Source: Nanobdellota archaeon
GTDB taxonomy: Archaea > Nanobdellota > Nanobdellia > Pacearchaeales > GW2011-AR1
Assembly (NCBI GenBank): GCA_038045365.1
Contig: JBBSYH010000005.1
Coordinates: 12,713 to 64,733 of the forward strand
Direction: 5' to 3'
Length of the DNA stretch: 52,021 nucleotides
This document shows, in pieces, positions 1-52,021 of the stretch. How positions within the stretch are numbered: the first letter of the stretch is position 1; every line of letters begins with the position of its first letter. Below the pieces are notes generated by a model. That model made no database searches, was not told the origin of the DNA, and worked only from the letters and a program-made list of their open reading frames with translations. The translations under genes were made by a program, and so were the position numbers.

Positions 1-96
1 GTACTACGACCACTGGAGGAACAACTACTGATGGAACGACAACAGGTGGTACTACGACCACTGGAGGAACAACTACTGATGGAACGACAACAGGTG
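1..96. repeat. 48-bp perfect tandem repeat, 2 copies, with a degenerate third copy starting at 97
   Basis: Bases 1-48 and 49-96 are identical (gtactacgaccactggaggaacaactactgatggaacgacaacaggtg). Each copy encodes a 16-aa T/G-rich unit. Confidence 0.9.
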
Positions 97-173
97 GTAC
101 TACTGGTACTGGAAGCGTTATTAGTGGAAATGTTATTAATGATAATGAATTTCTAAGATATTACTTTAGATGA
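1..173 (+). CDS. 3' end of a Thr/Gly-rich repeat protein (partial; N-terminus lies outside the window)
   Basis: Frame 3 is open from the window edge to TGA 171-173. It translates as TTTTGGTTTDGTTTGG x2, then GTGSVISGNVINDNEFLRYYFR*. The stop overlaps the next ATG (ATGA at 170-173). Confidence 0.5.
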   Translation, partial: TTTTGGTTTDGTTTGGTTTTGGTTTDGTTTGGTTGTGSVISGNVINDNEFLRYYFR

Positions 174-910
174 ATATTGGAGAAATGAAAAAGAGAGTGA
201 TTGGTAAATATTTAAGTGGTCTTGCTACATTTGCGTTATCTGCTTCCCTTTTTGCACAAGAGAAAACTGTCGTGATTAATGAATTTGTTGTTGATCCGAA
301 AAAAGATAGGACTGGTGATGGCTTTATCACTGCTTCTGACGAATTCATTGAACTATATAATTTATATGATGAACCAATTGATTTGTATAATTGGCGTTTG
401 GAATTGATTGATACGACGCCAGAATCAAAAGCGTTGAGCGGGACAATTCAACCACAGAGCTATTTTGTTTTAATTAATCCTATTGGCTCTCAAAATAACA
501 GTGGAGAAATAAGATTATTGGATGATATGGGAAAAGTTGTAGATTCTGTTATTTATGGAACATGGCAAGAAGCAGTAGTTATGGGTGGGAATTCTTCAGG
601 ACTATTTGACGAGTCTCTGTCACGATATCCTGATGGGGGGACTAATTGGGTTAAGACATATGCCACTATGGAGAATGCGAATCAGCCTCTATCTGGACTT
701 GCACTTTTGATTAAAAAAATGGAAGGAAATATGGATGGAGTGCATGTTTCTTCTTCAAGCGTGTTAGATAAAAAGCTTATTGTTCAGAAGTCTTTAGATA
801 TGAAGTCCTGGAGTCAAATATATACAAATGAGGCGAACATGACTTTGAATTATGTTGATACGAACGCCTTAAATTCTGCAACGATGTTTTATCGTGCTTT
901 TTGGAAGTGA
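170..910 (+). CDS. Secreted or membrane-anchored lamin tail domain (LTD) protein
   Basis: N-terminal hydrophobic signal (LSGLATFALSASLFA). LTD-like signature VVINEFVVDP...DEFIELYNLYDEPIDLYNWRL...YFVLI...GEIRLLDDMGKVVDSVIYG. Start is coupled to the upstream ORF by ATGA. Confidence 0.6.
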   Translation: MNIGEMKKRVIGKYLSGLATFALSASLFAQEKTVVINEFVVDPKKDRTGDGFITASDEFIELYNLYDEPIDLYNWRLELIDTTPESKALSGTIQPQSYFVLINPIGSQNNSGEIRLLDDMGKVVDSVIYGTWQEAVVMGGNSSGLFDESLSRYPDGGTNWVKTYATMENANQPLSGLALLIKKMEGNMDGVHVSSSSVLDKKLIVQKSLDMKSWSQIYTNEANMTLNYVDTNALNSATMFYRAFWK

Positions 911-918
911 TTCCTCTC

Positions 919-1170
919 TTATGTTTTGTAAATCGTGCTTCGATGCCCTAACTCGATGACATAGATGATAAGTTGAAGATCGCGGACATCTAGAATAACG
1001 CGATAGTCATCGACTCTTAATCGATAGTATTTGCTGTTGTACATGTGCTTGACAAATGTGTGAGGACGAACTTTAATTCTATCAAGAGCTGCGCCGATTC
1101 GTTCTCTGGCTTTGGGAGGTAAAGTGGCTAATTGTTTCTTTGCTTCGTTTGTAAAAATGATCTCATACAT
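919..1170 (-). CDS. relE: RelE/ParE-family type II toxin
   Basis: 83 aa. FTNEAKKQLATLPPKARERIGAALDRI...YYRLRVDDYRVILDV...IIYVIELGHRSTIY is the typical RelE/StbE pattern. Overlaps the upstream small gene by 8 nt. Confidence 0.7.
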   Translation of the reverse strand: MYEIIFTNEAKKQLATLPPKARERIGAALDRIKVRPHTFVKHMYNSKYYRLRVDDYRVILDVRDLQLIIYVIELGHRSTIYKT

Positions 1171-1390
1171 TTATATTCAACTCTTTTTTGACATCTTTCC
1201 ACTTGTGGACTTTACCTTTCTTTATGTCTTCTTCTGCGCGCGCAATGCTTTTCTTTGTCTCTTCGCTTAATTCCATTCTATCCTCGATTAAATCCCATAT
1301 TAAATTTTCATAACTTTCTTTTTCGTGGAGCTTCATGCGTTTGAGTCTGTTGAGTAAATCTGTGCTTATTTGAATAGTTGTTTCCGCCAT
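1163..1390 (-). CDS. Putative antitoxin partner of the RelE-like toxin
   Basis: 75-aa acidic helical protein immediately upstream of the toxin, with an 8-nt overlap. TATA-like box at about 1414-1420, at leaderless distance from the ATG. Confidence 0.5.
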   Translation of the reverse strand: MAETTIQISTDLLNRLKRMKLHEKESYENLIWDLIEDRMELSEETKKSIARAEEDIKKGKVHKWKDVKKELNINV

Positions 1391-1428
1391 AGTTATTATA
1401 TAAGTTGCTATAGTTTATAAGCTTTTCT

Positions 1429-1443
1429 CTGTGCTGAAAGATT
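1429..1443 (-). promoter_or_regulatory. Shared upstream motif, copy 1 (minus strand AATCTTTCAGCACAG)
   Basis: The identical 15-mer ctgtgctgaaagatt also occurs at 2049-2063, and a 12-mer core at 3041-3052. Lies just upstream of the TATA-like box of the RelE operon. Confidence 0.5.
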
Positions 1444-1476
1444 TTAAAAGAGTCTTTATGGTCTAGTGAATAGAGA

Positions 1477-1803
1477 TCATCGCAGTTTCCTAACAAATTC
1501 CTCTCTAATTGAACGTTTTTTCTCCTCGGAAAGAGTGAACAGATACTTTTTAATCATTGCTTCGGTAATAGTCATGATATAATTAAGCTTGATGATGCTA
1601 TTTTTAATAGCGCCTTCTTCTTTTGTAAGTGGAATACCTTGCATGTGAGGGTTGCTTGTTATGCCTGCTAAAACAATGTTTTCATATTCTTCAAAGAGCA
1701 CGAGTGCAGGACGCGTTTTAATCTCGGAACTGCCGGTAAATTGAACAAACGCCACAATGACATCACCAAACTTATACTTTCTCCCAGACCTCGTCGTATT
1801 CAT
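1477..1803 (-). CDS. mazF: MazF/PemK-family type II toxin (endoribonuclease-like)
   Basis: 108 aa. KFGDVIVAFVQF...TRPALVLFE...AGITSN is the PemK/MazF-like N-terminal pattern. Paired with an upstream small ORF. Confidence 0.6.
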   Translation of the reverse strand: MNTTRSGRKYKFGDVIVAFVQFTGSSEIKTRPALVLFEEYENIVLAGITSNPHMQGIPLTKEEGAIKNSIIKLNYIMTITEAMIKKYLFTLSEEKKRSIREEFVRKLR

Positions 1804-2005
1804 TATCCCAGAGTTCTTTCATCTTCTTTTTTTGGATTTCAAAAAGAAAACGATCGTACTGAACCTCTTTTTGTTTTTTAAGTTTGAGATAAAGATGAAG
1901 AATCTTCTCAAGCAATTCATTGTATGTCTGACGCGGATGTTCCTTTGCTTCTTTAAGCTTTTCAATGACTTGTTTGTTTAATAGAATTGTTGAATCTTGG
2001 CTCAT
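1772..2005 (-). CDS. Putative antitoxin partner of the MazF-like toxin
   Basis: 77-aa helical charged protein directly upstream; overlaps the toxin ORF by 32 nt. TATA-like TTATATAT at about 2028-2035 on the minus strand. Confidence 0.45.
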   Translation of the reverse strand: MSQDSTILLNKQVIEKLKEAKEHPRQTYNELLEKILHLYLKLKKQKEVQYDRFLFEIQKKKMKELWDNEYDEVWEKV

Positions 2006-2048
2006 ATATAATAGATGTATAACTCATATATAAGTCTTTGGTTTTTCC

Positions 2049-2063
2049 CTGTGCTGAAAGATT
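2049..2063 (-). promoter_or_regulatory. Shared upstream motif, copy 2 (minus strand AATCTTTCAGCACAG)
   Basis: Identical 15-mer to 1429-1443, about 14 nt upstream of the TATA-like box of the MazF operon. Confidence 0.5.
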
Positions 2064-2441
2064 CTAGCGATAGGAAGAAGATTGTGCTGAATGTAATTTA
2101 AGCTTTCTACAAAGGTCTTCAAGAGACGCCCTATTCTTATTCTCCGCGTGAATGATAAGAGTTTTTGAAGGAACTGATAACTTACCTTCCTTTCCAAGTC
2201 GCCAGCCGTCTGATAGAACAACATAGCATCCATTGATAAGAAGTTCAAACTCACTACAATGAATGCCTTGTTCTAATCTATATCCTCCTAAAATATCCAT
2301 GGCTCTCAACATTGTTTTTCTTGAAACTATGATTTCGCATTCCTCTTTTGATTGTCTAACTAGTGATTCTTGCATCTTGGGATCGTAGTTCTTCAAAGTC
2401 TCTTCATCCCTATAAATTTTATGCGTTAGATAGCGTATCAT
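2064..2441 (-). CDS. Hypothetical protein (125 aa from the first ATG; the ORF track extends it to a TTG at 2483)
   Basis: Open frame only; no motif recognised. Its 3' end abuts motif copy 2. Confidence 0.3.
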   Translation of the reverse strand: MIRYLTHKIYRDEETLKNYDPKMQESLVRQSKEECEIIVSRKTMLRAMDILGGYRLEQGIHCSEFELLINGCYVVLSDGWRLGKEGKLSVPSKTLIIHAENKNRASLEDLCRKLKLHSAQSSSYR

Positions 2442-2597
2442 GGATAATGCGCATTTATAGAGGTAGATAAACCTTTCCCTCAAAATAATCGTTGTTTATA
2501 GGACAATACAATCAATTTAATTTCAGATTATAAAAATGCGAACCTTTGAGACGAAAAAGAGCTCTAAAGATTCGCTTAAGGTAGATTAAGAGAACTC

Positions 2598-2852
2598 TTA
2601 TTTTAGCTGAAAATCTCGCAAATCTTTAGCCAATAATTCTAATTCGCCACCTTGTATTTCGCCATCTCGATTAGTATCGTACCTCTGTATCGTGGAATCT
2701 AAAGACTGGTGTGCTGTTTCATTCATTTTGGGTCTAAAATAAACATCTAATGCAATTAATCCAGCTATAAATGTGAGTGCGCAATAAGTTATATTTTTCT
2801 CACTTTGAGTCATTGATCCCCATGAAGTTGGGCCTATATCATATAAGGTCAT
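2598..2852 (-). CDS. Small membrane-anchored EF-hand protein
   Basis: 84 aa. One TM segment (ITYCALTFIAGLIALDVYF). Canonical 12-residue EF-hand loop DTNRDGEIQGGE (D1 N3 D5 G6 I8 E12). TATA-like TTTAAATA about 20-26 nt upstream of the ATG. Confidence 0.6.
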   Translation of the reverse strand: MTLYDIGPTSWGSMTQSEKNITYCALTFIAGLIALDVYFRPKMNETAHQSLDSTIQRYDTNRDGEIQGGELELLAKDLRDFQLK

Positions 2853-2892
2853 TGATACTTGGGCTCTTCTTTGTATTTAAAACTTTCTGTGG

Positions 2893-2998
2893 AGGCAGAA
2901 GAATCCTGCCTGACGCCCTGTGAGGAGATAATGATAAGCGCTGAAGGCGGGTGCGTTCGGCGCTTCGCGCCTCACTGATATTGAGGCTATTGTTTTTG
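2893..2998. ncRNA. Candidate structured RNA or regulatory leader (GC-rich island; strand unresolved)
   Basis: Visibly GC-enriched against AT-rich flanks. Helices are AGGCAG/CTGCCT (2893-2911) and GTGAGG/CCTCAC (2920-2975). AAGCGC/GCGCTT competes with GGCGC-TTC-GCGCC. CCTCA/TGAGG (2970-2986) is followed by T5 (2993-2997). No ORF. Confidence 0.3.
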
Positions 2999-3040
2999 AG
3001 AAGAGGGAAGGGTTTTGAATTAAAGCGAACTACTTAAGTA

Positions 3041-3052
3041 TGCTGAAAGATT
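3041..3052 (-). promoter_or_regulatory. Shared upstream motif, copy 3 (12-nt core; minus strand AATCTTTCAGCA)
   Basis: tgctgaaagatt matches the core of the motif at 1429 and 2049. Followed on the minus strand by a TATA-like TTTAATT (about 3016-3022) pointing into the GC-rich element. Confidence 0.35.
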
Positions 3053-3159
3053 TTGGAGATGCTTAAAGGTTTGAGCTCTTGGAAATATCAAACTTTTGAT
3101 AGGAGATTTCTATAAAAATTAAAATTATAAAAAATAAAAAAATAAATTTTGGGGTTGGT

Positions 3160-3327
3160 TTAGCGGCGACGTGCGCCGTAATTGCGCATTAGTTTAGTAA
3201 CTCCTATAACTAAGAAAGACAACGCAATAAGCCAAGCAGACATATCTTCTCCTATGTCAACGCTTATAAGAGGTAATGTATAAAGAACACCGATAAGAGT
3301 CACTAACCAAGCTGTTATTTTTGCCAT
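3160..3327 (-). CDS. Small two-TM membrane protein (55 aa; below the ORF-track cutoff)
   Basis: Translated by hand: MAKITAWLVTLIGVLYTLPLISVDIGEDMSAWLIALSFLVIGVTKLMRNYGARRR*. Strong Shine-Dalgarno AAGGAGGT 7-8 nt upstream. Oligo-T runs follow downstream on the minus strand. Confidence 0.5.
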   Translation of the reverse strand: MAKITAWLVTLIGVLYTLPLISVDIGEDMSAWLIALSFLVIGVTKLMRNYGARRR

Positions 3328-3379
3328 ATAATACCTCCTTTCAATATCTTCATTAATTATTATATAAGGAAATACTGGT

Positions 3380-3913
3380 TTATATATTTACTGATTTGTT
3401 TTTCTTATTGAACGTGATGTGTGGAGGGCAACGAGCTGTTGTAATTATGCGTTGATATCTTGCTTGTTGGTAATATAAATCGTCTTGGGCATCCAGTCGT
3501 GCTTTTTTATCTTTGTAATATTGTTTAATGTCCTGGTCTTTTAGTATTGTAGTATCTCTTTGGTCTTTTTGCCAGAGAGCTTCTGCTATTTTTCTTGCAT
3601 CTTTGCGATATTGTGCGAATAAAGTCTTGGAAATATCGACTTTGGGGTGTTTAATTTTGGCTGAACTAAATGGATAATAGTTATCTGAAGGGGGAGAAAG
3701 GGTTTTAGGTGGGTTAGAAAAGCGAGAAGATGTAGGGGGAATGGAAAAACCATAGTTTTTGGCTTCTTGAGTTTCCCAACAGAACTCGGTTTGGGTTTCT
3801 TTGACAGGAACACCGCGCATATAATTCTTTTGTTCTGGGGGAAGACTGCGCCAGTTAGCCATACGTTCATGATATTCTGCTTCTATCTCTTCTAGAGAGC
3901 GTCTTTTTTGCAT
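3380..3913 (-). CDS. Hypothetical protein (177 aa)
   Basis: Long open frame in plausible operon order with 3160-3327. No motif recognised. Confidence 0.35.
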   Translation of the reverse strand: MQKRRSLEEIEAEYHERMANWRSLPPEQKNYMRGVPVKETQTEFCWETQEAKNYGFSIPPTSSRFSNPPKTLSPPSDNYYPFSSAKIKHPKVDISKTLFAQYRKDARKIAEALWQKDQRDTTILKDQDIKQYYKDKKARLDAQDDLYYQQARYQRIITTARCPPHITFNKKNKSVNI

Positions 3914-4147
3914 GTTTTAGAGAAGAAAGTAGATTATAAAAAGATTATGAATATTAAATTAAACCCTTAAAGGAGGAGGTTTAATCTTGTGAAAACAATG
4001 TGATCAAACGTCCTCCTTTGGGGAAAAAGAGGTGATATGAATATAATAGATATGTGTAGTATTTAAAGGTTTTGCTTATTAGTTGTATATTAAAATTGTA
4101 TAAAGGCTGTTTTTTAAATTGTCGACGATAGTGGGTGTTTTTGGGTG

Positions 4148-4165
4148 TTTAAACAGCTGTTTAAA
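4148..4165. promoter_or_regulatory. Perfect 18-bp palindrome TTTAAACAGCTGTTTAAA (candidate operator)
   Basis: Perfect dyad about 135 nt upstream of the wHTH gene at 4301. Its 12-nt core AAACAGCTGTTT recurs at 4427-4438. Related AAACAGGTGTT occurs at 4538, 4575 and 4608. Confidence 0.35.
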
Positions 4166-4300
4166 TTTGGTTTTTTGGTGTTTTTGTCTTAAATTATTAC
4201 TTTTTTATTATTGTTTGTGAGTAATTTAACATATATGTCAAATTGATTATTAGGCCTTAAAAACACAAGATTTATAAATGTGGGGGGTTGATATATCTTT

Positions 4301-4945
4301 ATGTTTGGATGGTTATTTGGGAAAAAAGATAAAACATTAGAGAAAAAAACTGAAAAGGGATTTGATAATGTTAAAAGAGATATTGAAGTAGTTGGGAAGT
4401 GGATTAAACACCTGGATTCTAAGGATAAACAGCTGTTTGATTTGATTAATGAGTTAAAAGTGGAGATGTCGTCGATAAAAGATGAAGTTGAAAGCTTAAG
4501 AGAAGGGATAGATTTGATTTCTACAGGGGGAGGAGACAAACAGGTGTTTGAAAAATTACCTGTTCAGAACAAACAAACAGGTGTTTTAGGTGTTGAAAAA
4601 GGTGTTCAAACAGGTGTTCAAACAGGTAATTTTTATGAAATTCTTAAAGGATTAACAGGTAATGAAAGATTATTAATATTTACCTTAATGAACAGTGAAA
4701 TGAAGCTGAGTTATGAAGATTTAGCCCTACTTTTAGGAAAAGAGAGATCTACTATTAGGGGGCAGATAAATTCAATAAAACAGAAAAGAGATGGTTTAAT
4801 AGAGGAATTAAGTGAGAAAAATGGGAAAAAGAGGGTGTTTGTATCTGGAGAAATAAAGGAAAAACTTGCAAAATACGCAAAAGTGAGAGTTGGTAATAAA
4901 AAAGATGTTCGTGTTAATAATAAAAATAAGGAGGTTGATGCATAG
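4301..4945 (+). CDS. Coiled-coil / low-complexity linker / C-terminal winged-HTH protein
   Basis: 214 aa. N-terminal heptad-like region, GV(Q/E/L)(T/K) linker encoded by 12-nt repeats (ggtgttcaaaca x2 at 4601-4624), and a C-terminal HTH-like LTGNERLLIFTLMN...SYEDLALLLGKERSTIRGQINSIK. Confidence 0.45.
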   Translation: MFGWLFGKKDKTLEKKTEKGFDNVKRDIEVVGKWIKHLDSKDKQLFDLINELKVEMSSIKDEVESLREGIDLISTGGGDKQVFEKLPVQNKQTGVLGVEKGVQTGVQTGNFYEILKGLTGNERLLIFTLMNSEMKLSYEDLALLLGKERSTIRGQINSIKQKRDGLIEELSEKNGKKRVFVSGEIKEKLAKYAKVRVGNKKDVRVNNKNKEVDA

Positions 4946-5119
4946 ATTTGGTATTAATTAGATTTGTGTGAATTATTAAATTTAGAAAATGAGAAAAAGT
5001 GAGAGAAAATTGGAATAAATTATCAATTTTTCTGAGGAATTAGGAGGAAAAGAGTAAAATGGATATGTATATACTACATTTTCGTTTAAACGACTAAATT
5101 AGTTTATTAAATAGGTTGT

Positions 5120-5803
5120 TTATAGCTCGCGAAGTTTTTGAATAGTTGATAATGAAGCAATTTTCTTTAATTCAGGAGATATTGAAATGAAAATTTTCTT
5201 GTTGTTTTCCTTGATTTTTAGAAGAGGAATTCCCTTTTTTATAAGGCGTTGTATGTAATCCCGAATTGAACTTTCTGTTAATGATAGCCTTTCAGATAAT
5301 AAAGAATAATCTATAAGGTATCCTTGATTTTCTAGAGTATAAAGAAGCGAAAAAACCTGCATTTCTTGTTTTGTTAAGTGTTTAAATTTAATACGAACTT
5401 CTTCTTTGATAGCATCGATAGATTCTAGTATTACTGGGAGTTCTTTTAGGGGGTTGACCCCCTTATTTCCTATGTGTTGGTCTGTCTGACTGTCTGTCTG
5501 ACTGTCTGCTGGAACCCCCTTATTTCCTGTGGAAATATCAAAAATTGGGGTTTTTAAGGGTTTATAGGGCAATTTTTGTGTTTGTTGTGCTTGAAAAGAA
5601 GAATATGTGTTGAAACTTTGCTGTTGGTTTGTTGGGTTTGTGTGTTGGTTTGTTGGTCTGTTGGTTTGTTGGTTTGATGGAGGAGGCGTAAGATAATTTT
5701 TTAAGAGTTCAAGTTCTTGATTTATTGAATAAAGCTGTTCTTTTAGTTCTGTTATATCTTGTTTTACTTTAAAAAATGATTCTTTAATTTTCACTTCTTC
5801 CAT
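5120..5803 (-). CDS. Coiled-coil / low-complexity linker / C-terminal winged-HTH protein (same architecture as 4301-4945)
   Basis: 227 aa. N-terminal coiled coil, PTNQ and DSQT repeat linker, and C-terminal LTKQEMQVFSLLYT...SLLSERLSLTESSIRDYIQRLIKKG. Confidence 0.45.
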   Translation of the reverse strand: MEEVKIKESFFKVKQDITELKEQLYSINQELELLKNYLTPPPSNQQTNRPTNQHTNPTNQQQSFNTYSSFQAQQTQKLPYKPLKTPIFDISTGNKGVPADSQTDSQTDQHIGNKGVNPLKELPVILESIDAIKEEVRIKFKHLTKQEMQVFSLLYTLENQGYLIDYSLLSERLSLTESSIRDYIQRLIKKGIPLLKIKENNKKIFISISPELKKIASLSTIQKLREL

Positions 5804-6130
5804 TTAGAGATCTATATCTTGGGAATTATAAAGATTATTGTAGTTGGGATTGGATTGTGGGTTTTGCTTTTTTTGATAAATTTGGTAGATTGTGTCTGAA
5901 AGTCTCCATCTGCGACGTTTTAAATAATCTTTTCCTTTAGGATTTTTGTTTATTTCTAAGATTAGATTTTTCTTTTTTAACTCTTCGAGAAGAGAACGAA
6001 TAAATTCTTCGTCTCTTGCAATTTCCTTGCTTATTTGTGATGTGAATTTTGCTTCTGGTGTAGTTGAGAATAAATAATGAAGGATTTGCTCTGATACTTT
6101 GTCTTTTTTGGATTGTGAGATAGTTGGCAT
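5804..6130 (-). CDS. Small winged-HTH DNA-binding protein
   Basis: 108 aa. EQILHYLFSTTPEAKFTSQISKEIARDEEFIRSLLEELKKKNLI is MarR/ArsR-like by eye. Its stop directly abuts the start of 5803 (no gap). Confidence 0.45.
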   Translation of the reverse strand: MPTISQSKKDKVSEQILHYLFSTTPEAKFTSQISKEIARDEEFIRSLLEELKKKNLILEINKNPKGKDYLKRRRWRLSDTIYQIYQKKQNPQSNPNYNNLYNSQDIDL

Positions 6131-6256
6131 GAAGAAGAAAGAGAAGAATAATATATAAAGATGAGGGTGGTGGGAATGATTATTCCTGCGACTGAAGAGT
6201 GAATGTAAAGAATTAAATAACTAGTTCTTTGTAGAGATTGTTCGGGAGAAAATAAT

Positions 6257-8848
6257 ATGGATGAAATAAAGTATCTGAAAAAGCCGAATGGAATAAGTGA
6301 AATCAAAGATATACTTCACCCTCTTGTTCGTGAGTGGTTTTTTTCGCGCTTTGAGGAGTTTTCGTTGACGCAGTTGTATGGGGTGAAGCAAATAAATGAT
6401 AGAAAAAACATATTAATTAGTGCTCCTACTGGAGGAACTAAGACATTGACTGCTTTTTTGGGGGTTATTAATTATTTAGTTGAATTGGCTTTGAGGAAAG
6501 AACTGGAGAATAAAATATATGCTTGTTACTGCTCTCCTCTAAAAGCTCTGTCTGGAGATATTTATGTTAATTTAGTAGAACCTTTGAAAGAAATAAAGGA
6601 ATTGGCAAAGAAAAAAGAGATTGAAATGCAGGAAATCAGAGTTGGATTAAGAACAGGAGATACTGATACAAAGGAAAGAGTAAAACAAGCCAAGAATATA
6701 CCACATATTTATGTTACAACTCCTGAAAGTCTTGCTATTGTACTTACAACCAGCAAGTTTGTGGAGGGCATTAAGGCCTTGGAATTTATTATGATTGATG
6801 AGATTCATGCATTGACTAATAAGAGGGGAGTTTATTTGAGTTTGACTCTGGAAAGACTGTGCAATTTTAGTGTTATAGAGCCTGTTAGAATTGGCTTAAG
6901 TGCAACAATTTCTCCCTTAGAAGAAATAGCTCGTTTTTTAGTGGGTAAGGGAAGGGATTGCCTAATTGCTAATGTTAAATTAAATAAAAAAATTGAAATT
7001 GGGCTTGATTATCCTGGAGAAAGCATTCTTGAAGCAGAGAATGTTGAGAGCCAGAAGAAACTTTATTATTTACTTGATGAATTAATTGAAAAAAACAGGA
7101 CAACTTTGATATTTACAAATACCAGAGCAGCTACTGAAAGGATTATTCATTATTTAGATCTGCATTTTCCAAAAAAATATGCTGGCTTAATAGGGGCACA
7201 TCATAGCAGCATGAGCAAGGAAAAGAGGTTTGAGATTGAGAATAGATTGAGAAATGGAGAATTGAAGGTTGTTGTAAGCAGCACCTCGCTTGAATTGGGA
7301 ATTGATATAGGAAGTATTGACTTGGTTGTATTATTGAGAAGTCCGAAAAGTGTTGCAAGGGCGCTGCAAAGAATTGGAAGAGCAGGGCATAAACTCCATG
7401 AAAATCCTAGGGGTGTTTTTATTGTTCTTGATAGGGATGATTTGGTTGAGTGTGGGGTGTTAATGAAGGGGATAATTGAAAATAAGATTGACAGAGCTGA
7501 AATTCCAAAGAACTGCCTGGATGTATTGGCTCAACAGATTTATGGAATGGCTATAAGCAAAATATGGGATGTTGATGAAATGCTTGTTACAATAAGGAAG
7601 AGCTATTGTTATGAGAATTTAGGCAGAGAGGATTTTCTTGATATTGTTAGTTATTTGGCTGGAGAATATGCATTAGAGCATAGACATGTTTATGCAAAGA
7701 TTTGGTATAATGAAAAAGAGAAAAAGATTGGGAAAAGAGGCAAATTGGCTAGAGTGATTTATATGACGAACATAGGGACTATTCCTGAAGAGGGGTTTAT
7801 CAATGTGGTTGTACAAAGCGGGGGGGAAAAGGGAAATATTGTGGGTAAGATTGATGAAGGATTTCTAGAAAAGATGAAAAGAGGAGATATCTTTGTTTTG
7901 GGAGGAGCGAAATACCAGTTTTTATTTTCAAGAGGAATGAAAGCTTATGTTAAATCAGGAGTAACTAAAAATCCTACAATTCCTTCCTGGTTTTCAGAGA
8001 TGCTGCCGTTAAATTTTGAAGTTGCACTGGAAATAGGGAGGTTCAGGAAGCTTGTAAATGAAAGATTAGATGATAAAAATAAATGTATTGAGTTTATTGC
8101 GGAGCATTTATATTGTAAAAAAGAAGTAGGAGAAGAAATTTATGATTATTTTAGTGAGCAGAAAGAGTTTGCTGAGGTTCCTGATGAAAATAAACTAATA
8201 ATTGAGAAGTTTAAAGAGGAGAAGGAGTATTTGGTTTTCCACAGCTGTTATGGGAGAAGAGTTAATGAGGCGCTGGCGAGAGCTTATGCTTTTTCTGCTG
8301 CAAGATTAAGGTATAGGGATGTTGAGATAGGAGTTGGAGATCATGGTTTTTTTATTGCTGGAGAGAAACTGGATGAGGATAGAATAATTTCTTTGATAAA
8401 AAGCAAAGAATTGAGGAGCGTCTTAGCAGAGGCAATTGAAAAGACAGAGATTTTGCAGAGAAGATTTAGACATTGTGCTGCGAGAAGCCTGATGATTTTG
8501 AGAAACTATAAGGGAAGAGAGAAAAGTGTGGGAAAACAGCAAGTGCATTCAGGATTTTTGCTGGCTGCTGTGAGAAAGATAAGCAATGTGTTTCCTATAC
8601 TGCGCGAGGCGAGGCGCGAGGTTTTGGAAGATGTGATGGATATTGGGAATGCGGAGAAAGTTTTGAAATGGATTGAAGAAGGAAAAGTTAAAGTAAAGCG
8701 AATAAGAACGCTGTTGGTGTCGCCGTTTGGTGTAAATTTAATAATACAGGGGCGCTCGGACTTGATTAAAATGGAAGATAGGGCGAGTTTCTTAAAGAGA
8801 ATGCATGAACTGCATTTGAAAGTGATTGATAGTAAAAAGAATAGTTAG
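6257..8848 (+). CDS. lhr: Lhr-family DEAD/DEAH-box helicase (Lhr-core type)
   Basis: 863 aa. Motif I SAPTGGTKT, motif II MIDEIH, SAT, TNTR, HHSSMSKEKR, SSTSLELGIDIG, QRIGRAGH, plus a long C-terminal domain as in Lhr helicases. Confidence 0.85.
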   Translation: MDEIKYLKKPNGISEIKDILHPLVREWFFSRFEEFSLTQLYGVKQINDRKNILISAPTGGTKTLTAFLGVINYLVELALRKELENKIYACYCSPLKALSGDIYVNLVEPLKEIKELAKKKEIEMQEIRVGLRTGDTDTKERVKQAKNIPHIYVTTPESLAIVLTTSKFVEGIKALEFIMIDEIHALTNKRGVYLSLTLERLCNFSVIEPVRIGLSATISPLEEIARFLVGKGRDCLIANVKLNKKIEIGLDYPGESILEAENVESQKKLYYLLDELIEKNRTTLIFTNTRAATERIIHYLDLHFPKKYAGLIGAHHSSMSKEKRFEIENRLRNGELKVVVSSTSLELGIDIGSIDLVVLLRSPKSVARALQRIGRAGHKLHENPRGVFIVLDRDDLVECGVLMKGIIENKIDRAEIPKNCLDVLAQQIYGMAISKIWDVDEMLVTIRKSYCYENLGREDFLDIVSYLAGEYALEHRHVYAKIWYNEKEKKIGKRGKLARVIYMTNIGTIPEEGFINVVVQSGGEKGNIVGKIDEGFLEKMKRGDIFVLGGAKYQFLFSRGMKAYVKSGVTKNPTIPSWFSEMLPLNFEVALEIGRFRKLVNERLDDKNKCIEFIAEHLYCKKEVGEEIYDYFSEQKEFAEVPDENKLIIEKFKEEKEYLVFHSCYGRRVNEALARAYAFSAARLRYRDVEIGVGDHGFFIAGEKLDEDRIISLIKSKELRSVLAEAIEKTEILQRRFRHCAARSLMILRNYKGREKSVGKQQVHSGFLLAAVRKISNVFPILREARREVLEDVMDIGNAEKVLKWIEEGKVKVKRIRTLLVSPFGVNLIIQGRSDLIKMEDRASFLKRMHELHLKVIDSKKNS

Positions 8849-8932
8849 GATGGTTTGATAGTATATTTAGTTGATGAAAAGATTGAGGGGCCACATAGAA
8901 AGATTTATATATTTTGTAGACGTACAAAAAGT

Positions 8933-9391
8933 ATGCCTTATAGAGAAATAAAAGTCAGGAACAACAATAAATATTACTATAGAGCAATCTCTCTAAGAAA
9001 AGGGAGAAAGGTTGTGAAAAGAAGATATTACTTAGGAAAAAATCTTTCACCCGAAAGTCTGAAGGATAAAGAAAGCAGAGTGGACGCTACGCTTCGTTTA
9101 GACAAAAGTAAGAAGAGTATTGCTGTAATAAAAGATAAAATTATTTCTGTACTTAAAAGATATCGTGTTAAAAGAGCCGGCATCTTTGGCAGTTATGCGC
9201 GGGGAGAGAACAAAGAAGGCAGTGATGTTGATATTCTTATTGAGCCGCCTAAGGGAATGGGTCTTGCTTTTGTCGCTCTATCTCTAGATTTAGAAAAGTC
9301 TCTTGGGAAAAAAGTTGATGTTCTAACATATGATGGAATAAGCCCTTATTTAAAAAAGTCGATAATGGAAGATGAGCAGAGGGTATTATGA
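8933..9391 (+). CDS. mntA: Minimal nucleotidyltransferase (MntA-like antitoxin) with an N-terminal basic extension
   Basis: GIFGSYARGENKEGSDVDILIE is the GSx10-SDxD NTase signature. First ATG is at 8933, with TTTATATA 23-30 nt upstream (the ORF track starts at TTG 8855). ATGA overlap with the next gene. Confidence 0.75.
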   Translation: MPYREIKVRNNNKYYYRAISLRKGRKVVKRRYYLGKNLSPESLKDKESRVDATLRLDKSKKSIAVIKDKIISVLKRYRVKRAGIFGSYARGENKEGSDVDILIEPPKGMGLAFVALSLDLEKSLGKKVDVLTYDGISPYLKKSIMEDEQRVL

Positions 9392-9720
9392 CAAAACATA
9401 GTGATGTACCCTATATTCAGCACATGCTTGAAGCTATTGAAGATATAGAAGAATCTATAGGGGATTTGTCAAAAGAGGAATTCGTAGCAAATAAAGACGC
9501 ACGAGATGCTAATATAAGAAGGCTTGAAATTATTGGTGAGGCAGTCAAAAATCTTTCAAAAGAATTTAGAGAGAAGAATAGTGAAATTGAATGGAATAAA
9601 ATTGCAGGGACAAGAGACAAGGTTATTCATAATTACTTCGGAGTTAACCTTGCCATTGTTTGGGAAATCATAAAGAAAGACCTTCCTGAACTCAAGAAAA
9701 AACTAAAGAAGATAGTATAG
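9388..9720 (+). CDS. hepT: HEPN/DUF86 toxin (HepT-like)
   Basis: 110 aa. Rx4H motif in GTRDKVIHNYFGV. 4-nt ATGA overlap with the NTase gene. Confidence 0.75.
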   Translation: MTKHSDVPYIQHMLEAIEDIEESIGDLSKEEFVANKDARDANIRRLEIIGEAVKNLSKEFREKNSEIEWNKIAGTRDKVIHNYFGVNLAIVWEIIKKDLPELKKKLKKIV

Positions 9721-9755
9721 TGAGAAAACAGTGTTAGGAAAGTAGTGAAAGAATT

Positions 9756-10181
9756 TTATCTTTCTTCTGAATGAGTTTGTTGTGTAGTGTTTTTCGTGAT
9801 GTAGTTTTCTAATGTTAAACGGTTTATGCTTCCGAGATAGTTTTCTTTGCTGTTGTCTCCTCTGCTTGCCCCTAAGTAAATATTTACGCGGTTTAGATAG
9901 TTAGGAATGAGATAAATCCCTGCGCCTTCTGGAAGAATTTTGTCTTTGAGAGGTGTTTCATTAAGGAATTCGCGCTGCTCTTGTAAAGACCATATTTTAT
10001 CCTCGCCTGCTGAAAGAGCGATTGTTTGCTGGACAATTGCATCAATATCTTTTGGTTTAGGTTTTTGAGGTGTTATGTCCTTGGCCTTTAGGATGGGGTA
10101 CATGCCTATACTTATTGATAGTGTAAGTGTAGTCAATAGCGTACATCCAATAAAACAATTTTTGAACTTTTGGGATATCAT
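9756..10181 (-). CDS. Secreted or lipoprotein-like hypothetical protein
   Basis: 141 aa. N-terminal hydrophobic signal with Cys (FIGCTLLTTLTLS). No catalytic motif recognised. Confidence 0.35.
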   Translation of the reverse strand: MISQKFKNCFIGCTLLTTLTLSISIGMYPILKAKDITPQKPKPKDIDAIVQQTIALSAGEDKIWSLQEQREFLNETPLKDKILPEGAGIYLIPNYLNRVNIYLGASRGDNSKENYLGSINRLTLENYITKNTTQQTHSEER

Positions 10182-10278
10182 GCTTTTTCAAGTGTTTGGG
10201 AATTTATAAATCTATTTCTTGGTTGTTATCTTGGGAAGTGGTGAAAAAGCTTAATTAGGTGTTATTAATATTGTTTAT

Positions 10279-10992
10279 ATGGTAAAGATAAATTATATTG
10301 GGAAATGTGTGCTTATTGATGGAGGAAAAGAAAGAATTTTAGTTGTGGGGGATTTGCATTTTGGATATGCTGAGAGATTAAAAATAGGTGGGGTTGAGAT
10401 AGAAGAGAAGAGATTTCTTGAAATGATTGAAGAATTTGATGAAATTTTCTTGAAAGTTGGGAGGGGAATAAGTAAAATTGTTTTACTTGGTGATTTGAAA
10501 CATGGTTTTTCTGAATTAAGTATAAATGAAAGAGAGGAATTGGGGCGGTTTTTTGATTATTTAGGGGGAAAATGTGGGGAGATTGTTGTTATTAGAGGAA
10601 ATCATGATAATTATTTATTAAATATAACTAAAAGGAGAGGATTGGAAATTAAAGAAAGTTATTTTGGAGAGGGATGTTTTTTTATGCATGGAGATCAAGA
10701 AATTAAAGAAATGTTGGGCGAGAAAGTTGGTGTTGTTATAATGGCGCATTTACATCCTATTGTGGAGTTGCGAGGGGGAGTGAAAAGTGAAAAATATAAA
10801 TGTTTTTTAGAGGGGAATTATAAGGGAAAGAAAATAATTATCTTGCCTAGTTTTGCTGATGTTGGAGGCGGACTTGATGTTCGGGAAATAATAAGGAAAA
10901 AAATATTTGGATTTAATTGGAAAAAGTTTAATGTGTTAGCTATTGGAGAAAAAAGTGTTTTGGATTTTGGGGAATTGGGAAAGATAAGTTAA
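10279..10992 (+). CDS. Calcineurin-like metallophosphoesterase (MJ0037 / Lhr- and ligase-associated MPE-like)
   Basis: Metallophosphoesterase motifs VVGDLHFG, LLGDLKHG, RGNHD, MHGD, AHLHP. Confidence 0.7.
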   Translation: MVKINYIGKCVLIDGGKERILVVGDLHFGYAERLKIGGVEIEEKRFLEMIEEFDEIFLKVGRGISKIVLLGDLKHGFSELSINEREELGRFFDYLGGKCGEIVVIRGNHDNYLLNITKRRGLEIKESYFGEGCFFMHGDQEIKEMLGEKVGVVIMAHLHPIVELRGGVKSEKYKCFLEGNYKGKKIIILPSFADVGGGLDVREIIRKKIFGFNWKKFNVLAIGEKSVLDFGELGKIS

Positions 10993-11414
10993 TCTTTTTT
11001 AAGTTCTGCTTGTGGTATGGCGAGATGGTGGGGGATATTAATGTCCTCTTCTAAAGACATTGCTTTTCCGGTGCATTTTCTTAGGATAAAGTTGAAAAGA
11101 GGAACCTTTACTGTGCCTGTCAGCTCTTTTTTCTTCCAGGACTTAATAATATCTCGTGTTTCTTCTTTTTCTGTGGCGAGAAGAAGAAAGCCTTGGAAAA
11201 GAATTTCCCCTTGTTTGACTGTCTTTTTCTCATTTTCTAAATAAGAGATAGAATATTTGAAATCTATTTTTATTGTGTCTGTGTTTGGGATTATGTCTGT
11301 TTTTGTTTTCTCAATTTCTGTAAATTCTATGGTTGTATTTATTGAAAAATGTGATTTAAATTCATCCATGCGATCTGCTGATATTTTTGTAAGATTAAAT
11401 CCTATTATTTTCAT
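10989..11414 (-). CDS. Conserved-looking hypothetical protein (weak resemblance to the SecB-like fold pattern)
   Basis: 141 aa. The alternating beta-like N-terminus and the ILFQGFLLL / PLFNFILRK segments recall SecB by eye only. Confidence 0.25.
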   Translation of the reverse strand: MKIIGFNLTKISADRMDEFKSHFSINTTIEFTEIEKTKTDIIPNTDTIKIDFKYSISYLENEKKTVKQGEILFQGFLLLATEKEETRDIIKSWKKKELTGTVKVPLFNFILRKCTGKAMSLEEDINIPHHLAIPQAELKKD

Positions 11415-11427
11415 TTTGTGTTAAAAG

Positions 11428-11688
11428 TTAGGTTAGGTCTTCTTCCGATACTACTACAAAATCTTCGATTGCAATTATTGTATTATATGGGATGAGGACT
11501 TCTTTTTTTGGGGAAAGCTCGAGATTGATATTCCTCGTGTATGTGGTGGCGTCTTTGATGATTAATTGGATAAGTTCCCCTGTTTTGGTTTCGAAGGATA
11601 TGTCTTTTACTATTCCTAACCTCCTGCCCTCTTTAGTAACTACGAGTTTTCCTATGATGTCTTTTAATGGTCTTTTATCTATGGCCAT
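11428..11688 (-). CDS. PRC-barrel domain protein
   Basis: 86 aa. LKDIIGKLVVTKEGRRLGIVKDISFETKTGELIQLII is the typical PRC-barrel pattern. Confidence 0.55.
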   Translation of the reverse strand: MAIDKRPLKDIIGKLVVTKEGRRLGIVKDISFETKTGELIQLIIKDATTYTRNINLELSPKKEVLIPYNTIIAIEDFVVVSEEDLT

Positions 11689-11699
11689 GTGTGGCTAAA

Positions 11700-12179
11700 A
11701 TATGGATTATATATAAACTTTTCTACAAATTTTTTTACTTTTATAAAGGAACGAATGTTGAGACCCTATTGTTTCTAGTGGAAGTTTGAGATAGATTTAT
11801 AAAGAAATAGAGAGTTTATTGTTTTTAAAATTTATTTAAAAAGATTTATATTATATATTATATTATATTATAATTATTATATTATAAAGTAAATAATACA
11901 ATATAGCTTATGTAATTATTAGATTATAGGATATAATATAATACGCGTTAATGTTTATAATATAGTTTGTTTGTTATAATATTTATAAAAATATAGTTCG
12001 TTGTAATATTTATTTAGTATGTGTTTGGAGTGGAAACCATGGTGTAATGGTTTTTTTACAATATATTAAAGTTAGGAGATTTTTTCTTTATATTTTCGTT
12101 TTTCCATAGGAAATAGAGGCCAGACAATAGATAAATTTATAATTGGGATTGATCAGATTTAAAATATAAAGAGGTAAAA
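11700..12179. other. Putative replication origin (oriC) upstream of orc1/cdc6
   Basis: 480-bp non-coding AT-rich region. ORB-core-like boxes ctAGTGGAAGt (11775-11785) and ggAGTGGAAAC (12027-12037) flank about 240 bp of almost pure A/T. Imperfect direct repeat at about 11959-12013. Dyads AAACCAT/ATGGTTT (12034-12053) and TTTCCataGGAAA (12101-12113). Confidence 0.6.
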
Positions 12180-13385
12180 ATGGATAATTTAGATAAAATA
12201 TTTAGTTCTTTTATTAATAATAATTTATTTAATAATAAGTCGGTGTTACAGTCGAATTATAGCCCGAATAATATCACCCATAGAGACGAGCAAATAAGCG
12301 CAATTGCTTCAATTCTTGCGCCTGCGCTAAGAGGAGAAAGAGCAAGTAATTTATTTGTTTTTGGGAATACAGGATGCGGCAAAACATTGAGCGTACATTA
12401 TGTCTGCCACAAAATAATTCAAAAGTTAAAAGAAGTAGGAGAAGAACATTTGAAATTTATATATATAAATTGTAAATTAAAGAAAGTAGCTGATACAGAA
12501 TATAGAATTGTAGCAGAAATGATAAATGAACTAGGTGGGAAAGTGCCTGCAACAGGACTTCCAACAGACCAGGTATATGAGAAATTTATAGAATTGATAG
12601 ACCGGAAGAGACAAATTATAATAATTGTTCTTGACGAGATTGACCAAGCAATAAAAAAAATAGATGACAATTTTCTTTATACACTTACTAGATTAAATTC
12701 TTCATTAAAAAATGCACAAATAAGCCTTATAGGAATAAGCAATAGCCTTACTTTTATGGATCATCTTGATCCGAGAGTTAGAAGCTCATTAGGGGAGGAG
12801 GAAATAGTTTTCCCCGCATACCACGCACTTCAATTACAAGATATTTTAAGAAAAAGAGCTGAAAAGGCTTTTAAGGAAGGAGTTTTAGAGGAAGGAGTGA
12901 TTGCAAAATGTGCGGCGTATGCAGCGCGCGAACATGGAGACGCGCGGAGAGCTCTTGATTTATTAAGGGTGGCAGGAGAAATAGCAGAAAGAGAAAACAA
13001 AGATAAAATACTTTTAGAGCATATAGATTCAGCAAATCAAAAAATAGAGAGAGATAAGATTCTTGATACGATAGAGGGTTCTCCAAGACAATTTCAATTG
13101 GTTCTGTCTGCAATAATTTCTCTCACACAAAAAAACAGCGAAGACGGTATTTTTACAGGAGACGTATATTCATCATACCAAGAGGCATGCAAGATAACAA
13201 AAAACGACATATTAACACAAAGAAGAGTTTCAGACATATTAGCTGAATTAGATATGTTTGGAATAATAAATACTAGAGTAATAAGCAAAGGAAGACAAGG
13301 AAGGACAAGAGAAATAAAGCTCATGCTTTCCTCAAACATAAAAAACAAAGCAAGAGAAATAATAGACAAATCATTATACATATGA
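12180..13385 (+). CDS. orc1: Orc1/Cdc6 replication initiator (AAA+)
   Basis: 401 aa. Walker A GNTGCGKT, Walker B VLDEID, and a C-terminal winged-helix region. GAGGT lies 5 nt upstream of the ATG. Confidence 0.9.
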   Translation: MDNLDKIFSSFINNNLFNNKSVLQSNYSPNNITHRDEQISAIASILAPALRGERASNLFVFGNTGCGKTLSVHYVCHKIIQKLKEVGEEHLKFIYINCKLKKVADTEYRIVAEMINELGGKVPATGLPTDQVYEKFIELIDRKRQIIIIVLDEIDQAIKKIDDNFLYTLTRLNSSLKNAQISLIGISNSLTFMDHLDPRVRSSLGEEEIVFPAYHALQLQDILRKRAEKAFKEGVLEEGVIAKCAAYAAREHGDARRALDLLRVAGEIAERENKDKILLEHIDSANQKIERDKILDTIEGSPRQFQLVLSAIISLTQKNSEDGIFTGDVYSSYQEACKITKNDILTQRRVSDILAELDMFGIINTRVISKGRQGRTREIKLMLSSNIKNKAREIIDKSLYI

Positions 13386-14941
13386 ATGAAGAAATTTTAA
13401 AAACAATCAAGGAAAAAGGACTACTATTGGAAAAAGAAGTATTTGATTTAATCAGTAATTTTAGAGATATAAAAGCGGCACAGGATTTTTTGGGTTTGGT
13501 TGAGAGGCATTCCAGTGAGAAAATAATAACTAAAGCTGTTTTAAACAAAAATTACGAACAACTTAGGAAAATAACTAATAAATTTAATGAAGAGAGCAAA
13601 AATTCAGCCGAAGAGATTTTTGTCAGACTTGGGTTGAATTTGGAAATATATGGGAAAAAAGAGACAATAGAAAAGAAAGAAGAGAGAAATTCAAAATTTA
13701 AGATATTTTATGCAGATACAAAAATAGAAAAAAAAATAGAAGTTTCGGATTTTACAGAAAATTTAAAATCTAGATACCAACAACTTCAAAGGATTTTGAT
13801 GCAGAGAGCAGATTTATCGAATTTGATATCAATAAATAAAATAAATTCCGCAAGGCAGAATTTAAGCATTATAGGGTTGGTTAAGGAGAAAAGAACCACA
13901 AAGAACAAAAACATAATAATTATTTTAGAAGATTTGACTGGAGAGATAAGCATTTTAGTAAAACAAGAAAATAGAGAAACTTTTTCTAAGGCACAGGAAT
14001 TACAACTTGATGAGGTAGTTGCTGTAAAGGCTTCAGGAAATAGGGATTTGCTTTTTACCAATAATATTTATTTTCCAGATTCACATATATATGAAAAGAC
14101 AAAATTTGATGAGGACATATGCGTTGCTTTTTTATCTGATGTACATTGCGGTAGCGACAGGCACCTTTCAAGGAGCTTTCAAAAGTTTTTAGAATGGATA
14201 AATAGCGAGGATGAGTGCGCTAAAAAAATAAAATATCTTTTTTTTTTAGGAGACAATGTAGATGGAGTCGGAATATTTCCCGGACAAGAGAATTTTCTAG
14301 CAATAAAAAGCATTAAGGAGCAGTACGATCTTCTTGCCAATTACATAAAAAAAATACCAAAACACATAACAATTTTTATGTGTCCTGGACAGCACGATGC
14401 AACAAGAGTAGCTGAGCCACAGCCAATCATAGATAAAAAATATGCTGCTTCTTTGTATGAAATTGAAAATCTTGTTCTTGTTACGAACCCGACAATGGTT
14501 AAACTATACGAGGGGAAAAAAGAATTCAGGTTTCTAATGTATCATGGAGCGAATATTCATAATTTTATAAGTGAAGTGCCTGAACTTAGAGAAATGAAAG
14601 CGCACAGTCGTCCAGCAAAAGCAGTGTGCCACATGCTAAAAAGAAGACATCTGGCTCCAACACATTCTTCTGTTTTATATATTCCAAATGCAGAAAGAGA
14701 TCCACTAGTAATATCTGAAGTGCCAGATGTTTTATGCACGGGGGAAGTGCACAGATTAGATATAGAAAATTATAATGGAGTTCTTATAATTACGGGCAGC
14801 TGCTGGCAAGCTAGAACACCATTTGAGGAAAAAGTAGGAAACATCCCTGATCCTGCAAAAGTTCCAGTCTTAAATTTGAGAAACAGAGAATTGAAAATAT
14901 TTGATTTTGGAGTACAGGAGGAGATAAACGATGAATATTGA
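13382..14941 (+). CDS. dp1: DNA polymerase II (PolD) small subunit DP1
   Basis: 519 aa. OB-like middle region and calcineurin-type phosphoesterase motifs (FLSDVHCGS, GDNVDG, GQHD, YHGAN). ATGA overlap with orc1. Confidence 0.9.
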   Translation: MNEEILKTIKEKGLLLEKEVFDLISNFRDIKAAQDFLGLVERHSSEKIITKAVLNKNYEQLRKITNKFNEESKNSAEEIFVRLGLNLEIYGKKETIEKKEERNSKFKIFYADTKIEKKIEVSDFTENLKSRYQQLQRILMQRADLSNLISINKINSARQNLSIIGLVKEKRTTKNKNIIIILEDLTGEISILVKQENRETFSKAQELQLDEVVAVKASGNRDLLFTNNIYFPDSHIYEKTKFDEDICVAFLSDVHCGSDRHLSRSFQKFLEWINSEDECAKKIKYLFFLGDNVDGVGIFPGQENFLAIKSIKEQYDLLANYIKKIPKHITIFMCPGQHDATRVAEPQPIIDKKYAASLYEIENLVLVTNPTMVKLYEGKKEFRFLMYHGANIHNFISEVPELREMKAHSRPAKAVCHMLKRRHLAPTHSSVLYIPNAERDPLVISEVPDVLCTGEVHRLDIENYNGVLIITGSCWQARTPFEEKVGNIPDPAKVPVLNLRNRELKIFDFGVQEEINDEY

Positions 14942-17900
14942 AGAATATTTTATTAAAATAGAGAAGGATGTAAAGAAAAATTATGATGCTGCAAAAAAAG
15001 CAAGAGAAAAAGGATACGACCCTATTTGTGAAGTAGAAGTGCCTCTTGCAAGTTCTCTTGCAGAGAGAGTTATAGGATTAGTTTCTGTTTTATATCCCCA
15101 AATATATGATAAAAAAATAGCTGACAGAATTTTAAGTTTAGAAAAAGAGCACGGCTCACTTGATCCTGCAGTAGCTTTAATTATGGCGGAGGAAATTGCA
15201 AGAGAAAAATACTGTAAGTTTACAAGCCATTTAGAGGCAATGGAGGCAGGAATTAGGATAGGAATAGCTTATTTGACTTTAGGATATGTTTCTTCTCCAA
15301 TTGAAGGATTTATACAATTAAAAATAAAAAAGACGGCGAAAGGAGGAGATTTTCTTGCAGCATATTATTCAGGACCAATAAGGTCTGCTGGAGGAAGCGA
15401 AGCAGCGTTTTCTCTTGTTATAGTTGATTACCTAAGAGAGATTTTTGGGTATGACCTATATGATCCAAATGAAGAAGAAATAAAAAGAGGAATTCAAGAA
15501 TGCCACGAATATCACGAGAGAATTACAAATTTACAATATTTGCCTTCTGAAAAGGAAATAGACTTTATTATGAGAAAACTGCCTGTCCAACTTACTGGAG
15601 ATCCGAGTGAAGATAAAGAAGTTTACAATTATAAAGATTTGCCAAGAGTAGAGACTAATTTCATAAGAAGTGGGTTTGCATTAGTGATTGGAGAAGGAGT
15701 AGCTCAAAAAGCCCCAAAAATATTTGCGAGAGTTATAAAACTGAAGAGAAAAGGGTTTAAGCTTTCAGGATGGGACTGGCTTGGAGATTTCGTCGCTTTG
15801 CAAAAAAAAATAAAAGAGAAGAAAGAAGGCGCAGGGACTGGCGCAACATATATTCAGGATTTGGTAGCAGGAAGGCCTGTTTTTTCACATCCTTCTGAAT
15901 CAGGAGGATTTAGGCTAAGATATGGGAGATGCAGAAACAGCGGATATTCGACACTCGCACTCCATCCTGCTACAATGGGCATTACAGAAAATTTTATTGC
16001 TGTTGGAACACAGTTAAAGATAGAGAAGCCTACAAAAGGATGCACTGTTTCAGCATGTGACAGCATAGAAGGCCCTATAGTAAAACTTTTTGATGGAAGC
16101 GTTAAACAATTACAAAGCTATGAAGAAGCAAAATTATTTTATTCTAAAACTACGGAAATTATTTATCTTGGGGATATTCTTGTTCCTTATGGAGATTTTT
16201 TGAACAGGAATCATCCACTGGAAAGACAAGGGTATATTGAGCAGCAATGGATTGAAGAAGTTGAAAGCCAAGGACAAAAAAGCGAGATTTATCCTAATTT
16301 TGAGGAAGCAGTGAAATTATCAGAAAAGATGAAAGTTCCATTACATCCTAAATATATTTATTATTGGAACGAAATAAATTATGATGATTTTTTAGGATTA
16401 GTTGATTGGCTTGCAAGAGGAAAAATTATGGAGAAAAATCTGATTCTGCCGTATTCACAAACAGATAAGGACAGATTTTCAAAAGGCAAGAGAGCGCTTG
16501 AACTAATAGGATGTGAACATAAAGTTTCAATAGAAAACGTTGTTTTAAACAATAAAGACAGCAAAACATTATTATTTAATCTTGGAGTAGACTGGAAAGA
16601 AAACATAGAAGAACAGTTTAATAATATGAAGAAATTAGAAAAGAAGTCTGTGCTTGAGATTATAAATGAAATGTGCGGTGCAATTGTGAAAGACAAGTCA
16701 GGGACATTTATAGGGGCGAGAATGGGGAGGCCTGAAAAAGCAAAACTAAGAAAAATGGTTGGAAGTCCACATGTTTTGTTTCCTGTTGGAGAAGAAGGAG
16801 GAAGATTAAGGAGCTTTCAGGCAGCAATTTTAGTTGGAGGGGTAAGGGCTGAGTTTCCAAATTATTTCTGCAAAGAGTGCTCTAGAGATACTATTTATCC
16901 AAAATGCGAAAAATGTGAAACCACATGCATGAAAACTATTTATTGTGCTGACTGTGATAAATTTTATATTGAAAGATGTAAAGATCATACAAATAATTTT
17001 GGATTTAAGGAGAAAAAGATAGACATTTCGCAATATTATGAAGTTGCGAAAAAGAAAGCAGGATTGAGAGATGAAGATATACCAATAGTTGTTAAGGGTG
17101 TAAGGGGAACAAGCAGCAAAGACCATAACTGTGAAAATCTTGTTAAAGGACTATTAAGAGCAAAATATAATTTAAATGTAAATAAAGATGGAACAATAAG
17201 ATATGACATGACTGAAATGCCCATAACACATTTTAAACCATGTGAGATAGGAACAAGCATAGATAAATTAAAGGAATTGGGCTACCAAAAAGATGTTAAG
17301 GGAGAAGAATTAAAAAGAGAAGATCAAATATTAGAAATATTCCCACATGACATAATTTTGCCTGCATGTCCTGCTTCCTTGGATGAAAAAGCAGACAGCG
17401 TTTTTTTCAATATTAGCAAGTTTATAGATGAAGAGTTTGAAAGATTATATGGGCTTGAAAGATTTTTTAATATGCAGAAAAAGGAAGATATTATTGGAGA
17501 ATTGCTTGCATGTATAGCGCCACACACCGCTTCCAGCGTTGTTGGAAGAATAATTGGTTTTTCAAAAATTCAAGCAATGCTTGCTTCTCCTTACATACAT
17601 GCAGCTATGAGGAGAGATTGCGATGGCGATGAAGCAGCAGCGATACTTCTAATGGATTTACTTTTGAACTTTTCAAGGAAATTTTTACCATCTCACAGAG
17701 GAGGAACGCAAGATGCTCCATTGGTATTAAACATGAAGATAAAAATAAACGAAATAGACGACATGATTTTTGATTTTGATGTTTCCAAAAAAATACCTCT
17801 TGAATTATATGCTTTAGCTGAGAAACATGCCCACCCAAACGAAATTAAGATGGAACAGGTCAGAGACAGATTAGGAAGCGAAAAAGAGTTTTATGATTTA

Positions 17901-18365
17901 GGTTATTCTTATGAAACAAGTAATATAAATGAAGCTCCACAATGTTCAATTTATAAGACAATTCCAACAATGCAGGAAAAAGTAAGTGCTATGATGGAAC
18001 TTTGCACTAAGATAAGAGCAGTTGATGTGCAGGATGTTGCTAGGCTTATTATTGAAAGACATTTTATAAGAGATATTAGGGGAAATTTAAGAAAATTTTC
18101 ACAACAGGTTTTTAGGTGCGTTGGATGCAACAGCAAGTATAGGAGGCCGCCTTTAACAGGAAAATGCACCAAGTGCAAAGGAAAAATTATATTTACAGTA
18201 TCTGAGGGAAGCGTCTTAAAATATATGGGGCCTGCTCTTGAGCTGGCTAGAAAATATAAAGCCAGCCCTTATTTATTGGAGAGCCTCGAGCTTACTGAAA
18301 TGTATATACAAAGTATTTTTGGAAAAGAGAAAGAAAAGCAAGAGGCGCTTGAAAAGTGGTTTTAG
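14931..18365 (+). CDS. dp2: DNA polymerase II (PolD) large subunit DP2
   Basis: 1144 aa with Cys clusters (CKECS..CEKC; CVGCN..CTKCKG). Follows DP1 with an 11-nt overlap. The length fits an intein-free DP2. Confidence 0.9.
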   Translation: MNIEEYFIKIEKDVKKNYDAAKKAREKGYDPICEVEVPLASSLAERVIGLVSVLYPQIYDKKIADRILSLEKEHGSLDPAVALIMAEEIAREKYCKFTSHLEAMEAGIRIGIAYLTLGYVSSPIEGFIQLKIKKTAKGGDFLAAYYSGPIRSAGGSEAAFSLVIVDYLREIFGYDLYDPNEEEIKRGIQECHEYHERITNLQYLPSEKEIDFIMRKLPVQLTGDPSEDKEVYNYKDLPRVETNFIRSGFALVIGEGVAQKAPKIFARVIKLKRKGFKLSGWDWLGDFVALQKKIKEKKEGAGTGATYIQDLVAGRPVFSHPSESGGFRLRYGRCRNSGYSTLALHPATMGITENFIAVGTQLKIEKPTKGCTVSACDSIEGPIVKLFDGSVKQLQSYEEAKLFYSKTTEIIYLGDILVPYGDFLNRNHPLERQGYIEQQWIEEVESQGQKSEIYPNFEEAVKLSEKMKVPLHPKYIYYWNEINYDDFLGLVDWLARGKIMEKNLILPYSQTDKDRFSKGKRALELIGCEHKVSIENVVLNNKDSKTLLFNLGVDWKENIEEQFNNMKKLEKKSVLEIINEMCGAIVKDKSGTFIGARMGRPEKAKLRKMVGSPHVLFPVGEEGGRLRSFQAAILVGGVRAEFPNYFCKECSRDTIYPKCEKCETTCMKTIYCADCDKFYIERCKDHTNNFGFKEKKIDISQYYEVAKKKAGLRDEDIPIVVKGVRGTSSKDHNCENLVKGLLRAKYNLNVNKDGTIRYDMTEMPITHFKPCEIGTSIDKLKELGYQKDVKGEELKREDQILEIFPHDIILPACPASLDEKADSVFFNISKFIDEEFERLYGLERFFNMQKKEDIIGELLACIAPHTASSVVGRIIGFSKIQAMLASPYIHAAMRRDCDGDEAAAILLMDLLLNFSRKFLPSHRGGTQDAPLVLNMKIKINEIDDMIFDFDVSKKIPLELYALAEKHAHPNEIKMEQVRDRLGSEKEFYDLGYSYETSNINEAPQCSIYKTIPTMQEKVSAMMELCTKIRAVDVQDVARLIIERHFIRDIRGNLRKFSQQVFRCVGCNSKYRRPPLTGKCTKCKGKIIFTVSEGSVLKYMGPALELARKYKASPYLLESLELTEMYIQSIFGKEKEKQEALEKWF

Positions 18366-18742
18366 CTGTTTCTTTTTACCATCCATCTTTTACTTAAGTC
18401 ATATTGTTGTACTATCTCTCTACTACGCAAGTTATATTGTTGCTCGTCTTGGTAAATAGACAGACTTAGAGTTAATTTTCTATTGTTTTGTTTATATTCA
18501 TAGCATATATAGGTGGACATTGGATTGGAATAAATGCCTGATAGTATCGAAACGGTTGTATCTCTTGCTTTTGCTTCCCATTCTTTTTTATCCTTTACAT
18601 ATCCTTCATAATGCCGACGCATTTGTGACACAATTACAACCTTAGGGAATTTTCCTTCTCTGTCTACTATATCTACTGGCATTTCTTTTATTCTTTTTTC
18701 CAATTCTGGAGAGAAAGTTATCCCTTCAATCTCGTTTATCAT
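18362..18742 (-). CDS. Hypothetical protein (126 aa)
   Basis: Open frame only. Its stop overlaps the DP2 stop (TTAG, convergent). Confidence 0.3.
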   Translation of the reverse strand: MINEIEGITFSPELEKRIKEMPVDIVDREGKFPKVVIVSQMRRHYEGYVKDKKEWEAKARDTTVSILSGIYSNPMSTYICYEYKQNNRKLTLSLSIYQDEQQYNLRSREIVQQYDLSKRWMVKRNS

Positions 18743-18818
18743 GTGCTCTTTGAAAAGTATTTTTTATATAAAGATTATTATACTGGAAAGCACATGAAAT
18801 ATAAGATAATCTTGAGAA

Positions 18819-19016
18819 ATGGTTTTAGAAGATACAGTAATTGCTAAAGAAGAGAACGAAAACAAAATATGTAGAAATATCTATGATTTAAAGAGAATCC
18901 CTCTTGGGAGGAGAGTTTTATATGATATATGTAGAATAGAAATTATGCCTTGGGTAGTTGCTGGAGCTGCTTTAGGTGCATGTGCTTATATGTTTTATCA
19001 GGGGAATGTTAAATAA
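18819..19016 (+). CDS. Small hypothetical protein with a C-terminal TM segment
   Basis: 65 aa with C-terminal MPWVVAGAALGACAYMFY. Overlaps the 3' end of the convergent gene by 19 nt. Confidence 0.2.
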   Translation: MVLEDTVIAKEENENKICRNIYDLKRIPLGRRVLYDICRIEIMPWVVAGAALGACAYMFYQGNVK

Positions 19017-20203
19017 TAAATGATGACTGGAATTATAAGAGCACCCATCATATTTATTCTTCTTGAATTGGAGAGAATTGTGAAAATGCCTAAGGCAGAC
19101 GATGTAATAAAGATTAGAACACCAAGAAAATTTGAAAATATTATGTTTATAGCCAAAAGAAACAGCATAACAAAAATTGTTAGTTTTTTATAGTTGATTT
19201 TATTTAGATATAATGCAAATAATCTTGCTAATTTGATTCCTATGAAGAAAGAAATTATTCCAGCTATAATAGAAGAAGAGATTATTATTACCAGATGTTG
19301 TAGTGTAACTTGATTTAGTATTTCTTGAATAGCTACTGCTGAGCCAGAACGTGATTTTTTTATTGAATAGAGCGTTACAAAGGATAATGCCATTATAATT
19401 GTATTTATAGAGCCCGTTAAAAAAAGGAAGCCTTTGTTTTTTTGCGGAATAATTTCTGAGCCAATTAATGCTGCGTGACCTGAGCTGATTCCTGGGAGGA
19501 AAGAGCAGAGAGGAGCAGAGAATAATGAGGCAGACAAGGCTTTTAGGAATTCAGATTTTTTCATTCTTATTTTTGAAATTGGGGAAATGATTTGTTTTTT
19601 TATTTTTGTTTTGTTTTTTAGGGAGATTATTAATGAAGAGAATCCAAATAAGCCTGACAAAAGAGGAAGCAGGGGGTCTTTAATTGGAAGATTGAAAGAT
19701 GCGAAACCAAGAAATCCTGAAAGCAGGAAAACTATCAGAGAAAGCAGAATATTTTTTTCTCTGAGAATGGAATAAGTAGAGATGAAGAGCAAAATAAAAG
19801 GGATGGATAATTTTATGTAGTTGAATAAATTAGGAAGAAAGAAAATAAAAAGAGGTGTAAAAATAATAATTATTGGGAGAGCGAACAGAGAGCCATAAAG
19901 AGTGAAAACAACTGCTTGGAAGCCATGTCCTTGTTTTAGCATTTTGTGGCCTGGGAGAATTGATAGGAAAGTGTCTTCTTCTGGAGCTCCTAGGAAAATT
20001 GACGGAATAAAATCAATAAATGTATGAGTGATTGACATGGAAACTATGAAGACTGCGAGAGCTATTGGAGGAATTCCGGATAAAAAACCCAAGGACACTA
20101 AAAGAAGAGACGCAATAAGGTTTATATGAATTCCAGGCATGAGGCCTGTGAAACATCCTGCAAGGATGCCTACGATTAGAGCAAGAAGAATTTCAATTAT
20201 CAT
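18998..20203 (-). CDS. Polytopic membrane protein, TctA/DUF112-like
   Basis: 401 aa with about 10 or more hydrophobic segments. N-terminal GILAGCFTGLMPGIHINL resembles the TctA/DUF112 signature. Confidence 0.5.
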   Translation of the reverse strand: MIIEILLALIVGILAGCFTGLMPGIHINLIASLLLVSLGFLSGIPPIALAVFIVSMSITHTFIDFIPSIFLGAPEEDTFLSILPGHKMLKQGHGFQAVVFTLYGSLFALPIIIIFTPLFIFFLPNLFNYIKLSIPFILLFISTYSILREKNILLSLIVFLLSGFLGFASFNLPIKDPLLPLLSGLFGFSSLIISLKNKTKIKKQIISPISKIRMKKSEFLKALSASLFSAPLCSFLPGISSGHAALIGSEIIPQKNKGFLFLTGSINTIIMALSFVTLYSIKKSRSGSAVAIQEILNQVTLQHLVIIISSSIIAGIISFFIGIKLARLFALYLNKINYKKLTIFVMLFLLAINIIFSNFLGVLIFITSSALGIFTILSNSRRINMMGALIIPVIIYYLTFP

Positions 20204-20516
20204 ATTTTAGTTTCAGGACAATAATTTTATCTTTATTTAAGAAAGAATCTTTTATTCCTACTGCCGTTATGTTTTTTCCTTTATATTTTATATTTTTTGG
20301 ACAATCACAGAGGAGCTCTATATTATTATCTAGTTTAAGGATAGTGGATTTTTCTAATAACCTTTCATTAATTACTTTTCCTGAAACAGATGTTTTTTGG
20401 TTTTCTTTTAGTTTTGATAATTCTTCTAAAGAAGAAATGTGTTTTGGAGGGAGAAATAACAGGAGCAAGAGAATTGAAATGCCTATTAAAGATAATAATA
20501 ATGAGATGATTTTCAT
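20193..20516 (-). CDS. N-terminal TM anchor plus OB-fold-like domain protein
   Basis: 107 aa. Signal/anchor LLLSLIGISILLLLLFL, then an OB-like pattern SVSGKVINE...ITAVGIKD...IIVLKL. 11-nt overlap with the downstream gene. Confidence 0.35.
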   Translation of the reverse strand: MKIISLLLSLIGISILLLLLFLPPKHISSLEELSKLKENQKTSVSGKVINERLLEKSTILKLDNNIELLCDCPKNIKYKGKNITAVGIKDSFLNKDKIIVLKLKYDN

Positions 20517-20561
20517 AAATTTAAGAGAAGAAAGGTTTAAATTAATCTTTCGCTTTAATGG

Positions 20562-21530
20562 GTGATGAATATTAGTGAGAAATTAGAATTAATAAAAAGA
20601 AATGTTTCTGAAATTATTACAGATGAAGAGATTATTAATTTATTAAAGAAAAGTAAGAAACCAGTTGTTTATTGCGGATATGAGCCAAACGGAGCATTGC
20701 ATCTGGGGCATTTTGTTACAATAATCAAATTAATAGATTTTGCAAAAACAGGGTTTAAAGTCAAGGTTCTTTTGGCAGATGTTCATGCAATGTTAAATAG
20801 AAAAGGAGAAGAAGATAAAATAAAAAAAGAGGTTGAGAATTGGAGAAAAACAATTAATGCAATTGGAATTAAAGCAGAAATAGTTTTAGGAAGCGATTTT
20901 CAGTTTAAGAAAGAGTATCAGCTAGATGTAATGAAACTTGCACAACATTCTTCTATAAATAGGGGATTAAGAAGTATGCAAGAAATCGCACGCGATATTG
21001 AAAATGCAACAATTTCTCAATTGTGGTATCCATTAATGCAAGTTGCAGATATAAAACATTTAGGAGTTGATGTTGCATTGGGAGGAATGGAGCAGAGAAA
21101 AGTGCACATGATTGGAAAAGACAGCGCAAAGACTATAGATTATAATTTTATTGCAGTACATACACCTTTAATTACCTCATTAAAAGGACCTGGGCAAAAA
21201 ATGAGCAAGAGTGCAGAAGGCAGCGGAATAAGCGTTGTTGATTCTTATGATGAAATTAAAAAGACAATAAATATAGCTTATTGTCCACAAGGAGAAATAA
21301 AAGATAACCCAATTTTGCAAATTACCAAACTAATTATTTTTCCTAAAGTTAATGTTTTGAAGATAGAAAGAGCTGCAAAATTCGGAGGAAAATTATTTTT
21401 TAAAAATTACGATGAGCTTGAAAAGAGCTATGCTTCTGGGAAATTGCATCCAATGGATTTGAAGAATTGTGTTGTTGAAGAACTTGAGAAAATTATTGCT
21501 CCTATAAGAAAGAAATTAAGTAAAATCTAG
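20562..21530 (+). CDS. tyrS: Tyrosyl-tRNA synthetase (archaeal type)
   Basis: 322 aa. HIGH-type motif (ALHLGH) and KMSKS. Similar throughout to archaeal TyrRS (IKRNVSEIIT..., YPLMQVADIKHLGVDVALGGMEQRKVHM, LHPMDLKN). Confidence 0.93.
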   Translation: MMNISEKLELIKRNVSEIITDEEIINLLKKSKKPVVYCGYEPNGALHLGHFVTIIKLIDFAKTGFKVKVLLADVHAMLNRKGEEDKIKKEVENWRKTINAIGIKAEIVLGSDFQFKKEYQLDVMKLAQHSSINRGLRSMQEIARDIENATISQLWYPLMQVADIKHLGVDVALGGMEQRKVHMIGKDSAKTIDYNFIAVHTPLITSLKGPGQKMSKSAEGSGISVVDSYDEIKKTINIAYCPQGEIKDNPILQITKLIIFPKVNVLKIERAAKFGGKLFFKNYDELEKSYASGKLHPMDLKNCVVEELEKIIAPIRKKLSKI

Positions 21531-21675
21531 AAGATAGTTATTTTATAATCCAAATATGTTTTGTATTCCTGATTTTGAATAAATTCTGCCGATGGATTAA
21601 TGATTGTAAGCATACTATTAAGAGGGATAACCAATATATACGTTTTTCTTTTTTAAATATTATTTTGGTTGTCAT

Positions 21676-22584
21676 CTATTTAGTATGAAATTCTACAATG
21701 TCTTTGTCTTTTAGAATATGCGAAAGGCCTACTTTTTGATTTGAGAATTTGCTTGATGGACCAGTAAGGCGAGTTTCTTTAACTCTTTGAGAAAAACCCT
21801 TGAGTATTGATTCTGCGACATCTTTGACTGAAGAGCCAGAAGGAAGAATAACTGGAATTGATGAAGCGGACTTATGCGGCTCTTTTGTGTAAACACGATT
21901 AACTGACATTGAATGCAAAATATATTCTTTTAATTTGTCAATGTTATAGTTGTTGTAACACGAAATAGGAATGGCATTGAGGCGTTTTGAATTTATTTTG
22001 TCCTGAAGTTTTCTAAGCTCTACATATGTCAGCAAATCTGATTTATTTATCACTATTAAAGTTTTACCCTGCGATTTAGATATTAATGGAATTATTTTAT
22101 TTAAGTCTTCTAATTTTTCTATAACTAATAAAAGAAAGTCTGCTGTGTGAATAATGCCGTTGTCAAAAAATTCGGAGCCAATACTTGGCAAATCAACTAT
22201 TTGTGCTTTAATGCTTTCATAATCAAGTGTTCCTATTTCAGGCTGTTTTGTTGTGAAAGGATTTCCAGATATTTTTGGCTTTGCATTTGTCAGTTTTGCA
22301 AGAAGAGAAGACTTTCCAGAATTTGGCAGTCCAAGGAGAACGCATTGGAAACCTTCTTTTCTAATGCCTTTTTGAGATGATTTTCCTATTTTTTTTGATT
22401 TTTCCTGCTGTTCTCTAAGTTTTTTCAGACGAAGTTTTAGGCCAGCAAGAAGATTCTCAGAGCCCTTATGCTTTGGGGCTGTACGAATCATTTCTTCTAA
22501 TGCATTGATTTTTTCTTCTAATGTTTTAGCATTAAGATACAATTTTTCTGCGTTAATATATTTGTATCCCGCATTGATTGGCAT
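21676..22584 (-). CDS. OBG/DRG-family GTPase with a C-terminal TGS-like domain
   Basis: G1 GLPNSGKSS, G3 DLPS, G4 NKSD. C-terminal TGS-like region ending KDKDIVEFH. Confidence 0.75.
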   Translation of the reverse strand: MPINAGYKYINAEKLYLNAKTLEEKINALEEMIRTAPKHKGSENLLAGLKLRLKKLREQQEKSKKIGKSSQKGIRKEGFQCVLLGLPNSGKSSLLAKLTNAKPKISGNPFTTKQPEIGTLDYESIKAQIVDLPSIGSEFFDNGIIHTADFLLLVIEKLEDLNKIIPLISKSQGKTLIVINKSDLLTYVELRKLQDKINSKRLNAIPISCYNNYNIDKLKEYILHSMSVNRVYTKEPHKSASSIPVILPSGSSVKDVAESILKGFSQRVKETRLTGPSSKFSNQKVGLSHILKDKDIVEFHTK

Positions 22585-22633
22585 ATATTGTCTGAGACAA
22601 TAGAATATTTAAACATATTATTAATAGTAAAAA

Positions 22634-23257
22634 ATGATGAGAATAACACATATTTTTTTGATATTTACTATTTTTCTGTTTTTTCCTTTAGTAAGTGCAG
22701 GATGCAGAGGATATGAATGGAGTATTCCGAATAATGCTGCGGCGAGCAGTGTTGAAAGCGCAAGTTACAGTGTTAATAAAGCGATTGATAATGATGCAAG
22801 AACACATTGGAAGAGCAAAGAAGAAGGTTTGCCACAATGGATTAGCTTTGATTTAGAGAAGAAGAGATGTGTAAAAGGAATTGAAACTTATATTTTTAGC
22901 AACTATGGACCAATAAATGCAACTATACAAAGTTCAGATGATGGAGAAAAGTGGAGAAAGATTTTAGATATAAGCATGCCTGGAGGAGAGAGGAAGCAAT
23001 TTAATTTTAGAGAGATTCCTGCACGATATATAAGAATTTATGAAACATCAGGAAATAGAACATTTGGAACACTTAGCGAGATTAAAATTCAAAATGCATC
23101 TCTAGATGGACAGAGTGTTTTTGTTGTTCCTGGAAGCATAAGTGGAAAAACACATAATGCGCCTCCTGTAGAAATTTCTGCTGAAAAAGTTACTAGGGGA
23201 AAAGATCCAAAAAGGGAATTAGTGAGAAATTCAAAGAGAAAAGCGAAGAGCAAGTAA
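22634..23257 (+). CDS. Secreted F5/8 type C (discoidin) domain protein
   Basis: Signal peptide ending VSAGC. AIDNDARTHWKSK...PQWISFDL...ARYIRIY is the discoidin-domain pattern. Confidence 0.6.
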   Translation: MMRITHIFLIFTIFLFFPLVSAGCRGYEWSIPNNAAASSVESASYSVNKAIDNDARTHWKSKEEGLPQWISFDLEKKRCVKGIETYIFSNYGPINATIQSSDDGEKWRKILDISMPGGERKQFNFREIPARYIRIYETSGNRTFGTLSEIKIQNASLDGQSVFVVPGSISGKTHNAPPVEISAEKVTRGKDPKRELVRNSKRKAKSK

Positions 23258-23312
23258 AATAGTATTTTCTAGAGACATAATTTTTATATACTAAACAAAG
23301 AAAGTTAAAGGT

Positions 23313-24299
23313 ATGTATTGGAAAAATTGGCTTGCCGGGATTATGGGCGTAGCATCTTTAAGTTTTGGTTGTGTGCATTATCCCTATTATAAAAATACGC
23401 GAGATACTAAAGAATTGCCAGTAGATGTTCTATCTGATTTTAATCATAACTATTACAGAAAAGAATTTGTGTTTGAATCAGAGAGGAAAGAGATAAAAAG
23501 AGATTCTAATTATTTTGTTGAGAGAATAAAACTTCCTGAATCTTTTCCACTTGATAATTTACAATATTCTCAAGTCAGTTTTGATTATTATACTCCTTTA
23601 CAAAGAAATGGGAAAAAGCCAGTAATGATTATTTTGCCTATTATGGGGGGAGAAAATTATCCTATTGAAGAAAATTTTGCTAGATATTTTACCAAGAAAG
23701 GATATTTGTGCTCTTTAGTACATAGAAAGTCATTAAAAGACGAAATAAAAAGAATTGAAGATATTGATGGAGTGTTAAAACAGAGTGTTTCAGACAACAA
23801 AAGAGTGGTTGATTGGTTGACTAATCAAAAAGAAGTCGATGAGAATAAAATAGGTGTTCTTGGAATTAGCTTTGGAGCGATGAAAGGGGCGTTGTTTCTT
23901 CCATTTGAGAAAAGAGTCAAGGCTGCTTATTTAGGGCTTTGCGGAGGAGACATACCTTATATTTTGGCGCACACTACGGAAAAAGGACTTGCGAGGGAGA
24001 GAGATAAAAGGCTTGAAAAACGCAGGGTTAGTTTAGAAGGAGGAGAAAATTTCTTAAGAGAAAACATTAAGTTTGATCCTTTGGAATATGCGCAGTATGT
24101 TGATTCTGAAAAAGTTTTTTTGGTTTTAGCTTCGAAAGACAAGATTGTTCCTTATGAGAAAGGCCTTGAATTACGAGAGGCAATGGGAAGTCCAGAGACG
24201 GATGTTTATTTTGCAGGGCATTACAGTTCATTGATATATCTGCCTTTTATTAAAAGAAGAGCATTTGATTTTTTTGAGAAAAAGTTTGGAGAGAAGTAA
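23313..24299 (+). CDS. Secreted or lipoprotein alpha/beta-hydrolase-fold protein
   Basis: N-terminal signal with Cys (LSFGC). Nucleophile elbow GISFG. Late Asp/His candidates (SKDKIV; GHY). Confidence 0.55.
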   Translation: MYWKNWLAGIMGVASLSFGCVHYPYYKNTRDTKELPVDVLSDFNHNYYRKEFVFESERKEIKRDSNYFVERIKLPESFPLDNLQYSQVSFDYYTPLQRNGKKPVMIILPIMGGENYPIEENFARYFTKKGYLCSLVHRKSLKDEIKRIEDIDGVLKQSVSDNKRVVDWLTNQKEVDENKIGVLGISFGAMKGALFLPFEKRVKAAYLGLCGGDIPYILAHTTEKGLARERDKRLEKRRVSLEGGENFLRENIKFDPLEYAQYVDSEKVFLVLASKDKIVPYEKGLELREAMGSPETDVYFAGHYSSLIYLPFIKRRAFDFFEKKFGEK

Positions 24300-24310
24300 A
24301 TTGATTAATG

Positions 24311-24712
24311 TTAATTGAAATTTTTATATATGGGGAGAAGAAGCAAGATAAGAGAAGAAATAATTCCAACTGCTAAGATATAGAATGACAAGAGAATTAT
24401 TGTCTGAGAAGGATAATAGAGAGAAACAAATTTTAGAGACAAACTTATTATAACGGAGAAGAGCAATATAATTAGAGAGGCATTGGTTTTTTTATCTATT
24501 TCGTTTGAATTAAGTCCATAATAAATATATGAAACTCCGAATAATGCAGATAAAAGGAACATAATAAATTTTATCAAAGAAGCAATGTTTAAAGTTGATT
24601 CAAGAAGATAGCGGAAGTTCTGATGGAATTTCAAGAGAAGAAAAATAGAGACAGCTAAGAAAATTAATCCGCATATTAAATGTAGAAAATTAATTTTTTT
24701 TACAGTAACCAT
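24311..24712 (-). CDS. Small polytopic membrane protein (4 TM)
   Basis: 133 aa, four hydrophobic segments, no motif recognised. Confidence 0.35.
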   Translation of the reverse strand: MVTVKKINFLHLICGLIFLAVSIFLLLKFHQNFRYLLESTLNIASLIKFIMFLLSALFGVSYIYYGLNSNEIDKKTNASLIILLFSVIISLSLKFVSLYYPSQTIILLSFYILAVGIISSLILLLLPIYKNFN

Positions 24713-24762
24713 TGTAATTGTTCAATATCAATATTTATTAACCTTTCTTTCTGAGTTGATTA

Positions 24763-25959
24763 ATGAAGTTTATGAGAAAGAAGCTTAAGAATGGGGTGAC
24801 TGTGATTATGGAGAAAAGAGAGATTCCTGTTGTTGCGTTTAGTATAAGCAATAAATTTGGAGCAGCTTTTGAAGAAAGCAAAATAAAAGGAATTGCACAT
24901 TTTATGGAGCATCTTGTTTTCACAGGAACTAAGACGAGAAGCCATGAAGACATTTCCAGAGAAATTGAGAAGAAAGGAGGAGTTTTAAACGCTTTTACTG
25001 CAAACGAGGTGACTAGCTTTTGGTTTAAACTTCCAAGCGAGCATATGTTTTCCGGGATAGATATTTTGATTGATATGCTGAAGAATCCTATTTTTAAGGA
25101 AGATAAGTTTGAGAAAGAGAAAAAAGTAATTTTAGAGGAGATTAAAATGGGTCATGATGAACCACAGAGAGATGTTTATGATAATATACTTGAGAATTTA
25201 TATGAAAAGCCATTTGGAGAAGGAGTTATAGGAAGACAAGAGACAATTCAGGAACTAAAGAGGGATTTTGTTTTTGATTATTTTAAAAAAGCATATTCTC
25301 CAGAAAATTACATTATAAGTATTGTTGGAGATGCGGATTTTGAAGAAGTATGTGCATATATTGAGAAGAATTTTGAAAAGAGAGAGGCAAAAATTGCAGA
25401 AAAAGAAATAAAGAAGATAAATAAAGAGAGTGCGGAAGAAAGAGAAGGAATTGACCAAGCACATTTTATTTTTGGAGTTCATGCACCTTTGCGGACAGAT
25501 GAAAATTATTCTGCACTTGAAGCTTTAAATGCATATTTAGCCGAGGGAATGTCATCAAAATTGTTTCTTAAAATTAGAGAAGAGAAGGGATTGGCTTATG
25601 CTATAAGAGGAAGCATTGAAACAGAAAAAAATTATTCTTGGTATGGAATTTATGTTGGAACAATGAAAGATGCAATTCCTGAAGTAAAGAAGATAATTTT
25701 AGAAGAACTAGAGAAAATGCAAGAGATGAATGAAAAAGAGCTTGAAGAAGTAAAGATACAATTAATTGGATTGAGAAAAATAAGCAATGAAGAAAGCACT
25801 AAGGTTATGGTTGATTTATTGTTTGCCGAATTAGCTGAAAAAGCTGATAGATATTATGAATATGAAAACAGAATTAAGAAAGTTAGATTAGAAGATGTGA
25901 AGAAGCTTGCCAAAACTTTTATTGAGAAGTACAGCACAGCAGTGATTGTGCCGAAGTAA
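24763..25959 (+). CDS. M16-family zinc peptidase (pitrilysin/insulinase-like)
   Basis: Inverted zinc motif HFMEH (HxxEH) near the N-terminus; length and pattern fit M16. Confidence 0.8.
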   Translation: MKFMRKKLKNGVTVIMEKREIPVVAFSISNKFGAAFEESKIKGIAHFMEHLVFTGTKTRSHEDISREIEKKGGVLNAFTANEVTSFWFKLPSEHMFSGIDILIDMLKNPIFKEDKFEKEKKVILEEIKMGHDEPQRDVYDNILENLYEKPFGEGVIGRQETIQELKRDFVFDYFKKAYSPENYIISIVGDADFEEVCAYIEKNFEKREAKIAEKEIKKINKESAEEREGIDQAHFIFGVHAPLRTDENYSALEALNAYLAEGMSSKLFLKIREEKGLAYAIRGSIETEKNYSWYGIYVGTMKDAIPEVKKIILEELEKMQEMNEKELEEVKIQLIGLRKISNEESTKVMVDLLFAELAEKADRYYEYENRIKKVRLEDVKKLAKTFIEKYSTAVIVPK

Positions 25960-26021
25960 GAGCACAGTTTTAATAATTTTTGAGATAAATTTATATATCT
26001 GCTTTCTCTTAATTATTTAAG

Positions 26022-26201
26022 ATGGCAACAATAACTTGTGAGTGCGGGCATAAAGTAGAAGATGAGGACCATTATAAAGCAGAGGCTAAGACTTGGCATC
26101 ATGCAATAGAGAAACATTCGGAGATGCTGAAACAAATGACGCCGGAGAATCTTGAGCAGGTTTTAAGAGGACTTGATAAGCAAATGGGATTGAGCGAATA
26201 A
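26022..26201 (+). CDS. Small Cys/His protein, DUF1059-like (59 aa; below the ORF-track cutoff)
   Basis: Translated by hand: MATITCECGHKVEDEDHYKAEAKTWHHAIEKHSEMLKQMTPENLEQVLRGLDKQMGLSE*. C-x-C-x-H and HH..H pattern. Confidence 0.35.
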   Translation: MATITCECGHKVEDEDHYKAEAKTWHHAIEKHSEMLKQMTPENLEQVLRGLDKQMGLSE

Positions 26202-26269
26202 ATCAAATAATAATTCTTGGGATTTTTTTATGGAGAAAGATATTAATAAAACTTGTTGTAATGATTTAG

Positions 26270-26827
26270 ATGGAAGAAAATAAAGAATTAATGCGGTGTT
26301 TTGTCGCAATTGAAATGCCTGTCGCAGTAATTAAAGAAGTTGCCAGAGTGCAAGAAACTTTAGGAAATTGGAAATTTACAGGCAAAATGACTGAGTTGGA
26401 AAATCTACACTTAACTTTGAAGTTTCTTGGAGAGATTGATAAGGAAAAAATGAAGAAAGTAAAAGAGGAATTACAGAGAATAGAGTTTAAGGAGTTTGAG
26501 GCGAAGTTAATTGGGATTGGAACTTTTAGCAATTTTGGAAATCCAAGGATTGCTTGGATTAAGATTGGAAGCAAAGGAATGTTTGAATTGCAAAAAAAGA
26601 TTGATGAAGCAATGGAGAAAATTGGGTTCAAGAAAGAGGAGAGATTTATGAGTCACATGACAATTGCAAGAATTAAATATGTGAAAGACAAGAAAGGATT
26701 TTTGGAGCATGTTAGTAAGATTGGAATTAGAGGGATTGAGTGGGATGTTGATAAATTTTGTTTAAAGAAATCCGTGCTAGAGCAGAGAGGACCAACATAT
26801 AGTGATTTGGAAGTATATGAGCTATAG
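26270..26827 (+). CDS. thpR: RNA 2',3'-cyclic phosphodiesterase (2H family, ThpR/LigT-like)
   Basis: 185 aa with two HxT motifs (LHLTLKFLG and SHMTIARI) at typical spacing. Confidence 0.8.
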   Translation: MEENKELMRCFVAIEMPVAVIKEVARVQETLGNWKFTGKMTELENLHLTLKFLGEIDKEKMKKVKEELQRIEFKEFEAKLIGIGTFSNFGNPRIAWIKIGSKGMFELQKKIDEAMEKIGFKKEERFMSHMTIARIKYVKDKKGFLEHVSKIGIRGIEWDVDKFCLKKSVLEQRGPTYSDLEVYEL

Positions 26828-26940
26828 GGAAGATATCTTATTTATTATAATCTTTTCATTATATATTTTTTAACACATATATTGTCTGTTGAGTATTGAA
26901 CCACCTCATCTTTTATAAATCCATTTATAAATTGAATTTT

Positions 26941-27273
26941 ATGGATTATAATGAAGAATTTATTCAAAGAGCAGGACAAGATATTACAAAAAGATTTTTA
27001 GAGTCTTATCAAGTTTTTCTTAATGAGAAAACAGAGTATAATGAGAGAAGACATTCATTTTTTAAAAATATTCATCTATATAATGCTGAATCTAATGTTC
27101 TTTCCGATATCGCAGAATCTATAAAAAAATTATTGTATGAAAAGAATCTTCCAAAAGGGCATTTGCCATTGTTGGATAATATTAACATTACTTATGGGAA
27201 TAACTTGTTTTGTGGGAATTATTTGGTTAATGTCAGCTATGTTTTAAACCACATTAAAAAAGAGAATCAATGA
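26941..27273 (+). CDS. Hypothetical protein (110 aa from the first ATG)
   Basis: Open frame. The ORF track starts at TTG 26896. Overlaps the 3' end of the XPF gene by 20 nt. Confidence 0.25.
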   Translation: MDYNEEFIQRAGQDITKRFLESYQVFLNEKTEYNERRHSFFKNIHLYNAESNVLSDIAESIKKLLYEKNLPKGHLPLLDNINITYGNNLFCGNYLVNVSYVLNHIKKENQ

Positions 27274-27919
27274 GTTCTTTGAATTCTTTTGCTCTTTTTT
27301 CAAGGATTTCTTGGAGTTCTGATTCAGAAGCATTGATGATATTTTTTAAGGAATTGAATTTTTCTAAAAGTTTTTTGGCTCTGACTGGGCCAACGTGAGG
27401 AAAGCCTTCTAGGATAAATTGTATTTGCTGTTTTTTTGTTAATGCTATTTTTGATGGACGTATTGATATTTCTTTTTTTGTCTGTTTTCTTGCTAATAAT
27501 GAGAGATAAAGAGCAGTGTCTTTTTCATTTTCTGTGAAGACAAAGGGTATTTTGTCTTTAAGGGCGAGCGAAAGAAAGAAGCCGCGCAAGGCATTTTCAT
27601 GAAGCAGCTGCTCTTTTAGAGAGGAAAAACCCTCGATAATTAAAAGAGGAGAAGTGTGCTGCTGGAGGTTTTTTATCTGGGCAAAAATGCGCTTGCTGAT
27701 GATAGAGGATTGCAAGTCTTGGAATGTTTTTCTTTCAATTGCAATATTATTGATTAAATAATCTCCTATTGGAAGATTCTGAAATTCAAAAGGGATTGAG
27801 AGGCGAGAAAGTTCTGCTGGAATAAGAGAGTTTTTTTCATGAATGTCTATGATAATAGTTGATGATTGATTTTCTTTTTTTATTTCTCTTTTTGAAGAGA
27901 AGATGTCGTGGAATGGCAT
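27254..27919 (-). CDS. xpf: ERCC4/XPF-type nuclease with a C-terminal (HhH)2 domain, equivalent to the Hef nuclease module
   Basis: GDY...IERKTFQD (GDxn-ERKx3D active site). C-terminal FPHVGPVRAKKLLEKFNSLKNIINASESELQEI (HhH). Confidence 0.8.
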   Translation of the reverse strand: MPFHDIFSSKREIKKENQSSTIIIDIHEKNSLIPAELSRLSIPFEFQNLPIGDYLINNIAIERKTFQDLQSSIISKRIFAQIKNLQQHTSPLLIIEGFSSLKEQLLHENALRGFFLSLALKDKIPFVFTENEKDTALYLSLLARKQTKKEISIRPSKIALTKKQQIQFILEGFPHVGPVRAKKLLEKFNSLKNIINASESELQEILEKRAKEFKELIDSLF

Positions 27920-27920
27920 A

Positions 27921-28154
27921 TTAGTTTTTAGATAGGATTTTATAGATTATTAAATGTATGATTGAAAAAAGCAGAGAGAAAATAAATAAAATAATAGCGA
28001 AGGAGGAGAATATTTTTGGGATGTTTGGAAGAGACAGAGAATAGAAGCAGAGTATTGCGATGAGCAATGAGAGGACGAATGGAATAAGAGGGTGAGGCTT
28101 TCTTGTGATGATGTGATTTTTTTCAAGGGTTTTTAGTATTTTGGTTAGAGACAT
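27921..28154 (-). CDS. Small two-TM membrane protein
   Basis: 77 aa with two hydrophobic segments. Sits between the Hef helicase and nuclease genes on the same strand, 1 nt from the nuclease start. Confidence 0.3.
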   Translation of the reverse strand: MSLTKILKTLEKNHIITRKPHPLIPFVLSLLIAILCFYSLSLPNIPKIFSSFAIILFIFSLLFSIIHLIIYKILSKN

Positions 28155-28192
28155 TTTATTGTTTTTTATTAAATATATTCCCGGACTTTACT

Positions 28193-28552
28193 TTAAGGGA
28201 AAAGAGGATAGGGCAGGTGAATTTCTTGTATCTTTTGTGATCTTGCTCTTAGCGCTTTTACTTGCTTATATTCTTCCTTACAGCAATTATAGGTATTGAC
28301 TACTGCATAAATGTGTGCTTCATAGAGCAGACATTCATCTGAGAATTTCTGCCAGAGCATGCTAGTTTCTTCCATTTCAGAATCCCTTGAAATTTCAACC
28401 ACCTTTCTATAAAGCGCGTTAAGTTTTGTAACTAGAGTCCGCGTTTCTTTCTGAGTATTTTCTCGATTCATTTGAGCAGCACGTTCATCAAAGTGATCAT
28501 CAAAGTGGTTAAGTGCTGCACTGCTCAAATTTTTTATTTCATTCCAATCCAT
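28193..28552 (-). CDS. Hypothetical helical protein (119 aa)
   Basis: Open frame on the same strand, between the Hef helicase and nuclease genes. No motif recognised. Confidence 0.3.
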   Translation of the reverse strand: MDWNEIKNLSSAALNHFDDHFDERAAQMNRENTQKETRTLVTKLNALYRKVVEISRDSEMEETSMLWQKFSDECLLYEAHIYAVVNTYNCCKEEYKQVKALRARSQKIQEIHLPYPLFP

Positions 28553-28599
28553 ATTGTTTTAACTTTCTTTGTGTATATATATTTTGTTAAGTGCAGTTA

Positions 28600-30141
28600 T
28601 CAAAATTTATCAAGACTTGTGGCTTTTTCCTTATTTTTTAATTCTTCTTTTATTATATGTATGGTTTTATGCATTTTTCTTTCTCTTGCAGAAGATGCAT
28701 AGTGATGGATTTCATCTTTTGTGTCTTTTGTTATTAGGATGATGAGCTTACCTGGGGAAAGACGAGCTGTTCTTCCTGTGCGCTGAATTTTTCTGATTGC
28801 TGAGGGAACTGGTTCGTAAAAGATAACTGCGGAAACTTCCGGGATATCTAGGCCTTCTTCGCCTATTGAAGTACAAACAAGAATGTTTATTTCTCCTTCT
28901 TTAAATTTTTCTATGATTTGCTTTTGCTCTTTTTGAGAGAGGCCAGTATTGCCGTGCTTTGTGGCTTTTTTTGCCTGACCGACGAAGACAGATGGTTTTA
29001 TACCAGTAATTTGAGAGAGATGATGGTAAATTAACGATGCGGTTTCTCTGAATTGAGTAAAAATAATTATTTTTGCATCTTTATTTTCTTTAAATTCATT
29101 TTCAATTAGAATAGAGAGTTTTTCTATTTTAGGATGTTCAAATTTCTTTGAAAGAAGATGCTGGATAGAAATCATAGCTGCGTTGAATTCTGGAGATTTA
29201 ACAAGAGATTGAACAGCTCTACTTTTTTTATCGATAGCTTGTTTTTGGAGGGATTTGAGATATTCATTAAGACCAGAAAGAGTTTGTGTTTCCAGGAGTT
29301 CCAGAGCATGAGAAATTTTTATTGCCTGGGCTGTGAGAGTCATTCCGTACATGGCGGCAAAGTTTCTTTGTGAGACTTGCATGGCAAGACGTGTTTGAAG
29401 ATTTAAGAGAGTTATTTTGTTTGCTGGACCTTGAAGATAATTTCTTTCTCTGAGCTTGTTAGTTGCATTGTCGAAGATGCGCTTAAAGAGAACGCGAAGC
29501 TCAATAAATTCTTGCGGAAAAGGAATTTCTATTTTTTGGAATTCAAGCTCTTGAAGATAAGGCTTAACATCCGGAGAATCGCGAGTTCTTAATTCTATTT
29601 TTTGGATGTTAAGATTTTTGCATATTTGTTTTACTATTTCAGGATCTGAGCCAGGAGAAGCTGTGAGACCAAGAATTTTTTCGTTAACAGCTTGGTGCTT
29701 GTATTTTTCTACTACTTTTGTATAATCGTAGTTTTTTAAACAACGATGGGCTTCGTCAATGATAAGCAGAGAAACTTCTTTAAGATCATAGAGGAAGTTT
29801 TCTAAATCATTAGCAATGCATTGCGGAGTTGAAAATATTATTTCTGCTGTTTGCCAGATTTTTTTTCTTTTTTCTGCTTGAACAGAGCCTGTAAAGAATT
29901 GAAGATCTGCAAATAACTCTGAAAGGTTTTTTTTGAAATAGTTGAAATGCTGTTCTATTAATGGTTTTGTAGGAGCTAAGAATAATATTTTGCTGAGAGG
30001 ATGTTTTTTTAGTGTTTCTATTGAAAGCATGAGAGCGATGAGAGTTTTTCCCAACCCTGTTGGTAAGACAACTAAAGCGTTGTACTTTTTTGCTGTTTCG
30101 AATATTGCTGTTTGGTATTCTCTCGGATTTATTAATAACAT
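28600..30141 (-). CDS. hef: Hef/FANCM-like SF2 helicase module (no nuclease domain)
   Basis: 513 aa. PREYQ, motif I LPTGLGKT, motif II DEAH, TASPG, inserted helical domain, and motif VI QRTGRTAR. Confidence 0.85.
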   Translation of the reverse strand: MLLINPREYQTAIFETAKKYNALVVLPTGLGKTLIALMLSIETLKKHPLSKILFLAPTKPLIEQHFNYFKKNLSELFADLQFFTGSVQAEKRKKIWQTAEIIFSTPQCIANDLENFLYDLKEVSLLIIDEAHRCLKNYDYTKVVEKYKHQAVNEKILGLTASPGSDPEIVKQICKNLNIQKIELRTRDSPDVKPYLQELEFQKIEIPFPQEFIELRVLFKRIFDNATNKLRERNYLQGPANKITLLNLQTRLAMQVSQRNFAAMYGMTLTAQAIKISHALELLETQTLSGLNEYLKSLQKQAIDKKSRAVQSLVKSPEFNAAMISIQHLLSKKFEHPKIEKLSILIENEFKENKDAKIIIFTQFRETASLIYHHLSQITGIKPSVFVGQAKKATKHGNTGLSQKEQKQIIEKFKEGEINILVCTSIGEEGLDIPEVSAVIFYEPVPSAIRKIQRTGRTARLSPGKLIILITKDTKDEIHHYASSARERKMHKTIHIIKEELKNKEKATSLDKF

Positions 30142-30185
30142 AAAAAAGAAAGAAAACAGAAGTTTAAATTTATTGCTTTAGTGTG

Positions 30186-30824
30186 CTAGATATAGAATTG
30201 AAGTGAATATGCAGAAAATATTAAAGAAATGAGCATTAATATAGCCCAGAGAACTCTGGAACCGAAAAATATTTGTGTACCGTCAAGTTTAGAGAAGGGC
30301 AACAGATTAAAGAAAGTATAAAAAGAGGTAATCGCGGAGAGATATTCTTCATTTATTAAGTAAAATATAATTGCCAGTGCAAACAAAGGAAGCATACCTG
30401 CTGTACCAATTATTCCATTATGCCAATCAGTCATTTCAGTATAACTATAGAATCCAAATCTTTTTGCTGCACGCACTTTAAGAGCACGCGATTCATATGT
30501 AAGAAAAGTTAGAAGTTTGAATGAACCAAGCGTGACTATGGAAAAAAGTAATGGGAAAATTATTCCTGCAGGAATTTCTTTTTTAAGCTGATGTTTTTCG
30601 CCTAATCCGAATCTTGACATTTTCCAGATTTCGTGTTCAACATCAGAATCAAGAAGATATGCAACTATCTTTTTTGAAGTTATTACTACAAAAATAAGAA
30701 GGGCAGAAAAAAAGAAAAACTTTGGGAGATCAGACCATTGAGCATTAATAATTGAAGGAACTCCAATTACTATCGTGAAAAGAAATATTGCGAGCAATAT
30801 ATCTAGGAATTCTGATGATTTCAT
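30186..30824 (-). CDS. M50 (site-2 protease)-like membrane protein lacking a recognisable HExxH
   Basis: 212 aa, polytopic. The NxxPxxxLDG-type motif is present (NLLPFSKLDG). No HExxH is visible; the expected region reads ITSKKIVAYLL. Confidence 0.45.
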   Translation of the reverse strand: MKSSEFLDILLAIFLFTIVIGVPSIINAQWSDLPKFFFFSALLIFVVITSKKIVAYLLDSDVEHEIWKMSRFGLGEKHQLKKEIPAGIIFPLLFSIVTLGSFKLLTFLTYESRALKVRAAKRFGFYSYTEMTDWHNGIIGTAGMLPLFALAIIFYLINEEYLSAITSFYTFFNLLPFSKLDGTQIFFGSRVLWAILMLISLIFSAYSLQFYI

Positions 30825-30932
30825 AAATTTTCTAGATGAAAGGTTTATATAAATATTATGGCGAAATTTATAAGTTTAATATGTGCTTTGAAAAAACACA
30901 AAATATAAATAGTGTGATAAATAGGCTTTGCA

Positions 30933-31235
30933 ATGCTCAGAATAAAAAACGTAAGCGATGTTATAGGGAAAAAAGTATATACTTCTGATGGGGACTTCTT
31001 TGGGCAAATAGAGGAGGTAAATATTGCGGATAATAGGATAGAAGGGTGGAGAATAAGAGTTGGTTCCGAGATGATGAGTGCGCTTGGAGGCGCAAGAGGC
31101 GTGATAATTCCCCATCAGTTTGTTAAAGCAGTCGGGGATATTTTTATAATAAATAAAGCTTCATTACCTATGAGGGATGATTCTCTAGATGTGATTTCTG
31201 AAAGCAACAATTCAATTCAAGAAGAACTGGTTTGA
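30933..31235 (+). CDS. PRC-barrel domain protein
   Basis: 100 aa. NVSDVIGKKVYTSDGDFFGQIEEVNIADNRIEGWRIRV is the PRC-barrel pattern. Confidence 0.55.
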   Translation: MLRIKNVSDVIGKKVYTSDGDFFGQIEEVNIADNRIEGWRIRVGSEMMSALGGARGVIIPHQFVKAVGDIFIINKASLPMRDDSLDVISESNNSIQEELV

Positions 31236-31264
31236 TACAAGAGAAGATTTAAATATTAAGATTA

Positions 31265-31762
31265 ATGAAAGAAGACATGGTTGAGCACAATATATTCGCG
31301 GAGCCCCTGGCACAGACGATATTTTTATTTATATTTGTTTTTACACTTGTTTTTGCAATATTGCAAAAGTCCCAGATTTTAGGCAAAGAAAAAAAACAAG
31401 TTGATGCACTTATTGGGTTTGCAATAGCAATGATTGTTACGTCAGTAGGATACGCAAGCGATATTATTTCAAGGTTAATTCCATTTTTGGCGGTAAGCCT
31501 AGTCATTATATTTGTTTTCATGATTTTGCTAGGATTTTTTTTCAAAGAAGATAGCTTTGATATTTCTGCCAAGATGAAAGTAGTTTTTGGAATATTTATT
31601 TTTATAGCAGTAGCATCAGCTGTTTTGACAATAGTTGGGGGATGGGACTATATAACTGGCTTATTTAGGGGAGAATTTCTCTTAATTGAAAATATTATCT
31701 TTTTTTTAGTGATAGGCGGAGCAATTGCAATTGTTTTTGCTTTTGACAAAAAGAAATCATAA
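31265..31762 (+). CDS. Membrane protein, paralog 1 of a 3-gene family
   Basis: 165 aa. Shares the N-terminal block with the next two genes (FLFIFVFTLVFAILQKSQILG vs YLLPFLLVFAIVFGILSTTNILG vs YFLPVLSFLVVFAVVYAVFSKTKIV). Confidence 0.4.
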   Translation: MKEDMVEHNIFAEPLAQTIFLFIFVFTLVFAILQKSQILGKEKKQVDALIGFAIAMIVTSVGYASDIISRLIPFLAVSLVIIFVFMILLGFFFKEDSFDISAKMKVVFGIFIFIAVASAVLTIVGGWDYITGLFRGEFLLIENIIFFLVIGGAIAIVFAFDKKKS

Positions 31763-31818
31763 ATAAATGTTCTTTACAGTAACGAAACATATATAAATAA
31801 GATTAAAATTGCATAGGT

Positions 31819-32370
31819 ATGGTTTTAGATATTGGCACCATATTATCACAATGGCAGAGCGGCGGAGTTTTCGATTATTTACTGCCATTTTTACTTGTAT
31901 TTGCAATAGTTTTCGGAATACTTTCAACAACTAATATTTTAGGGGCTAATAAAGGGATAAGCGTGATAATTGCTGTAGTAGTAGGATTATTATCATTAAA
32001 GTTTAATTTTGTTTCAGAGTTTTTTGGTGAAGTTTTTTCGAGACTTGCAGTGGGATTATCTGTTCTGCTTGTTTTATTGATTTTAATAGGGCTTTTTATA
32101 CCGGATGACGAAAGAAGATATTGGTTTTGGGGACTTGGAGCAATAGGAGTTGTGATTGCAATAGTAGTAGTTGCGCAGTCATTTGAAAGACTTGGATATT
32201 ATTCAGGCGTTTATGAAAACTATGCTGGATGGATAATTGGGGCTGTTTTACTTCTTGGACTTATTATTGCAGTAGCTACGAGTGGCGGGAATAAGGACGG
32301 AAGCGGTTCTAGAGGTGCAGGCGGGAGCATTCCTGTGATTGCTAACTTAACTCCTTGGCGCGATAAGTAA
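31819..32370 (+). CDS. Membrane protein, paralog 2
   Basis: 183 aa. Same N-terminal block, 4-5 TM segments, and a Gly/Ser-rich tail. Confidence 0.4.
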   Translation: MVLDIGTILSQWQSGGVFDYLLPFLLVFAIVFGILSTTNILGANKGISVIIAVVVGLLSLKFNFVSEFFGEVFSRLAVGLSVLLVLLILIGLFIPDDERRYWFWGLGAIGVVIAIVVVAQSFERLGYYSGVYENYAGWIIGAVLLLGLIIAVATSGGNKDGSGSRGAGGSIPVIANLTPWRDK

Positions 32371-32375
32371 GGAAA

Positions 32376-32612
32376 ATGGGTGCAATTGAGCTTTCTGGAA
32401 TAATCTATTTTTTACCTGTACTTAGTTTTCTTGTTGTTTTTGCTGTAGTTTACGCAGTTTTCTCCAAGACTAAAATAGTAGAATCACAAGGGCTAAAGAC
32501 TTTTATTGCTTTTCTTTTTGCAACTATTTTTGTTTCGATGAGCGAGGCAAGAATGTATATTTTGAATATTACAATTTGGTTTGCTATATTGGATTTTTTG
32601 AAAGTAAAATAA
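32376..32612 (+). CDS. Membrane protein, paralog 3 (short form, 78 aa)
   Basis: Has the same N-terminal block but stops after about two TM segments. Its stop lies 8 nt before repeat unit A. Confidence 0.35.
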   Translation: MGAIELSGIIYFLPVLSFLVVFAVVYAVFSKTKIVESQGLKTFIAFLFATIFVSMSEARMYILNITIWFAILDFLKVK

Positions 32613-32619
32613 TTTTTTC

Positions 32620-32738
32620 TGATACAGAAAACAAACTCCTGCTTTTAAGCTGGAGTTCTCCGTCGTTTGTTTTCTGTCTAAAAAACTCCAAAAAAACTGC
32701 GGACTTTAGGTCCGCAGATGTCGCAAGGAGTTTTTTAT
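32620..32738. repeat. Structured repeat unit A, copy 1 (two hairpin modules)
   Basis: Matches 45991-46108 with 3 differences. A1 is a 12-bp stem CAGAAAACAAAC/GTTTGTTTTCTG. A2 has outer stem AAAAAACTCC/GGAGTTTTTT and inner stem CTGCGGAC/GTCCGCAG. Confidence 0.9.
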
Positions 32739-32858
32739 TATGTCAAGGAACTTGAAGAAAACCTTGCCTTGAAAGGCAAGGTTGTTCCTTGAGCATCCAA
32801 AAGTCCTAAACAAACCATGGGCTTTAGCCCATGGTCAAACACAAGGACTTTTTGATTT
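32739..32858. repeat. Structured repeat unit B, copy 1 (two hairpin modules)
   Basis: Matches 36224-36343 with 4 differences. B1 has outer stem TCAAGGAAC/GTTCCTTGA and inner stem ACCTTGCC/GGCAAGGT. B2 has outer stem AAAAGTCCT/AGGACTTTT and inner stem CCATGGGC/GCCCATGG. Confidence 0.9.
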
Positions 32859-33526
32859 TAATTTATAGATTTTTGATTCGAAAGGCCTATAAAAGATTTT
32901 TGAGTTTCTATTATTTCCTTCTTAATATCTTCTATGTTAGTCATATATTCCCCGACTTTTTGCAATATTGAAAGTTGCAGCCTATCAATTATTTTCTCAA
33001 TTCTTTTAAGCCTTTCGTCTAAATGCTGCACCATTGACTCCACGTTATTCTTCATATCAAGTATTTCTTCTAGTTTATCTTTTAGAGGAGAGAGCTTTTC
33101 TAGAACTAGTTGTTCTGATATTTCTGTTATTGTATCTGCGCTTAGAGAGCTTGAAGAGTATTGTTCATACTGCGGATTATTAAAATATTGCGATTCAGGA
33201 GGTTCTTGATATTCCTGTTCTGGATATGATTGAAATTCTGATTGAGGAGCAGCTGTTTGTTTAGGAATTTCTTTTTGCTGAACAGGAGGCTCAGGTTCAA
33301 GCGGCTCTTTTTCCAGGAGAGAAGGATGCATACCTATAATATTTACGGATGATTTGTCAGAAGAATTTTCAAAAGCATTCTCTGAAACAGCTTCTTTTAT
33401 TTTTGCCTGAATAAAAACACTATTTATCTCATTTTTAGAAAGTCCGCGCTGCTGCAGAGCGGCAGATATCTCTTCCTCTGATTTTCCTTCATCTTGCATC
33501 CTCTTTATATCTTCAAATGTTCCCAT
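32858..33526 (-). CDS. Coiled-coil protein with a low-complexity linker (possible pilus-locus accessory protein)
   Basis: 222 aa from ATG 33526 (the track extends to TTG 33550). Small N-terminal helical domain, Q/E/P-rich linker, C-terminal heptad-rich region. Divergent from the ATPase gene. Confidence 0.4.
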   Translation of the reverse strand: MGTFEDIKRMQDEGKSEEEISAALQQRGLSKNEINSVFIQAKIKEAVSENAFENSSDKSSVNIIGMHPSLLEKEPLEPEPPVQQKEIPKQTAAPQSEFQSYPEQEYQEPPESQYFNNPQYEQYSSSSLSADTITEISEQLVLEKLSPLKDKLEEILDMKNNVESMVQHLDERLKRIEKIIDRLQLSILQKVGEYMTNIEDIKKEIIETQKSFIGLSNQKSIN

Positions 33527-33527
33527 T

Positions 33528-33830
33528 TTATTTTTGCCTGAATAAATCAAGCTGTCTTTGTATTATCATTAACTCTTCTTTTCTTGCAACATTTCCAAGC
33601 AGTTCTATTACTCTTTGCAAAATTTCCTGAATTCTAGAATTTTCTTCTTTTATTTGGATAATGTATTTTTTAGTCTGCTGTATTTCAGAAAAGTTTTTCT
33701 CTCTTTCTTTAGTAAATGTTTGTCCAAGAAGAGTTACCCTGTCTTTTAGAAGACGCTGTTTTTCCTCTATGTCGCGTATGCGAGTATTGATTTCTAATGT
33801 AAAATTATCTTGTGTATAAACCCCTTCCAT
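33528..33830 (-). CDS. Small coiled-coil protein
   Basis: 100 aa, heptad-rich. Its stop lies 1 nt from the downstream ATG. Confidence 0.35.
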   Translation of the reverse strand: MEGVYTQDNFTLEINTRIRDIEEKQRLLKDRVTLLGQTFTKEREKNFSEIQQTKKYIIQIKEENSRIQEILQRVIELLGNVARKEELMIIQRQLDLFRQK

Positions 33831-33886
33831 GTTTTTAACAGGGGCTCTGGGTTTAAAATAGTTTTGGATGCAGAAATACGAGAACC

Positions 33887-36217
33887 TTGCAATTTTCGCA
33901 AAACGAAATATATTTAATTATAGAAGATAGAGAATTTCAAGAGCAAAAAATGATATTTAAAGAGGGAAGTCCGCTTTACTCAACTGAAATTGAAAGAAAG
34001 CAAGGAGAGGAGATTATGTATGTAAATTACATGACTGCTCCGTTTGTTCCAAATATAGCAAGCAATCCCAGCGTGATGGCGAGAACAATTGATTTTCTTA
34101 TTGGAAATCAAGGAGTTTCAAGAATAATTTTTGTACAACAGAGGAACTATAATTATCCGTCAGAACAAGTTTTTATGCTCTCTGAAATTGCAAGAATATA
34201 CAATTATTTAGTACAACAGGAAATGCTTCTTTCTCCTGTGAAATTAAGCGTGTTTGGCAATGTACCAGAAGTGCATAGTGATTTAAGCTATATTTTAACT
34301 TTGCTTAAACAAGATCCGTTTGCTTGCTATACAGAGTTAAGAAAGAGAATAAGACTTTTGAGAGAGCAAAATGATTCTGGAGAGGTTATAAACAGAGCAG
34401 GAATAAGTTCTTATATAAGACTTCTTGAAAAGATAGCTAATATGATTGAGGGTACAAAACTTATTCAAATTGCAACTGCGAAAACAGACGGATATTCATT
34501 CGGAAATAGGGAGATTTACAAGACAATTTTCAGGCCAGATGTAATGCCAAATTTTAGTTTTACTAGACTTGTTGCACAATTTCCGCAAGATGCTGAATTT
34601 ATAGATCAGTATGAGATAGAGAGCGAATTTGAAAGTGTTACAGTTAGTATATTGAAAATGAAGAACGATTTAAAATACTTTTATCATTTGATACCTGCAG
34701 AATATTCAATAAGTGAAGAGTACCACATGCTTTTGGAGCTTGCGAGGAATGTTTTAATAGAACATAAGCCAAAAGCGGAAGAATTTACTGATCCAGAGAA
34801 AACACGGCAAGTTTTTTTTAATGTTTCAAGAGATTTACTGGGCGAATTATCAAAAAATAAAGGGATGGAGCTTAGCCATAATGATTTGAACAAACTTGCT
34901 AAAATTTTAGTAAGACATACTATAGGATTTGGACTGATAGAAGTACTTCTCGCAGATAATAAATTGCAGGATATAGTGTTAAATGCTCCAATAGCGCAAA
35001 ATCCTATTTTTGTAAGACATGAAAAATATGATGAATGTGTGACAAATATAATTCCAAGCTATGAAGATGCAGATTCCTGGGCTGCAAAACTGCGTTTGCA
35101 ATCTGGCAGACCATTAGACGAAGCAAATCCTATTTTAGACACTGAATTAATTTTAAGCGAGGGAAGAGCTAGAGTTGCTGCTATAAAAGAACCACTTTCT
35201 CCTTCCGGACTTGCGTATGCTTTTAGAAGACACAGAGATAGTCCATGGACTCTTCCTCTTTTTATAAAAAATAAAATGCTGAATTCTTTTTGTGCAGGAT
35301 TATTAAGTTTTTTAGTTGATGGGAGCAGAACAATGTTAGTAGCTGGAACTAGATCAAGCGGAAAAAGCAGTTTGCTTGGTGCGCTTATGCTTGAAGTTAT
35401 GCCGAATGTAAGAACAATAGTAGTTGAAGACACTCTTGAGCTGGGAGTTGATGTAATGAGAAAAGTTGGGTATGACATTTTAAGAATGAAAGTAAGAAGT
35501 GCACTTGTTTCTGGAACAACAGAAGTGGAAGCATCAGAAGGAATTAGGGCGAGTTTGAGACTTGGAGATTCTGCGCTAATTATTGGAGAAGTAAGATCAA
35601 CTGAAGCAAAGGCCTTGTATGAAGCAATGAGAGTTGGAGCGCTTGCAAATGTAGTTGCTGGAACAATACATGGAGATTCACCCTATGGAGTTTTTGATAG
35701 AGTTGTAAATGATATTGGAATTCCAGAGACAAGTTTTAAGGCAACTGATTTAATAATTATAGCAAATCCTGTAAAGACAGCTGATGGATTGCATTCAAAA
35801 AGAAGATTAGTGAGCTTAACTGAAGTAAGAAAACACTGGACAAAGGACCCGCTAATTGAAAAAGGATTTGTTGATTTATTGAAATATAATGTTGAGAAAG
35901 ATGAGCTTGAGCCTACACAAGAACTGATAAATGGAGAATCTGAAATAATTAAGCAAATAGCTGGAAATGTGAAGGGATGGGCTGGAAATTGGGATGCGGT
36001 TTATGATAATATAATATTAAGAGGAAAAATAAAGCAAGAGATTGTTGATGCAGCGGATAAATATAATAAGCCGGAGATTCTTGAGGCTAGGTTTAATGTT
36101 CTTTCAAACAATGCTTTTCATAGAATAAGCGACGAAGTTCGAGAAGAATATGGCTTGCCTTTAAGCGAACATGTTTTTCCAAGATGGAAGAAATGGCTAT
36201 ATGAGAATATAAAATAA
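33887..36217 (+). CDS. Type IV pilus/archaellum-type secretion ATPase (FlaI/PilB/VirB11 superfamily) with a long N-terminal extension
   Basis: C-terminal ATPase core: Walker A GTRSSGKSS, Walker B/Asp box IVVEDTLEL, IIGEVRSTEA, His box GTIHGDSP. About 400 aa precede the core. Start is uncertain (TTG 33887 or ATG 33950). Confidence 0.8.
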   Translation: MQFSQNEIYLIIEDREFQEQKMIFKEGSPLYSTEIERKQGEEIMYVNYMTAPFVPNIASNPSVMARTIDFLIGNQGVSRIIFVQQRNYNYPSEQVFMLSEIARIYNYLVQQEMLLSPVKLSVFGNVPEVHSDLSYILTLLKQDPFACYTELRKRIRLLREQNDSGEVINRAGISSYIRLLEKIANMIEGTKLIQIATAKTDGYSFGNREIYKTIFRPDVMPNFSFTRLVAQFPQDAEFIDQYEIESEFESVTVSILKMKNDLKYFYHLIPAEYSISEEYHMLLELARNVLIEHKPKAEEFTDPEKTRQVFFNVSRDLLGELSKNKGMELSHNDLNKLAKILVRHTIGFGLIEVLLADNKLQDIVLNAPIAQNPIFVRHEKYDECVTNIIPSYEDADSWAAKLRLQSGRPLDEANPILDTELILSEGRARVAAIKEPLSPSGLAYAFRRHRDSPWTLPLFIKNKMLNSFCAGLLSFLVDGSRTMLVAGTRSSGKSSLLGALMLEVMPNVRTIVVEDTLELGVDVMRKVGYDILRMKVRSALVSGTTEVEASEGIRASLRLGDSALIIGEVRSTEAKALYEAMRVGALANVVAGTIHGDSPYGVFDRVVNDIGIPETSFKATDLIIIANPVKTADGLHSKRRLVSLTEVRKHWTKDPLIEKGFVDLLKYNVEKDELEPTQELINGESEIIKQIAGNVKGWAGNWDAVYDNIILRGKIKQEIVDAADKYNKPEILEARFNVLSNNAFHRISDEVREEYGLPLSEHVFPRWKKWLYENIK

Positions 36218-36223
36218 TTTAAT

Positions 36224-36343
36224 TATGTCAAGGAACTTGAAGAAAACCTTGCCTTTCAAGGCAAGGTTGTTCCTTGAGCATCCAAAAGTCCTAAACAGAC
36301 TATGGGCTTTAGCCCATGGTCAAACACAAGGACTTTTTGATTT
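36224..36343. repeat. Structured repeat unit B, copy 2
   Basis: Fills the gap between the convergent stops at 36217 and 36349. Differs from copy 1 by the central GA->TC of the B1 palindrome, one A->G, and one C->T in the B2 stem. Confidence 0.9.
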
Positions 36344-36348
36344 ATAGT

Positions 36349-38490
36349 TTATATTGAGATTAGAGCTATGGCTGCCAAAAGCGAAAGAGAAATTATTGAG
36401 ACAAGAGCAGTTATAATATAGAGTGAAATTCCTCTTTTCAAGTTTTTAGAAAGTTCATATTTTTCTTTTAGAGGGTCTTTTCCAGAATCTATTGTTGCTA
36501 ATGCAGAAGTAAGAATAAAAATAATTTCAATGATGTAGATTCCTATTGCAATCTGGATGAAATATGGAGGTATCATTTGAGAAACGTTAAATATTTCAGT
36601 TATTTTTGAGAAGTTTCCAAGTGAATTTGCATTTTCTGCTAAAGAATTTATTTGAAGAGATGACAGCTTGTTTAAAATTATGGTTATCATTGAAGATAAT
36701 CCTACAATAATTCCTGCAAGAAGAGGAGCTAGAAAAGTCATGTTAGATTTCATATCCGAAACTATTTCTGCAAGAAGATCTTTAAGGCGCTGATTGATTT
36801 TCTGAATGTTTTTTAGGTATTCTGAAATTGACATAAGTGATTGGGATGCAATCTGAAGACCTTTTTTGATTGATTCTACCAATATTTTCATGGAAGTCGC
36901 AATTAAAACAGATGGATAATAAATTATTGCGCCTCTTTTCTTGTCGAATATTGCTTTTTCGACAGACATTCCAAATTGCCTGATGTTTTGATTTACGAGA
37001 GAGAAAAAGCTTTGAGTTGTTTGACCCGTAGTTGATTCTGAAACCTTTGCAAAAATCATTTCTGCAGGTATGCCGTCTCCAAGGCGATTGCCTAATTGGA
37101 AAAGAGAATTTGTAAATTCTTCTTCAAGCAATTTTGTTTTTTCTCTTGCTATTATAAGATCCTTTGTTTTTAATGAATAAGCTGTTGAAAAGAAAACAGC
37201 TATAGAGAGAGGTATGAAAAGGCTTAAAAGAACAGCTACAAGTCCAAATGGCCCCACTTTTCCATCTTGGGTTTCTTTAAAGTCAAAAACGTTTAATTCT
37301 GGAAACAAGCTTAATCCGATTTCTCCAAAAGAATAGTCGCTTTTGAGACCAAGAGGCTCCACAATAAAGCCAATTTGGAATATAAAAGGAATTATTCCGA
37401 TGAGGAATAGCGGGAAAGCATATAAAAATGCTTTTTTCCAGGGTTTCTTTGATATAAATTTTGGATAATCTGGATTTAGTTCAAGAATTGAAGATTCTCC
37501 ATAGCCGCCAGGCCGCTTGAGCAGAACTTCTGATGACATGTAAAAAACAATAAATGGGATTATAACATTAAAGACAATGAAAATATGCTGCCATTTTATT
37601 GTTCCTTGAAGAAGAGTAGAAGCCAGCGGAAGGAGAGCAAGGCCAAGAGTTGGGAGGATTATTCCAAGCATGTAGATGTTTGTAAGAGGGGAGCGTATTT
37701 CTCTCGAGTATTTAAGTGTTTTTTCATAAATTCCGTCAAGAATTACTTGCAGCGCTTTTTCAAGAATTTCAATTCTTTTATTTTCTGATGGTTCGTAAAG
37801 AGAGGATTCAATTAAATGAAATGATTCTATGAATTCTGGAGAGTATTCTCTCCAACTTTGCAAATAATTTTCGAGAGATTGTTTCATTGTAGAAAATTTT
37901 CCTATTTCTACATCATAAAATACTTTTTTGAAATCATTAGCAAGAGGGCCCTTGAGATGCTGAGAAGCAAATTCAACAGCTTTTTCCAAGTTTGAAGTGT
38001 GCTTCATGTAAATAACTATATAGAGGATTGAAGGAACCATCTGTGAAGAAGCACTAAGACGCCATGAGTTTGCCAGTCTTTGAGGGAATGTATATGTGTA
38101 ATAAAAAACAAAAATACTTGCTATTAAGCCGAGGAACAGGAAAAGGAGCTGGAAAGAGCCAGAGATAAAGTAAATCGCAGTTGTAATAAGAATTATTGCG
38201 AGGAAAGAGCCAAGCATTGAAAATAGAGAAAGCCCAATTGCCTGGCTCGGAGTAATTTCTATATTTGCTGAGTCGATATATTTTTGCATTTTTACTCTAT
38301 CTTTTTCTGCAACTTTTATTGAAATTATACTGCCTAAAGACTTTGCCCATTTTTCATAGGAAGATGGTTCCCGATACATTTCTTTTTTGAATTTAGAATA
38401 CTCCTGCGAAACATTTTTTGAGGTAGACAAACTAATTTCCTGCTCTATTCTTTTAGAGTATTTTTTTATAATATCTTCTGTCTGCGCCAT
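36349..38490 (-). CDS. FlaJ/TadC/PilC-like polytopic platform protein (T2SS-F family)
   Basis: 713 aa with two blocks of cytoplasmic helical domain plus TM clusters. Positioned between the pilus ATPase gene and the pilin operon. Confidence 0.65.
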   Translation of the reverse strand: MAQTEDIIKKYSKRIEQEISLSTSKNVSQEYSKFKKEMYREPSSYEKWAKSLGSIISIKVAEKDRVKMQKYIDSANIEITPSQAIGLSLFSMLGSFLAIILITTAIYFISGSFQLLFLFLGLIASIFVFYYTYTFPQRLANSWRLSASSQMVPSILYIVIYMKHTSNLEKAVEFASQHLKGPLANDFKKVFYDVEIGKFSTMKQSLENYLQSWREYSPEFIESFHLIESSLYEPSENKRIEILEKALQVILDGIYEKTLKYSREIRSPLTNIYMLGIILPTLGLALLPLASTLLQGTIKWQHIFIVFNVIIPFIVFYMSSEVLLKRPGGYGESSILELNPDYPKFISKKPWKKAFLYAFPLFLIGIIPFIFQIGFIVEPLGLKSDYSFGEIGLSLFPELNVFDFKETQDGKVGPFGLVAVLLSLFIPLSIAVFFSTAYSLKTKDLIIAREKTKLLEEEFTNSLFQLGNRLGDGIPAEMIFAKVSESTTGQTTQSFFSLVNQNIRQFGMSVEKAIFDKKRGAIIYYPSVLIATSMKILVESIKKGLQIASQSLMSISEYLKNIQKINQRLKDLLAEIVSDMKSNMTFLAPLLAGIIVGLSSMITIILNKLSSLQINSLAENANSLGNFSKITEIFNVSQMIPPYFIQIAIGIYIIEIIFILTSALATIDSGKDPLKEKYELSKNLKRGISLYIITALVSIISLSLLAAIALISI

Positions 38491-38579
38491 TCTTTTTTAT
38501 CAGAAAATTAAACAATAGGATGTTATAAATTATGTGGTTTAGACATTAGATTTAATAATCTTGCAATCTATACAAGCAG

Positions 38580-38735
38580 ATGAAAAAAAGAGGACAAACA
38601 GCATGGGACAACCTTATACCTTGGATAATAGGCATAATTGTGCTTGCACTTGTAGTAATATTTTATATGTCTTTATCAGATAAAAGCACAGGAGCATTGA
38701 AATTTATAAGAGACATATTGAGGTTTGGAAAATGA
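38580..38735 (+). CDS. Mini pilin-like protein with a class III signal peptide (51 aa; below the ORF-track cutoff)
   Basis: Translated by hand: MKKRGQTAWDNLIPWIIGIIVLALVVIFYM... KRG|Q followed by a hydrophobic helix. ATGA overlap with the next gene. Confidence 0.5.
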   Translation: MKKRGQTAWDNLIPWIIGIIVLALVVIFYMSLSDKSTGALKFIRDILRFGK

Positions 38736-39415
38736 AAGGAGAATTGCATTTATCTTATTTAATAGGGGGAGTGATTGCAATTTTTGTATTAATAATGGTT
38801 GGAGCATTTGCATATAGTTTTTTTAGCGGAAAAGCAATTCCTTTCTCCAAATATCTGCCAAGTTTTGATTATGAAAATGAAAAGATTGCAGGTGTGGAAA
38901 GCTTTAGGTATTTAATAAGAGAGGATAAAGTGCAGTATTATGATGGGTTGAAATGGAATAATTTTGCAGAAGACAATATTGAGATTAATGAAAAAAATAT
39001 AGGGGAGAAAGAGATTTATGAAAAACTGAAGAATTTTTATTACAGAAGCAGAGACAGGAAGAAAATTGAAATAGAGAGAGGAATTCATGCAATAATTGAT
39101 CCTGAAATTGTTTATTCTGAGAAATTAGATAAAGAGCCAAACGAAAACAGCAGAGGAGATGCTGTGATTTATGTTTATAAAGATAATAAAGTTATAGGAT
39201 GGTACAGCTTTTCTTTGGAGAATAAGCTAACGCCGCACATTGAGCAACAGATTGAACAGAAAATAAATGAGGAAAAAATTATAGAAGAGGCTTTGAGATG
39301 GAGGGATGAGGCAGAAGAGACAATCAGGATTTCTGAAGTAAATGTGTGCCCAGAGAAAGTTGGAGAATATCTAGTAATAAATTTAAGAGAAGAAAAGGAG
39401 AAATGCAATGAATAA
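38732..39415 (+). CDS. Pilin-like protein (class III signal peptide)
   Basis: 227 aa. MKG|ELHLSYLIGGVIAIFVLIMVGAF at the N-terminus, then a hydrophilic domain. Confidence 0.5.
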   Translation: MKGELHLSYLIGGVIAIFVLIMVGAFAYSFFSGKAIPFSKYLPSFDYENEKIAGVESFRYLIREDKVQYYDGLKWNNFAEDNIEINEKNIGEKEIYEKLKNFYYRSRDRKKIEIERGIHAIIDPEIVYSEKLDKEPNENSRGDAVIYVYKDNKVIGWYSFSLENKLTPHIEQQIEQKINEEKIIEEALRWRDEAEETIRISEVNVCPEKVGEYLVINLREEKEKCNE

Positions 39416-39518
39416 AAATGGAATGATAGCCAGTATAATCAAAGATTATCTCCTTTGGATAATTTTTTTGATTATAGCAGGAGCAGTTGTATGGCTTGTA
39501 ATAAAGAATATTGCGTAA
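39408..39518 (+). CDS. Mini pilin-like peptide (36 aa; below the ORF-track cutoff)
   Basis: Translated by hand: MNKNGMIASIIKDYLLWIIFLIIAGAVVWLVIKNIA*. Its start overlaps the upstream stop (ATGAATAA). The first 16 nt are identical to the start of the gene at 41499. Confidence 0.35.
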   Translation: MNKNGMIASIIKDYLLWIIFLIIAGAVVWLVIKNIA

Positions 39519-39549
39519 TTGTTATAAAGCAGGGTTTCTTTGATTGAAG

Positions 39550-40566
39550 ATGGATAAGAAAGGGGAACTTACATCTACACAGATTGTTAGCATTACAATA
39601 GGAATTCTTGCATTAATAACAATGCTTTTTGCCTTGACATTGATTAAATTCGGAGAATATACTGATGAAGAATTATGCAAGCTGTCTGTTTTAGGAAGAG
39701 CGCATGCTGCTGATTCAATACAAGGAAGTTTGCCACTAAAGTGCAGCACAAAAAAAATATGTTTAACTAGGGGAAAAGGAGATTGCAGTGAAAATTTTGC
39801 TGGAGAAGAGATTGAAAAGATAAAGTTGTCTGCAGACGATACAAAAGCCGCGAGATTAATTGAAGAAGTAAGCGCAAGAGAGATGTATAATTGCTGGAGT
39901 ATGATGGGAGAAGGGAAAATTGATTTGTTTGGAAAATATGCTACAAGCAGGGGATTAGAAGTAACTGACAGCACATGTTTGATATGCTCTAGAGTAGCCA
40001 TTGACAAAGGAATAAGCGAGGATGTAATAAAAAAAGTTGATATTCATAGATATATGAAGGAAGAACTGGTTCCTCAAAGCAAGCTGACTTATATACAGAC
40101 TTTTACAGACAAAGTATCTGGAGCATATCCATCTGTTGATAGAGCAGCATATGAAAATGAAGCAAATTCTTTGAGAGAAGGAGATAGTTTATCTGGGAAT
40201 GGAAGAGAAATTGCACTTTTATTTATGCAGATAAAAGCAACCAAGGCTTCTGAAGTTCTTTCAAATCTTGGAAAAGATGTTTTTTTAATTGCAGCAGGAG
40301 GATATTTTGTTAATTTAGGCGCGAAAGGAGTGGCTGGAGTTCTTGTTGGAAAAGCAATCAGATTTATTTTGTTGCCAGTTGCAATAGGGACTGCGCCCGC
40401 AGCAGCTTTGAATGCATATTCTGGACAAATAACTGCTACAGGATATTGCGGCGAGTTTTCAACGAACGATGAGAAAGCAAAGGAAGGATGTTCAATTGTT
40501 CAGGCAATGCCTTATGATGCAAACAGGATAAATAATTTTTGTAAGTCAATAGAGGGAAATCCATGA
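39550..40566 (+). CDS. Pilin-like protein with an additional C-terminal hydrophobic region
   Basis: 338 aa from the ATG (the track starts at TTG 39544). MDKKG|ELTSTQIVSITIGILALITMLFAL. C-terminal Gly/Ala-rich hydrophobic segments (VFLIAAGGYFVNLGAKGVAGVLVG...LLPVAIGTAPAAAL). Confidence 0.5.
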   Translation: MDKKGELTSTQIVSITIGILALITMLFALTLIKFGEYTDEELCKLSVLGRAHAADSIQGSLPLKCSTKKICLTRGKGDCSENFAGEEIEKIKLSADDTKAARLIEEVSAREMYNCWSMMGEGKIDLFGKYATSRGLEVTDSTCLICSRVAIDKGISEDVIKKVDIHRYMKEELVPQSKLTYIQTFTDKVSGAYPSVDRAAYENEANSLREGDSLSGNGREIALLFMQIKATKASEVLSNLGKDVFLIAAGGYFVNLGAKGVAGVLVGKAIRFILLPVAIGTAPAAALNAYSGQITATGYCGEFSTNDEKAKEGCSIVQAMPYDANRINNFCKSIEGNP

Positions 40567-41093
40567 TAAAAAAAGGGCTTTTAGGCCATACTACCAGCAT
40601 AATTATTGCTGTTATAGGGTTGCTTCTGCTTGGAGCAGGCATATATAAAATGTATGGAATATTTAAGGGAGAAGATGAGAATATGAAAAAGACAATTGAT
40701 TCAATAGAAGGTAAAATTAAGAGACTTGAAGATGGAGATAAAGGAAAATTTTTAGTAAGAGGGAATAATAAGTGGTATGTTACTGGATGGAGCGCTGAGG
40801 AGAAGGGAAAGCCGGATAAATGCTATTTAAACAGCTGCATATGCATTTGCAAAGGCAATATTTTTGCAGGAGACGCGCTTTCTGGGGAAAGCTGCCAAAA
40901 AAAAGGATTTTGCAGAATTTTTGAAGAGAAAAAAGTGATAGTAAAGAGCGATCTAATTTTGAAGGCAGTTTATGCTACAGGAGAAAATTCTGCAGAGGGA
41001 ATAGATTCAAGCGGAATAATTTTTAAATCAAATTTAATTGAAATTGAGGTAAAAAAGGAAAAAGACAGCATAGAGGTTTCATATAGAGAATGA
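40563..41093 (+). CDS. Cys-rich pilin-like protein
   Basis: 176 aa. MIKKG|LLGHTTSIIIAVIGLLLLGAGIY. Cys cluster CYLNSCICICKG...SCQKKGFC. ATGA overlap with the upstream gene. Confidence 0.5.
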   Translation: MIKKGLLGHTTSIIIAVIGLLLLGAGIYKMYGIFKGEDENMKKTIDSIEGKIKRLEDGDKGKFLVRGNNKWYVTGWSAEEKGKPDKCYLNSCICICKGNIFAGDALSGESCQKKGFCRIFEEKKVIVKSDLILKAVYATGENSAEGIDSSGIIFKSNLIEIEVKKEKDSIEVSYRE

Positions 41094-41506
41094 TGAATAA
41101 GAAGGGAGAATCTGATTTTGGAGAGATATTGCTTGATAATACTGTTTATGTAATTCTTCTTGCTATTTTTGTTTTCGGAATTTTTGCATTTGTCTATCAA
41201 TTGAAAAATGGCGCAGTGATATGGGAAGACTACTATGCAAAGGAAGTTTCGAAAGTCTTGAATTTTGCAGAGAAAGGAGACAATATAGAAATAGATGTTC
41301 AAAAAGCAAGCGAAATAGCCGGAAAAAACAGAGTTGAATTAAGTGAAATGTTTTCTTTTAAAGAAAATGATGTATGTGTCAAGTTAAGCAAAATAAAGAA
41401 AACATGCTATGTTTATTTTAATGATATTAAGATTTTAAGCAGCAAAATAAAAGAGGGAACTCCTGTAAATATCTTAAGTATACAAATTGGGGGAAAAGAT
41501 GAATAA
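41090..41506 (+). CDS. Pilin-like protein
   Basis: 138 aa. MMNKKG|ESDFGEILLDNTVYVILLAIFVFGIFAF. ATGA overlap with the upstream gene. Confidence 0.5.
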   Translation: MMNKKGESDFGEILLDNTVYVILLAIFVFGIFAFVYQLKNGAVIWEDYYAKEVSKVLNFAEKGDNIEIDVQKASEIAGKNRVELSEMFSFKENDVCVKLSKIKKTCYVYFNDIKILSSKIKEGTPVNILSIQIGGKDE

Positions 41507-41945
41507 AAATGGAAAATTAGGGGATCAGATTTCATTTTTTTATTTTCTTTTTTTAATGATAATAATTGCTCTTGGAATTGCAGGAGGGGCTTATTTATTT
41601 TATGGGGGAGAGCATGATTTTAGAGAAGGGGAGAGCGAAATTCTTACTTATCTAGTTGAAGAATGTATGAAAGAGAAAGATGTGAAATGGGAGAATTTTT
41701 ATGAAGAATGCGGAATTAGCAAGGGAGCAATGGAAAAAGGGAAAATTATATTGAAGATTTGCAAAGAACAGTGCGGAAAAGAAGAAGTTTTTGTTTTTGG
41801 AAGTAATTTTGAAGCATGCGAGTTTAAAGGAGTATTTTCAAACAAAAATTATCCAAAATGCAGCACCAGAAAAACTGAAGTTAAGGGAATAACCTATGAA
41901 ATAATAGCGGGAAGCAATAATTTTGCGAGGAGACAAAATGAATAG
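41499..41945 (+). CDS. Cys-rich pilin-like protein
   Basis: 148 aa from the ATG (the track starts at TTG 41487). MNKNG|KLGDQISFFYFLFLMIIIALGIAGGAY. 8-nt ATGAATAA overlap with the upstream gene. Confidence 0.5.
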   Translation: MNKNGKLGDQISFFYFLFLMIIIALGIAGGAYLFYGGEHDFREGESEILTYLVEECMKEKDVKWENFYEECGISKGAMEKGKIILKICKEQCGKEEVFVFGSNFEACEFKGVFSNKNYPKCSTRKTEVKGITYEIIAGSNNFARRQNE

Positions 41946-42435
41946 AAGGGGACAAATTGATAAAATAATTTCTGCATTGCCTGTAATGATTTTAATTTTC
42001 TTGTTAATGGCTGTATTTGTTTTGCTTTCAAGCGCCATAAAAGTCTGGAAAGATCCAAACAGAGTGGAGATTTTCAGCTTTTCAGGAGGAAAATTTCTAA
42101 GCGAGATTGTGCAAGTCAATGAAAAAGAATATACTATAATAGATGGTCTTGCAAAAAGTGGAAATACACTTGTGCCTAGCAAGCAAAGCGAAGAAGAGAG
42201 AATTTTTTACAGCAAGTTTAGCAAAGAACTTATTAATTTAGCAGGAAAAGAGTGCATGATATTAAAATCCCCAACAAACTTTTTTTATATTCATGAAGGA
42301 ATTTTTGAAAGCACAGGAAATGAGGTAATATTAAAACATTATAGAGATAATGGGAAAATTTCCAGAATTTTACTAAACGTGGGAAAGAGACCTTATCAAG
42401 TTGAATATTATCATGGAGGATGTTTAAATGAATAA
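41938..42435 (+). CDS. Pilin-like protein
   Basis: 165 aa from the ATG (the track starts at TTG 41923). MNRRG|QIDKIISALPVMILIFLLMAVFVLL. 8-nt ATGAATAG overlap with the upstream gene. Confidence 0.5.
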   Translation: MNRRGQIDKIISALPVMILIFLLMAVFVLLSSAIKVWKDPNRVEIFSFSGGKFLSEIVQVNEKEYTIIDGLAKSGNTLVPSKQSEEERIFYSKFSKELINLAGKECMILKSPTNFFYIHEGIFESTGNEVILKHYRDNGKISRILLNVGKRPYQVEYYHGGCLNE

Positions 42436-42880
42436 GCAAGGACACATACCGACAATTCTTATGTTTGTAATTGCACTTGTTTTGTGCGTAACAAGCCTTG
42501 TTTCTTTTGCTAGTTATGGAGAAGTGGTAAGTGTAGACTCAAAGAAAATTTCAAATGCAATTACCAAAGCAGAGTTTCTTCAAGATTATATTTTAAAGAA
42601 CACAGAGATATCTGGAAGAGAAAGCATTATTTCAGAAGGAGAATTAAGAGATAATTTTAAGAAAATAACTGAAAAGAGGAATATTGAAATTGAAGGTGCT
42701 GGAAATTTCTTTGGAAAAGTCAGAAATGACGAGTTTGAGTTCAGAAGAGAGGGAGAAAGGTATTTTCTGATAATTAAAGGATTGTTTGTTGTTTCAGAAA
42801 ACGGAAATAATAAAATAAAGAGAGAATTTGATGTTTTTATGGAATTTGACGGCAACGGGAGATTATTGAACTCTGCATAA
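42428..42880 (+). CDS. Pilin-like protein
   Basis: 150 aa. MNKQG|HIPTILMFVIALVLCVTSLVSF. 8-nt ATGAATAA overlap with the upstream gene. Confidence 0.5.
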   Translation: MNKQGHIPTILMFVIALVLCVTSLVSFASYGEVVSVDSKKISNAITKAEFLQDYILKNTEISGRESIISEGELRDNFKKITEKRNIEIEGAGNFFGKVRNDEFEFRREGERYFLIIKGLFVVSENGNNKIKREFDVFMEFDGNGRLLNSA

Positions 42881-42929
42881 GATTTATAAACAAAAGATAA
42901 GTAAATATTGTATGTTGTTTGAAAAAGAT

Positions 42930-43385
42930 ATGAACAAAAGAGGGCAGGAAGGATTATCTATTACGACGCTTTTGATTATTATTCTAGGGATTGTTGTTGT
43001 AGTTGTCATAATTTTAGGAGTTACAAAGGGCTTTGGTTTTATATTCGGAAAAATAGATTTTCTTCCTGGACAGGATCTTCAGGCAGTTGCCGAATCTTGC
43101 GCTACTGCTGCACAGCTGAAATTAAAGATTGATTATTGCGTTGAATTTAAGAAGATAAAGGTTGATGGGGCAAAGGAATACGTAAACTGCGAGGATTCAA
43201 GAGTAGAAAGTGGAATAAAATCTGAAGTTGAGAAAATAGAGTGTGATAAAGATACAAGTCAGAAATATTGCGAGATTTTAATAGAAAGAAAAGAGTACAA
43301 TGCTAAAGTTAATGGAGTAAATATAGGGAGCAATAAAGACAGCAAAAATACTGCAAAAGAACATTGTGGAAGTATTTTCAAATAA
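42930..43385 (+). CDS. Cys-rich pilin-like protein
   Basis: 151 aa from the second ATG (the track starts at 42912). MNKRG|QEGLSITTLLIIILGIVVVVVIILGV. Six Cys in the soluble domain. Confidence 0.5.
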   Translation: MNKRGQEGLSITTLLIIILGIVVVVVIILGVTKGFGFIFGKIDFLPGQDLQAVAESCATAAQLKLKIDYCVEFKKIKVDGAKEYVNCEDSRVESGIKSEVEKIECDKDTSQKYCEILIERKEYNAKVNGVNIGSNKDSKNTAKEHCGSIFK

Positions 43386-43518
43386 ATTGATTCTTTAAGA
43401 TGGATTACGGATTTTCAAGCAAGAGAAAAAGCAAAAACGATAAACGGGCAAAAGGAAGATATAATAAGTATAAGAAAGGCGGGAAATACAGAACTGCATT
43501 TACAAAAGAAAAAAAATT

Positions 43519-44499
43519 TTAGTGCTCAATTCCTTCATGAAGCAATTTTATGGCATAGACTAAAACTAGTGGTCCAAGAACAAATCCAAATATTCCAAAA
43601 ATAGGAATCCCGCCAAAAATACCCATAAGGAAAATCAGAGGGTGAATTTTTGAATTTTTGCTTATTATTTTTCCAAGTAAAATTATTTCTATGATTACAC
43701 TTATTATTAGTCCTGTAATTATTACTCCAATTGCTGTGAAATAATTATTGTTTATCAAGTAATAGAGTGCCAGTGGCAACCAAACTGCGACAGGACCAAG
43801 TCCCGGAATGAAAGCAAGAAATGCAATAAGCATAGCGAGAAGTATGAAATATTTTACTCCAAAAATATAAAATCCTATAAAAGCGACTCCAAATTCAAGA
43901 ATAGCTATGAAAAGATAACCGTGTACAATGCTTTTTGTTATTAGAGATATTTCATCAGCGACTCTTTGTTTATCAGAGAACGGAATGTAAAGAGTTAAAT
44001 TTTTTGCAAGGTAGCTCCAATTTATTAGAATGTAGTATGTTCCCAGAAGCACTATTATAGTCGAAATAAAAAGAGCCGGAATATATGCTAAAATGGAAGT
44101 TGCAACAGAAAGAATATAAGATATAAATTTTTCTTTGAGAGATTCAAGATTTATTTTTTCAAGAATAGGATATTCGGATATTTTTTCAGTTATACTTTCA
44201 AATGTATTAACAGTAAGAGACTCTTTTGCCTGATTTATTATTCCGACTGTGAGAAGAACTGTTGGAAGGATGAGTATTATAATGATTGTAAGAAGGCATA
44301 AGGCCGCAGATGCAGATTTTCCAAGCTTTTTAGAAAGAGAATCATACAGCGGCTTCACAAGAAAAGCGAGAATAAAGGCAGATATAAGCGAGATAGCAAA
44401 GGGCTTGATTATCATTAAAGAAACTATGAAAAGTCCTATAGTAATTACCCAGAAAAGATACCTTTTTTTTGCTATTGACAAATCTCTCTCTTCTTTCAT
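43519..44499 (-). CDS. AI-2E/PerM (UPF0118) family membrane transporter
   Basis: 326 aa. Typical PerM pattern (IIKPFAISLISAFILAFLVKPLYDSL...; C-terminal GGIPIFGIFGFVLGPLVL). Confidence 0.7.
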   Translation of the reverse strand: MKEERDLSIAKKRYLFWVITIGLFIVSLMIIKPFAISLISAFILAFLVKPLYDSLSKKLGKSASAALCLLTIIIILILPTVLLTVGIINQAKESLTVNTFESITEKISEYPILEKINLESLKEKFISYILSVATSILAYIPALFISTIIVLLGTYYILINWSYLAKNLTLYIPFSDKQRVADEISLITKSIVHGYLFIAILEFGVAFIGFYIFGVKYFILLAMLIAFLAFIPGLGPVAVWLPLALYYLINNNYFTAIGVIITGLIISVIIEIILLGKIISKNSKIHPLIFLMGIFGGIPIFGIFGFVLGPLVLVYAIKLLHEGIEH

Positions 44500-44549
44500 T
44501 TTTGAAAGTATAAGGGAAAGTTAATAAATATTGCTATTATTACTTCTTT

Positions 44550-45398
44550 ATGGAAGAGTATTATTTTCTTTTTTTTGTTGCATTTTTGTATGTAATATTT
44601 GCGAGTGTGCAGGATTTAAGAAAGAGAGAGGTTGCGGACTGGCTGACTTTTTCTTTAATTGTTTTTGCTTTGGCTTATAGGGCTTTTTATTCTGCAGTAG
44701 AAGACAAGTATAATTTTTTTGTTTTAGGGCTTGCAGGATTTGCATTTTTTTTTGTGCTCGCGCATCTTTTCTATTACGGAAAAGTCTTTGCTGGAGGCGA
44801 TGCAAAACTTTTGATGGGATTTGGAGCAATTCTGCCACTTGAATCATTTGGAGATATTCTTATTAATTCCATGGTTTTCATACTTATTTTATTTTCTTCG
44901 GGATTGATTTACAGCCTAGCCTATAGTTTTTTTATTATAAGTGAAAACAAAAATTTTTTTCCTAGGGCATTTTCAAAAGAAATAAGGGAGAAAAAATATA
45001 TGCTTTATGGTTCTGTCCTGCTTTTTGTGTTTTTTTTCAGTGCAATTATATTTTATAATTTTCCTGTTTTTTCTATTATTTTTTCTGTTGTGCCTTTGCT
45101 GTATATTTATCTCAGGGCCTTTGAGAAGAGCTGCATGATAAAAATAGTGCCTGCAAATAGAGTAGGAATTGGAGATTGGCTGGAAAAAGACATAGTTATC
45201 TCTGGAAGGAAAATAAGAAAGAGCGTTCATGGTTTGAGCAAAGAAGATGTTAAGGCAATAAGGAAAAGCGGAAAAAGAGTCATGATTAAATATGGTGTTC
45301 CCTTTGTTCCAGCTTTTTTAATTACACATATAGTTATGGTATCCTTCTATTTATTTTTAAAGAATGACCTGAGGGCAATATTTTACTTTCTATTTTAA
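44550..45398 (+). CDS. A24-family prepilin/prearchaellin peptidase (PibD/FlaK/EppA-like)
   Basis: 282 aa, polytopic. First Asp box SVQDLRKREVADWL and second Asp box FAGGDAKLLMG, about 60 residues apart. Confidence 0.75.
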   Translation: MEEYYFLFFVAFLYVIFASVQDLRKREVADWLTFSLIVFALAYRAFYSAVEDKYNFFVLGLAGFAFFFVLAHLFYYGKVFAGGDAKLLMGFGAILPLESFGDILINSMVFILILFSSGLIYSLAYSFFIISENKNFFPRAFSKEIREKKYMLYGSVLLFVFFFSAIIFYNFPVFSIIFSVVPLLYIYLRAFEKSCMIKIVPANRVGIGDWLEKDIVISGRKIRKSVHGLSKEDVKAIRKSGKRVMIKYGVPFVPAFLITHIVMVSFYLFLKNDLRAIFYFLF

Positions 45399-45942
45399 TA
45401 GTTTCTCTTTTTGGGACAGGTTCTAGCATTTTTATTATGTTTTCAAGCTCTTTTTCCGAGGCTTTTTTTCTTGGAGAGTTTAGATTTACAGGATCATCAT
45501 AATTTGGTATTAGATTTATTATTTTTTCTCCAAATTTTGTTTCAGTTTGAAGATCAACAGTTTTTGCTTTTAGTGCTTCGAGAAGCTTGCCCGCTAGCTT
45601 TTCAGCAAAAGAAAAAATCTGCGAAGGAATATTTTGTGAGACTGGAACTGGGTTTCTTGGTATTATTATAGTATGTCCTTTTGAAACCGGAGCTATTTCA
45701 AGAACTGCTAGAGAATGTTCATCAGAATCAATTTTTGCAGATTTAACATCTTTATCAACAATCATTCTAAATATTGTTTTTTGCTCTTTGTTTTGTTGCT
45801 GCTTAACAAGTTCTTCAAGTGCTTCTGGGGAGAGAGAATCAATCTGCGCCTGTGCTTTTTCTTTTTGCCCTTTTGGAAGATGCTGGATTTGGGCTGATAG
45901 CTGTGATTTTAGTTCTGCAATTTCTTGTGGAGTTAATACCAT
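45334..45942 (-). CDS. HIT-fold-like protein lacking the histidine triad
   Basis: 202 aa. Core IFRMIVDKDV...SLAVLEIAPVSKGHTIIIPR resembles HIT proteins. The HxHxHxx position reads EKIINLIP. 65-nt convergent overlap with the peptidase gene. Confidence 0.45.
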   Translation of the reverse strand: MVLTPQEIAELKSQLSAQIQHLPKGQKEKAQAQIDSLSPEALEELVKQQQNKEQKTIFRMIVDKDVKSAKIDSDEHSLAVLEIAPVSKGHTIIIPRNPVPVSQNIPSQIFSFAEKLAGKLLEALKAKTVDLQTETKFGEKIINLIPNYDDPVNLNSPRKKASEKELENIIKMLEPVPKRETIKIESKILPSGHSLKINRRIP

Positions 45943-45990
45943 AGCAAACAGAAAAAGGCATATTATAAATAAGTTTTGTTATTGAGATTT

Positions 45991-46108
45991 TGATACAGAA
46001 AACAAACTCCTGCTTTTAAGCCGGAGTTCTCCGTCGTTTGTTTTCTGTCTAAAAAACTCCAAAAAAACTGCGGACTTTAGTCAGCAGATGTCGCAAGGAG
46101 TTTTTTAT
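45991..46108. repeat. Structured repeat unit A, copy 2
   Basis: 118 nt. Matches 32620-32738 except T->C, one G deletion and C->A; the last two disrupt the inner A2 stem. Ends 2 nt from the ef1b stop codon. Confidence 0.9.
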
Positions 46109-46110
46109 AA

Positions 46111-46383
46111 TTAGCCAAGCGCTCTTCTATAATCTTCAATTGTTACTGAAGAAACTTCTGGTATTTGAGAGAGAAGAGATTCTACAATATCGGTTCCTTT
46201 TTCTTCTGGAAAATCAAACTTTACTAAAAGAGCTTTTAAGCCAAATGCAACAAGACGTTCTTCAAAAGAGATGTTTCTTGCTCCTTCCTTTTCAAGAGAG
46301 TGTTTAGCAGATGATTTTATTTTTTCCAAATCTGTTGAAAGAGATTTTGGCATTAATTTGGCTATGATTATTACTGTTGCCAT
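46111..46383 (-). CDS. ef1b: Translation elongation factor aEF-1 beta
   Basis: 90 aa. Typical archaeal EF-1beta pattern (KLMPKS...LEKIK...E...VAFGLKALLVKFDFPEEKGTDIVESLLSQIPEVSSVTIEDYRR). Confidence 0.8.
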   Translation of the reverse strand: MATVIIIAKLMPKSLSTDLEKIKSSAKHSLEKEGARNISFEERLVAFGLKALLVKFDFPEEKGTDIVESLLSQIPEVSSVTIEDYRRALG

Positions 46384-46492
46384 TATTATGAGTAAAAAAA
46401 CGAATTTATAAAGATTCAGCTTTTGTTTAAAAGAATTATTTGTGGTTTTTAATAGACATAATACTTATAAATCAATATTACTTGGGAAATAA

Positions 46493-47437
46493 ATGGATAA
46501 TTATGTGCAATTAATAGCTAGGATAGCACAATTAAGCGGATTAAGCGAAGAAGATATAGAAAGAAAAATTGAGGCGAAAAGAGCGAAGCTTTCTGGGTTG
46601 GTTTCTAAAGAAGGAGCTGCACAGATTGTTGCTTCAGAATTGGGAATTAATTTTGACAAAGAGAGAATGAAGATTTCTGAACTTGTGCAAGGCATGAAGA
46701 GGGCAAATATATTGGGAAAGATAATTGAAGTATCTCCAGTTAGATCTTTTAACAAAAATGGGAGGGAAGGCAAAGTAGTCAATATGCTAGTTGCTGATGA
46801 AAGTTCAAATGTAAAAGTTGTTTTGTGGGATACAAACCAAATAGCTTTGATAGAAGAAGGCAAGATAGGAGCTGGAAATGTAGTTGAAATTTCAAATGGG
46901 AATGTGAGGAATGGAGAATTACATCTGTCTTCTTTTTCTAGTATAAAGCAAAGCAAAGAAAAAATAGGAGAGGTTATTACGAAAAAATTATTTAGGTTTG
47001 CAAAACTGAAAGATGCAAAGCTAGGAAATAACGTAAAGACAAGAGCATTGATAGTTAACATGCATGATCCAAGATATTTTGAAGTATGTTCTGAGTGTGG
47101 CAAGAAAGTGAATGAAGCAGAATGTGCTGTCCATGGAAAAGTTTCTCCAAAAAAGAGAGCTCTTCTCAGTATTGTTCTTGATGATGGGAGCGATACAATG
47201 AGGGCTATTTTATTTGCAGAGCAGATATTGCAACTTGGAGTTTCTGATGAAGAACTATATGCTCCTGAAAAATTTATTGAAGTAAAAAGCAAATTGCTAG
47301 GAGAAGAAAAATATTTTGCAGGAATCATAAGAAATAATTCAATTTATAACAACATTGAATTTAATGTTGAAAGCGTAGAAGAAGTAAAATTAGATGCTTT
47401 GATTAAAGAGCTAGAATCTTCTGTTTATAGCCAATAG
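46493..47437 (+). CDS. rpa: Replication protein A (RPA41-like OB-fold ssDNA-binding protein with a zinc finger)
   Basis: 314 aa. N-terminal helical domain (SEEDIERKIEAK...EGAAQIVASELGI). OB fold (ILGKIIEVSPVRSF...GKVVNMLVADESSNVKVVLWD...GELHLS). Zinc motif CSECGKKVNEAECAVHG. Confidence 0.75.
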   Translation: MDNYVQLIARIAQLSGLSEEDIERKIEAKRAKLSGLVSKEGAAQIVASELGINFDKERMKISELVQGMKRANILGKIIEVSPVRSFNKNGREGKVVNMLVADESSNVKVVLWDTNQIALIEEGKIGAGNVVEISNGNVRNGELHLSSFSSIKQSKEKIGEVITKKLFRFAKLKDAKLGNNVKTRALIVNMHDPRYFEVCSECGKKVNEAECAVHGKVSPKKRALLSIVLDDGSDTMRAILFAEQILQLGVSDEELYAPEKFIEVKSKLLGEEKYFAGIIRNNSIYNNIEFNVESVEEVKLDALIKELESSVYSQ

Positions 47438-47467
47438 ATTTATAGAGAGTAATAATATTATTTTCTT

Positions 47468-47920
47468 ATGATGTGGAAGACACATATTGCTTTAGGAACA
47501 TTGTTCGCACTTTTGTTTTTTGATAATGTAAAATATCCTATTATTTTTCTGCCTGTTGTGATAATTTCAAGCTTATTGCCTGATATAGATTCTACAAAGT
47601 CTTATCTGGGGAAAAGATGGTTTTTTAGGCCGATACAGTGGTTTTTAAAACATAGGGGGTTATTACACAGCTTTAGTTTTTGTATTTTAGTATCTATAAT
47701 TTTGTCTTTTTTTTATCCACCAGCTTCATTTCCTTTTTTTCTTGGATATGGGAGCCATCTGATTGGAGATGCAATAACGAGAGAAGGAATAAGGCCTTTT
47801 TGGCCTTTAAAGACAGAGATTGCTGGGCATATAAGAACTGATGGGAAGATTGAGAAAATTGTTTTTTGGAGTCTTTGTCTTGGAATTGTAATTGTCGGGA
47901 CAGTGCTATTATTAAATTAA
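47468..47920 (+). CDS. Membrane-bound metal-dependent hydrolase (YdjM/DUF457-like)
   Basis: 150 aa. LPDIDS, HRGLLHS and HLIGDAIT motifs with TM segments. Confidence 0.55.
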   Translation: MMWKTHIALGTLFALLFFDNVKYPIIFLPVVIISSLLPDIDSTKSYLGKRWFFRPIQWFLKHRGLLHSFSFCILVSIILSFFYPPASFPFFLGYGSHLIGDAITREGIRPFWPLKTEIAGHIRTDGKIEKIVFWSLCLGIVIVGTVLLLN

Positions 47921-47931
47921 AATTACGAAAG

Positions 47932-47940
47932 TTTTTAAAT
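47932..47940 (+). promoter_or_regulatory. TATA-like box upstream of tRNA-Gln
   Basis: TTTTTAAAT lies about 30-38 nt upstream of the mature tRNA 5' end. Confidence 0.35.
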
Positions 47941-47969
47941 GAGGCAGAGTTTCTTAAGATGCAAAATTT

Positions 47970-48042
47970 AGCCCCATAGTATAGCGGTCAAGTATTCAGG
48001 CCTTTGGCGCCTGAGACCCCGGTTCGAATCCGGGTGGGGCTA
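47970..48042 (+). tRNA. tRNA-Gln (anticodon UUG); no intron and no encoded CCA
   Basis: Folded by hand. Acceptor AGCCCCA/TGGGGCT; D arm GTAT-AGCGGTCAA-GTAT (two G.U pairs); anticodon arm CAGGC-CTTTGGC-GCCTG (anticodon TTG); variable loop AGAC; T arm CCCGG-TTCGAAT-CCGGG; discriminator A. Confidence 0.9.
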
Positions 48043-48062
48043 TTTAAGCTGATACTCTGTGC

Positions 48063-48596
48063 TTATTGGATTTCTAAGCATCTAATCTCACACAAAACAA
48101 GAGGATATATTTTTTTTAATTTTAACGACATTTCTTTTTGAATTTTGTTGCTTATTGTTTCAGAAAATATTTCTTTGATATCTCTTGTTTTTAAATAAGA
48201 AATTAAATAATTTCTTGCATAATCCCTCAATGCTTTCCTTAGTGCTCTTGAGACTTTGTTTCTTGTAATCATGAATGGTTTGATTCTGACTTTACAGTCT
48301 TTACAGTCTGCTATAAATGAATCTTCTACATAATCAGTGCTATTTCTCATCATTTTTCTTATATATGAACCAATTATATTGATACTTGCTGGATTTCCGA
48401 TTAATTGCCCATTTTCAGCTTTTATTTTTATTTTTAGCTCAATACTTTTTCCCCTTAAGCTTCTTGTCATGTCTAATTTAACAACTTTTCCAGATAATTC
48501 TTCTACAGAATTTCCATAAAGATAAATTTTTGCAGCAGTTAAGGGAACTTTTACTTCAAAAAAAGATTTTTTTTGTGTTTTTTTTGTTTCTGGCAT
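48063..48596 (-). CDS. rps3ae: 30S ribosomal protein S3Ae (eS1)
   Basis: 177 aa. FFEVKVP...GKVVKLDMT...IGSYIRKMMRNSTDYVED...RIKPFMIT...KKIYPLVLCEIRCLEI follows the S3Ae pattern. Confidence 0.8.
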   Translation of the reverse strand: MPETKKTQKKSFFEVKVPLTAAKIYLYGNSVEELSGKVVKLDMTRSLRGKSIELKIKIKAENGQLIGNPASINIIGSYIRKMMRNSTDYVEDSFIADCKDCKVRIKPFMITRNKVSRALRKALRDYARNYLISYLKTRDIKEIFSETISNKIQKEMSLKLKKIYPLVLCEIRCLEIQ

Positions 48597-48597
48597 T

Positions 48598-48927
48598 TTA
48601 TTTTGAGATTTTTTCTCCTATTTCTATTCTTGATGACCTTATTGCCTTTTTAATTCCTTTTATTTTTCCACATACAGAGCATTTGTATATTATGGAAATT
48701 CTTTTAGTTGTTTTTGTCTTTCTTTTCCAATCTTTTGTTCCTTTTTTAGAACGTTTTCCAAGATTTCCAAATCCAGAAGTTAGTCCTCTCAGCTTATTTC
48801 TTACTGGAGATCCTCTAGAAAGAGGATGGGCCGCGGATCTTGCTTTTTGTTTTGCAGTTGCAATGCTCTGCTTAGTATGTTTTCTGCAATATGGGCAGTA
48901 TCTTTTGGTTTCTTTAGGTAATTTCAT
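48598..48927 (-). CDS. rpl44e: 50S ribosomal protein L44e (eL42)
   Basis: 109 aa. PKETKRYCPYCRKHTKQ...YKCSVCGK zinc-ribbon pattern and a basic composition. Confidence 0.8.
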   Translation of the reverse strand: MKLPKETKRYCPYCRKHTKQSIATAKQKARSAAHPLSRGSPVRNKLRGLTSGFGNLGKRSKKGTKDWKRKTKTTKRISIIYKCSVCGKIKGIKKAIRSSRIEIGEKISK

Positions 48928-49053
48928 TATTTTTTGTTAAATTTTACACCAAATTTAATATTAACTAAAGCTTTTTAAAGCTTCCTAAAAGTTTTTGTTT
49001 CTGCAAATACAGAGTACCAAAACCTTTTTAATACCTTTTTTCTAGAGAAACCA

Positions 49054-49371
49054 ATGACAGCACAAAGTTCTGATTGGGTAAAGATAAAGCCAGCAGATAT
49101 CGAGAAGATAGTTATAGAGCTTCATAAAGAAGGTAAGGCACCTGCTAAAATAGGATTGATTCTTAGAGATAAACATGGAATACCAAAAGTAAAACTTCTT
49201 GGAAAGAAAGTGGAGCAAATATTAAAAAATGCAAGTTTAACTCCAGTTAAAGAAAAGGATGCAATGACCAAGAAAATAGAAAAGCTTAAAAGACACATCT
49301 TGAAAAACAAACATGATTATACTTCAAAAAGAGCATTGACAAAGAAACTTTGGATTGTCAAAAAGCTCTAA
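49054..49371 (+). CDS. rps15: 30S ribosomal protein S15 (uS15/S13e), shortened at both ends
   Basis: 105 aa. DWVKIKPADIEKIVIELHKEGKAPAKIGLILRDKHGIPKVKLLGKKVEQILK matches the S13e N-domain. No alternative in-frame start exists upstream before a stop at 48976. Confidence 0.75.
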   Translation: MTAQSSDWVKIKPADIEKIVIELHKEGKAPAKIGLILRDKHGIPKVKLLGKKVEQILKNASLTPVKEKDAMTKKIEKLKRHILKNKHDYTSKRALTKKLWIVKKL

Positions 49372-49378
49372 CTAAAAA

Positions 49379-50698
49379 ATGTTAGACAATCTTAAATCTG
49401 CAATAGCACAAATTGATTTGTTGAGTAAGAAAAAACCAATAAAGGTTATCAGCCATTACGATACAGATGGAATAACCTCTGCAGCTATTTTTTCCCGCAC
49501 CCTGCAAAGATGGAACAAAAAATTTTCTATGCAAATAGTAAAAGGTCTTGATGAGAAGTTTATAAGGTCGCTACCTGAAGATCACATACTTATTTTTTTA
49601 GATTTGGCTTCTGGAAGTTTAAATTACTTAAAAGAAAAAAAGACAGAGATATTTGTTTTTGATCATCATGAAGTTATTCAAGAAATTCCTAGTAATGTTA
49701 TGATGATAAATCCACTTCTTGACAACAATGAGCCTATTTCAGGAGCAGCAATATGCTATCTTTTTGCAAAGTCAATATCTTTACAAAATAAAGACCTTGC
49801 AAATTTAGCAGTGATTGGGATGGTGGGAGATTTATTTGAGAAGAATCTTGGAAAAATATATGGCGAGATATTAAAAGATGCGGAAACAGTAATAAAAAAA
49901 GGACTTCTTATTTATCCTTCTACAAAGCCACTTGACAAAGTATTAGAATATTCTTCAAATACATATATTCCGGGAGTTACTGGCTCGTATAGAGGCGTTC
50001 TTGAGCTTCTTAAGGAGGCAAATGTAACTAGGATTAACGGAAGATTCAAGACAATTGGAGAACTGGATGAGGAAGAAATGGCTAATTTAATAACTGCCAT
50101 TATGCTTAGGGGAGTTGATTCTGAAAAAATAGAAAATCTAATAGGCAATATTTATCTTGTAAAGTTTTTTAATAAGCTTGAAGACGCAAGAGAATTTTCT
50201 GCCCTTATTAATGCATGCAGCAGAATGGACAAACCAGAAGTCTCACTTGGTTTTTGTTTAGGAAACAAAAAATTCAAAGAAGACGCAGAAAAGCTCTATA
50301 TTAATTATAAGCACCATATTGTTGCAGCACTTCAATATATTCAAGGATCTGAGAAAATATCCGGGAATAAATACGCAATTATAAACGCAAGAGATAATAT
50401 TAAAGATACTATAATAGGAACAGCCGCATCAATTATTTCACGCTCGCCTATATATCAAGAAGGCACTGTTATTGTCGCTTTAGCATATAACGAAGATAAA
50501 ATAAAGGTTTCTGCAAGAATAGCGGGAAGAGGGGGCAGAAATGTTCGTGAAATATTGAATAAAGCAGTTGTTGGTTTAGGCGAGGGAGAAGTCGGAGGAC
50601 ATCCAAATGCTGCAGGATGCCTTATTTCTAAAGAGCTAGAAGGCAAGTTTATTGAAGAGCTTAAGAGAATTCTAGAAGTAGAATTAATAAAAGTTTAA
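49379..50698 (+). CDS. recJ: DHH/DHHA1 phosphoesterase, archaeal RecJ/Cdc45-like (GAN-like)
   Basis: 439 aa. DHH motifs (SHYDTDGITS, DLASG, FDHHE) and the DHHA1 motif GGHPNAAG. Lies directly downstream of S15. Confidence 0.75.
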   Translation: MLDNLKSAIAQIDLLSKKKPIKVISHYDTDGITSAAIFSRTLQRWNKKFSMQIVKGLDEKFIRSLPEDHILIFLDLASGSLNYLKEKKTEIFVFDHHEVIQEIPSNVMMINPLLDNNEPISGAAICYLFAKSISLQNKDLANLAVIGMVGDLFEKNLGKIYGEILKDAETVIKKGLLIYPSTKPLDKVLEYSSNTYIPGVTGSYRGVLELLKEANVTRINGRFKTIGELDEEEMANLITAIMLRGVDSEKIENLIGNIYLVKFFNKLEDAREFSALINACSRMDKPEVSLGFCLGNKKFKEDAEKLYINYKHHIVAALQYIQGSEKISGNKYAIINARDNIKDTIIGTAASIISRSPIYQEGTVIVALAYNEDKIKVSARIAGRGGRNVREILNKAVVGLGEGEVGGHPNAAGCLISKELEGKFIEELKRILEVELIKV

Positions 50699-50721
50699 AA
50701 ATAGCCCTCACAATTAAATTT

Positions 50722-50904
50722 ATGCGGAAAGATATAAACAGCAAGTTTTTGAAAGTAATGTGCCCAAGGTGCAGGACCACCCATATACTTTTTGGAAAGT
50801 CGTCGATTAAGATAAAATGCGCCAAGTGCAATTATCTTCTTGTCAAGACTTTTGGAGGAAAGGCAAAAATCAGGGCGCCGATAAAGGAAGTATTATGGAA
50901 CTAA
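50722..50904 (+). CDS. rps27e: 30S ribosomal protein S27e (eS27)
   Basis: 60 aa. Zinc ribbon CPRC...CAKC, FLKVMCPRCRTTHILFG pattern. Confidence 0.85.
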   Translation: MRKDINSKFLKVMCPRCRTTHILFGKSSIKIKCAKCNYLLVKTFGGKAKIRAPIKEVLWN

Positions 50905-51593
50905 GAGAAGATGATGTTGTGATGTGCACTGTTAAAAGTATAGAAGGAACAACAGTTTTTCTTAAAATAGACGGCAATGGGGAAGGAAGCATATTTATGT
51001 CTGAAGTTGCTGCTGGAAGAATCAGGAATATACGGGAATATGTATATCCGAACAAGAAAATAGTCTGCAAGGTATTAAAAATAGCAAGCGGGCATATTCA
51101 GTTGAGTCTGCGCAGAGTTACAGCGAAAGAAAGAGAAAGTGTTCAGGAGCGCTATAAAAAAGAACGCACGTTTATAAACATGCTTAAAACTGTGTTTCCA
51201 AATTATGAAGAATTAATTTTAAAGATAAAGGAAAAATATGATGTTGTTGAGTTTTTTGACGCAATTAGGGGCGAGCCAGAGCTTCTTAACAATTTCATGG
51301 GAAAACAAGATGCACAGAATATATCTAAACTTCTTCTTGAAAAGAAGGAAAAAGAAAAGAAAGTTAAGAAAATGATTATTCTTAAATCATTTTCTGATTC
51401 TGGAATAAAAGATATTAAAGAAATACTGAATATAAAAAAAGCTTCAATAAAGTATCTTGGTTCATCTGTTTTTTCAGTAAGCACCAAGGCAATAGACTTC
51501 AAAGAAGCTGAACACTTATTAGATGAGTCAATAATGCAGATAGAAAAAAGAGCTAAAGAGCGCAAAGCGCTCTTTGAAGTCAAAGAAAAATGA
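50895..51593 (+). CDS. eif2a: Translation initiation factor aIF-2 alpha
   Basis: 232 aa from ATG 50895 (the track extends upstream). S1 domain DDVVMCTVKSIEGTTVFLKI...GSIFMSEVAAGRIRNIREYV...KVLKI...IQLSLRRV. 10-nt overlap with S27e. Confidence 0.8.
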   Translation: MELREDDVVMCTVKSIEGTTVFLKIDGNGEGSIFMSEVAAGRIRNIREYVYPNKKIVCKVLKIASGHIQLSLRRVTAKERESVQERYKKERTFINMLKTVFPNYEELILKIKEKYDVVEFFDAIRGEPELLNNFMGKQDAQNISKLLLEKKEKEKKVKKMIILKSFSDSGIKDIKEILNIKKASIKYLGSSVFSVSTKAIDFKEAEHLLDESIMQIEKRAKERKALFEVKEK

Positions 51594-51745
51594 AACTTCG
51601 CAAATGCATCAACCATACTCAATCAGTCTATACTTTTAGTTCTATCTGTGAAAAATGCAATCAACAGACAAAAGAGGCGCATTACAAATTCATAAAATTA
51701 AAAAGTGTCAATACGCCTATAGAAGATTATGAAGAGGGCAAATAA
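51590..51745 (+). CDS. nop10: Nop10-like H/ACA RNP protein (51 aa; below the ORF-track cutoff)
   Basis: Translated by hand: MKLRKCINHTQSVYTFSSICEKCNQQTKEAHYKFIKLKSVNTPIEDYEEGK*. Position after S27e-aIF2alpha matches the conserved archaeal order. ATGA overlap with the upstream gene. The first CxxC is replaced by CxxH. Confidence 0.55.
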   Translation: MKLRKCINHTQSVYTFSSICEKCNQQTKEAHYKFIKLKSVNTPIEDYEEGK

Positions 51746-51755
51746 TCTATTCGCG

Positions 51756-52019
51756 CTATCTGCGGGAAACATTTTCATATACAGGAGAACTATTTTTGTA
51801 TTTTAGCAGAAAAACAGAATCACTTATTGAGCGATAAGTTAAATAGGGAGTCATTGTAATAATTGCGAAAAAGCCTATACTGGCTATTTGATCAAGTTTC
51901 TTTCTCCTATAATCAAAATTAAGCAGTTTTTGCCTTTGCCTTTCCAATGGTTTTATAAACATATCATCAGTCAACTGCAAAGTTTTCTCAAGATAATTTT
52001 CTATTTGCTTTCTGTCCAT
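51756..52019 (-). CDS. Hypothetical protein with one TM segment (87 aa)
   Basis: Open frame with its ATG at 52017-52019, near the window edge. No motif recognised. Confidence 0.25.
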   Translation of the reverse strand: MDRKQIENYLEKTLQLTDDMFIKPLERQRQKLLNFDYRRKKLDQIASIGFFAIITMTPYLTYRSISDSVFLLKYKNSSPVYENVSRR

Positions 52020-52021
52020 AA

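Follow-up and report, generated by a model that had tools for sequence, protein, structure and literature searches.

A low-copy hairpin repeat restricted to one archaeal lineage, tentatively read as a cassette-junction element

In T4-type phages, PeSL (promoter-early stem-loop) cassettes place a repeated promoter and stem-loop between small nonessential genes of a variable region; according to the account of Arbiol et al. (2010; PMC2839356), such promoter-plus-stem-loop cassettes mediate gene shuffling, which their repetition is thought to allow. The attC and CALIN arrays described by Ghaly et al. (2022; PMC9668308), archaeal ones included, consist of small, one-strand cassettes rich in toxin-antitoxin genes at a fixed locus, with imperfect palindromes between them that resemble each other more closely within a lineage. 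The DNA word GCGNAGC, studied by Hirao and co-workers, forms mini-hairpins; in the description given in PMC13037366, GCGAAGC is an “extraordinarily stable mini-hairpin,” and the layout of a 5-bp stem and a 3-nt loop is cited for phage replication-priming sites and for the promoter hairpin of the N4 virion RNA polymerase. Finally, archaeal termination is described as depending on U-tracts, with intrinsic-terminator-like signals that combine a hairpin and a T-run of 4-7 on one strand (PMC8716108).

The element reported here lies in a 52,021-nt stretch of DNA, referred to throughout as the window, from a Nanobdellota archaeon of the order Pacearchaeales. Like the PeSL cassettes, its joint repeats a stem-loop and a sequence-predicted promoter between small genes of a variable region, and the same thought about shuffling may apply to it, judging by comparison of its copies. 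Unlike them, it belongs to a cellular archaeal genome, has a BRE/TATA promoter and a sequence-invariant core, and carries a T-run that points away from the promoter's gene, so that it is not the upstream gene's terminator. It shares the arrangement of the attC and CALIN arrays, including the palindromes more alike within a lineage; however, no IntI was found, the R'/R'' words are absent, the element is a 21-nt stem-loop only with an invariant core, and it is coupled at a fixed distance to a downstream promoter, each unit having its own. Its minus-strand core, GGCGCGAAGCGCC, includes GCGAAGC (2962-2968) in a hairpin with a 5-bp stem and a 3-nt loop, although the GCGNAGC precedents concern single-stranded phage and plasmid DNA with known enzymes and the likeness here is that of a seven-letter word alone. 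It likewise combines a hairpin with a T-run on one strand, as the archaeal terminator signals do, but in the tandem layout its strand is the antisense one for the adjacent genes, and a terminator would not need sequence conservation of this degree. We found no description of this hairpin in the literature that we searched on archaeal integrons and on intergenic palindromes of DPANN toxin-antitoxin genes.

The GC-rich stretch and the parts of its junction

The host genome is a 583-kb assembly of 40 contigs, 85.7% complete, with 32.9% GC; Lhr, an EarA-like protein, and DUF7557 are part of its gene content by Pfam, which indicates an archaeal host. Positions 2893-2998 of the window had been singled out, in a sequence-only reading made without database searches, as a noncoding GC-rich island, and this description holds: its GC content is 53.8%, compared with 33.2% across the 52-kb window, a level that just 0.056% of 106-nt windows across the 52 kb attain, and it sits inside a 307-nt gap between ORF 3160..3327(-) (55 amino acids [aa]) and ORF 2598..2852(-) (84 aa), with stops in all six frames. 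The sole listed ORF that touches it is a mechanical 48-aa frame, 2777..2923(+). The idea of a degraded gene was rejected on account of these stops and of the variation among copies, which is hairpin-like and not codon-like. The features to which we refer below are as follows.

2893..2935, no strand: private GC-rich spacer with AGGCAG/CTGCCT and the GTGAGG arm, between the conserved hairpin and the promoter
2955..2975, strand unassigned: conserved hairpin (34-copy alignment, 48-copy count)
2959-2963 with 2967-2971: invariant 5-bp stem of that hairpin, GGCGC/GCGCC, with the loop TTC at 2964-2966
T2957.C2973 and C2958.T2972: 2x2 mismatch of that hairpin, enclosed by the outer pairs T2956-A2974 and G2955-C2975
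2936..3007, plus strand: full repeat, made up of left flank, conserved hairpin, TCA...TTGAGGCTATT, and T-run (covariance model, 74 bits, E 1.8e-14)
2969-2974 with 2982-2987, to 2997, plus strand: second, weaker hairpin GCCTCA/TGAGGC, then TATTGTTTTT (pattern scan)
2874..2888, minus strand: putative archaeal-type promoter of ORF 2598..2852, AGAAAG (BRE-like) and TTTTAAATA (TATA) (sequence reading)
3005..3035, plus strand: module M (GGGAAGGG...GAATTAAAGCGAACTA), which recurs beside the hairpin elsewhere in either orientation relative to it
3041..3058, minus strand: junction motif CTCCAAAATCTTTCAGCA, the “motif copy 3” of the sequence-only reading (repeat search, families D5 and D13)
2949..3059, minus strand: whole conserved junction unit of motif, module M, A-run, and hairpin (BLASTN)
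919..3327, minus strand: cassette array that holds the junction (ORF list, Pfam)

The short words from which competing helices had been drawn are where they were said to be, namely, AGGCAG at 2893, CTGCCT at 2906, GTGAGG at 2920, AAGCGC at 2936, GGCGCTTCGCGCC at 2959-2971, GCGCTT at 2960, CCTCAC at 2970, TGAGG at 2982, and TTGTTTTT at 2990. TATTTAAAA, which had been placed at 2872-2880 and offered as a plus-strand promoter, lies at 2874-2882, and its purine-rich BRE side faces the minus-strand ORF. The center of the box and the ATG at 2852 are about 26 nt apart, and the mRNA of ORF 2598..2852 is probably leaderless if this sequence-based promoter assignment is right. The suggestion of a terminator-like hairpin with a T-run on the plus strand was borne out by the pattern scan, whose terminator test flagged 2969-2987 and its tail; this second hairpin (2969..2997) is antisense to the adjacent genes.

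In folds of both strands in silico the pairings exist, but z scores against shuffled sequence are only -2.2 (plus strand) and -2.8 (minus strand) for RNA over 2880-3005, with -3.1 and -2.5 for DNA over 2890-3035. The pairings of the stretch are real yet, taken alone, not far beyond chance, and it folds moderately better than shuffled sequence; part of the stretch nevertheless stands above chance because it is conserved elsewhere. A search of Rfam, one of the checks proposed for a regulatory RNA, matched no family here: at gathering score the only match in the whole window was tRNA-Gln at 47970, and permissive filters over 2700-3200 returned only a chance lncRNA match (E 7.1) outside the stretch. 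We also discarded a tRNA or split-tRNA origin, as ARAGORN gives only the tRNA-Gln (at 47969) and the core is unlike a T-arm by eye.

Relatives of the stretch exist for its 3' half (about 2936-3007) and not for 2893-2935, which has no match with an E value below 0.001 in its own genome or in 60 relatives (the short matches obtained have E values of at least 0.026) and in which the covariance model found no degenerate second copy. Judged by its sequence, this remainder of the island is private spacer. Positions 2936-3007 are the only model-detected copy within window positions 1-7000. The second copy of the host genome is on another contig (C13:5133-5204), and the nucleotide match to it covers only 2936-2995, of which 2936-2954 are common only to that copy; partial matches of relatives to a query of 2860-3010 all cover about 2948-3002. 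When the unit is taken with its motif, 2949-3059 aligns by BLASTN with a junction in genome G005 (L056 4648-4761) at 76.7% identity over 116 nt.

The junction motif also occurs at 1423-1446 and 2043-2066 (copies 1 and 2), directly upstream of the promoters of two DUF7557 antitoxin genes, and recurs at junctions in relatives. Its core word CTTTCAGCA has 23 exact sites in the genome, and the extended motif AATCTTTCAGCA is found at three window junctions and at C4:9542. Module M has an extended form, TTCGTTTAATCACTCTTAACCGCCCTTTT, upstream of the hairpin in 12 copies; by eye, it fits neither a CRISPR repeat nor a C/D box nor a Shine-Dalgarno leader. Two candidate relatives were set aside: the hairpin repeats at 32620-32858 of the window have a different sequence, and C13:1457, a match to the core with two mismatches, is missed by the covariance model and does not look like a family member by eye.

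Covariation and spread of the hairpin family

An alignment of 34 copies was used for the covariation tests and for the covariance model. In it, the stem of the tight hairpin GGCGC-TTC-GCGCC, with its five GC pairs, is all but invariant. Tight hairpin and outer pairs together show 14 cells changed on both sides, a count that none of 500 shuffles reaches; the first outer pair (columns 23-41) is UA in 18 copies, GC in 6, AU in 2, and GU in 1, and the outermost is GC in 17, GU in 8, and AU in 3. An anchored count of 48 copies gives the covarying outer pair as TA in 28, GC in 6, CG in 3, and AT in 2, the double change being present in three copies of genome G162; all of these covariation counts are inflated by kinship of the copies. 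Given four pair types, including the double change in the G162 copies, a formed hairpin is the simplest reading. Relatives were found, the tight hairpin covaries, and the outcome that the sequence-only reading had named as refuting it (no homologs or covariation) did not occur. Twelve columns are invariant and 10 more nearly so, and the 2x2 mismatch (T.C, C.T) is conserved in hairpin copies; on the minus strand it becomes a tandem G.A/A.G. The 13-nt core with GCGAAGC is unchanged in 45 of the 48 copies, and one of the three variants reads GCGTAGC.

The alternative helices fare differently. Across the 34 copies, neither GGCGCG/CGCGCC nor GCCTCA/TGAGGC (the CCTCA/TGAGG pairing) does better than shuffled partners, and AAGCGCTGAA/TTCGGCGCTT (AAGCGC.../...GCGCTT) pairs in 50.6% of cells against 49.8% in shuffles. 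The helices AGGCAG/CTGCCT and GTGAGG/CCTCAC fall in sequence absent from every other genome searched. Because the alternatives either do not covary or use private sequence, the mutually exclusive helices are peculiar to the window's copy, and the proposal of a riboswitch or other switch built from them fails, as only the tight hairpin covaries.

With the covariance model, one to four copies per genome were detected in all 17 genomes of the genus. When the order was sampled evenly, copies were present in 22 of 151 genomes, the host genome included; by family, these were 21 of 105 genomes of the same family, one of tiny groundwater archaea, versus none of 45 genomes from eight other families. 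The repeat is confined to one lineage, and over about ten genera its low copy number is stable. A viral origin was considered and dropped, since none of the 51 viral contigs that hold the 17-nt core carries the family's flanks; a link to the radA promoter box was likewise dropped, as there is no hairpin upstream of radA in the host genome.

Position of the copies and the cassette array

Copies cluster on one strand at a spacing of 0.6-1.6 kb, with four within 3.1 kb in one genome (G005:C77), three each in two others (G162:C11 and G146:C27), and many pairs. Nine loci, the window and eight fetched regions, were inspected through their feature lists, and in these each of the 21 hairpins runs antisense to the small genes on its flanks. 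By Pfam, the flanking genes comprise MazE-type antitoxin with PIN, DUF7557/VapB-like with ParE, MazF, DUF2283, and small membrane proteins, and many have no Pfam family; the gene types in the arrays are VapBC, ParDE, MazEF, and orphans. Read along the gene strand, a typical joint passes from the stop codon through the (A)AATCTTTCAGCA motif, module M (TAGTTCGTTTTAATC), an A-run, and TAGCC..CAAT to the hairpin and continues with GAACGCGCCCGACC, a purine run, an A/T box, about 25 nt, and the ATG. Most copies have this order from hairpin to ATG, its promoter being predicted from the sequence.

When ORFs of at least 45 codons are counted, 21 of the 48 copies have one in the same direction that begins 47-57 nt from the core, and 37 have one that begins within 220 nt; the distance in the window's copy is 106 nt. 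On the upstream side, 38 of 48 copies have a frame in the same direction whose end precedes the core by 13-240 nt. A T-run of at least four within 45 nt 3' of the core is found on the hairpin strand in 40 of 48 copies versus 11 of 48 on the gene strand. Twelve copies, that of C13 among them, have a second layout in which the hairpin is inverted relative to module M, and several of these lie between converging gene ends.

In the order of transcription, the window's array consists of the 55-aa ORF (3327-3160), the junction, the 84-aa orphan (2852-2598), a 139-aa ORF (2483-2064), a DUF7557 and MazF-like pair (2005-1477), and a DUF7557 and ParE pair (1390-919). In 120 genomes of the family we found no relative of the 84-aa protein. 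Only one of the four promoters of this array has a hairpin; near 1420 and 2040 the junctions have the CTTTCAGCA motif alone, so that not every unit needs the hairpin.

Three genes of helix-turn-helix (HTH) type, identified by protein clustering and designated F2, F1, and F0, adjoin the array in seven of the nine loci. F2 is EarA-like, F1 is of the HTH_11/HTH_36 type, and F0 has a coiled coil and a C-terminal HTH; in the window they occupy 5804-6130 (F2), 5120-5803 (F1), and 4301-4945 (F0). In the eighth locus (L055), part of F0 lies at the contig end, and in the ninth (L058), all three genes are absent from the 12 kb fetched. Cassette contents differ between genomes at this one conserved locus. 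One MazE-PIN unit (72-85% protein identity) occupies different array positions in four genomes; its nucleotide homology stops at the coding limits when L056 is compared with L059 or with L058 and takes in both flanking hairpins when L053 is compared with L059.

Possible functions of the element

We lean, tentatively and well short of confidence, toward the reading that 2936-3007 is the main genomic copy of a lineage-specific cassette-junction element, both a stop for antisense transcripts and a joint for reshuffling. The 21-nt hairpin, with its invariant GC core and a T-run on its own strand, would stand between independently transcribed small units on the opposite strand, mostly toxin-antitoxin pairs, immediately upstream of the predicted BRE/TATA promoter of the next unit. 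Hairpin and U-run would end antisense transcripts arising from the promoter region or from a converging gene, and each unit would thereby be insulated from its neighbor. The joint of roughly 110 nt, repeated between unrelated units, would give recombination a foothold; that unit content differs between genomes at one locus may thus be because the repeated joint allows recombination. Shuffling of units is something we infer from comparison of distant genomes. Against this reading, the source of antisense transcripts at the tandem-gene copies is hypothetical, and a plain terminator need not keep 13 nt, a loop, and a 2x2 mismatch invariant across some ten genera. It is because core, loop, and mismatch are invariant that a specific protein partner can be argued for.

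A close rival to the boundary reading makes that partner central: the element would be bound by protein as duplex or extruded DNA, would serve one of the adjacent HTH proteins as operator or upstream activating site, and would coregulate the cassette promoters. We regard this as possible, if on the unlikely side. It would account for the conservation of the sequence itself (the 12 invariant and 10 nearly invariant columns) and not of structure alone, for the fixed distance upstream of BRE/TATA, and for the three HTH genes that adjoin seven of nine arrays, and the conserved 2x2 mismatch would give unlike half-sites and a fixed orientation. Compensatory changes at the outer pairs, however, are predicted by base pairing and are not required of a duplex site; moreover, 12 copies depart from the usual promoter geometry, several of them lying between converging gene ends, and this reading leaves the one-sided conserved T-run unexplained.

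A GC-rich spot in AT-rich surroundings can mark an archaeal RNA gene, and no other spot of this AT-rich region is as rich in GC as the element. A small RNA gene would yield a plus-strand hairpin RNA of about 45-100 nt, transcribed from the symmetric TATA read backward or from further upstream and ending at the T-run. The hairpin and T-run on the plus strand and the A/T box that precedes the hairpin by about 20 nt in most copies are consistent with this, as is the tolerance of G-U on that strand (five G-U at the outermost pair in the 48 copies versus none of the mirror A-C type). We nonetheless consider it rather improbable: a conserved purine run on the gene side of the box indicates that the box faces the minus strand, a box at constant distance is missing from the 12 second-layout copies, and no Rfam family matched.

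The element could be an integron-like site for site-specific recombination without a known integrase, an attC analogue that folds as single-stranded DNA. One-strand arrays at a fixed chromosomal locus with a spacing of 0.6-1.6 kb, and contents that are rich in toxin-antitoxin pairs and differ between genomes, would suit such a site, and so would a core in the form of the very stable DNA mini-hairpin GCGAAGC (as described in PMC13037366); integrase-less arrays (CALINs) are reported from archaeal metagenome-assembled genomes, including Nanoarchaeota (as described in PMC9668308). However, the TIGR02249 cutoff is exceeded in none of the 17 genomes of the genus, the best recombinase of each genome matches in two stretches that omit profile positions 185-237, and among the recombinase matches listed, none shares a contig with a hairpin array; the one Xer-like recombinase of the host genome is on contig C40. 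By eye, the R-box words RYYYAAC...GTTRRRY are absent from the 48 copies, which have GTTCG...CGAAC, of opposite polarity. The element is also tied to the start of the next unit and not to the end of the preceding one: in G005 (L056) and G146 (L055), no hairpin follows the final unit, and the sites, although in the same orientation and at cassette spacing, keep a fixed distance to the next start codon. Such a recombination site is, in our view, quite improbable. We are just as doubtful of its more specific form, in which the hairpin would be the recombination or priming site of a family-peculiar DPANN cassette-capture system without an integrase of known type and the extruded GCGAAGC would be recognized by F0, F1, and F2; if this were true, such a system would be the means by which toxin-antitoxin and orphan units are acquired, lost, and rearranged at one fixed chromosomal locus.

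The REP/BIME elements of bacteria are a family of intergenic imperfect palindromes with RAYT transposases. A selfish repeat of this REP/MITE type, spread by a transposase, would fit an intergenic palindromic repeat whose orientation relative to module M flips between copies, but it is very unlikely given one to four copies per genome, stable across about ten genera, a fixed position relative to promoters, no linked Y1 transposase (the IS200/RAYT type is present in 7 of 17 genomes of the genus, the hairpin in all 17), aligned flanks in which neither terminal inverted repeats nor target duplications were seen, and the lack of the family's flanks in all 51 viral contigs with the 17-nt core. Last, although competing pairings can be drawn in the window's copy, whose fold of lowest energy pairs AAGCGCUGAA with UUCGGCGCUU and leaves out the family hairpin, the originally proposed riboswitch or attenuator with competing antiterminator and terminator helices is barely credible, as those helices are unconserved or in private sequence, a plus-strand gene is lacking downstream, where the next ORF (3160..3327) has minus-strand orientation, the element as read on the minus strand is upstream of the promoter at 2874-2888 and not in a leader, and Rfam has no match. 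The element is not a ligand- or protein-sensing RNA switch.

For AT-rich archaeal genomes generally, this case indicates that GC-rich islands in which alternative helices can be drawn need covariation before they are called switches. The strict core, the conserved mismatch, and the covarying outer pairs imply a specific partner, whether protein or enzyme. The element marks a conserved, fast-changing toxin-antitoxin locus with a defined joint in very small archaeal genomes, and if this joint guides the exchange of units, it would offer genome-reduced DPANN archaea a route to flexible accessory genes without a recognizable integron.

Junction motifs and neighbouring HTH genes

Behind each cassette of the array of minus-strand small genes (919-3327), and immediately 5' of the next BRE/TATA, lies a partly palindromic motif (minus strand AATCTTTCAGCA...), which in relatives takes the form GCTNAAA..TTTNAGC. 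Of the 23 exact CTTTCAGCA sites in the archaeon's own genome, those at the three junctions in the window and the one at position 9542 of contig C4 carry the extended form, AATCTTTCAGCA. The motif looks like an operator of the toxin-antitoxin promoters, for which we consider it a candidate. Three HTH-type genes, designated F0, F1, and F2, adjoin the cassette array in seven of the nine loci with hairpin arrays (the window and eight further regions), which come from different genera; we regard these genes as possible partners of the motifs at the junctions.

1423-1446, 2043-2066, and 3041-3058, minus strand: junction motif
4301-4945, plus strand: F0, coiled coil and C-terminal HTH, without a Pfam family
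5120-5803, minus strand: F1, HTH_11/HTH_36/DnaD_N-like
5804-6130, minus strand: F2, EarA-like

Private spacer and orphan cassette gene

CACAG occurs twice at 2884-2930, in the private spacer between the promoter and the conserved hairpin (a repeated 21-nt structure with a GC core, 2955-2975), within CTCCTCACAGGG and CTCCACAGAAAG on either side of the AGGCAG/CTGCCT hairpin; CACAG(A/G)G is found once in each of the promoters at 1410 and 2035. The doubling has the appearance of a minor insertion or duplication within the promoter-proximal box.

2598-2852, minus strand: 84-aa ORF with a predicted membrane helix

The ORF matches an EF-hand weakly, at E 0.0017, which falls short of the Pfam cut-off. 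No relative was found among 120 genomes of the family, which makes it an orphan cassette gene.

Sequences recurring with the hairpin

3005-3035: module M, long form GGGCGGTTAAGAGTGATTAAGCGAA

Module M stands beside the hairpin in both orientations, and the loci in which it lies upstream include L008, L002, L015, L019, and L021; in L015, two copies form a perfect inverted repeat. The 17-nt GC core of the hairpin is also present in unrelated AT-rich viral contigs (loci L068, L072, and L116, and L073, L077, and L099), where it sits within longer inverted repeats. These viral occurrences suggest a stable hairpin word, GGCGCTTCGCGCC, that recurs through independent origins.

Other elements of the genome

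Adjoining the genome's second hairpin copy is a GC-richer stretch of about 230 nt with few ORFs (L002 1240-1500, approximately 4870-5130 of contig C13). It has no Rfam match, and its complementary ends (GGGCGG..TGGT with ACCACCCGCCC) suggest a structured RNA. On the minus strand of contig C40, a repeat of about 100 nt (..ttgcactaaaattcaatccctaacgg GAGAGTTTAACAGTGATTAAGAGAC tacgctcggttgcacc..) occurs at approximately 7398 and 8345, 947 nt from one copy to the next, just downstream of the genome's sole Xer-like tyrosine recombinase gene.

8855-9720, plus strand: nucleotidyltransferase and HepT-like (HEPN) pair

Located outside the cassette array and directly following an Lhr-type helicase gene (6257-8848), this is a further toxin-antitoxin-type pair besides those of the array.

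Follow-up and report, generated by a model that had tools for sequence, protein, structure and literature searches.

Nested hairpin repeats in the compact genomes of DPANN archaea, probably small non-autonomous mobile DNA elements

Two hairpin-forming repeat units of 120 nucleotides (nt), here called A and B, lie in a 52,021-nt stretch of archaeal genome (the window), and we propose that they are probably small non-autonomous palindromic mobile DNA elements, REP/REPIN-like or MITE-like in kind, that belong to one superfamily in DPANN archaea. The host population is Pacearchaeota/Nanoarchaeota from Hainich groundwater. The units are present in multiple copies, their sites are variably occupied among relatives, one element is nested within the loop of another, modules are exchanged between elements, loops are inverted, and contigs break at the repeats. 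Taken together, the units most likely resemble the bacterial REP and MITE repeats more than they resemble dedicated terminators or RNA genes.

Unit A occurs at 32617/32620-32738 (copy 1), where it is followed at once by unit B, and alone at 45988/45991-46108 (copy 2). Unit B abuts the first A at 32739-32858 (copy 1) and recurs alone at 36224-36343 (copy 2); each copy is on the plus strand. These coordinates give the arrangements A+B, B alone, and A alone that an earlier, sequence-only reading of this DNA had described, and the copy and difference counts of that reading agree with ours: the two copies of A differ at three positions (two substitutions and one 1-nt indel), and the two copies of B differ at four (two arise from the inversion of a loop, and the B2 inner stem has the other two at its base). 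The longest exact repeat in the window is 58 nt, compared with 15-17 nt in shuffled windows, and sensitive BLAST searches with the units and with each module returned no additional copies inside the window.

Folding confirms that each unit is made up of two hairpin modules. In copy 1 of A, module A1 has an outer stem at 32624-32636/32665-32677 and an inner hairpin at 32636-32655, and module A2 has an outer stem at 32679-32689/32727-32737 and an inner palindrome at 32697-32717 (CTGCGGAC-TTTAG-GTCCGCAG); in copy 2, the inner hairpin of A2 (46068-46087) is capped by a TTTA loop and pairs with a single mismatch. Copy 1 of B runs from a 5' end of TATGTC to a 3' end of TTTTTGATTT and carries the conserved linker GAGCATCC at 32791-32798. 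Its B1 module has an outer stem at 32743-32751/32784-32792 and an inner 24-nt palindrome at 32760-32783, and its B2 module has an outer stem at 32799-32807/32844-32852 and an inner 22-nt palindrome at 32814-32835 (ACCATGGGC-TTTA-GCCCATGGT). The inner palindromes of the second B lie at 36245-36268 and 36299-36320; there, the B1 loop reads TTCA (i.e., the inverse of the TGAA in copy 1), and the B2 inner stem contains one T·G pair.

When folded, the A+B block forms four hairpins on each strand, with minimum free energies (MFE) of -100.7 and -104.2 kcal/mol for the two strands (z = -10.9 and -9.7), and five of the seven perfect GC-rich hairpins (≥7 bp and ≥50% GC) in the 52-kb window fall within units. 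The GC enrichment is present, though modest overall (0.38-0.41 versus 0.33), with the excess concentrated in the inner stems. As described, A2, B1, and B2 each show an outer stem, then an internal loop, then a GC-rich inner stem that pairs perfectly. What had been called a shared architecture stands as anatomy, and we reinterpret it as small GC-rich palindromes placed within the loops of basal AT-rich hairpins, which in relatives also occur with no inner stem. Neither the units (120 nt) nor the basal forms (55 nt) contain a credible ORF, and the description of the repeats as modular, non-coding, mix-and-match hairpins is supported.

The same reading had taken A and B to be unrelated, which does not hold. 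A common frame, (A)TGTCA..-hairpin-GAGCAT(C/G)C-AAAA..hairpin..TTTTTGA, runs through both units, and their modules recombine, as in the relative L120, where A1 is fused to B2. A and B are two subfamilies of one superfamily. Outside the window, a Woesearchaeota metagenome-assembled genome (MAG) and a related Pacearchaeote from Hainich share the frame, and these relatives have ~55-nt basal forms without GC-rich inner stems. In the basal element, a GCATGC or GCATCC linker connects two related palindromes. In L120, the B2 outer stems enclose loops ACGAACAAACTCA and ACAAACAAACTCA, whereas the window has AAACAA[ACCATGGGCTTTAGCCCATGGT]CAAACACA in that place, and B1 shows the same contrast of basal and filled hairpins between L120 and the window. 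Other combinations include an extra hairpin joined to A1 and a basal B2 (element L120_c) and a basal B1 joined to an A1-like and an A2-like hairpin (L120_a); L120 also has a truncated fragment at about 5960-6005, and a 5'-truncated copy is found in L088. The B1 outer stem exists in variants that are all perfectly paired (AAGGAAC/GTTCCTT, GGGGATTC/GAATCCCC, and AAGATGC/GCATCTT). Three independent and exact loop inversions (TGAA/TTCA in B1, TTTA/TAAA in A2, and one between the Aenigmatarchaeota loci L095 and L073) point to palindrome dynamics in DNA. Optional inner palindromes disturb MAFFT alignments of B copies, and stems were compared directly from the sequences together with single-sequence folds.

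The units occupy very little space between genes. The A+B block is preceded by the stop codon of a 78-amino-acid (aa) ORF (32376-32612, plus strand), and a T6 run belonging to this ORF (32613-32618) lies outside the repeat; a 230-aa ORF (32858-33550, minus strand; no Pfam match) converges on the block, and its stop codon (32858-32860) overlaps the final base of the first B. The second B is preceded, at 6 nt, by the stop codon of a FlaI/VirB11-type secretion ATPase (33887-36217, plus strand), our synteny anchor, and is followed, at 5 nt, by that of a convergent gene for a 713-aa membrane protein (36349-38490, minus strand). The second A lies 2 nt from the stop codon of the EF-1beta gene (46111-46383, minus strand), to which it is antisense, and 45 nt from the start codon of the HIT-family gene downstream of EF-1beta (45334-45942, minus strand), with a TATA-like TTTATAAT between that start codon and the unit; the gap between EF-1beta and HIT is 2-11 nt in relatives. 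The distance of 0-8 nt to flanking stop codons is correct except for the copy of A that stands alone, the left side of which faces a gene start. The broader tie to gene 3' ends is not sustained, given that copies elsewhere lie between divergent starts, after a tRNA gene, and, in a Woesearchaeota family member, in frame within trm1. We set aside stop-codon proximity as a sign of targeting in favor of a simpler point: the units lie close to stop codons because the empty spacers measure only -4 to 56 nt.

Copies outside the window, which the sequence-only reading had anticipated, were found, so that A and B each occupy at least three loci in one population. Unit A recurs at L115:1598-1726 (96% identity), in addition to three window or related contexts, and has yet another right flank in L133. 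An intron-containing tRNA gene is followed, at a distance of 11 nt, by a third B (L136:7138-7261, 99.2% identical), on a contig from the same assembly (ERZ1292627) as a window-like contig, and a diverged B lies between divergent gene starts. In the syntenic relative L116, the three window sites are empty, with spacers of 56, 14, and 11 nt; site 2 is also empty in L119 (1 nt) and in L120 (a 4-nt overlap of the flanking genes); and in L126, sites 2 and 3 measure 2-3 nt, and the spacer at site 1 is filled by a 60-aa ORF with no element. These orthologous sites in syntenic relatives showed no GC hairpins and no BLAST match to the units. Among these genomes, the window MAG and L120 have elements, and L127 lacks them, as do L116 and L126. 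Conversely, L120 has an element directly after the stop codon of a PRC gene, upstream of a conserved promoter, at a spacer that is 29-50 nt and holds no element in the window and L116.

A nested insertion can be read directly: in L086, GTCAAAAACCACCCATC runs contiguously into AGAGATGGGTGGCATG, and in L032, the identical flanks are separated by a basal double-hairpin element of 57 nt with ATC/CATC as a direct repeat at its borders. The inserted element lies within the loop of another element. Contigs L003, L006, L007, L131, L132, and L134 end within A, L140 begins within B, and the 78-aa ORF is joined across a shared unit to three other loci (in L005/L130, L129/L135, and L133); the L005 join would amount to a 13.4-kb deletion, and the L135 join links locus 1 to the PPIase locus. 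Such breaks and joins are typical of dispersed repeats. Both orientations are seen, with elements a(-) and b(+) of L120 lying 700 nt apart and the window copy at locus 3 running antisense.

Low copy number counts against the mobile-DNA reading, with about four loci in 82 kb sampled without bias, and a scan of a metagenome collection with an exact A1 23-mer yielded only one further record, so that A is not high-copy there. A scan of viral contigs with the B2 core gave 0 matches. Neither the 62 kb around the window nor the DNA beside related elements yielded a transposase or another candidate enzyme, and no RAYT (Y1 HUH) gene was found within ~90 kb of the population's genome. A search of Woesearchaeota loci for an autonomous element, based on TGTCA(G/A)AAA...TTT(C/T)TGACA end pairs 0.6-2.5 kb apart, revealed no transposases; the pairs enclose housekeeping genes (aIF5B and a nucleotidyltransferase). 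Unit A has no target-site duplication (TSD), and the TTA...TTA (TTA-like triplets) that flank most B copies are invariant and may be element sequence. Exact insertion boundaries cannot be read because filled and empty genomes are ~75% identical at the protein level and the spacers are AT-rich. The units had also been said to have no terminal inverted repeats (TIRs), a statement that is not confirmed, as the family has TGTCA...TGACA-like ends in relatives: the Woesearchaeota ends, ATGTCAGAAAT...GTTTTTGACAT, match at 9/11 positions, and the window ends match weakly (B, TGTCAAGG...TTTTTGAT(TT); A, TGATACAGAAAAC...GGAGTTTTTTAT). The outer arms of two separate hairpins make up these apparent TIRs.

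We posit a mechanism in which the basic element is a doublet of short AT-rich hairpins with a conserved linker, TGTCA(G/A)AAA..TTTCTGA-GCAT(G/C)C-(TC)AAAA..TTTTTGA(CA). Perfect GC-rich palindromes of 20-24 nt would come to occupy the hairpin loops, thereby producing the anatomy of outer stem, internal loop, and inner stem. Copying would occur at the DNA level by a putative enzyme supplied in trans, and this enzyme would probably recognize DNA folded as a hairpin or cruciform, given that the sequence of the stems is replaced with no loss of perfect pairing, a pattern that selection on RNA structure would also give. Copies would survive only in the few bases between genes and would therefore abut stop codons, and recombination between copies would shuffle modules and rearrange the chromosome, or at least confound assembly. 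Given that the A-rich 5' and T-rich 3' arms give a hairpin and a T-run on both strands, a copy is probably usable as a transcription stop or 3'-end hairpin; we suggest that such a role would be either exapted or a side effect that the host tolerates, rather than the elements' reason for existing.

Could the units instead be dedicated bidirectional terminators or 3'-UTR stabilizing hairpins, selected in a very compact genome and repeated through cassette duplication or gene conversion? We regard this explanation as unlikely. The A-rich 5' arms and T-rich 3' arms of A2 and B2 provide a hairpin plus T5-T7 on both strands, with the motif found for A2 on both strands and for B2 on the plus strand, but B supplies no run of ≥5 T to the minus-strand genes, and the 78-aa ORF already had a T6 run of its own ahead of the unit. 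Among the terminator-like sites of the 18 kb scanned (30000-48000), the best is formed on the minus strand by the A2 inner hairpin and a T7 run, immediately downstream of EF-1beta; however, sites of this kind are not enriched (13 versus 9.8±2.8 in shuffles). Two of the three window loci sit between convergent genes, as such a design would have it, but copies upstream of promoters, as well as the divergent, tRNA, and in-frame settings described above, do not suit it. Diverged copies keep perfectly paired stems, yet the units stand in only 3 spacers in ~62 kb, gene ends otherwise are without GC-rich hairpins, and in five syntenic relatives the corresponding gene ends show no hairpin in spacers that measure -4 to 56 nt. 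Archaeal termination requires oligo-T and not hairpins, which we also count against this explanation. Thus, of the proposed bidirectional-terminator design, the hairpins with T-runs stand and a general or conserved role does not; judging from these motifs, it is possible that units have a terminator role.

It is considerably less probable that the units are genes for structured non-coding RNAs, i.e., H/ACA-type multi-hairpin guides or other protein-binding small RNAs (sRNAs), in which the internal loops would serve as pockets and the GC-rich stems would have been selected for a stable RNA. They are indeed strongly folding GC-rich islands in an AT-rich genome (z about -10), but both strands fold equally well. 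Their geometry of stem, internal loop, and stem is superficially like that of pseudouridylation pockets, but there is no ACA box 14-16 nt from a pocket (ATT or ATA follows the A2 lower stem, and the 3' loop and stem measure 19-20 nt), no K-turn or K-loop (no GA·AG motif), and no C/D boxes; H/ACA and C/D box sRNAs were rejected on these sequence features. Single-stranded segments (TATGTC, GAGCATCC, and TTTTTGATTT) are conserved while the stems covary, and the T·G pair in the second B would be a G·U pair on the plus strand. Nevertheless, the units face their neighboring genes in no set orientation, their loops can be flipped to the reverse complement, an inner stem need not be present, truncation, nesting, and shuffling of copies are all seen, and the units are missing from close syntenic relatives. 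A scan against Rfam, which had been put forward as a check, matched only tRNAs in the window and 12 related loci, with no match to the units at gathering or permissive thresholds, and ARAGORN detected no tRNA-like structure in the units.

Other classes of element were also considered. CRISPR and integron attC readings were rejected on sequence features. With regard to attC sites, some outer stems (A1 and B1) end in AAC/GTT, but the purine/pyrimidine pattern fails, variants in L115 and L120 are without these ends, and the neighbors of the elements are housekeeping genes (EF-1beta, aIF5B, and tRNA synthetases). An IS200/IS605 derivation would fit the hairpins and the missing TSD, but it was rejected because the two neighboring L120 elements lie in opposite orientations and no TnpA was seen. 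Finally, an assembly or binning artefact, with chimeras made by the assembler, is scarcely credible: several low-coverage contigs (coverage 2) link different loci across units and many end inside them, but true dispersed repeats cause such breaks, other MAGs contain diverged relatives, and identical units with their flanks recur in independent assemblies (wells H32, H41, and H51, replicates, an NCBI MAG, and Logan) at coverage 5-8.

We speculate, while considering it improbable, that the 20-24-nt GC-rich palindromes are themselves ultra-small mobile DNAs that insert preferentially in single-stranded hairpin loops and so build nested elements stepwise, and that one of them or more, including CCATGGGC-TTTA-GCCCATGG, may move between domains. 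The B2 core centers multi-copy repeats in Pacearchaeota, Woesearchaeota, Aenigmatarchaeota, and Altiarchaeota and likewise in a Saccharibacteria MAG (CAYI.., in the accession range of two Hainich Pacearchaeota MAGs) and several other bacteria, with a different outer context in each case; the recurrence of CCATGGGCTTTAGCCCATGG in multi-copy repeats of unrelated taxa may be no greater than REP-like sequence bias gives. If this idea is true, episymbiotic DPANN and CPR organisms would have in common an insertion mechanism that targets hairpin loops, and inner palindromes, should they be shared with co-resident CPR bacteria, would mark the passage of DNA between domains in groundwater communities.

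What would small mobile palindromes mean for their hosts? Among cellular genomes, those of DPANN archaea rank with the smallest and most compact and are usually called streamlined; nonetheless, they would harbor tiny palindromic elements as an evolving population whose members come and go between close relatives, nest, exchange modules, and mark points of rearrangement and of assembly breakage. The quality of MAGs is affected, given that contigs end or mis-join at units. The elements also bear on the origin of intergenic space and gene-end signals in minimal genomes and on the search for an archaeal enzyme that moves hairpin DNA; to our knowledge, REP/RAYT-type systems have not been characterized in archaea.

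Several known systems share parts of this picture. The BOX elements of Streptococcus pneumoniae (boxA-boxB-boxC, with boxB in tandem) are likewise modular in variable combinations, fold strongly, lie after genes, and have no ORF; in contrast, they are bacterial, follow another module logic (tandem boxB), and have no palindromes nested in loops. Rickettsia palindromic elements (RPE) are non-autonomous single palindromes of 100-150 nt in reduced genomes, located in frame within genes, a setting that the Woesearchaeota member in trm1 recalls despite having no sequence similarity to RPE. The Correia elements of Neisseria, which have clear 26-nt TIRs and a TA duplication and can supply terminators or promoters, are also palindromic non-autonomous repeats of compact genomes, again with no sequence similarity to A or B.

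Double-hairpin elements (DHEs) are known from the AT-rich mitochondrial genomes of Allomyces. In yeast, GC42 and other GC clusters of AT-rich mitochondrial genomes are palindromic and undergo "merger and shuffling" of units into larger composites (PMC4478555). Like A and B, mitochondrial GC clusters are perfect GC-rich palindromes in an AT-rich, compact genome, intergenic and sporadic among relatives, with short flanking direct repeats, composite hairpin elements formed by merging, and a role as recombination hot spots. However, they are organellar rather than archaeal, they have no sequence relationship or homology to our units, and no AT-rich basal frame with conserved linkers is reported there.

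Based on an automated 2024 census, one Altiarchaeum genome and one Woesearchaea genome are the archaea with the highest MITE density (PMC11602168). In light of this, the earlier claim of no described equivalent in DPANN archaea is too strong, although our full-text literature search did not find this family or its nested anatomy described. The family shares with prokaryotic MITEs its small size (55-250 nt), non-coding and dispersed nature, truncated copies, inverted ends in the Woesearchaeota relatives (ATGTCAGAAA / ATGTCAAAAA, the reverse complement), and a nested insertion flanked by a 3-4-nt direct repeat. It differs in that no autonomous partner IS is known, no TSD is demonstrable for A or B, the inverted repeats are arms of two separate hairpins, and the stems covary rather than being conserved as transposase-binding TIRs.

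The REP/BIME/REPIN elements of Proteobacteria are mobilized by RAYT transposases (PMC3116915, PMC3337134). A and B depart from them in that the host is archaeal, the observed copy number is far lower, and no RAYT was seen in ~90 kb; in addition, A and B grow hierarchically, one palindrome coming to sit in another's loop, and their outer stems are AT-rich with TG..CA-like ends. No GTAG stands beside the hairpins of A or B or beside those of DPANN relatives, whereas the arrays of Aliiglaciecola and Cyclobacteriaceae, which have the B2 core in common with our units, do contain it. On the other hand, the bacterial REP-like arrays found with the B2 core also have the TGAA/TTCA and TTTA/TAAA loop types. 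Common to both systems are short palindrome doublets with conserved linkers, mosaic combinations, a non-coding and multi-copy character, a mostly extragenic location just past stop codons, and hairpins that are kept while their sequence varies. The resemblance to REP/BIME-type mosaic elements of bacteria that was first noticed from the sequence is thus supported.

The A/B repeats are a genuine feature of the window. The two copies of unit A (32617/32620-32738 and 45988/45991-46108) differ by two substitutions and one 1-nt indel, and those of unit B (32739-32858 and 36224-36343) differ at four positions, exactly the 3 and 4 differences that the sequence-only reading had reported for these near-identical repeats. 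The longest exact repeat is 58 nt, versus 15 to 17 nt in shuffled sequence. The hairpin modules and GC enrichment described in that reading were likewise recovered: the predicted fold of the A+B block has four hairpins on each strand (-100.7 and -104.2 kcal/mol; z-scores of -10.9 and -9.7), five of the seven perfect GC-rich hairpins in the 52 kb fall in A/B units, and unit GC is 0.38 to 0.41 versus 0.33 for the window. Searches of the window and of the 10 kb preceding it on the source contig detected no additional A/B copies.

The window is archaeal, given its genes for Cdc6/Orc1, PolD DP1 and DP2, EF-1beta, aIF2-alpha, and a FlaI-type ATPase; the closest homologues are tagged Pacearchaeota or Nanoarchaeota and share at most 76% identity. 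Bases 1-52021 of NCBI contig CAYJCN010000001.1 (GCA_964368685.1) are the window in reverse complement, and the sequence is found again in many ENA assemblies from Hainich groundwater (wells H32, H41, and H51). At the very edge, window 1-96 holds a tandem repeat with a 48-nt unit, present in two exact copies along with shifted 15/18-nt subrepeats; it is probably part of a repetitive coding region cut by the window start. The region 11414-18365 carries cdc6/orc1 (12180-13385) and then the PolD small and large subunits; an AT-only palindromic stretch upstream of cdc6/orc1 (11846-11901) is a candidate replication origin, despite which GC skew is positive throughout the window.

The sequence-only reading held A and B to be unrelated, and this view was not upheld. 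An exact 23-mer of A retrieves one further record, a separate 44-kb Hainich contig (L115) that carries two elements 1.8 kb apart: a third A copy (96% identity, with the A2 loop flipped from TTTA to TAAA) and a diverged B. The latter retains the single-stranded parts TTATGTC, GAGCATCC, and AAAA...TTTTTGATTT, while three of its four stems are swapped for different yet perfectly complementary sequences. The same frame, ATGTCAGAAAT-[variable]-ATTTCTGA-GCATGC-TCAAAAAC-[variable]-GTTTTTGACAT, occurs at three loci of the Woesearchaeota MAG RIFCSPHIGHO2_02_FULL_36_13 and on one contig binned as Methanosarcinales, where minimal 55-nt forms are two plain hairpins (e.g., L032:7557-7611). Window A can be read in this frame as CAGAAAAC..GTTTTCTG-TC-TAAAAAACTCC..GGAGTTTTTTA, and its A2 outer stem matches the Woesearchaeota stem TCAAAAACTCCGCA. 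L120 (GCA_964365855.1), a syntenic Hainich relative whose ATPase is 75% identical, carries an A1 module (83% identical) joined to a B2 outer hairpin, a B copy with B1 stems AAGATGC/GCATCTT, a mosaic of three hairpins in which the B1 outer stem is identical to that of the window but has no inner palindrome, and a truncated fragment. Given these fused and mosaic elements, the modules are interchangeable, and A and B are members of one superfamily.

The shared module architecture of the sequence-only reading, an outer stem with an A-rich internal loop around a GC-rich inner stem, is present, and the basal forms in L120 show how it arose. There, the B2 outer stem surrounds a bare loop (ACGAACAAACTCA or ACAAACAAACTCA), where the homologous window loop is AAACAA[ACCATGGGCTTTAGCCCATGGT]CAAACACA. 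Similarly, B1 in L120 is TCAAGGAACTT-GACAAA-AAGTTCCTTGA, and window B1 has a 22- to 24-nt palindrome, CCTTGCCTTGAAAGGCAAGG(TT), in the loop that is plain in L120. In the Woesearchaeota MAG, locus L086 reads GTCAAAAACCACCCATC and then directly AGAGATGGGTGGCATG; in locus L032, these same flanks, identical in sequence, are separated by a basal double-hairpin element, complete at 57 nt and bordered by an ATC/CATC direct repeat. Based on these bare loops and this insertion, hairpin loops receive further palindromic elements, and the anatomy of the units is the outcome of such nesting.

Occupancy of the sites was compared in five relatives (L116, L117, L119, L120, and L126/L127), with which synteny is excellent. 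In L116, the sites after the 78-aa ORF (A+B in the window), between the FlaI-type ATPase and 713-aa membrane protein genes (B), and between EF-1beta and HIT (A) are empty, with spacers of 56, 14, and 11 nt. The second site is also empty in L119 (1-nt spacer) and L120 (genes overlapping by 4 nt). L126 has a 95-aa ORF there (L126:12278-12565), with 2 to 3 nt left at the second and third sites, and L127 has a PIN/MazE toxin-antitoxin pair (L127:12331-12910); we regard this convergent junction as an insertion hot spot. In L117, a JGI Pacearchaeota relative, an unrelated repeat, GAGAATTA[T/A]CTGATATCT..., occupies the first and second spacers at least, with the third showing only a partial GAATTATC match (L117:8691-8805, 12350-12628, and 21653-21763). 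These spacers seem to serve small repeats generally as landing sites. Family members are absent from L116, L117, L119, L126, and L127, L120 being the sole exception; it also provides the reverse case, an element directly after the PRC-gene stop codon and upstream of a conserved promoter, AAGATTTAAATATTAA, where the window and L116 have none. Elsewhere in the window, several toxin-antitoxin type genes (ParE, PemK-like, and an MNT/HepT nucleotidyltransferase pair) are found within its first 10 kb (910-1400 and 8855-9750, from annotation in L122/L123). Adjoining the FlaI-type ATPase, a long series of small ORFs without Pfam matches (38580-45398) runs from the membrane protein to a prepilin peptidase (A24) gene; its order is kept in all relatives, and it is probably a pilus or archaellum-like locus.

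The proposed location after gene 3' ends holds only in part. Two window loci lie between convergent genes. At the other, the unit separates tandem genes, is antisense to the pair, and lies upstream of the TATA-like box of the HIT gene; copies elsewhere follow a tRNA gene or sit between tandem genes, 3' of a stop codon and 5' of the next promoter. However, the B-like copy of L115 and the L120 fragment lie between divergent starts, and in the Woesearchaeota MAG a 54-nt basal double hairpin (L032:860-915; ORF 596-1705, minus strand) is in frame in the inter-domain linker of the Trm1 tRNA methyltransferase, encoding MSEMLCISEHTQKSLIFD. Since empty spacers measure only -4 to 56 nt, any surviving intergenic insertion falls within a few bases of a stop codon, and no targeting is required to explain this proximity.

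The family extends beyond the window not only through the third A but also through a third B copy (99.2% identical). This copy begins 11 nt past a tRNA gene that contains an intron, with a PPIase gene downstream, in an assembly that also contains a window-like contig. (The tRNA gene at L136:6976-7127, with an ~80-nt intron, scores 49.5 bits against Rfam RF00005 and was missed by ARAGORN.) Six contigs stop inside A and one begins inside B. In contigs L005/L130, L129/L135, and L133, unit A or A+B connects the 78-aa ORF with EF-1beta (implying a deletion of 13.4 kb, or else a chimera), with the PPIase/thermosome locus, or with a fourth gene, and the L005 A copy is a hybrid between window copies 1 and 2; these joins arose either by real recombination between element copies or as assembly chimeras. 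In three cases, the loop of a hairpin has been swapped for its exact reverse complement with the remainder of the unit nearly unchanged. Cruciform or template-switch events in DNA palindromes yield such loops. Element orientation is arbitrary relative to adjacent genes and to other copies. In total, site occupancy, third copies, contig breaks, loop inversions, and orientation are evidence that the units move and turn over at the DNA level, and we consider it probable that they are palindromic nonautonomous mobile DNA. Some results call for caution: the observed copy number is low, at ~4 loci in 82 kb of unbiased sequence, neither ~90 kb of this population nor the surroundings of related elements yielded a transposase, and a target-site duplication is not demonstrable for A or B.

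Selection on a folded single strand, either ssDNA recognized by a HUH-type enzyme or RNA, would also fit, as pairing stays perfect through complete stem replacement. Fold strength is equal on both strands. It is unlikely that the units exist as terminators, the bidirectional terminator-like design of the sequence-only reading, or as 3'-end protection hairpins. Some support comes from A2, whose inner hairpin with T7 behind it on the minus strand is the top terminator-like match within 18 kb, and from T5-T6 runs after the outer stems, but terminator-like sites are not enriched (13 versus 9.8±2.8), nearly all other window gene ends lack hairpins, and orthologous gene ends in relatives do without them. 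Termination or end protection is therefore plausible as a side effect that makes insertions tolerable rather than as their cause. H/ACA RNA (no ACA box at the right distance, no K-turn) and C/D RNA (no C/D boxes) were rejected, and the Rfam scan that the sequence-only reading had proposed matched no known family.

The 18-nt core of the B2 palindrome, ATGGGCTTTAGCCCATGG, matches 107 stretches in GTDB genomes (L008-L114). Single hits are compatible with chance. Multicopy repeats centered on this core also occur in many unrelated genomes: two Woesearchaeota MAGs and one Altiarchaeota MAG; three Aenigmatarchaeota MAGs, with a B2-like outer stem around the core and a B1-like hairpin before it; a Saccharibacteria MAG (CAYI.., the accession range of the two Hainich Pacearchaeota MAGs); and, among others, REP-like arrays of Aliiglaciecola and Cyclobacteriaceae, in which GTAG precedes the core. 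Groundwater CPR MAGs, the Saccharibacteria MAG among them, contain the core as well. This recurrence may reflect horizontal transfer of a tiny palindrome or, alternatively, REP-like hairpins that converged on one sequence.

The suggestion that no equivalent has been described in DPANN archaea must be narrowed, since small repeats are already known there from a 2024 census, which found MITEs at very high density in one Altiarchaeum and one Woesearchaea genome (PMC11602168); a full-text literature search found no description of this family, its conserved frame, nesting, or module exchange. A and B fall within loose definitions of MITEs but have no demonstrable target-site duplication, and no autonomous partner was found. 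The likeness to REP/BIME/REPIN mosaics drawn in the sequence-only reading is sound, in that the units are extragenic, mosaic palindromic doublets with linkers (PMC3116915, PMC3337134), although the GTAG that marks membership is absent. The in-frame Trm1 element is reminiscent of Rickettsia palindromic elements. The units also work like the palindromic GC clusters of AT-rich mitochondrial genomes, which merge and shuffle as A and B do (PMC4478555).

What the first reader, a model, noticed from the sequence alone, without database searches (positions are those of the whole stretch)
38580..43385. Ten-gene translationally coupled operon in which every product starts with a class III (prepilin-like) signal peptide
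All ten consecutive plus-strand ORFs (51, 227, 36, 338, 176, 138, 148, 165, 150 and 151 aa) begin the same way: a short basic leader ending in Gly (KRG|Q, MKG|E, KNG|M, KKG|E, KKG|L, KKG|E, KNG|K, RRG|Q, KQG|H, KRG|Q), followed by a hydrophobic helix of about 20 residues.

That is the substrate signature of archaeal PibD/FlaK-type peptidases, and such a peptidase is encoded at 44550-45398. Outside the N-terminus the proteins look unrelated to each other by eye. Several are Cys-rich.

Seven of the nine junctions are start/stop overlaps, which implies fixed-ratio co-expression. Ten distinct pilin-like subunits in one operon next to a single ATPase/platform pair is an unusually rich set. It is a good candidate for a specialised surface filament or host-attachment structure in a DPANN-type cell.
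Basis: partly seen in the sequence, partly recalled or inferred. Interest (0 to 1): 0.7.

Follow-up and report, generated by a model that had tools for sequence, protein, structure and literature searches.

The report
Ten-pilin type IV filament locus, DPANN
A tiny groundwater archaeon carries a pilus-building gene cluster with ten different, unannotated pilin-like proteins, and the cluster recurs almost unchanged in at least 179 related species, making it the likely main surface appendage of lineages sometimes said to lack such pili.

Summary
Ten consecutive + strand genes (38580-43385) each begin with a 2-5 residue basic leader ending in Gly, followed by a hydrophobic helix of about 20 residues. 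Seven of nine junctions overlap by 4 or 8 nt.

The flanks encode a TadA/FlaI-type ATPase, a FlaK-like A24 peptidase with both catalytic Asp, and a 713-aa membrane protein. This membrane protein is a very divergent PilC/TadC-type platform, shown only through intermediate homologues.

The locus is conserved. A homologue of protein 4 occurs in 179 species genomes. In 44 complete loci there are 7-13 pilin-like genes (mode 10), with the same order and size series. The [KR][KR][G/A] site precedes the first membrane helix in 91% of 588 orthologues, against 11% of other ORFs with an N-terminal helix.

The ten ectodomains are unrelated to each other, to any Pfam or NCBIfam family, and (for the two modelled) to any solved structure. 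Conserved TATA-like versus Shine-Dalgarno-like signals suggest three transcription units (p1-3, p4-9, p10), not one operon.

Best reading: a lineage-specific, so far unclassified archaeal type IV filament system. Cleavage, filament formation and host attachment remain inferred.

The parts
33950..36217 (+). Secretion ATPase of the TadA/CpaF/FlaI family. It is 755 aa (776 aa from the TTG at 33887). About 200-290 extra N-terminal and about 130 extra C-terminal residues lie outside the regions matched in solved homologues.
   Evidence: Pfam T2SSE 1.2e-12. PDB sequence hits: afGspE 2OAP 4e-29, CpaF 7e-20, FlaI 2e-14. NCBIfam TadA, FlaI and BasE models all score below their cut-offs. Present next to the pilin block in 50 loci.
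36349..38490 (-). Polytopic 713-aa membrane protein, a highly divergent PilC/TadC/FlaJ-type platform. It is transcribed divergently from p1.
   Evidence: No direct T2SSF hit. It belongs to a family with 1040 representatives at the 50% identity level. Of 33 diverse full-length members, 14 hit PF00482 T2SSF, best 3.2e-10. It is 56-71% identical across 21 loci. At least 3440 clusters exist, almost all named 'hypothetical'.
38491..38579 (.). Divergent intergenic region between the platform gene and p1. It holds a TATA-like TTTAATAA about 27 nt upstream of the p1 ATG and no SD-like motif, so it is a candidate promoter for a near-leaderless p1 transcript.
   Evidence: Sequence. A TATA-like box occurs at -38..-19 in 71% of p1 orthologues and an SD-like motif in 12%.
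38580..38735 (+). p1, a 51-aa mini pilin-like protein (MKKRG|Q...). The mature form would be 46 aa: one helix plus a short basic tail, with no globular domain. It is similar in size to Flp/EpdE-type pilins.
   Evidence: Orthologues in 62 loci, all with the site.
38732..39415 (+). p2, a 227-aa pilin-like protein (MKG|E...). It is the most length-variable family: 227-460 aa among aligned orthologues, and up to 772 aa at the same position in other loci.
   Evidence: No Pfam domain even in the long versions. SD-like GAGG at -12.
39408..39518 (+). p3, a 36-aa pilin-like mini-protein (MNKNG|M...). The mature form would be about 31 aa, essentially a single helix.
   Evidence: A 35-48 aa ORF with the motif sits at this position in most loci. 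phmmer finds orthologues in 22 loci.
39519..39549 (.). A 31-nt gap before p4 containing TTATAAAG about 24 nt upstream of the ATG and no SD-like motif. Candidate internal promoter.
   Evidence: A TATA-like box occurs in 78% of 78 p4 orthologues and an SD-like motif in 10%.
39550..40566 (+). p4, a 338-aa pilin-like protein (MDKKG|E...). It has 10 invariant Cys, a confidently modelled alpha/beta ectodomain, and a conserved hydrophobic Gly/Ala-rich segment at residues 236-298.
   Evidence: 41 homologues, all hypothetical. Alignment A1. AF2 mean pLDDT 74, pTM 0.73, N-terminal helix at residues 9-31. No fold match in PDB or BFVD. Hydrophobic segment analysed.
40563..41093 (+). p5, a 176-aa pilin-like protein (MIKKG|L...) with 6 conserved Cys.
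   Evidence: Orthologues in 70 loci. SD-like GAGGG at -11.
41090..41506 (+). p6, a 138-aa pilin-like protein (MMNKKG|E...) with a 12-residue acidic spacer before the helix.
   Evidence: Orthologues in 76 loci.
41499..41945 (+). p7, a 148-aa pilin-like protein (MNKNG|K...) with 4 invariant Cys.
   Evidence: Orthologues in 70 loci. SD-like GGGGG at -10.
41938..42435 (+). p8, a 165-aa pilin-like protein (MNRRG|Q...). Its N-helix is better conserved than its ectodomain.
   Evidence: phmmer orthologues in 30 loci, and a motif-bearing ORF of similar size at this position in most others.
42428..42880 (+). p9, a 150-aa pilin-like protein (MNKQG|H...).
   Evidence: Orthologues in 53 loci. SD-like GGAGG at -13.
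42881..42929 (.). A 49-nt gap before p10 containing TTTATAAA centred about 25 nt upstream of the alternative ATG at 42912, and no SD-like motif. Candidate separate promoter for p10.
   Evidence: A TATA-like box occurs in 65% of 84 p10 orthologues and an SD-like motif in 10%.
42930..43385 (+). p10, a 151-aa pilin-like protein (MNKRG|QEG...; 157 aa from 42912). It has a conserved N-terminal half and a variable C-terminal half, and is present in 2-3 copies in many loci. It is the favoured candidate for the major subunit.
   Evidence: N-helix pairwise identity 0.40 against 0.23 for the rest of the protein. AF2 mean pLDDT 82, helix at residues 11-41 plus a small alpha/beta head. No PDB fold match.
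44550..45398 (+). A24 aspartic prepilin/preflagellin peptidase of the short FlaK/PibD type, 282 aa.
   Evidence: Pfam Peptidase_A24 5.5e-12. FlaK 3S0X 3.7e-10. NCBIfam FlaK_Arch 2e-13, below its cut-off. D22 and G82-G83-D84 are invariant in 16 orthologues. Found downstream of the pilin block in 53 loci.

Best explanation
The region is the pilin module of a lineage-specific archaeal type IV filament (TFF) system, found in DPANN archaea labelled Pacearchaeota, Woesearchaeota or Nanoarchaeota.

Proposed mechanism:
1. The ten proteins insert into the membrane with the N-terminus inside and the C-terminus outside.
2. The adjacent FlaK/PibD-type A24 peptidase removes the 2-5 residue basic leader after the conserved [KR][KR][G/A] (inferred).
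3. The mature N-terminal helices are then extracted from the membrane and polymerised by the TadA/FlaI-type ATPase acting through the divergent 713-aa PilC-like platform (inferred from homology).

Proposed organisation (inferred):
- p4-p9 are overlapping, Shine-Dalgarno-led genes. They are probably made in roughly equal amounts and form a minor-pilin complex that primes or tips the filament.
- p10 is separately promoted and often duplicated, with a conserved N-terminal half and a variable C-terminal half. It is the best candidate for the major subunit.
- The 46-residue mature p1 is the alternative candidate, by analogy with Flp/EpdE-type pilins.
- The disulfide-rich ectodomains with no detectable relatives are the exposed surface. 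They plausibly mediate adhesion to surfaces or host cells.

Shown here: gene content, motif conservation, synteny, catalytic residues, and the N-terminal helices in two models. Inferred: cleavage, assembly, stoichiometry and biological role.
For: - All ten genes carry the motif, and it is essentially confined to them in the window.
- In alignments built only from homology searches, the Gly at -1 is at least 90% conserved and otherwise Ala, preceded by K/R (p4, p10).
- Across 80 loci, 580 of 589 orthologues keep [KR]x0-1[GA] followed by a hydrophobic helix.
- The same site precedes the first TM in 91% of family ORFs against 11% of 270 other N-terminal-TM ORFs in the same loci (Fisher 6e-120).
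- The sites resemble experimentally mapped archaeal sites: KG|Q in Epd pilins, and KA|I and RA|L in Ups and Aap (PMC4371748).
- The core machinery is adjacent: ATPase, platform by transitive T2SSF homology, and A24 peptidase with invariant D22 and GGD84.
- The order ATPase, platform, p1...p10, A24 is kept in dozens of species. In 44 complete loci there are 7-13 motif-bearing genes (mode 10), with a conserved size series.
- Even numbers of conserved Cys in five of the six Cys-bearing families fit extracytoplasmic disulfide-bonded domains; p10 has five columns at the 80% cut-off.
- AF2 places a long N-terminal helix ahead of a folded head in p4 and p10.
- SD-like and TATA-like signals split the block into p1-3, p4-9 and p10, here and in orthologues.
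Against: - No family hits any pilin, archaellin or class III Pfam/NCBIfam model.
- The p4 and p10 heads match no solved pilin.
- Many of the proteins have a polar spacer of 3-12 residues between the putative site and the hydrophobic helix, which is longer than in textbook pilins.
- p3, p7 and p9 in this genome have N or Q at -2.
- The platform is recognised only transitively.
- The whole ~20 kb neighbourhood, including EF1B and RPA, is syntenic in this lineage. Adjacency of the peptidase is therefore weaker evidence of functional linkage than it looks.
- p4 carries a second hydrophobic segment, which is odd for a filament subunit.
- FlaFind and SignalP were not run, and there are no expression or proteomic data.
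Confidence: 0.7

Rival explanations
1. The same machinery and processing operate, but the product is not a long pilus. It would be a short pseudopilus or a membrane-proximal multi-subunit surface complex, like the T2SS pseudopilus or the Sulfolobus bindosome. The ten different ectodomains would be displayed or pushed through the cell envelope, for example for secretion, substrate capture or a cell-cell contact site.
For: - Ten unrelated ectodomains with a strictly conserved order and translational coupling look more like a fixed-stoichiometry complex than a homopolymer.
- No subunit stands out clearly as the major one. p1 and p3 are little more than membrane helices.
- p4 has an extra hydrophobic segment that could keep it in the membrane.
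- Class III signals are known on non-filament proteins such as bindosome subunits (PMC4371748; preprint 10.64898/2026.04.22.720090).
Against: - p10 shows the hallmarks expected of a major pilin: its own TATA-like box, duplication, and a conserved N-helix with a variable C-terminal half.
- No substrate-binding or enzyme domains were detected in any of the ten families.
Confidence: 0.17
2. The system is chiefly a DNA-uptake (competence-type) pilus. It would serve nucleotide scavenging in a cell with minimal biosynthesis, as proposed for the type IV pili of CPR bacteria.
For: This rests on analogy only. Ultra-small groundwater organisms are reported to carry competence genes and pilin-like genes together (PMC9938205). 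The competence ATPase ComGA is among the weak matches of the ATPase.
Against: No ComEC, ComEA or DprA-like gene was seen in the locus or among the window ORFs that were scanned. No DNA-binding domain was detected in any pilin-like protein. The ATPase is closer to the TadA, CpaF and FlaI families than to ComGA.
Confidence: 0.08
3. The ten proteins are ordinary uncleaved signal-anchor (type II) membrane proteins or Sec substrates. Their basic-Gly N-termini and their position beside the ATPase, platform and peptidase would reflect only the general synteny of these small genomes.
For: - Positive residues ahead of a TM helix are generic.
- The wider neighbourhood, housekeeping genes included, is syntenic.
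- No known pilin family or fold is matched.
- The polar spacers after the putative site are atypical.
Against: - The G/A immediately after the basic residues is conserved in all ten unrelated families. It is about eight times more frequent than in other N-terminal-TM ORFs of the same loci.
- The hydrophobic stretch is at least 19 residues and begins within 18 residues of the start. Visual inspection of the N-termini printed shows no Ala-x-Ala-type site after it, but SignalP was not run.
- The platform gene changes orientation between subgroups yet stays adjacent to the block.
- A complete TFF core with no other candidate substrates in the window would otherwise be left without a filament protein.
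Confidence: 0.05

Closest known systems
Epd pilus locus of Methanococcus maripaludis (archaeal TFF 'System 1' / Makarova clade 1)
   Same: - Both are multi-gene clusters. The Epd locus has 11 genes in one transcription unit, and combines an ATPase, platform, dedicated peptidase and several different pilin-like proteins.
- Epd processing sites are KG|Q, as in p1, p8 and p10.
- The major Epd pilin lacks a globular domain, as p1 does.
- System 1 is reported in some DPANN archaea.

   Different: - Here there is one 713-aa platform gene instead of two.
- The peptidase is a short FlaK/PibD-like enzyme rather than the large EppA type.
- There are ten rather than about five locus-encoded pilin-like proteins.
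- No sequence or profile similarity of any of the ten to known pilin families was found.
- ATPase clade membership was not tested.
Minor-pilin / pseudopilin sets of bacterial T4aP and T2SS (FimU-PilVWXE with PilY1; GspH-I-J-K)
   Same: Both consist of several different class III-signal proteins encoded as a tight operon, with mutually dissimilar globular parts. In the bacterial systems these are thought to form an equimolar priming or tip complex for a filament made of one major subunit (established knowledge; PMC7541494, listed). The p4-p9 block has the same genetic logic.
   Different: - The leader here is archaeal in type: basic at -2, with no conserved Phe at +1 or Glu at +5.
- The locus holds six to nine candidate minor subunits rather than four or five.
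- There is no structural match.
- There is no outer-membrane secretin.
Aap and Ups pili of Sulfolobales and PilA pili of Haloferax (archaeal T4P with PibD)
   Same: All have a FlaK/PibD-type peptidase, a FlaI/TadA-type ATPase, a polytopic platform, and [KR][GA]| processing sites.
   Different: Those loci encode one to three pilins, and according to Makarova et al. typical archaeal pilins are all-beta, Ig-like (PMC4858521). The p10 model head is mainly helical, the p4 head is alpha/beta and Cys-rich, and there are ten families.
Type IV pili of Saccharibacteria / CPR episymbionts
   Same: This is an ecological analogy. In both cases ultra-small episymbionts carry pili that mediate host binding (PMC9894109 and PMC12206443, listed).
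   Different: The CPR machinery and pilins are bacterial in type. There is no homology beyond the shared TFF core.

Membership tests
Type IV filament (TFF) superfamily system | PilB/TadA/FlaI-family secretion ATPase in the locus | tested here: met
   PF00437 1.2e-12. afGspE 4e-29, CpaF 7e-20, FlaI 2e-14.
Type IV filament (TFF) superfamily system | Polytopic PilC/TadC/FlaJ (T2SSF) platform protein | tested here: inconclusive
   The window protein does not hit T2SSF itself. However, 14 of 33 full-length homologues do, best 3.2e-10. Homology is therefore shown only transitively.
Type IV filament (TFF) superfamily system | A24 aspartic prepilin peptidase with two catalytic Asp (second in GxGD) | tested here: met
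   PF01478 5.5e-12. FlaK 3S0X 3.7e-10. D22 and GGD84 invariant.
Type IV filament (TFF) superfamily system | [quoted passage not shown] | tested here: met
   Tested with a rule-based proxy, not FlaFind. All ten window genes pass. 580 of 589 orthologues pass. 91% of family ORFs pass against 11% of controls. Caveats: N or Q at -2 in p3, p7 and p9 of this genome, and polar spacers of 3-12 residues.
Type IV filament (TFF) superfamily system | Leader actually cleaved, and subunits assembled into a filament | not testable with these tools
   Needs proteomics, a biochemical cleavage assay, or cryo-ET.
Known pilin/archaellin sequence families (Pfam and NCBIfam models such as Arch_flagellin, archaeal pilin N-terminal, class III signal and Flp families) | Significant match to the family HMM | tested here: not met
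   None of the ten window proteins matches. Among 139 orthologues there is only one weak Arch_flagellin hit, at E = 0.017.
Type IV pilin fold | Extended N-terminal alpha-helix followed by a globular head | tested here: met
   AF2 gives a helix at residues 9-31 in p4 and 11-41 in p10, each followed by a folded domain. Only two of the ten proteins were modelled.
Type IV pilin fold | Head domain structurally similar to a solved pilin or archaellin | tested here: not met
   Foldseek against the PDB gives a best E of 0.37 for p4 and 0.65 for p10, with TM at most 0.23 by query length and no pilin among the hits.
Epd pilus / archaeal TFF System 1 | Two separate platform genes and a dedicated large EppA-type peptidase | tested here: not met
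   There is a single 713-aa platform gene. The peptidase is 282 aa and its best matches are FlaK.
Epd pilus / archaeal TFF System 1 | ATPase falls in clade 1 of the archaeal secretion-ATPase tree | not tested
Sec (class I) signal peptide | Hydrophobic core of 7-15 residues followed by an Ala-x-Ala-type cleavage site | tested here: not met
   Hydrophobic windows of at least 19 residues with mean Kyte-Doolittle 2.15-3.47. AF2 models them as helices of 23-31 residues. SignalP was not run.

The most novel reading that the evidence does not exclude
The locus may encode a DPANN-specific cell-cell contact machine rather than a simple adhesion pilus. In this reading a TFF motor extrudes a short filament whose tip complex (p4-p9) carries p4. 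The conserved Gly/Ala-rich hydrophobic hairpin of p4 (residues 236-298) emerges from a disulfide-locked ectodomain and inserts into the host membrane. This would anchor the symbiont, or open the contact site through which these metabolically minimal cells draw on their host.
Probability: 0.1. Interest if true: 0.9.

Novelty: new variant of a known kind. Interest (0 to 1): 0.62.

Why it matters
Woesearchaeota and Pacearchaeota are among the most abundant and diverse DPANN archaea in groundwater and sediments. None is cultivated, and how they contact hosts or surfaces is unknown.

Routine annotation of this locus sees only an ATPase and a peptidase. The platform and all ten pilin-like genes are called 'hypothetical'. 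One groundwater study (preprint version) even used pili as a marker for CPR bacteria, on the grounds that type IV pilus components are 'missing in DPANN genomes' (10.1101/2020.05.14.094862).

A conserved 13-gene type IV filament locus in at least 179 species would have several consequences:
- It would change how ultra-small piliated cells in cryo-EM images are assigned.
- It would probably account for a sizeable share of the lineage-specific families of unknown function noted for these phyla (module 98 in PMC8204110; the link itself was not tested).
- It would add a subsystem to the archaeal TFF classification, which is still built on arCOG models from 2016.
- It would provide concrete targets (p10, p1, p4) for metaproteomics, antibodies and structural work.

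Tried and rejected
- Pfam and NCBIfam scans of the ten proteins, of long p2 orthologues, and of 139 orthologues from all ten families found no informative hit.
- Direct sequence and profile searches of the platform against the PDB gave only a non-significant alignment to the EpsF/GspF cytoplasmic domain, E 0.7.
- Foldseek of the p4 model against PDB and BFVD, and of p10 against PDB, gave no match. A viral fusion-protein-like fold for p4 is therefore not supported.
- Paralogy among the ten families was tested with hhalign on the parts after the TM helix and rejected.
- The paper describing FlaFind (PMC1797317) is not held. I did not apply its exact pattern and used my own rule plus a control set instead.
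- The supplementary table of lineage-specific families in PMC8204110 is not held, so the link to 'module 98' is untested.
- Synteny is not in itself proof that the peptidase belongs to the system, because the surrounding housekeeping genes are equally syntenic.
- The two conserved cytoplasmic proteins and three small membrane proteins upstream of the ATPase were considered as accessory components. They have no family hits and nothing beyond synteny links them to the system.

Full report
**Observation**

The ten + strand ORFs exist as described, at 38580-43385, with lengths 51, 227, 36, 338, 176, 138, 148, 165, 150 and 151 aa. Junction gaps are -4, -8, +31, -4, -4, -8, -8, -8 and +49 nt. The public assembly that contains this sequence is a Hainich groundwater MAG, GCA_964368685.1. 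Its gene caller made the same ten calls, differing only in using the upstream ATG at 42912 for the last gene.

Each product begins M-x(0-3)-[KRNQ]-[KRNQ]-G. A window of at least 19 residues with mean Kyte-Doolittle hydropathy 2.15-3.47 follows within 18 residues.

A scan of all 1236 candidate starts of ORFs of at least 30 aa, in six frames, finds this motif at the ten genes. Otherwise it occurs only at four internal or tiny ORFs. The clustering is therefore far beyond chance.

**Surroundings**

Upstream lie two core genes.
- A 755-aa secretion ATPase: PF00437; best solved relatives are afGspE, CpaF and FlaI. TadA, FlaI and BasE NCBIfam models all score below their cut-offs.
- A divergently transcribed 713-aa polytopic membrane protein with no direct family hit.

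An exhaustive phmmer search shows that the membrane protein belongs to a large family, with 1040 representatives at 50% identity. Of 33 diverse full-length members, 14 match PF00482 T2SSF, best 3.2e-10. I therefore read it as a very divergent PilC/TadC/FlaJ-type platform. A profile search found at least 3440 clusters, almost all labelled 'hypothetical protein' from Woesearchaeota or Nanoarchaeota.

Downstream, after an AI-2E transporter on the other strand, lies a 282-aa A24 peptidase. It is homologous to M. maripaludis FlaK (3S0X, 3.7e-10). D22 and G82-G83-D84 are invariant in 16 orthologues.

The window is clearly archaeal. It encodes Orc1/Cdc6, PolD DP1 and DP2, EF1B and S3Ae.

**Conservation**

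Protein 4 has 41 database homologues, all hypothetical. They share a conserved [KR][KR]G[EDQ] N-terminus and ten invariant Cys.

A scan of one genome per GTDB species found relatives of p4 in 179 species, and 80 loci were fetched. phmmer of all window proteins against ORFs of those loci recovers a conserved order: ATPase, platform, p1, p2, (p3), p4, p5, p6, p7, (p8), p9, p10 (1-3 copies), (AI-2E), A24, HIT.

A more distant subgroup has the platform gene inverted but still adjacent, with the order p1, p5, p4, p6, (p7), p10.

I counted motif-bearing ORFs between the platform and the peptidase in 44 complete loci. The count ranges from 7 to 13, with a mode of 10. The size series is conserved, roughly 52 / 270-500 / 38 / 350 / 200 / 145 / 155 / 185 / 160 / 150 aa. 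The two mini-proteins are therefore real, conserved genes.

One caveat applies. The whole ~20 kb neighbourhood, including EF1B and RPA, is syntenic in this lineage, so synteny alone does not prove that the peptidase belongs to the system.

**Are the N-termini class III signals?**

- In the homology-derived alignments of p4 and p10, the Gly at -1 is at least 90% conserved and otherwise Ala, preceded by K/R.
- Across all ten families, 580 of 589 orthologues keep [KR]x0-1[GA] followed by a hydrophobic helix. K or R dominates at -2 and -3, and Q, E or D is common at +1.
- As a control, the same site precedes the first TM in 91% of 588 family ORFs. It does so in only 11% of 270 other ORFs of at least 100 aa with an N-terminal TM in the same loci (Fisher 6e-120).
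- The architecture matches what is described as critical for archaeal SPase III substrates, namely positions -2, -1 and +1 (PMC3387779).
- It also matches mapped sites such as KG|Q in Epd pilins and KA|I and RA|L in Ups and Aap (PMC4371748).

There are deviations. p3, p7 and p9 of this genome have N or Q at -2, although their family consensus is K/R. Many of the proteins have 3-12 polar, often acidic, residues before the hydrophobic helix. I could not run FlaFind or SignalP, and the FlaFind paper is not held.

**The ectodomains**

Profile-profile comparison of the parts after the TM helix gives at most 3% probability for every family pair that could be scored (36 pairs; p3 has almost no sequence after its helix). 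The families are therefore not detectable paralogues. No member hits any Pfam or NCBIfam pilin or archaellin model. Long p2 orthologues, up to 772 aa, contain no known domain.

Conserved Cys counts are 2 in p2, 10 in p4, 6 in p5, 4 in p7, 2 in p8 and 5 in p10, which fits extracellular disulfides.

- The AF2 model of p4 has mean pLDDT 74 and pTM 0.73. It has an N-terminal helix at residues 9-31 and a confident alpha/beta domain. A low-confidence segment lies at residues 243-293.
- The AF2 model of p10 has mean pLDDT 82. It has a helix at residues 11-41 and a small, mainly helical head.
- Neither model matches any PDB chain, and p4 matches nothing in BFVD.

The low-confidence p4 segment lies within residues 236-298, a conserved, moderately hydrophobic stretch that is 52% G/A/S/T/P. 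It remains unexplained.

**Expression logic**

SD-like GGAGG-type motifs precede p2, p3 and p5-p9, the genes with overlapping junctions. p1, p4 and p10 lack them and instead have TATA-like boxes about 24-30 nt upstream of a start codon.

The pattern holds across orthologues. A TATA-like box occurs in 71%, 78% and 65% of p1, p4 and p10 orthologues, against 6-32% for the other families. An SD-like motif occurs in 10-12% of p1, p4 and p10 orthologues, against 28-90% for the others.

I infer three units: p1-p3, p4-p9 and p10. Consensus matches in AT-rich DNA are not proof.

p10 has several features expected of a major subunit. It is often present in 2-3 copies. Its N-terminal half is conserved and its C-terminal half is variable. 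Its N-helix is better conserved than its head, 0.40 against 0.23 pairwise identity. It is therefore my favoured candidate for the major subunit. p1, with a 46-aa mature form and no globular domain, is the alternative.

**Comparison with what is known**

The core is that of the TFF superfamily. The closest described system is the Epd pilus, or System 1, of Methanococcus, an 11-gene unit with several pilins and KG|Q sites that is also reported in some DPANN. This locus differs in three ways:
- it has one platform gene rather than two;
- its peptidase is FlaK-like rather than EppA-like;
- none of its ten pilin-like families matches a known family.

The genetic logic of p4-p9 resembles bacterial minor-pilin and pseudopilin operons.

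The current archaeal TFF census uses arCOG-derived models from the 2016 classification. It had to treat DPANN genomes in unordered mode, and it does not describe this locus. A groundwater preprint stated that type IV pilus components are missing in DPANN genomes; that wording was not found in the published version. Literature searches found no description of this cluster.

**Verdict**

I class it as a new variant of a known kind: an unclassified, lineage-wide TFF subsystem with ten pilin-like families that have no detectable relatives.
- Confidence that the ten proteins are peptidase-processed components of this machinery: about 0.8.
- Confidence that it builds an adhesive filament: about 0.5.
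- Interest: 0.62.

Noticed in passing
window 40255-40443 (p4 residues 236-298): A hydrophobic segment of about 63 residues, 52% G/A/S/T/P, is conserved in character in all 30 p4 homologues. AF2 models it poorly (pLDDT 31-42). It sits between a confident Cys-rich ectodomain and C-terminal strands that pack back onto that domain. It could be a second membrane anchor or a membrane-inserting loop.
   Followed up: partly
window 31265-33830: Three small membrane proteins (165, 183 and 78 aa, + strand) and two cytoplasmic proteins (222 and 100 aa, - strand; the 100-aa one looks coiled-coil by eye) lie directly upstream of the ATPase. They have no Pfam or NCBIfam hit but are syntenic in 25-40 related loci. 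They may be accessory components or may simply reflect conserved gene order.
   Followed up: partly
window 11846-18365: An Orc1/Cdc6 gene (12180-13385) is followed by PolD small and large subunit genes with overlapping junctions. AT-rich tandem repeats at 11846-11887 lie just upstream, which makes this a candidate replication origin. GC skew does not change sign there.
   Followed up: no
whole window: GC skew on the + strand is positive in 25 of the 26 2-kb bins and zero in the other (0.00-0.42). It stays positive over most minus-strand genes: mean +0.17 for - genes against +0.33 for + genes. The asymmetry is therefore not only a coding-strand effect.
   Followed up: partly
L043:7116-9434, L081:6955-9003, L066:7161-8978 and others (p2 position): The second gene of the block varies from 227 aa in this window to 772 aa in relatives, with no recognisable domain. 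A fast-evolving, expandable subunit might be the specificity or adhesin component.
   Followed up: partly
L080 (VGLO01000042.1) and protein P0244: One locus carrying the archaeal pilin block is deposited as 'Candidatus Staskawiczbacteria bacterium' (CPR). One platform homologue is labelled 'Armatimonadota bacterium'. These are most likely mis-binned DPANN contigs.
   Followed up: no
window 1-103 and 170-910: A perfect 48-nt tandem repeat (2.1 copies) lies at the window edge. It is followed by an ORF with a Lamin Tail Domain (PF00932, 7e-14), possibly another surface protein.
   Followed up: no
L049:944-4747: In one related locus the ATPase ORF is 1267 aa instead of about 755 aa. This could be a fusion or an assembly or start-codon artefact.
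   Followed up: no
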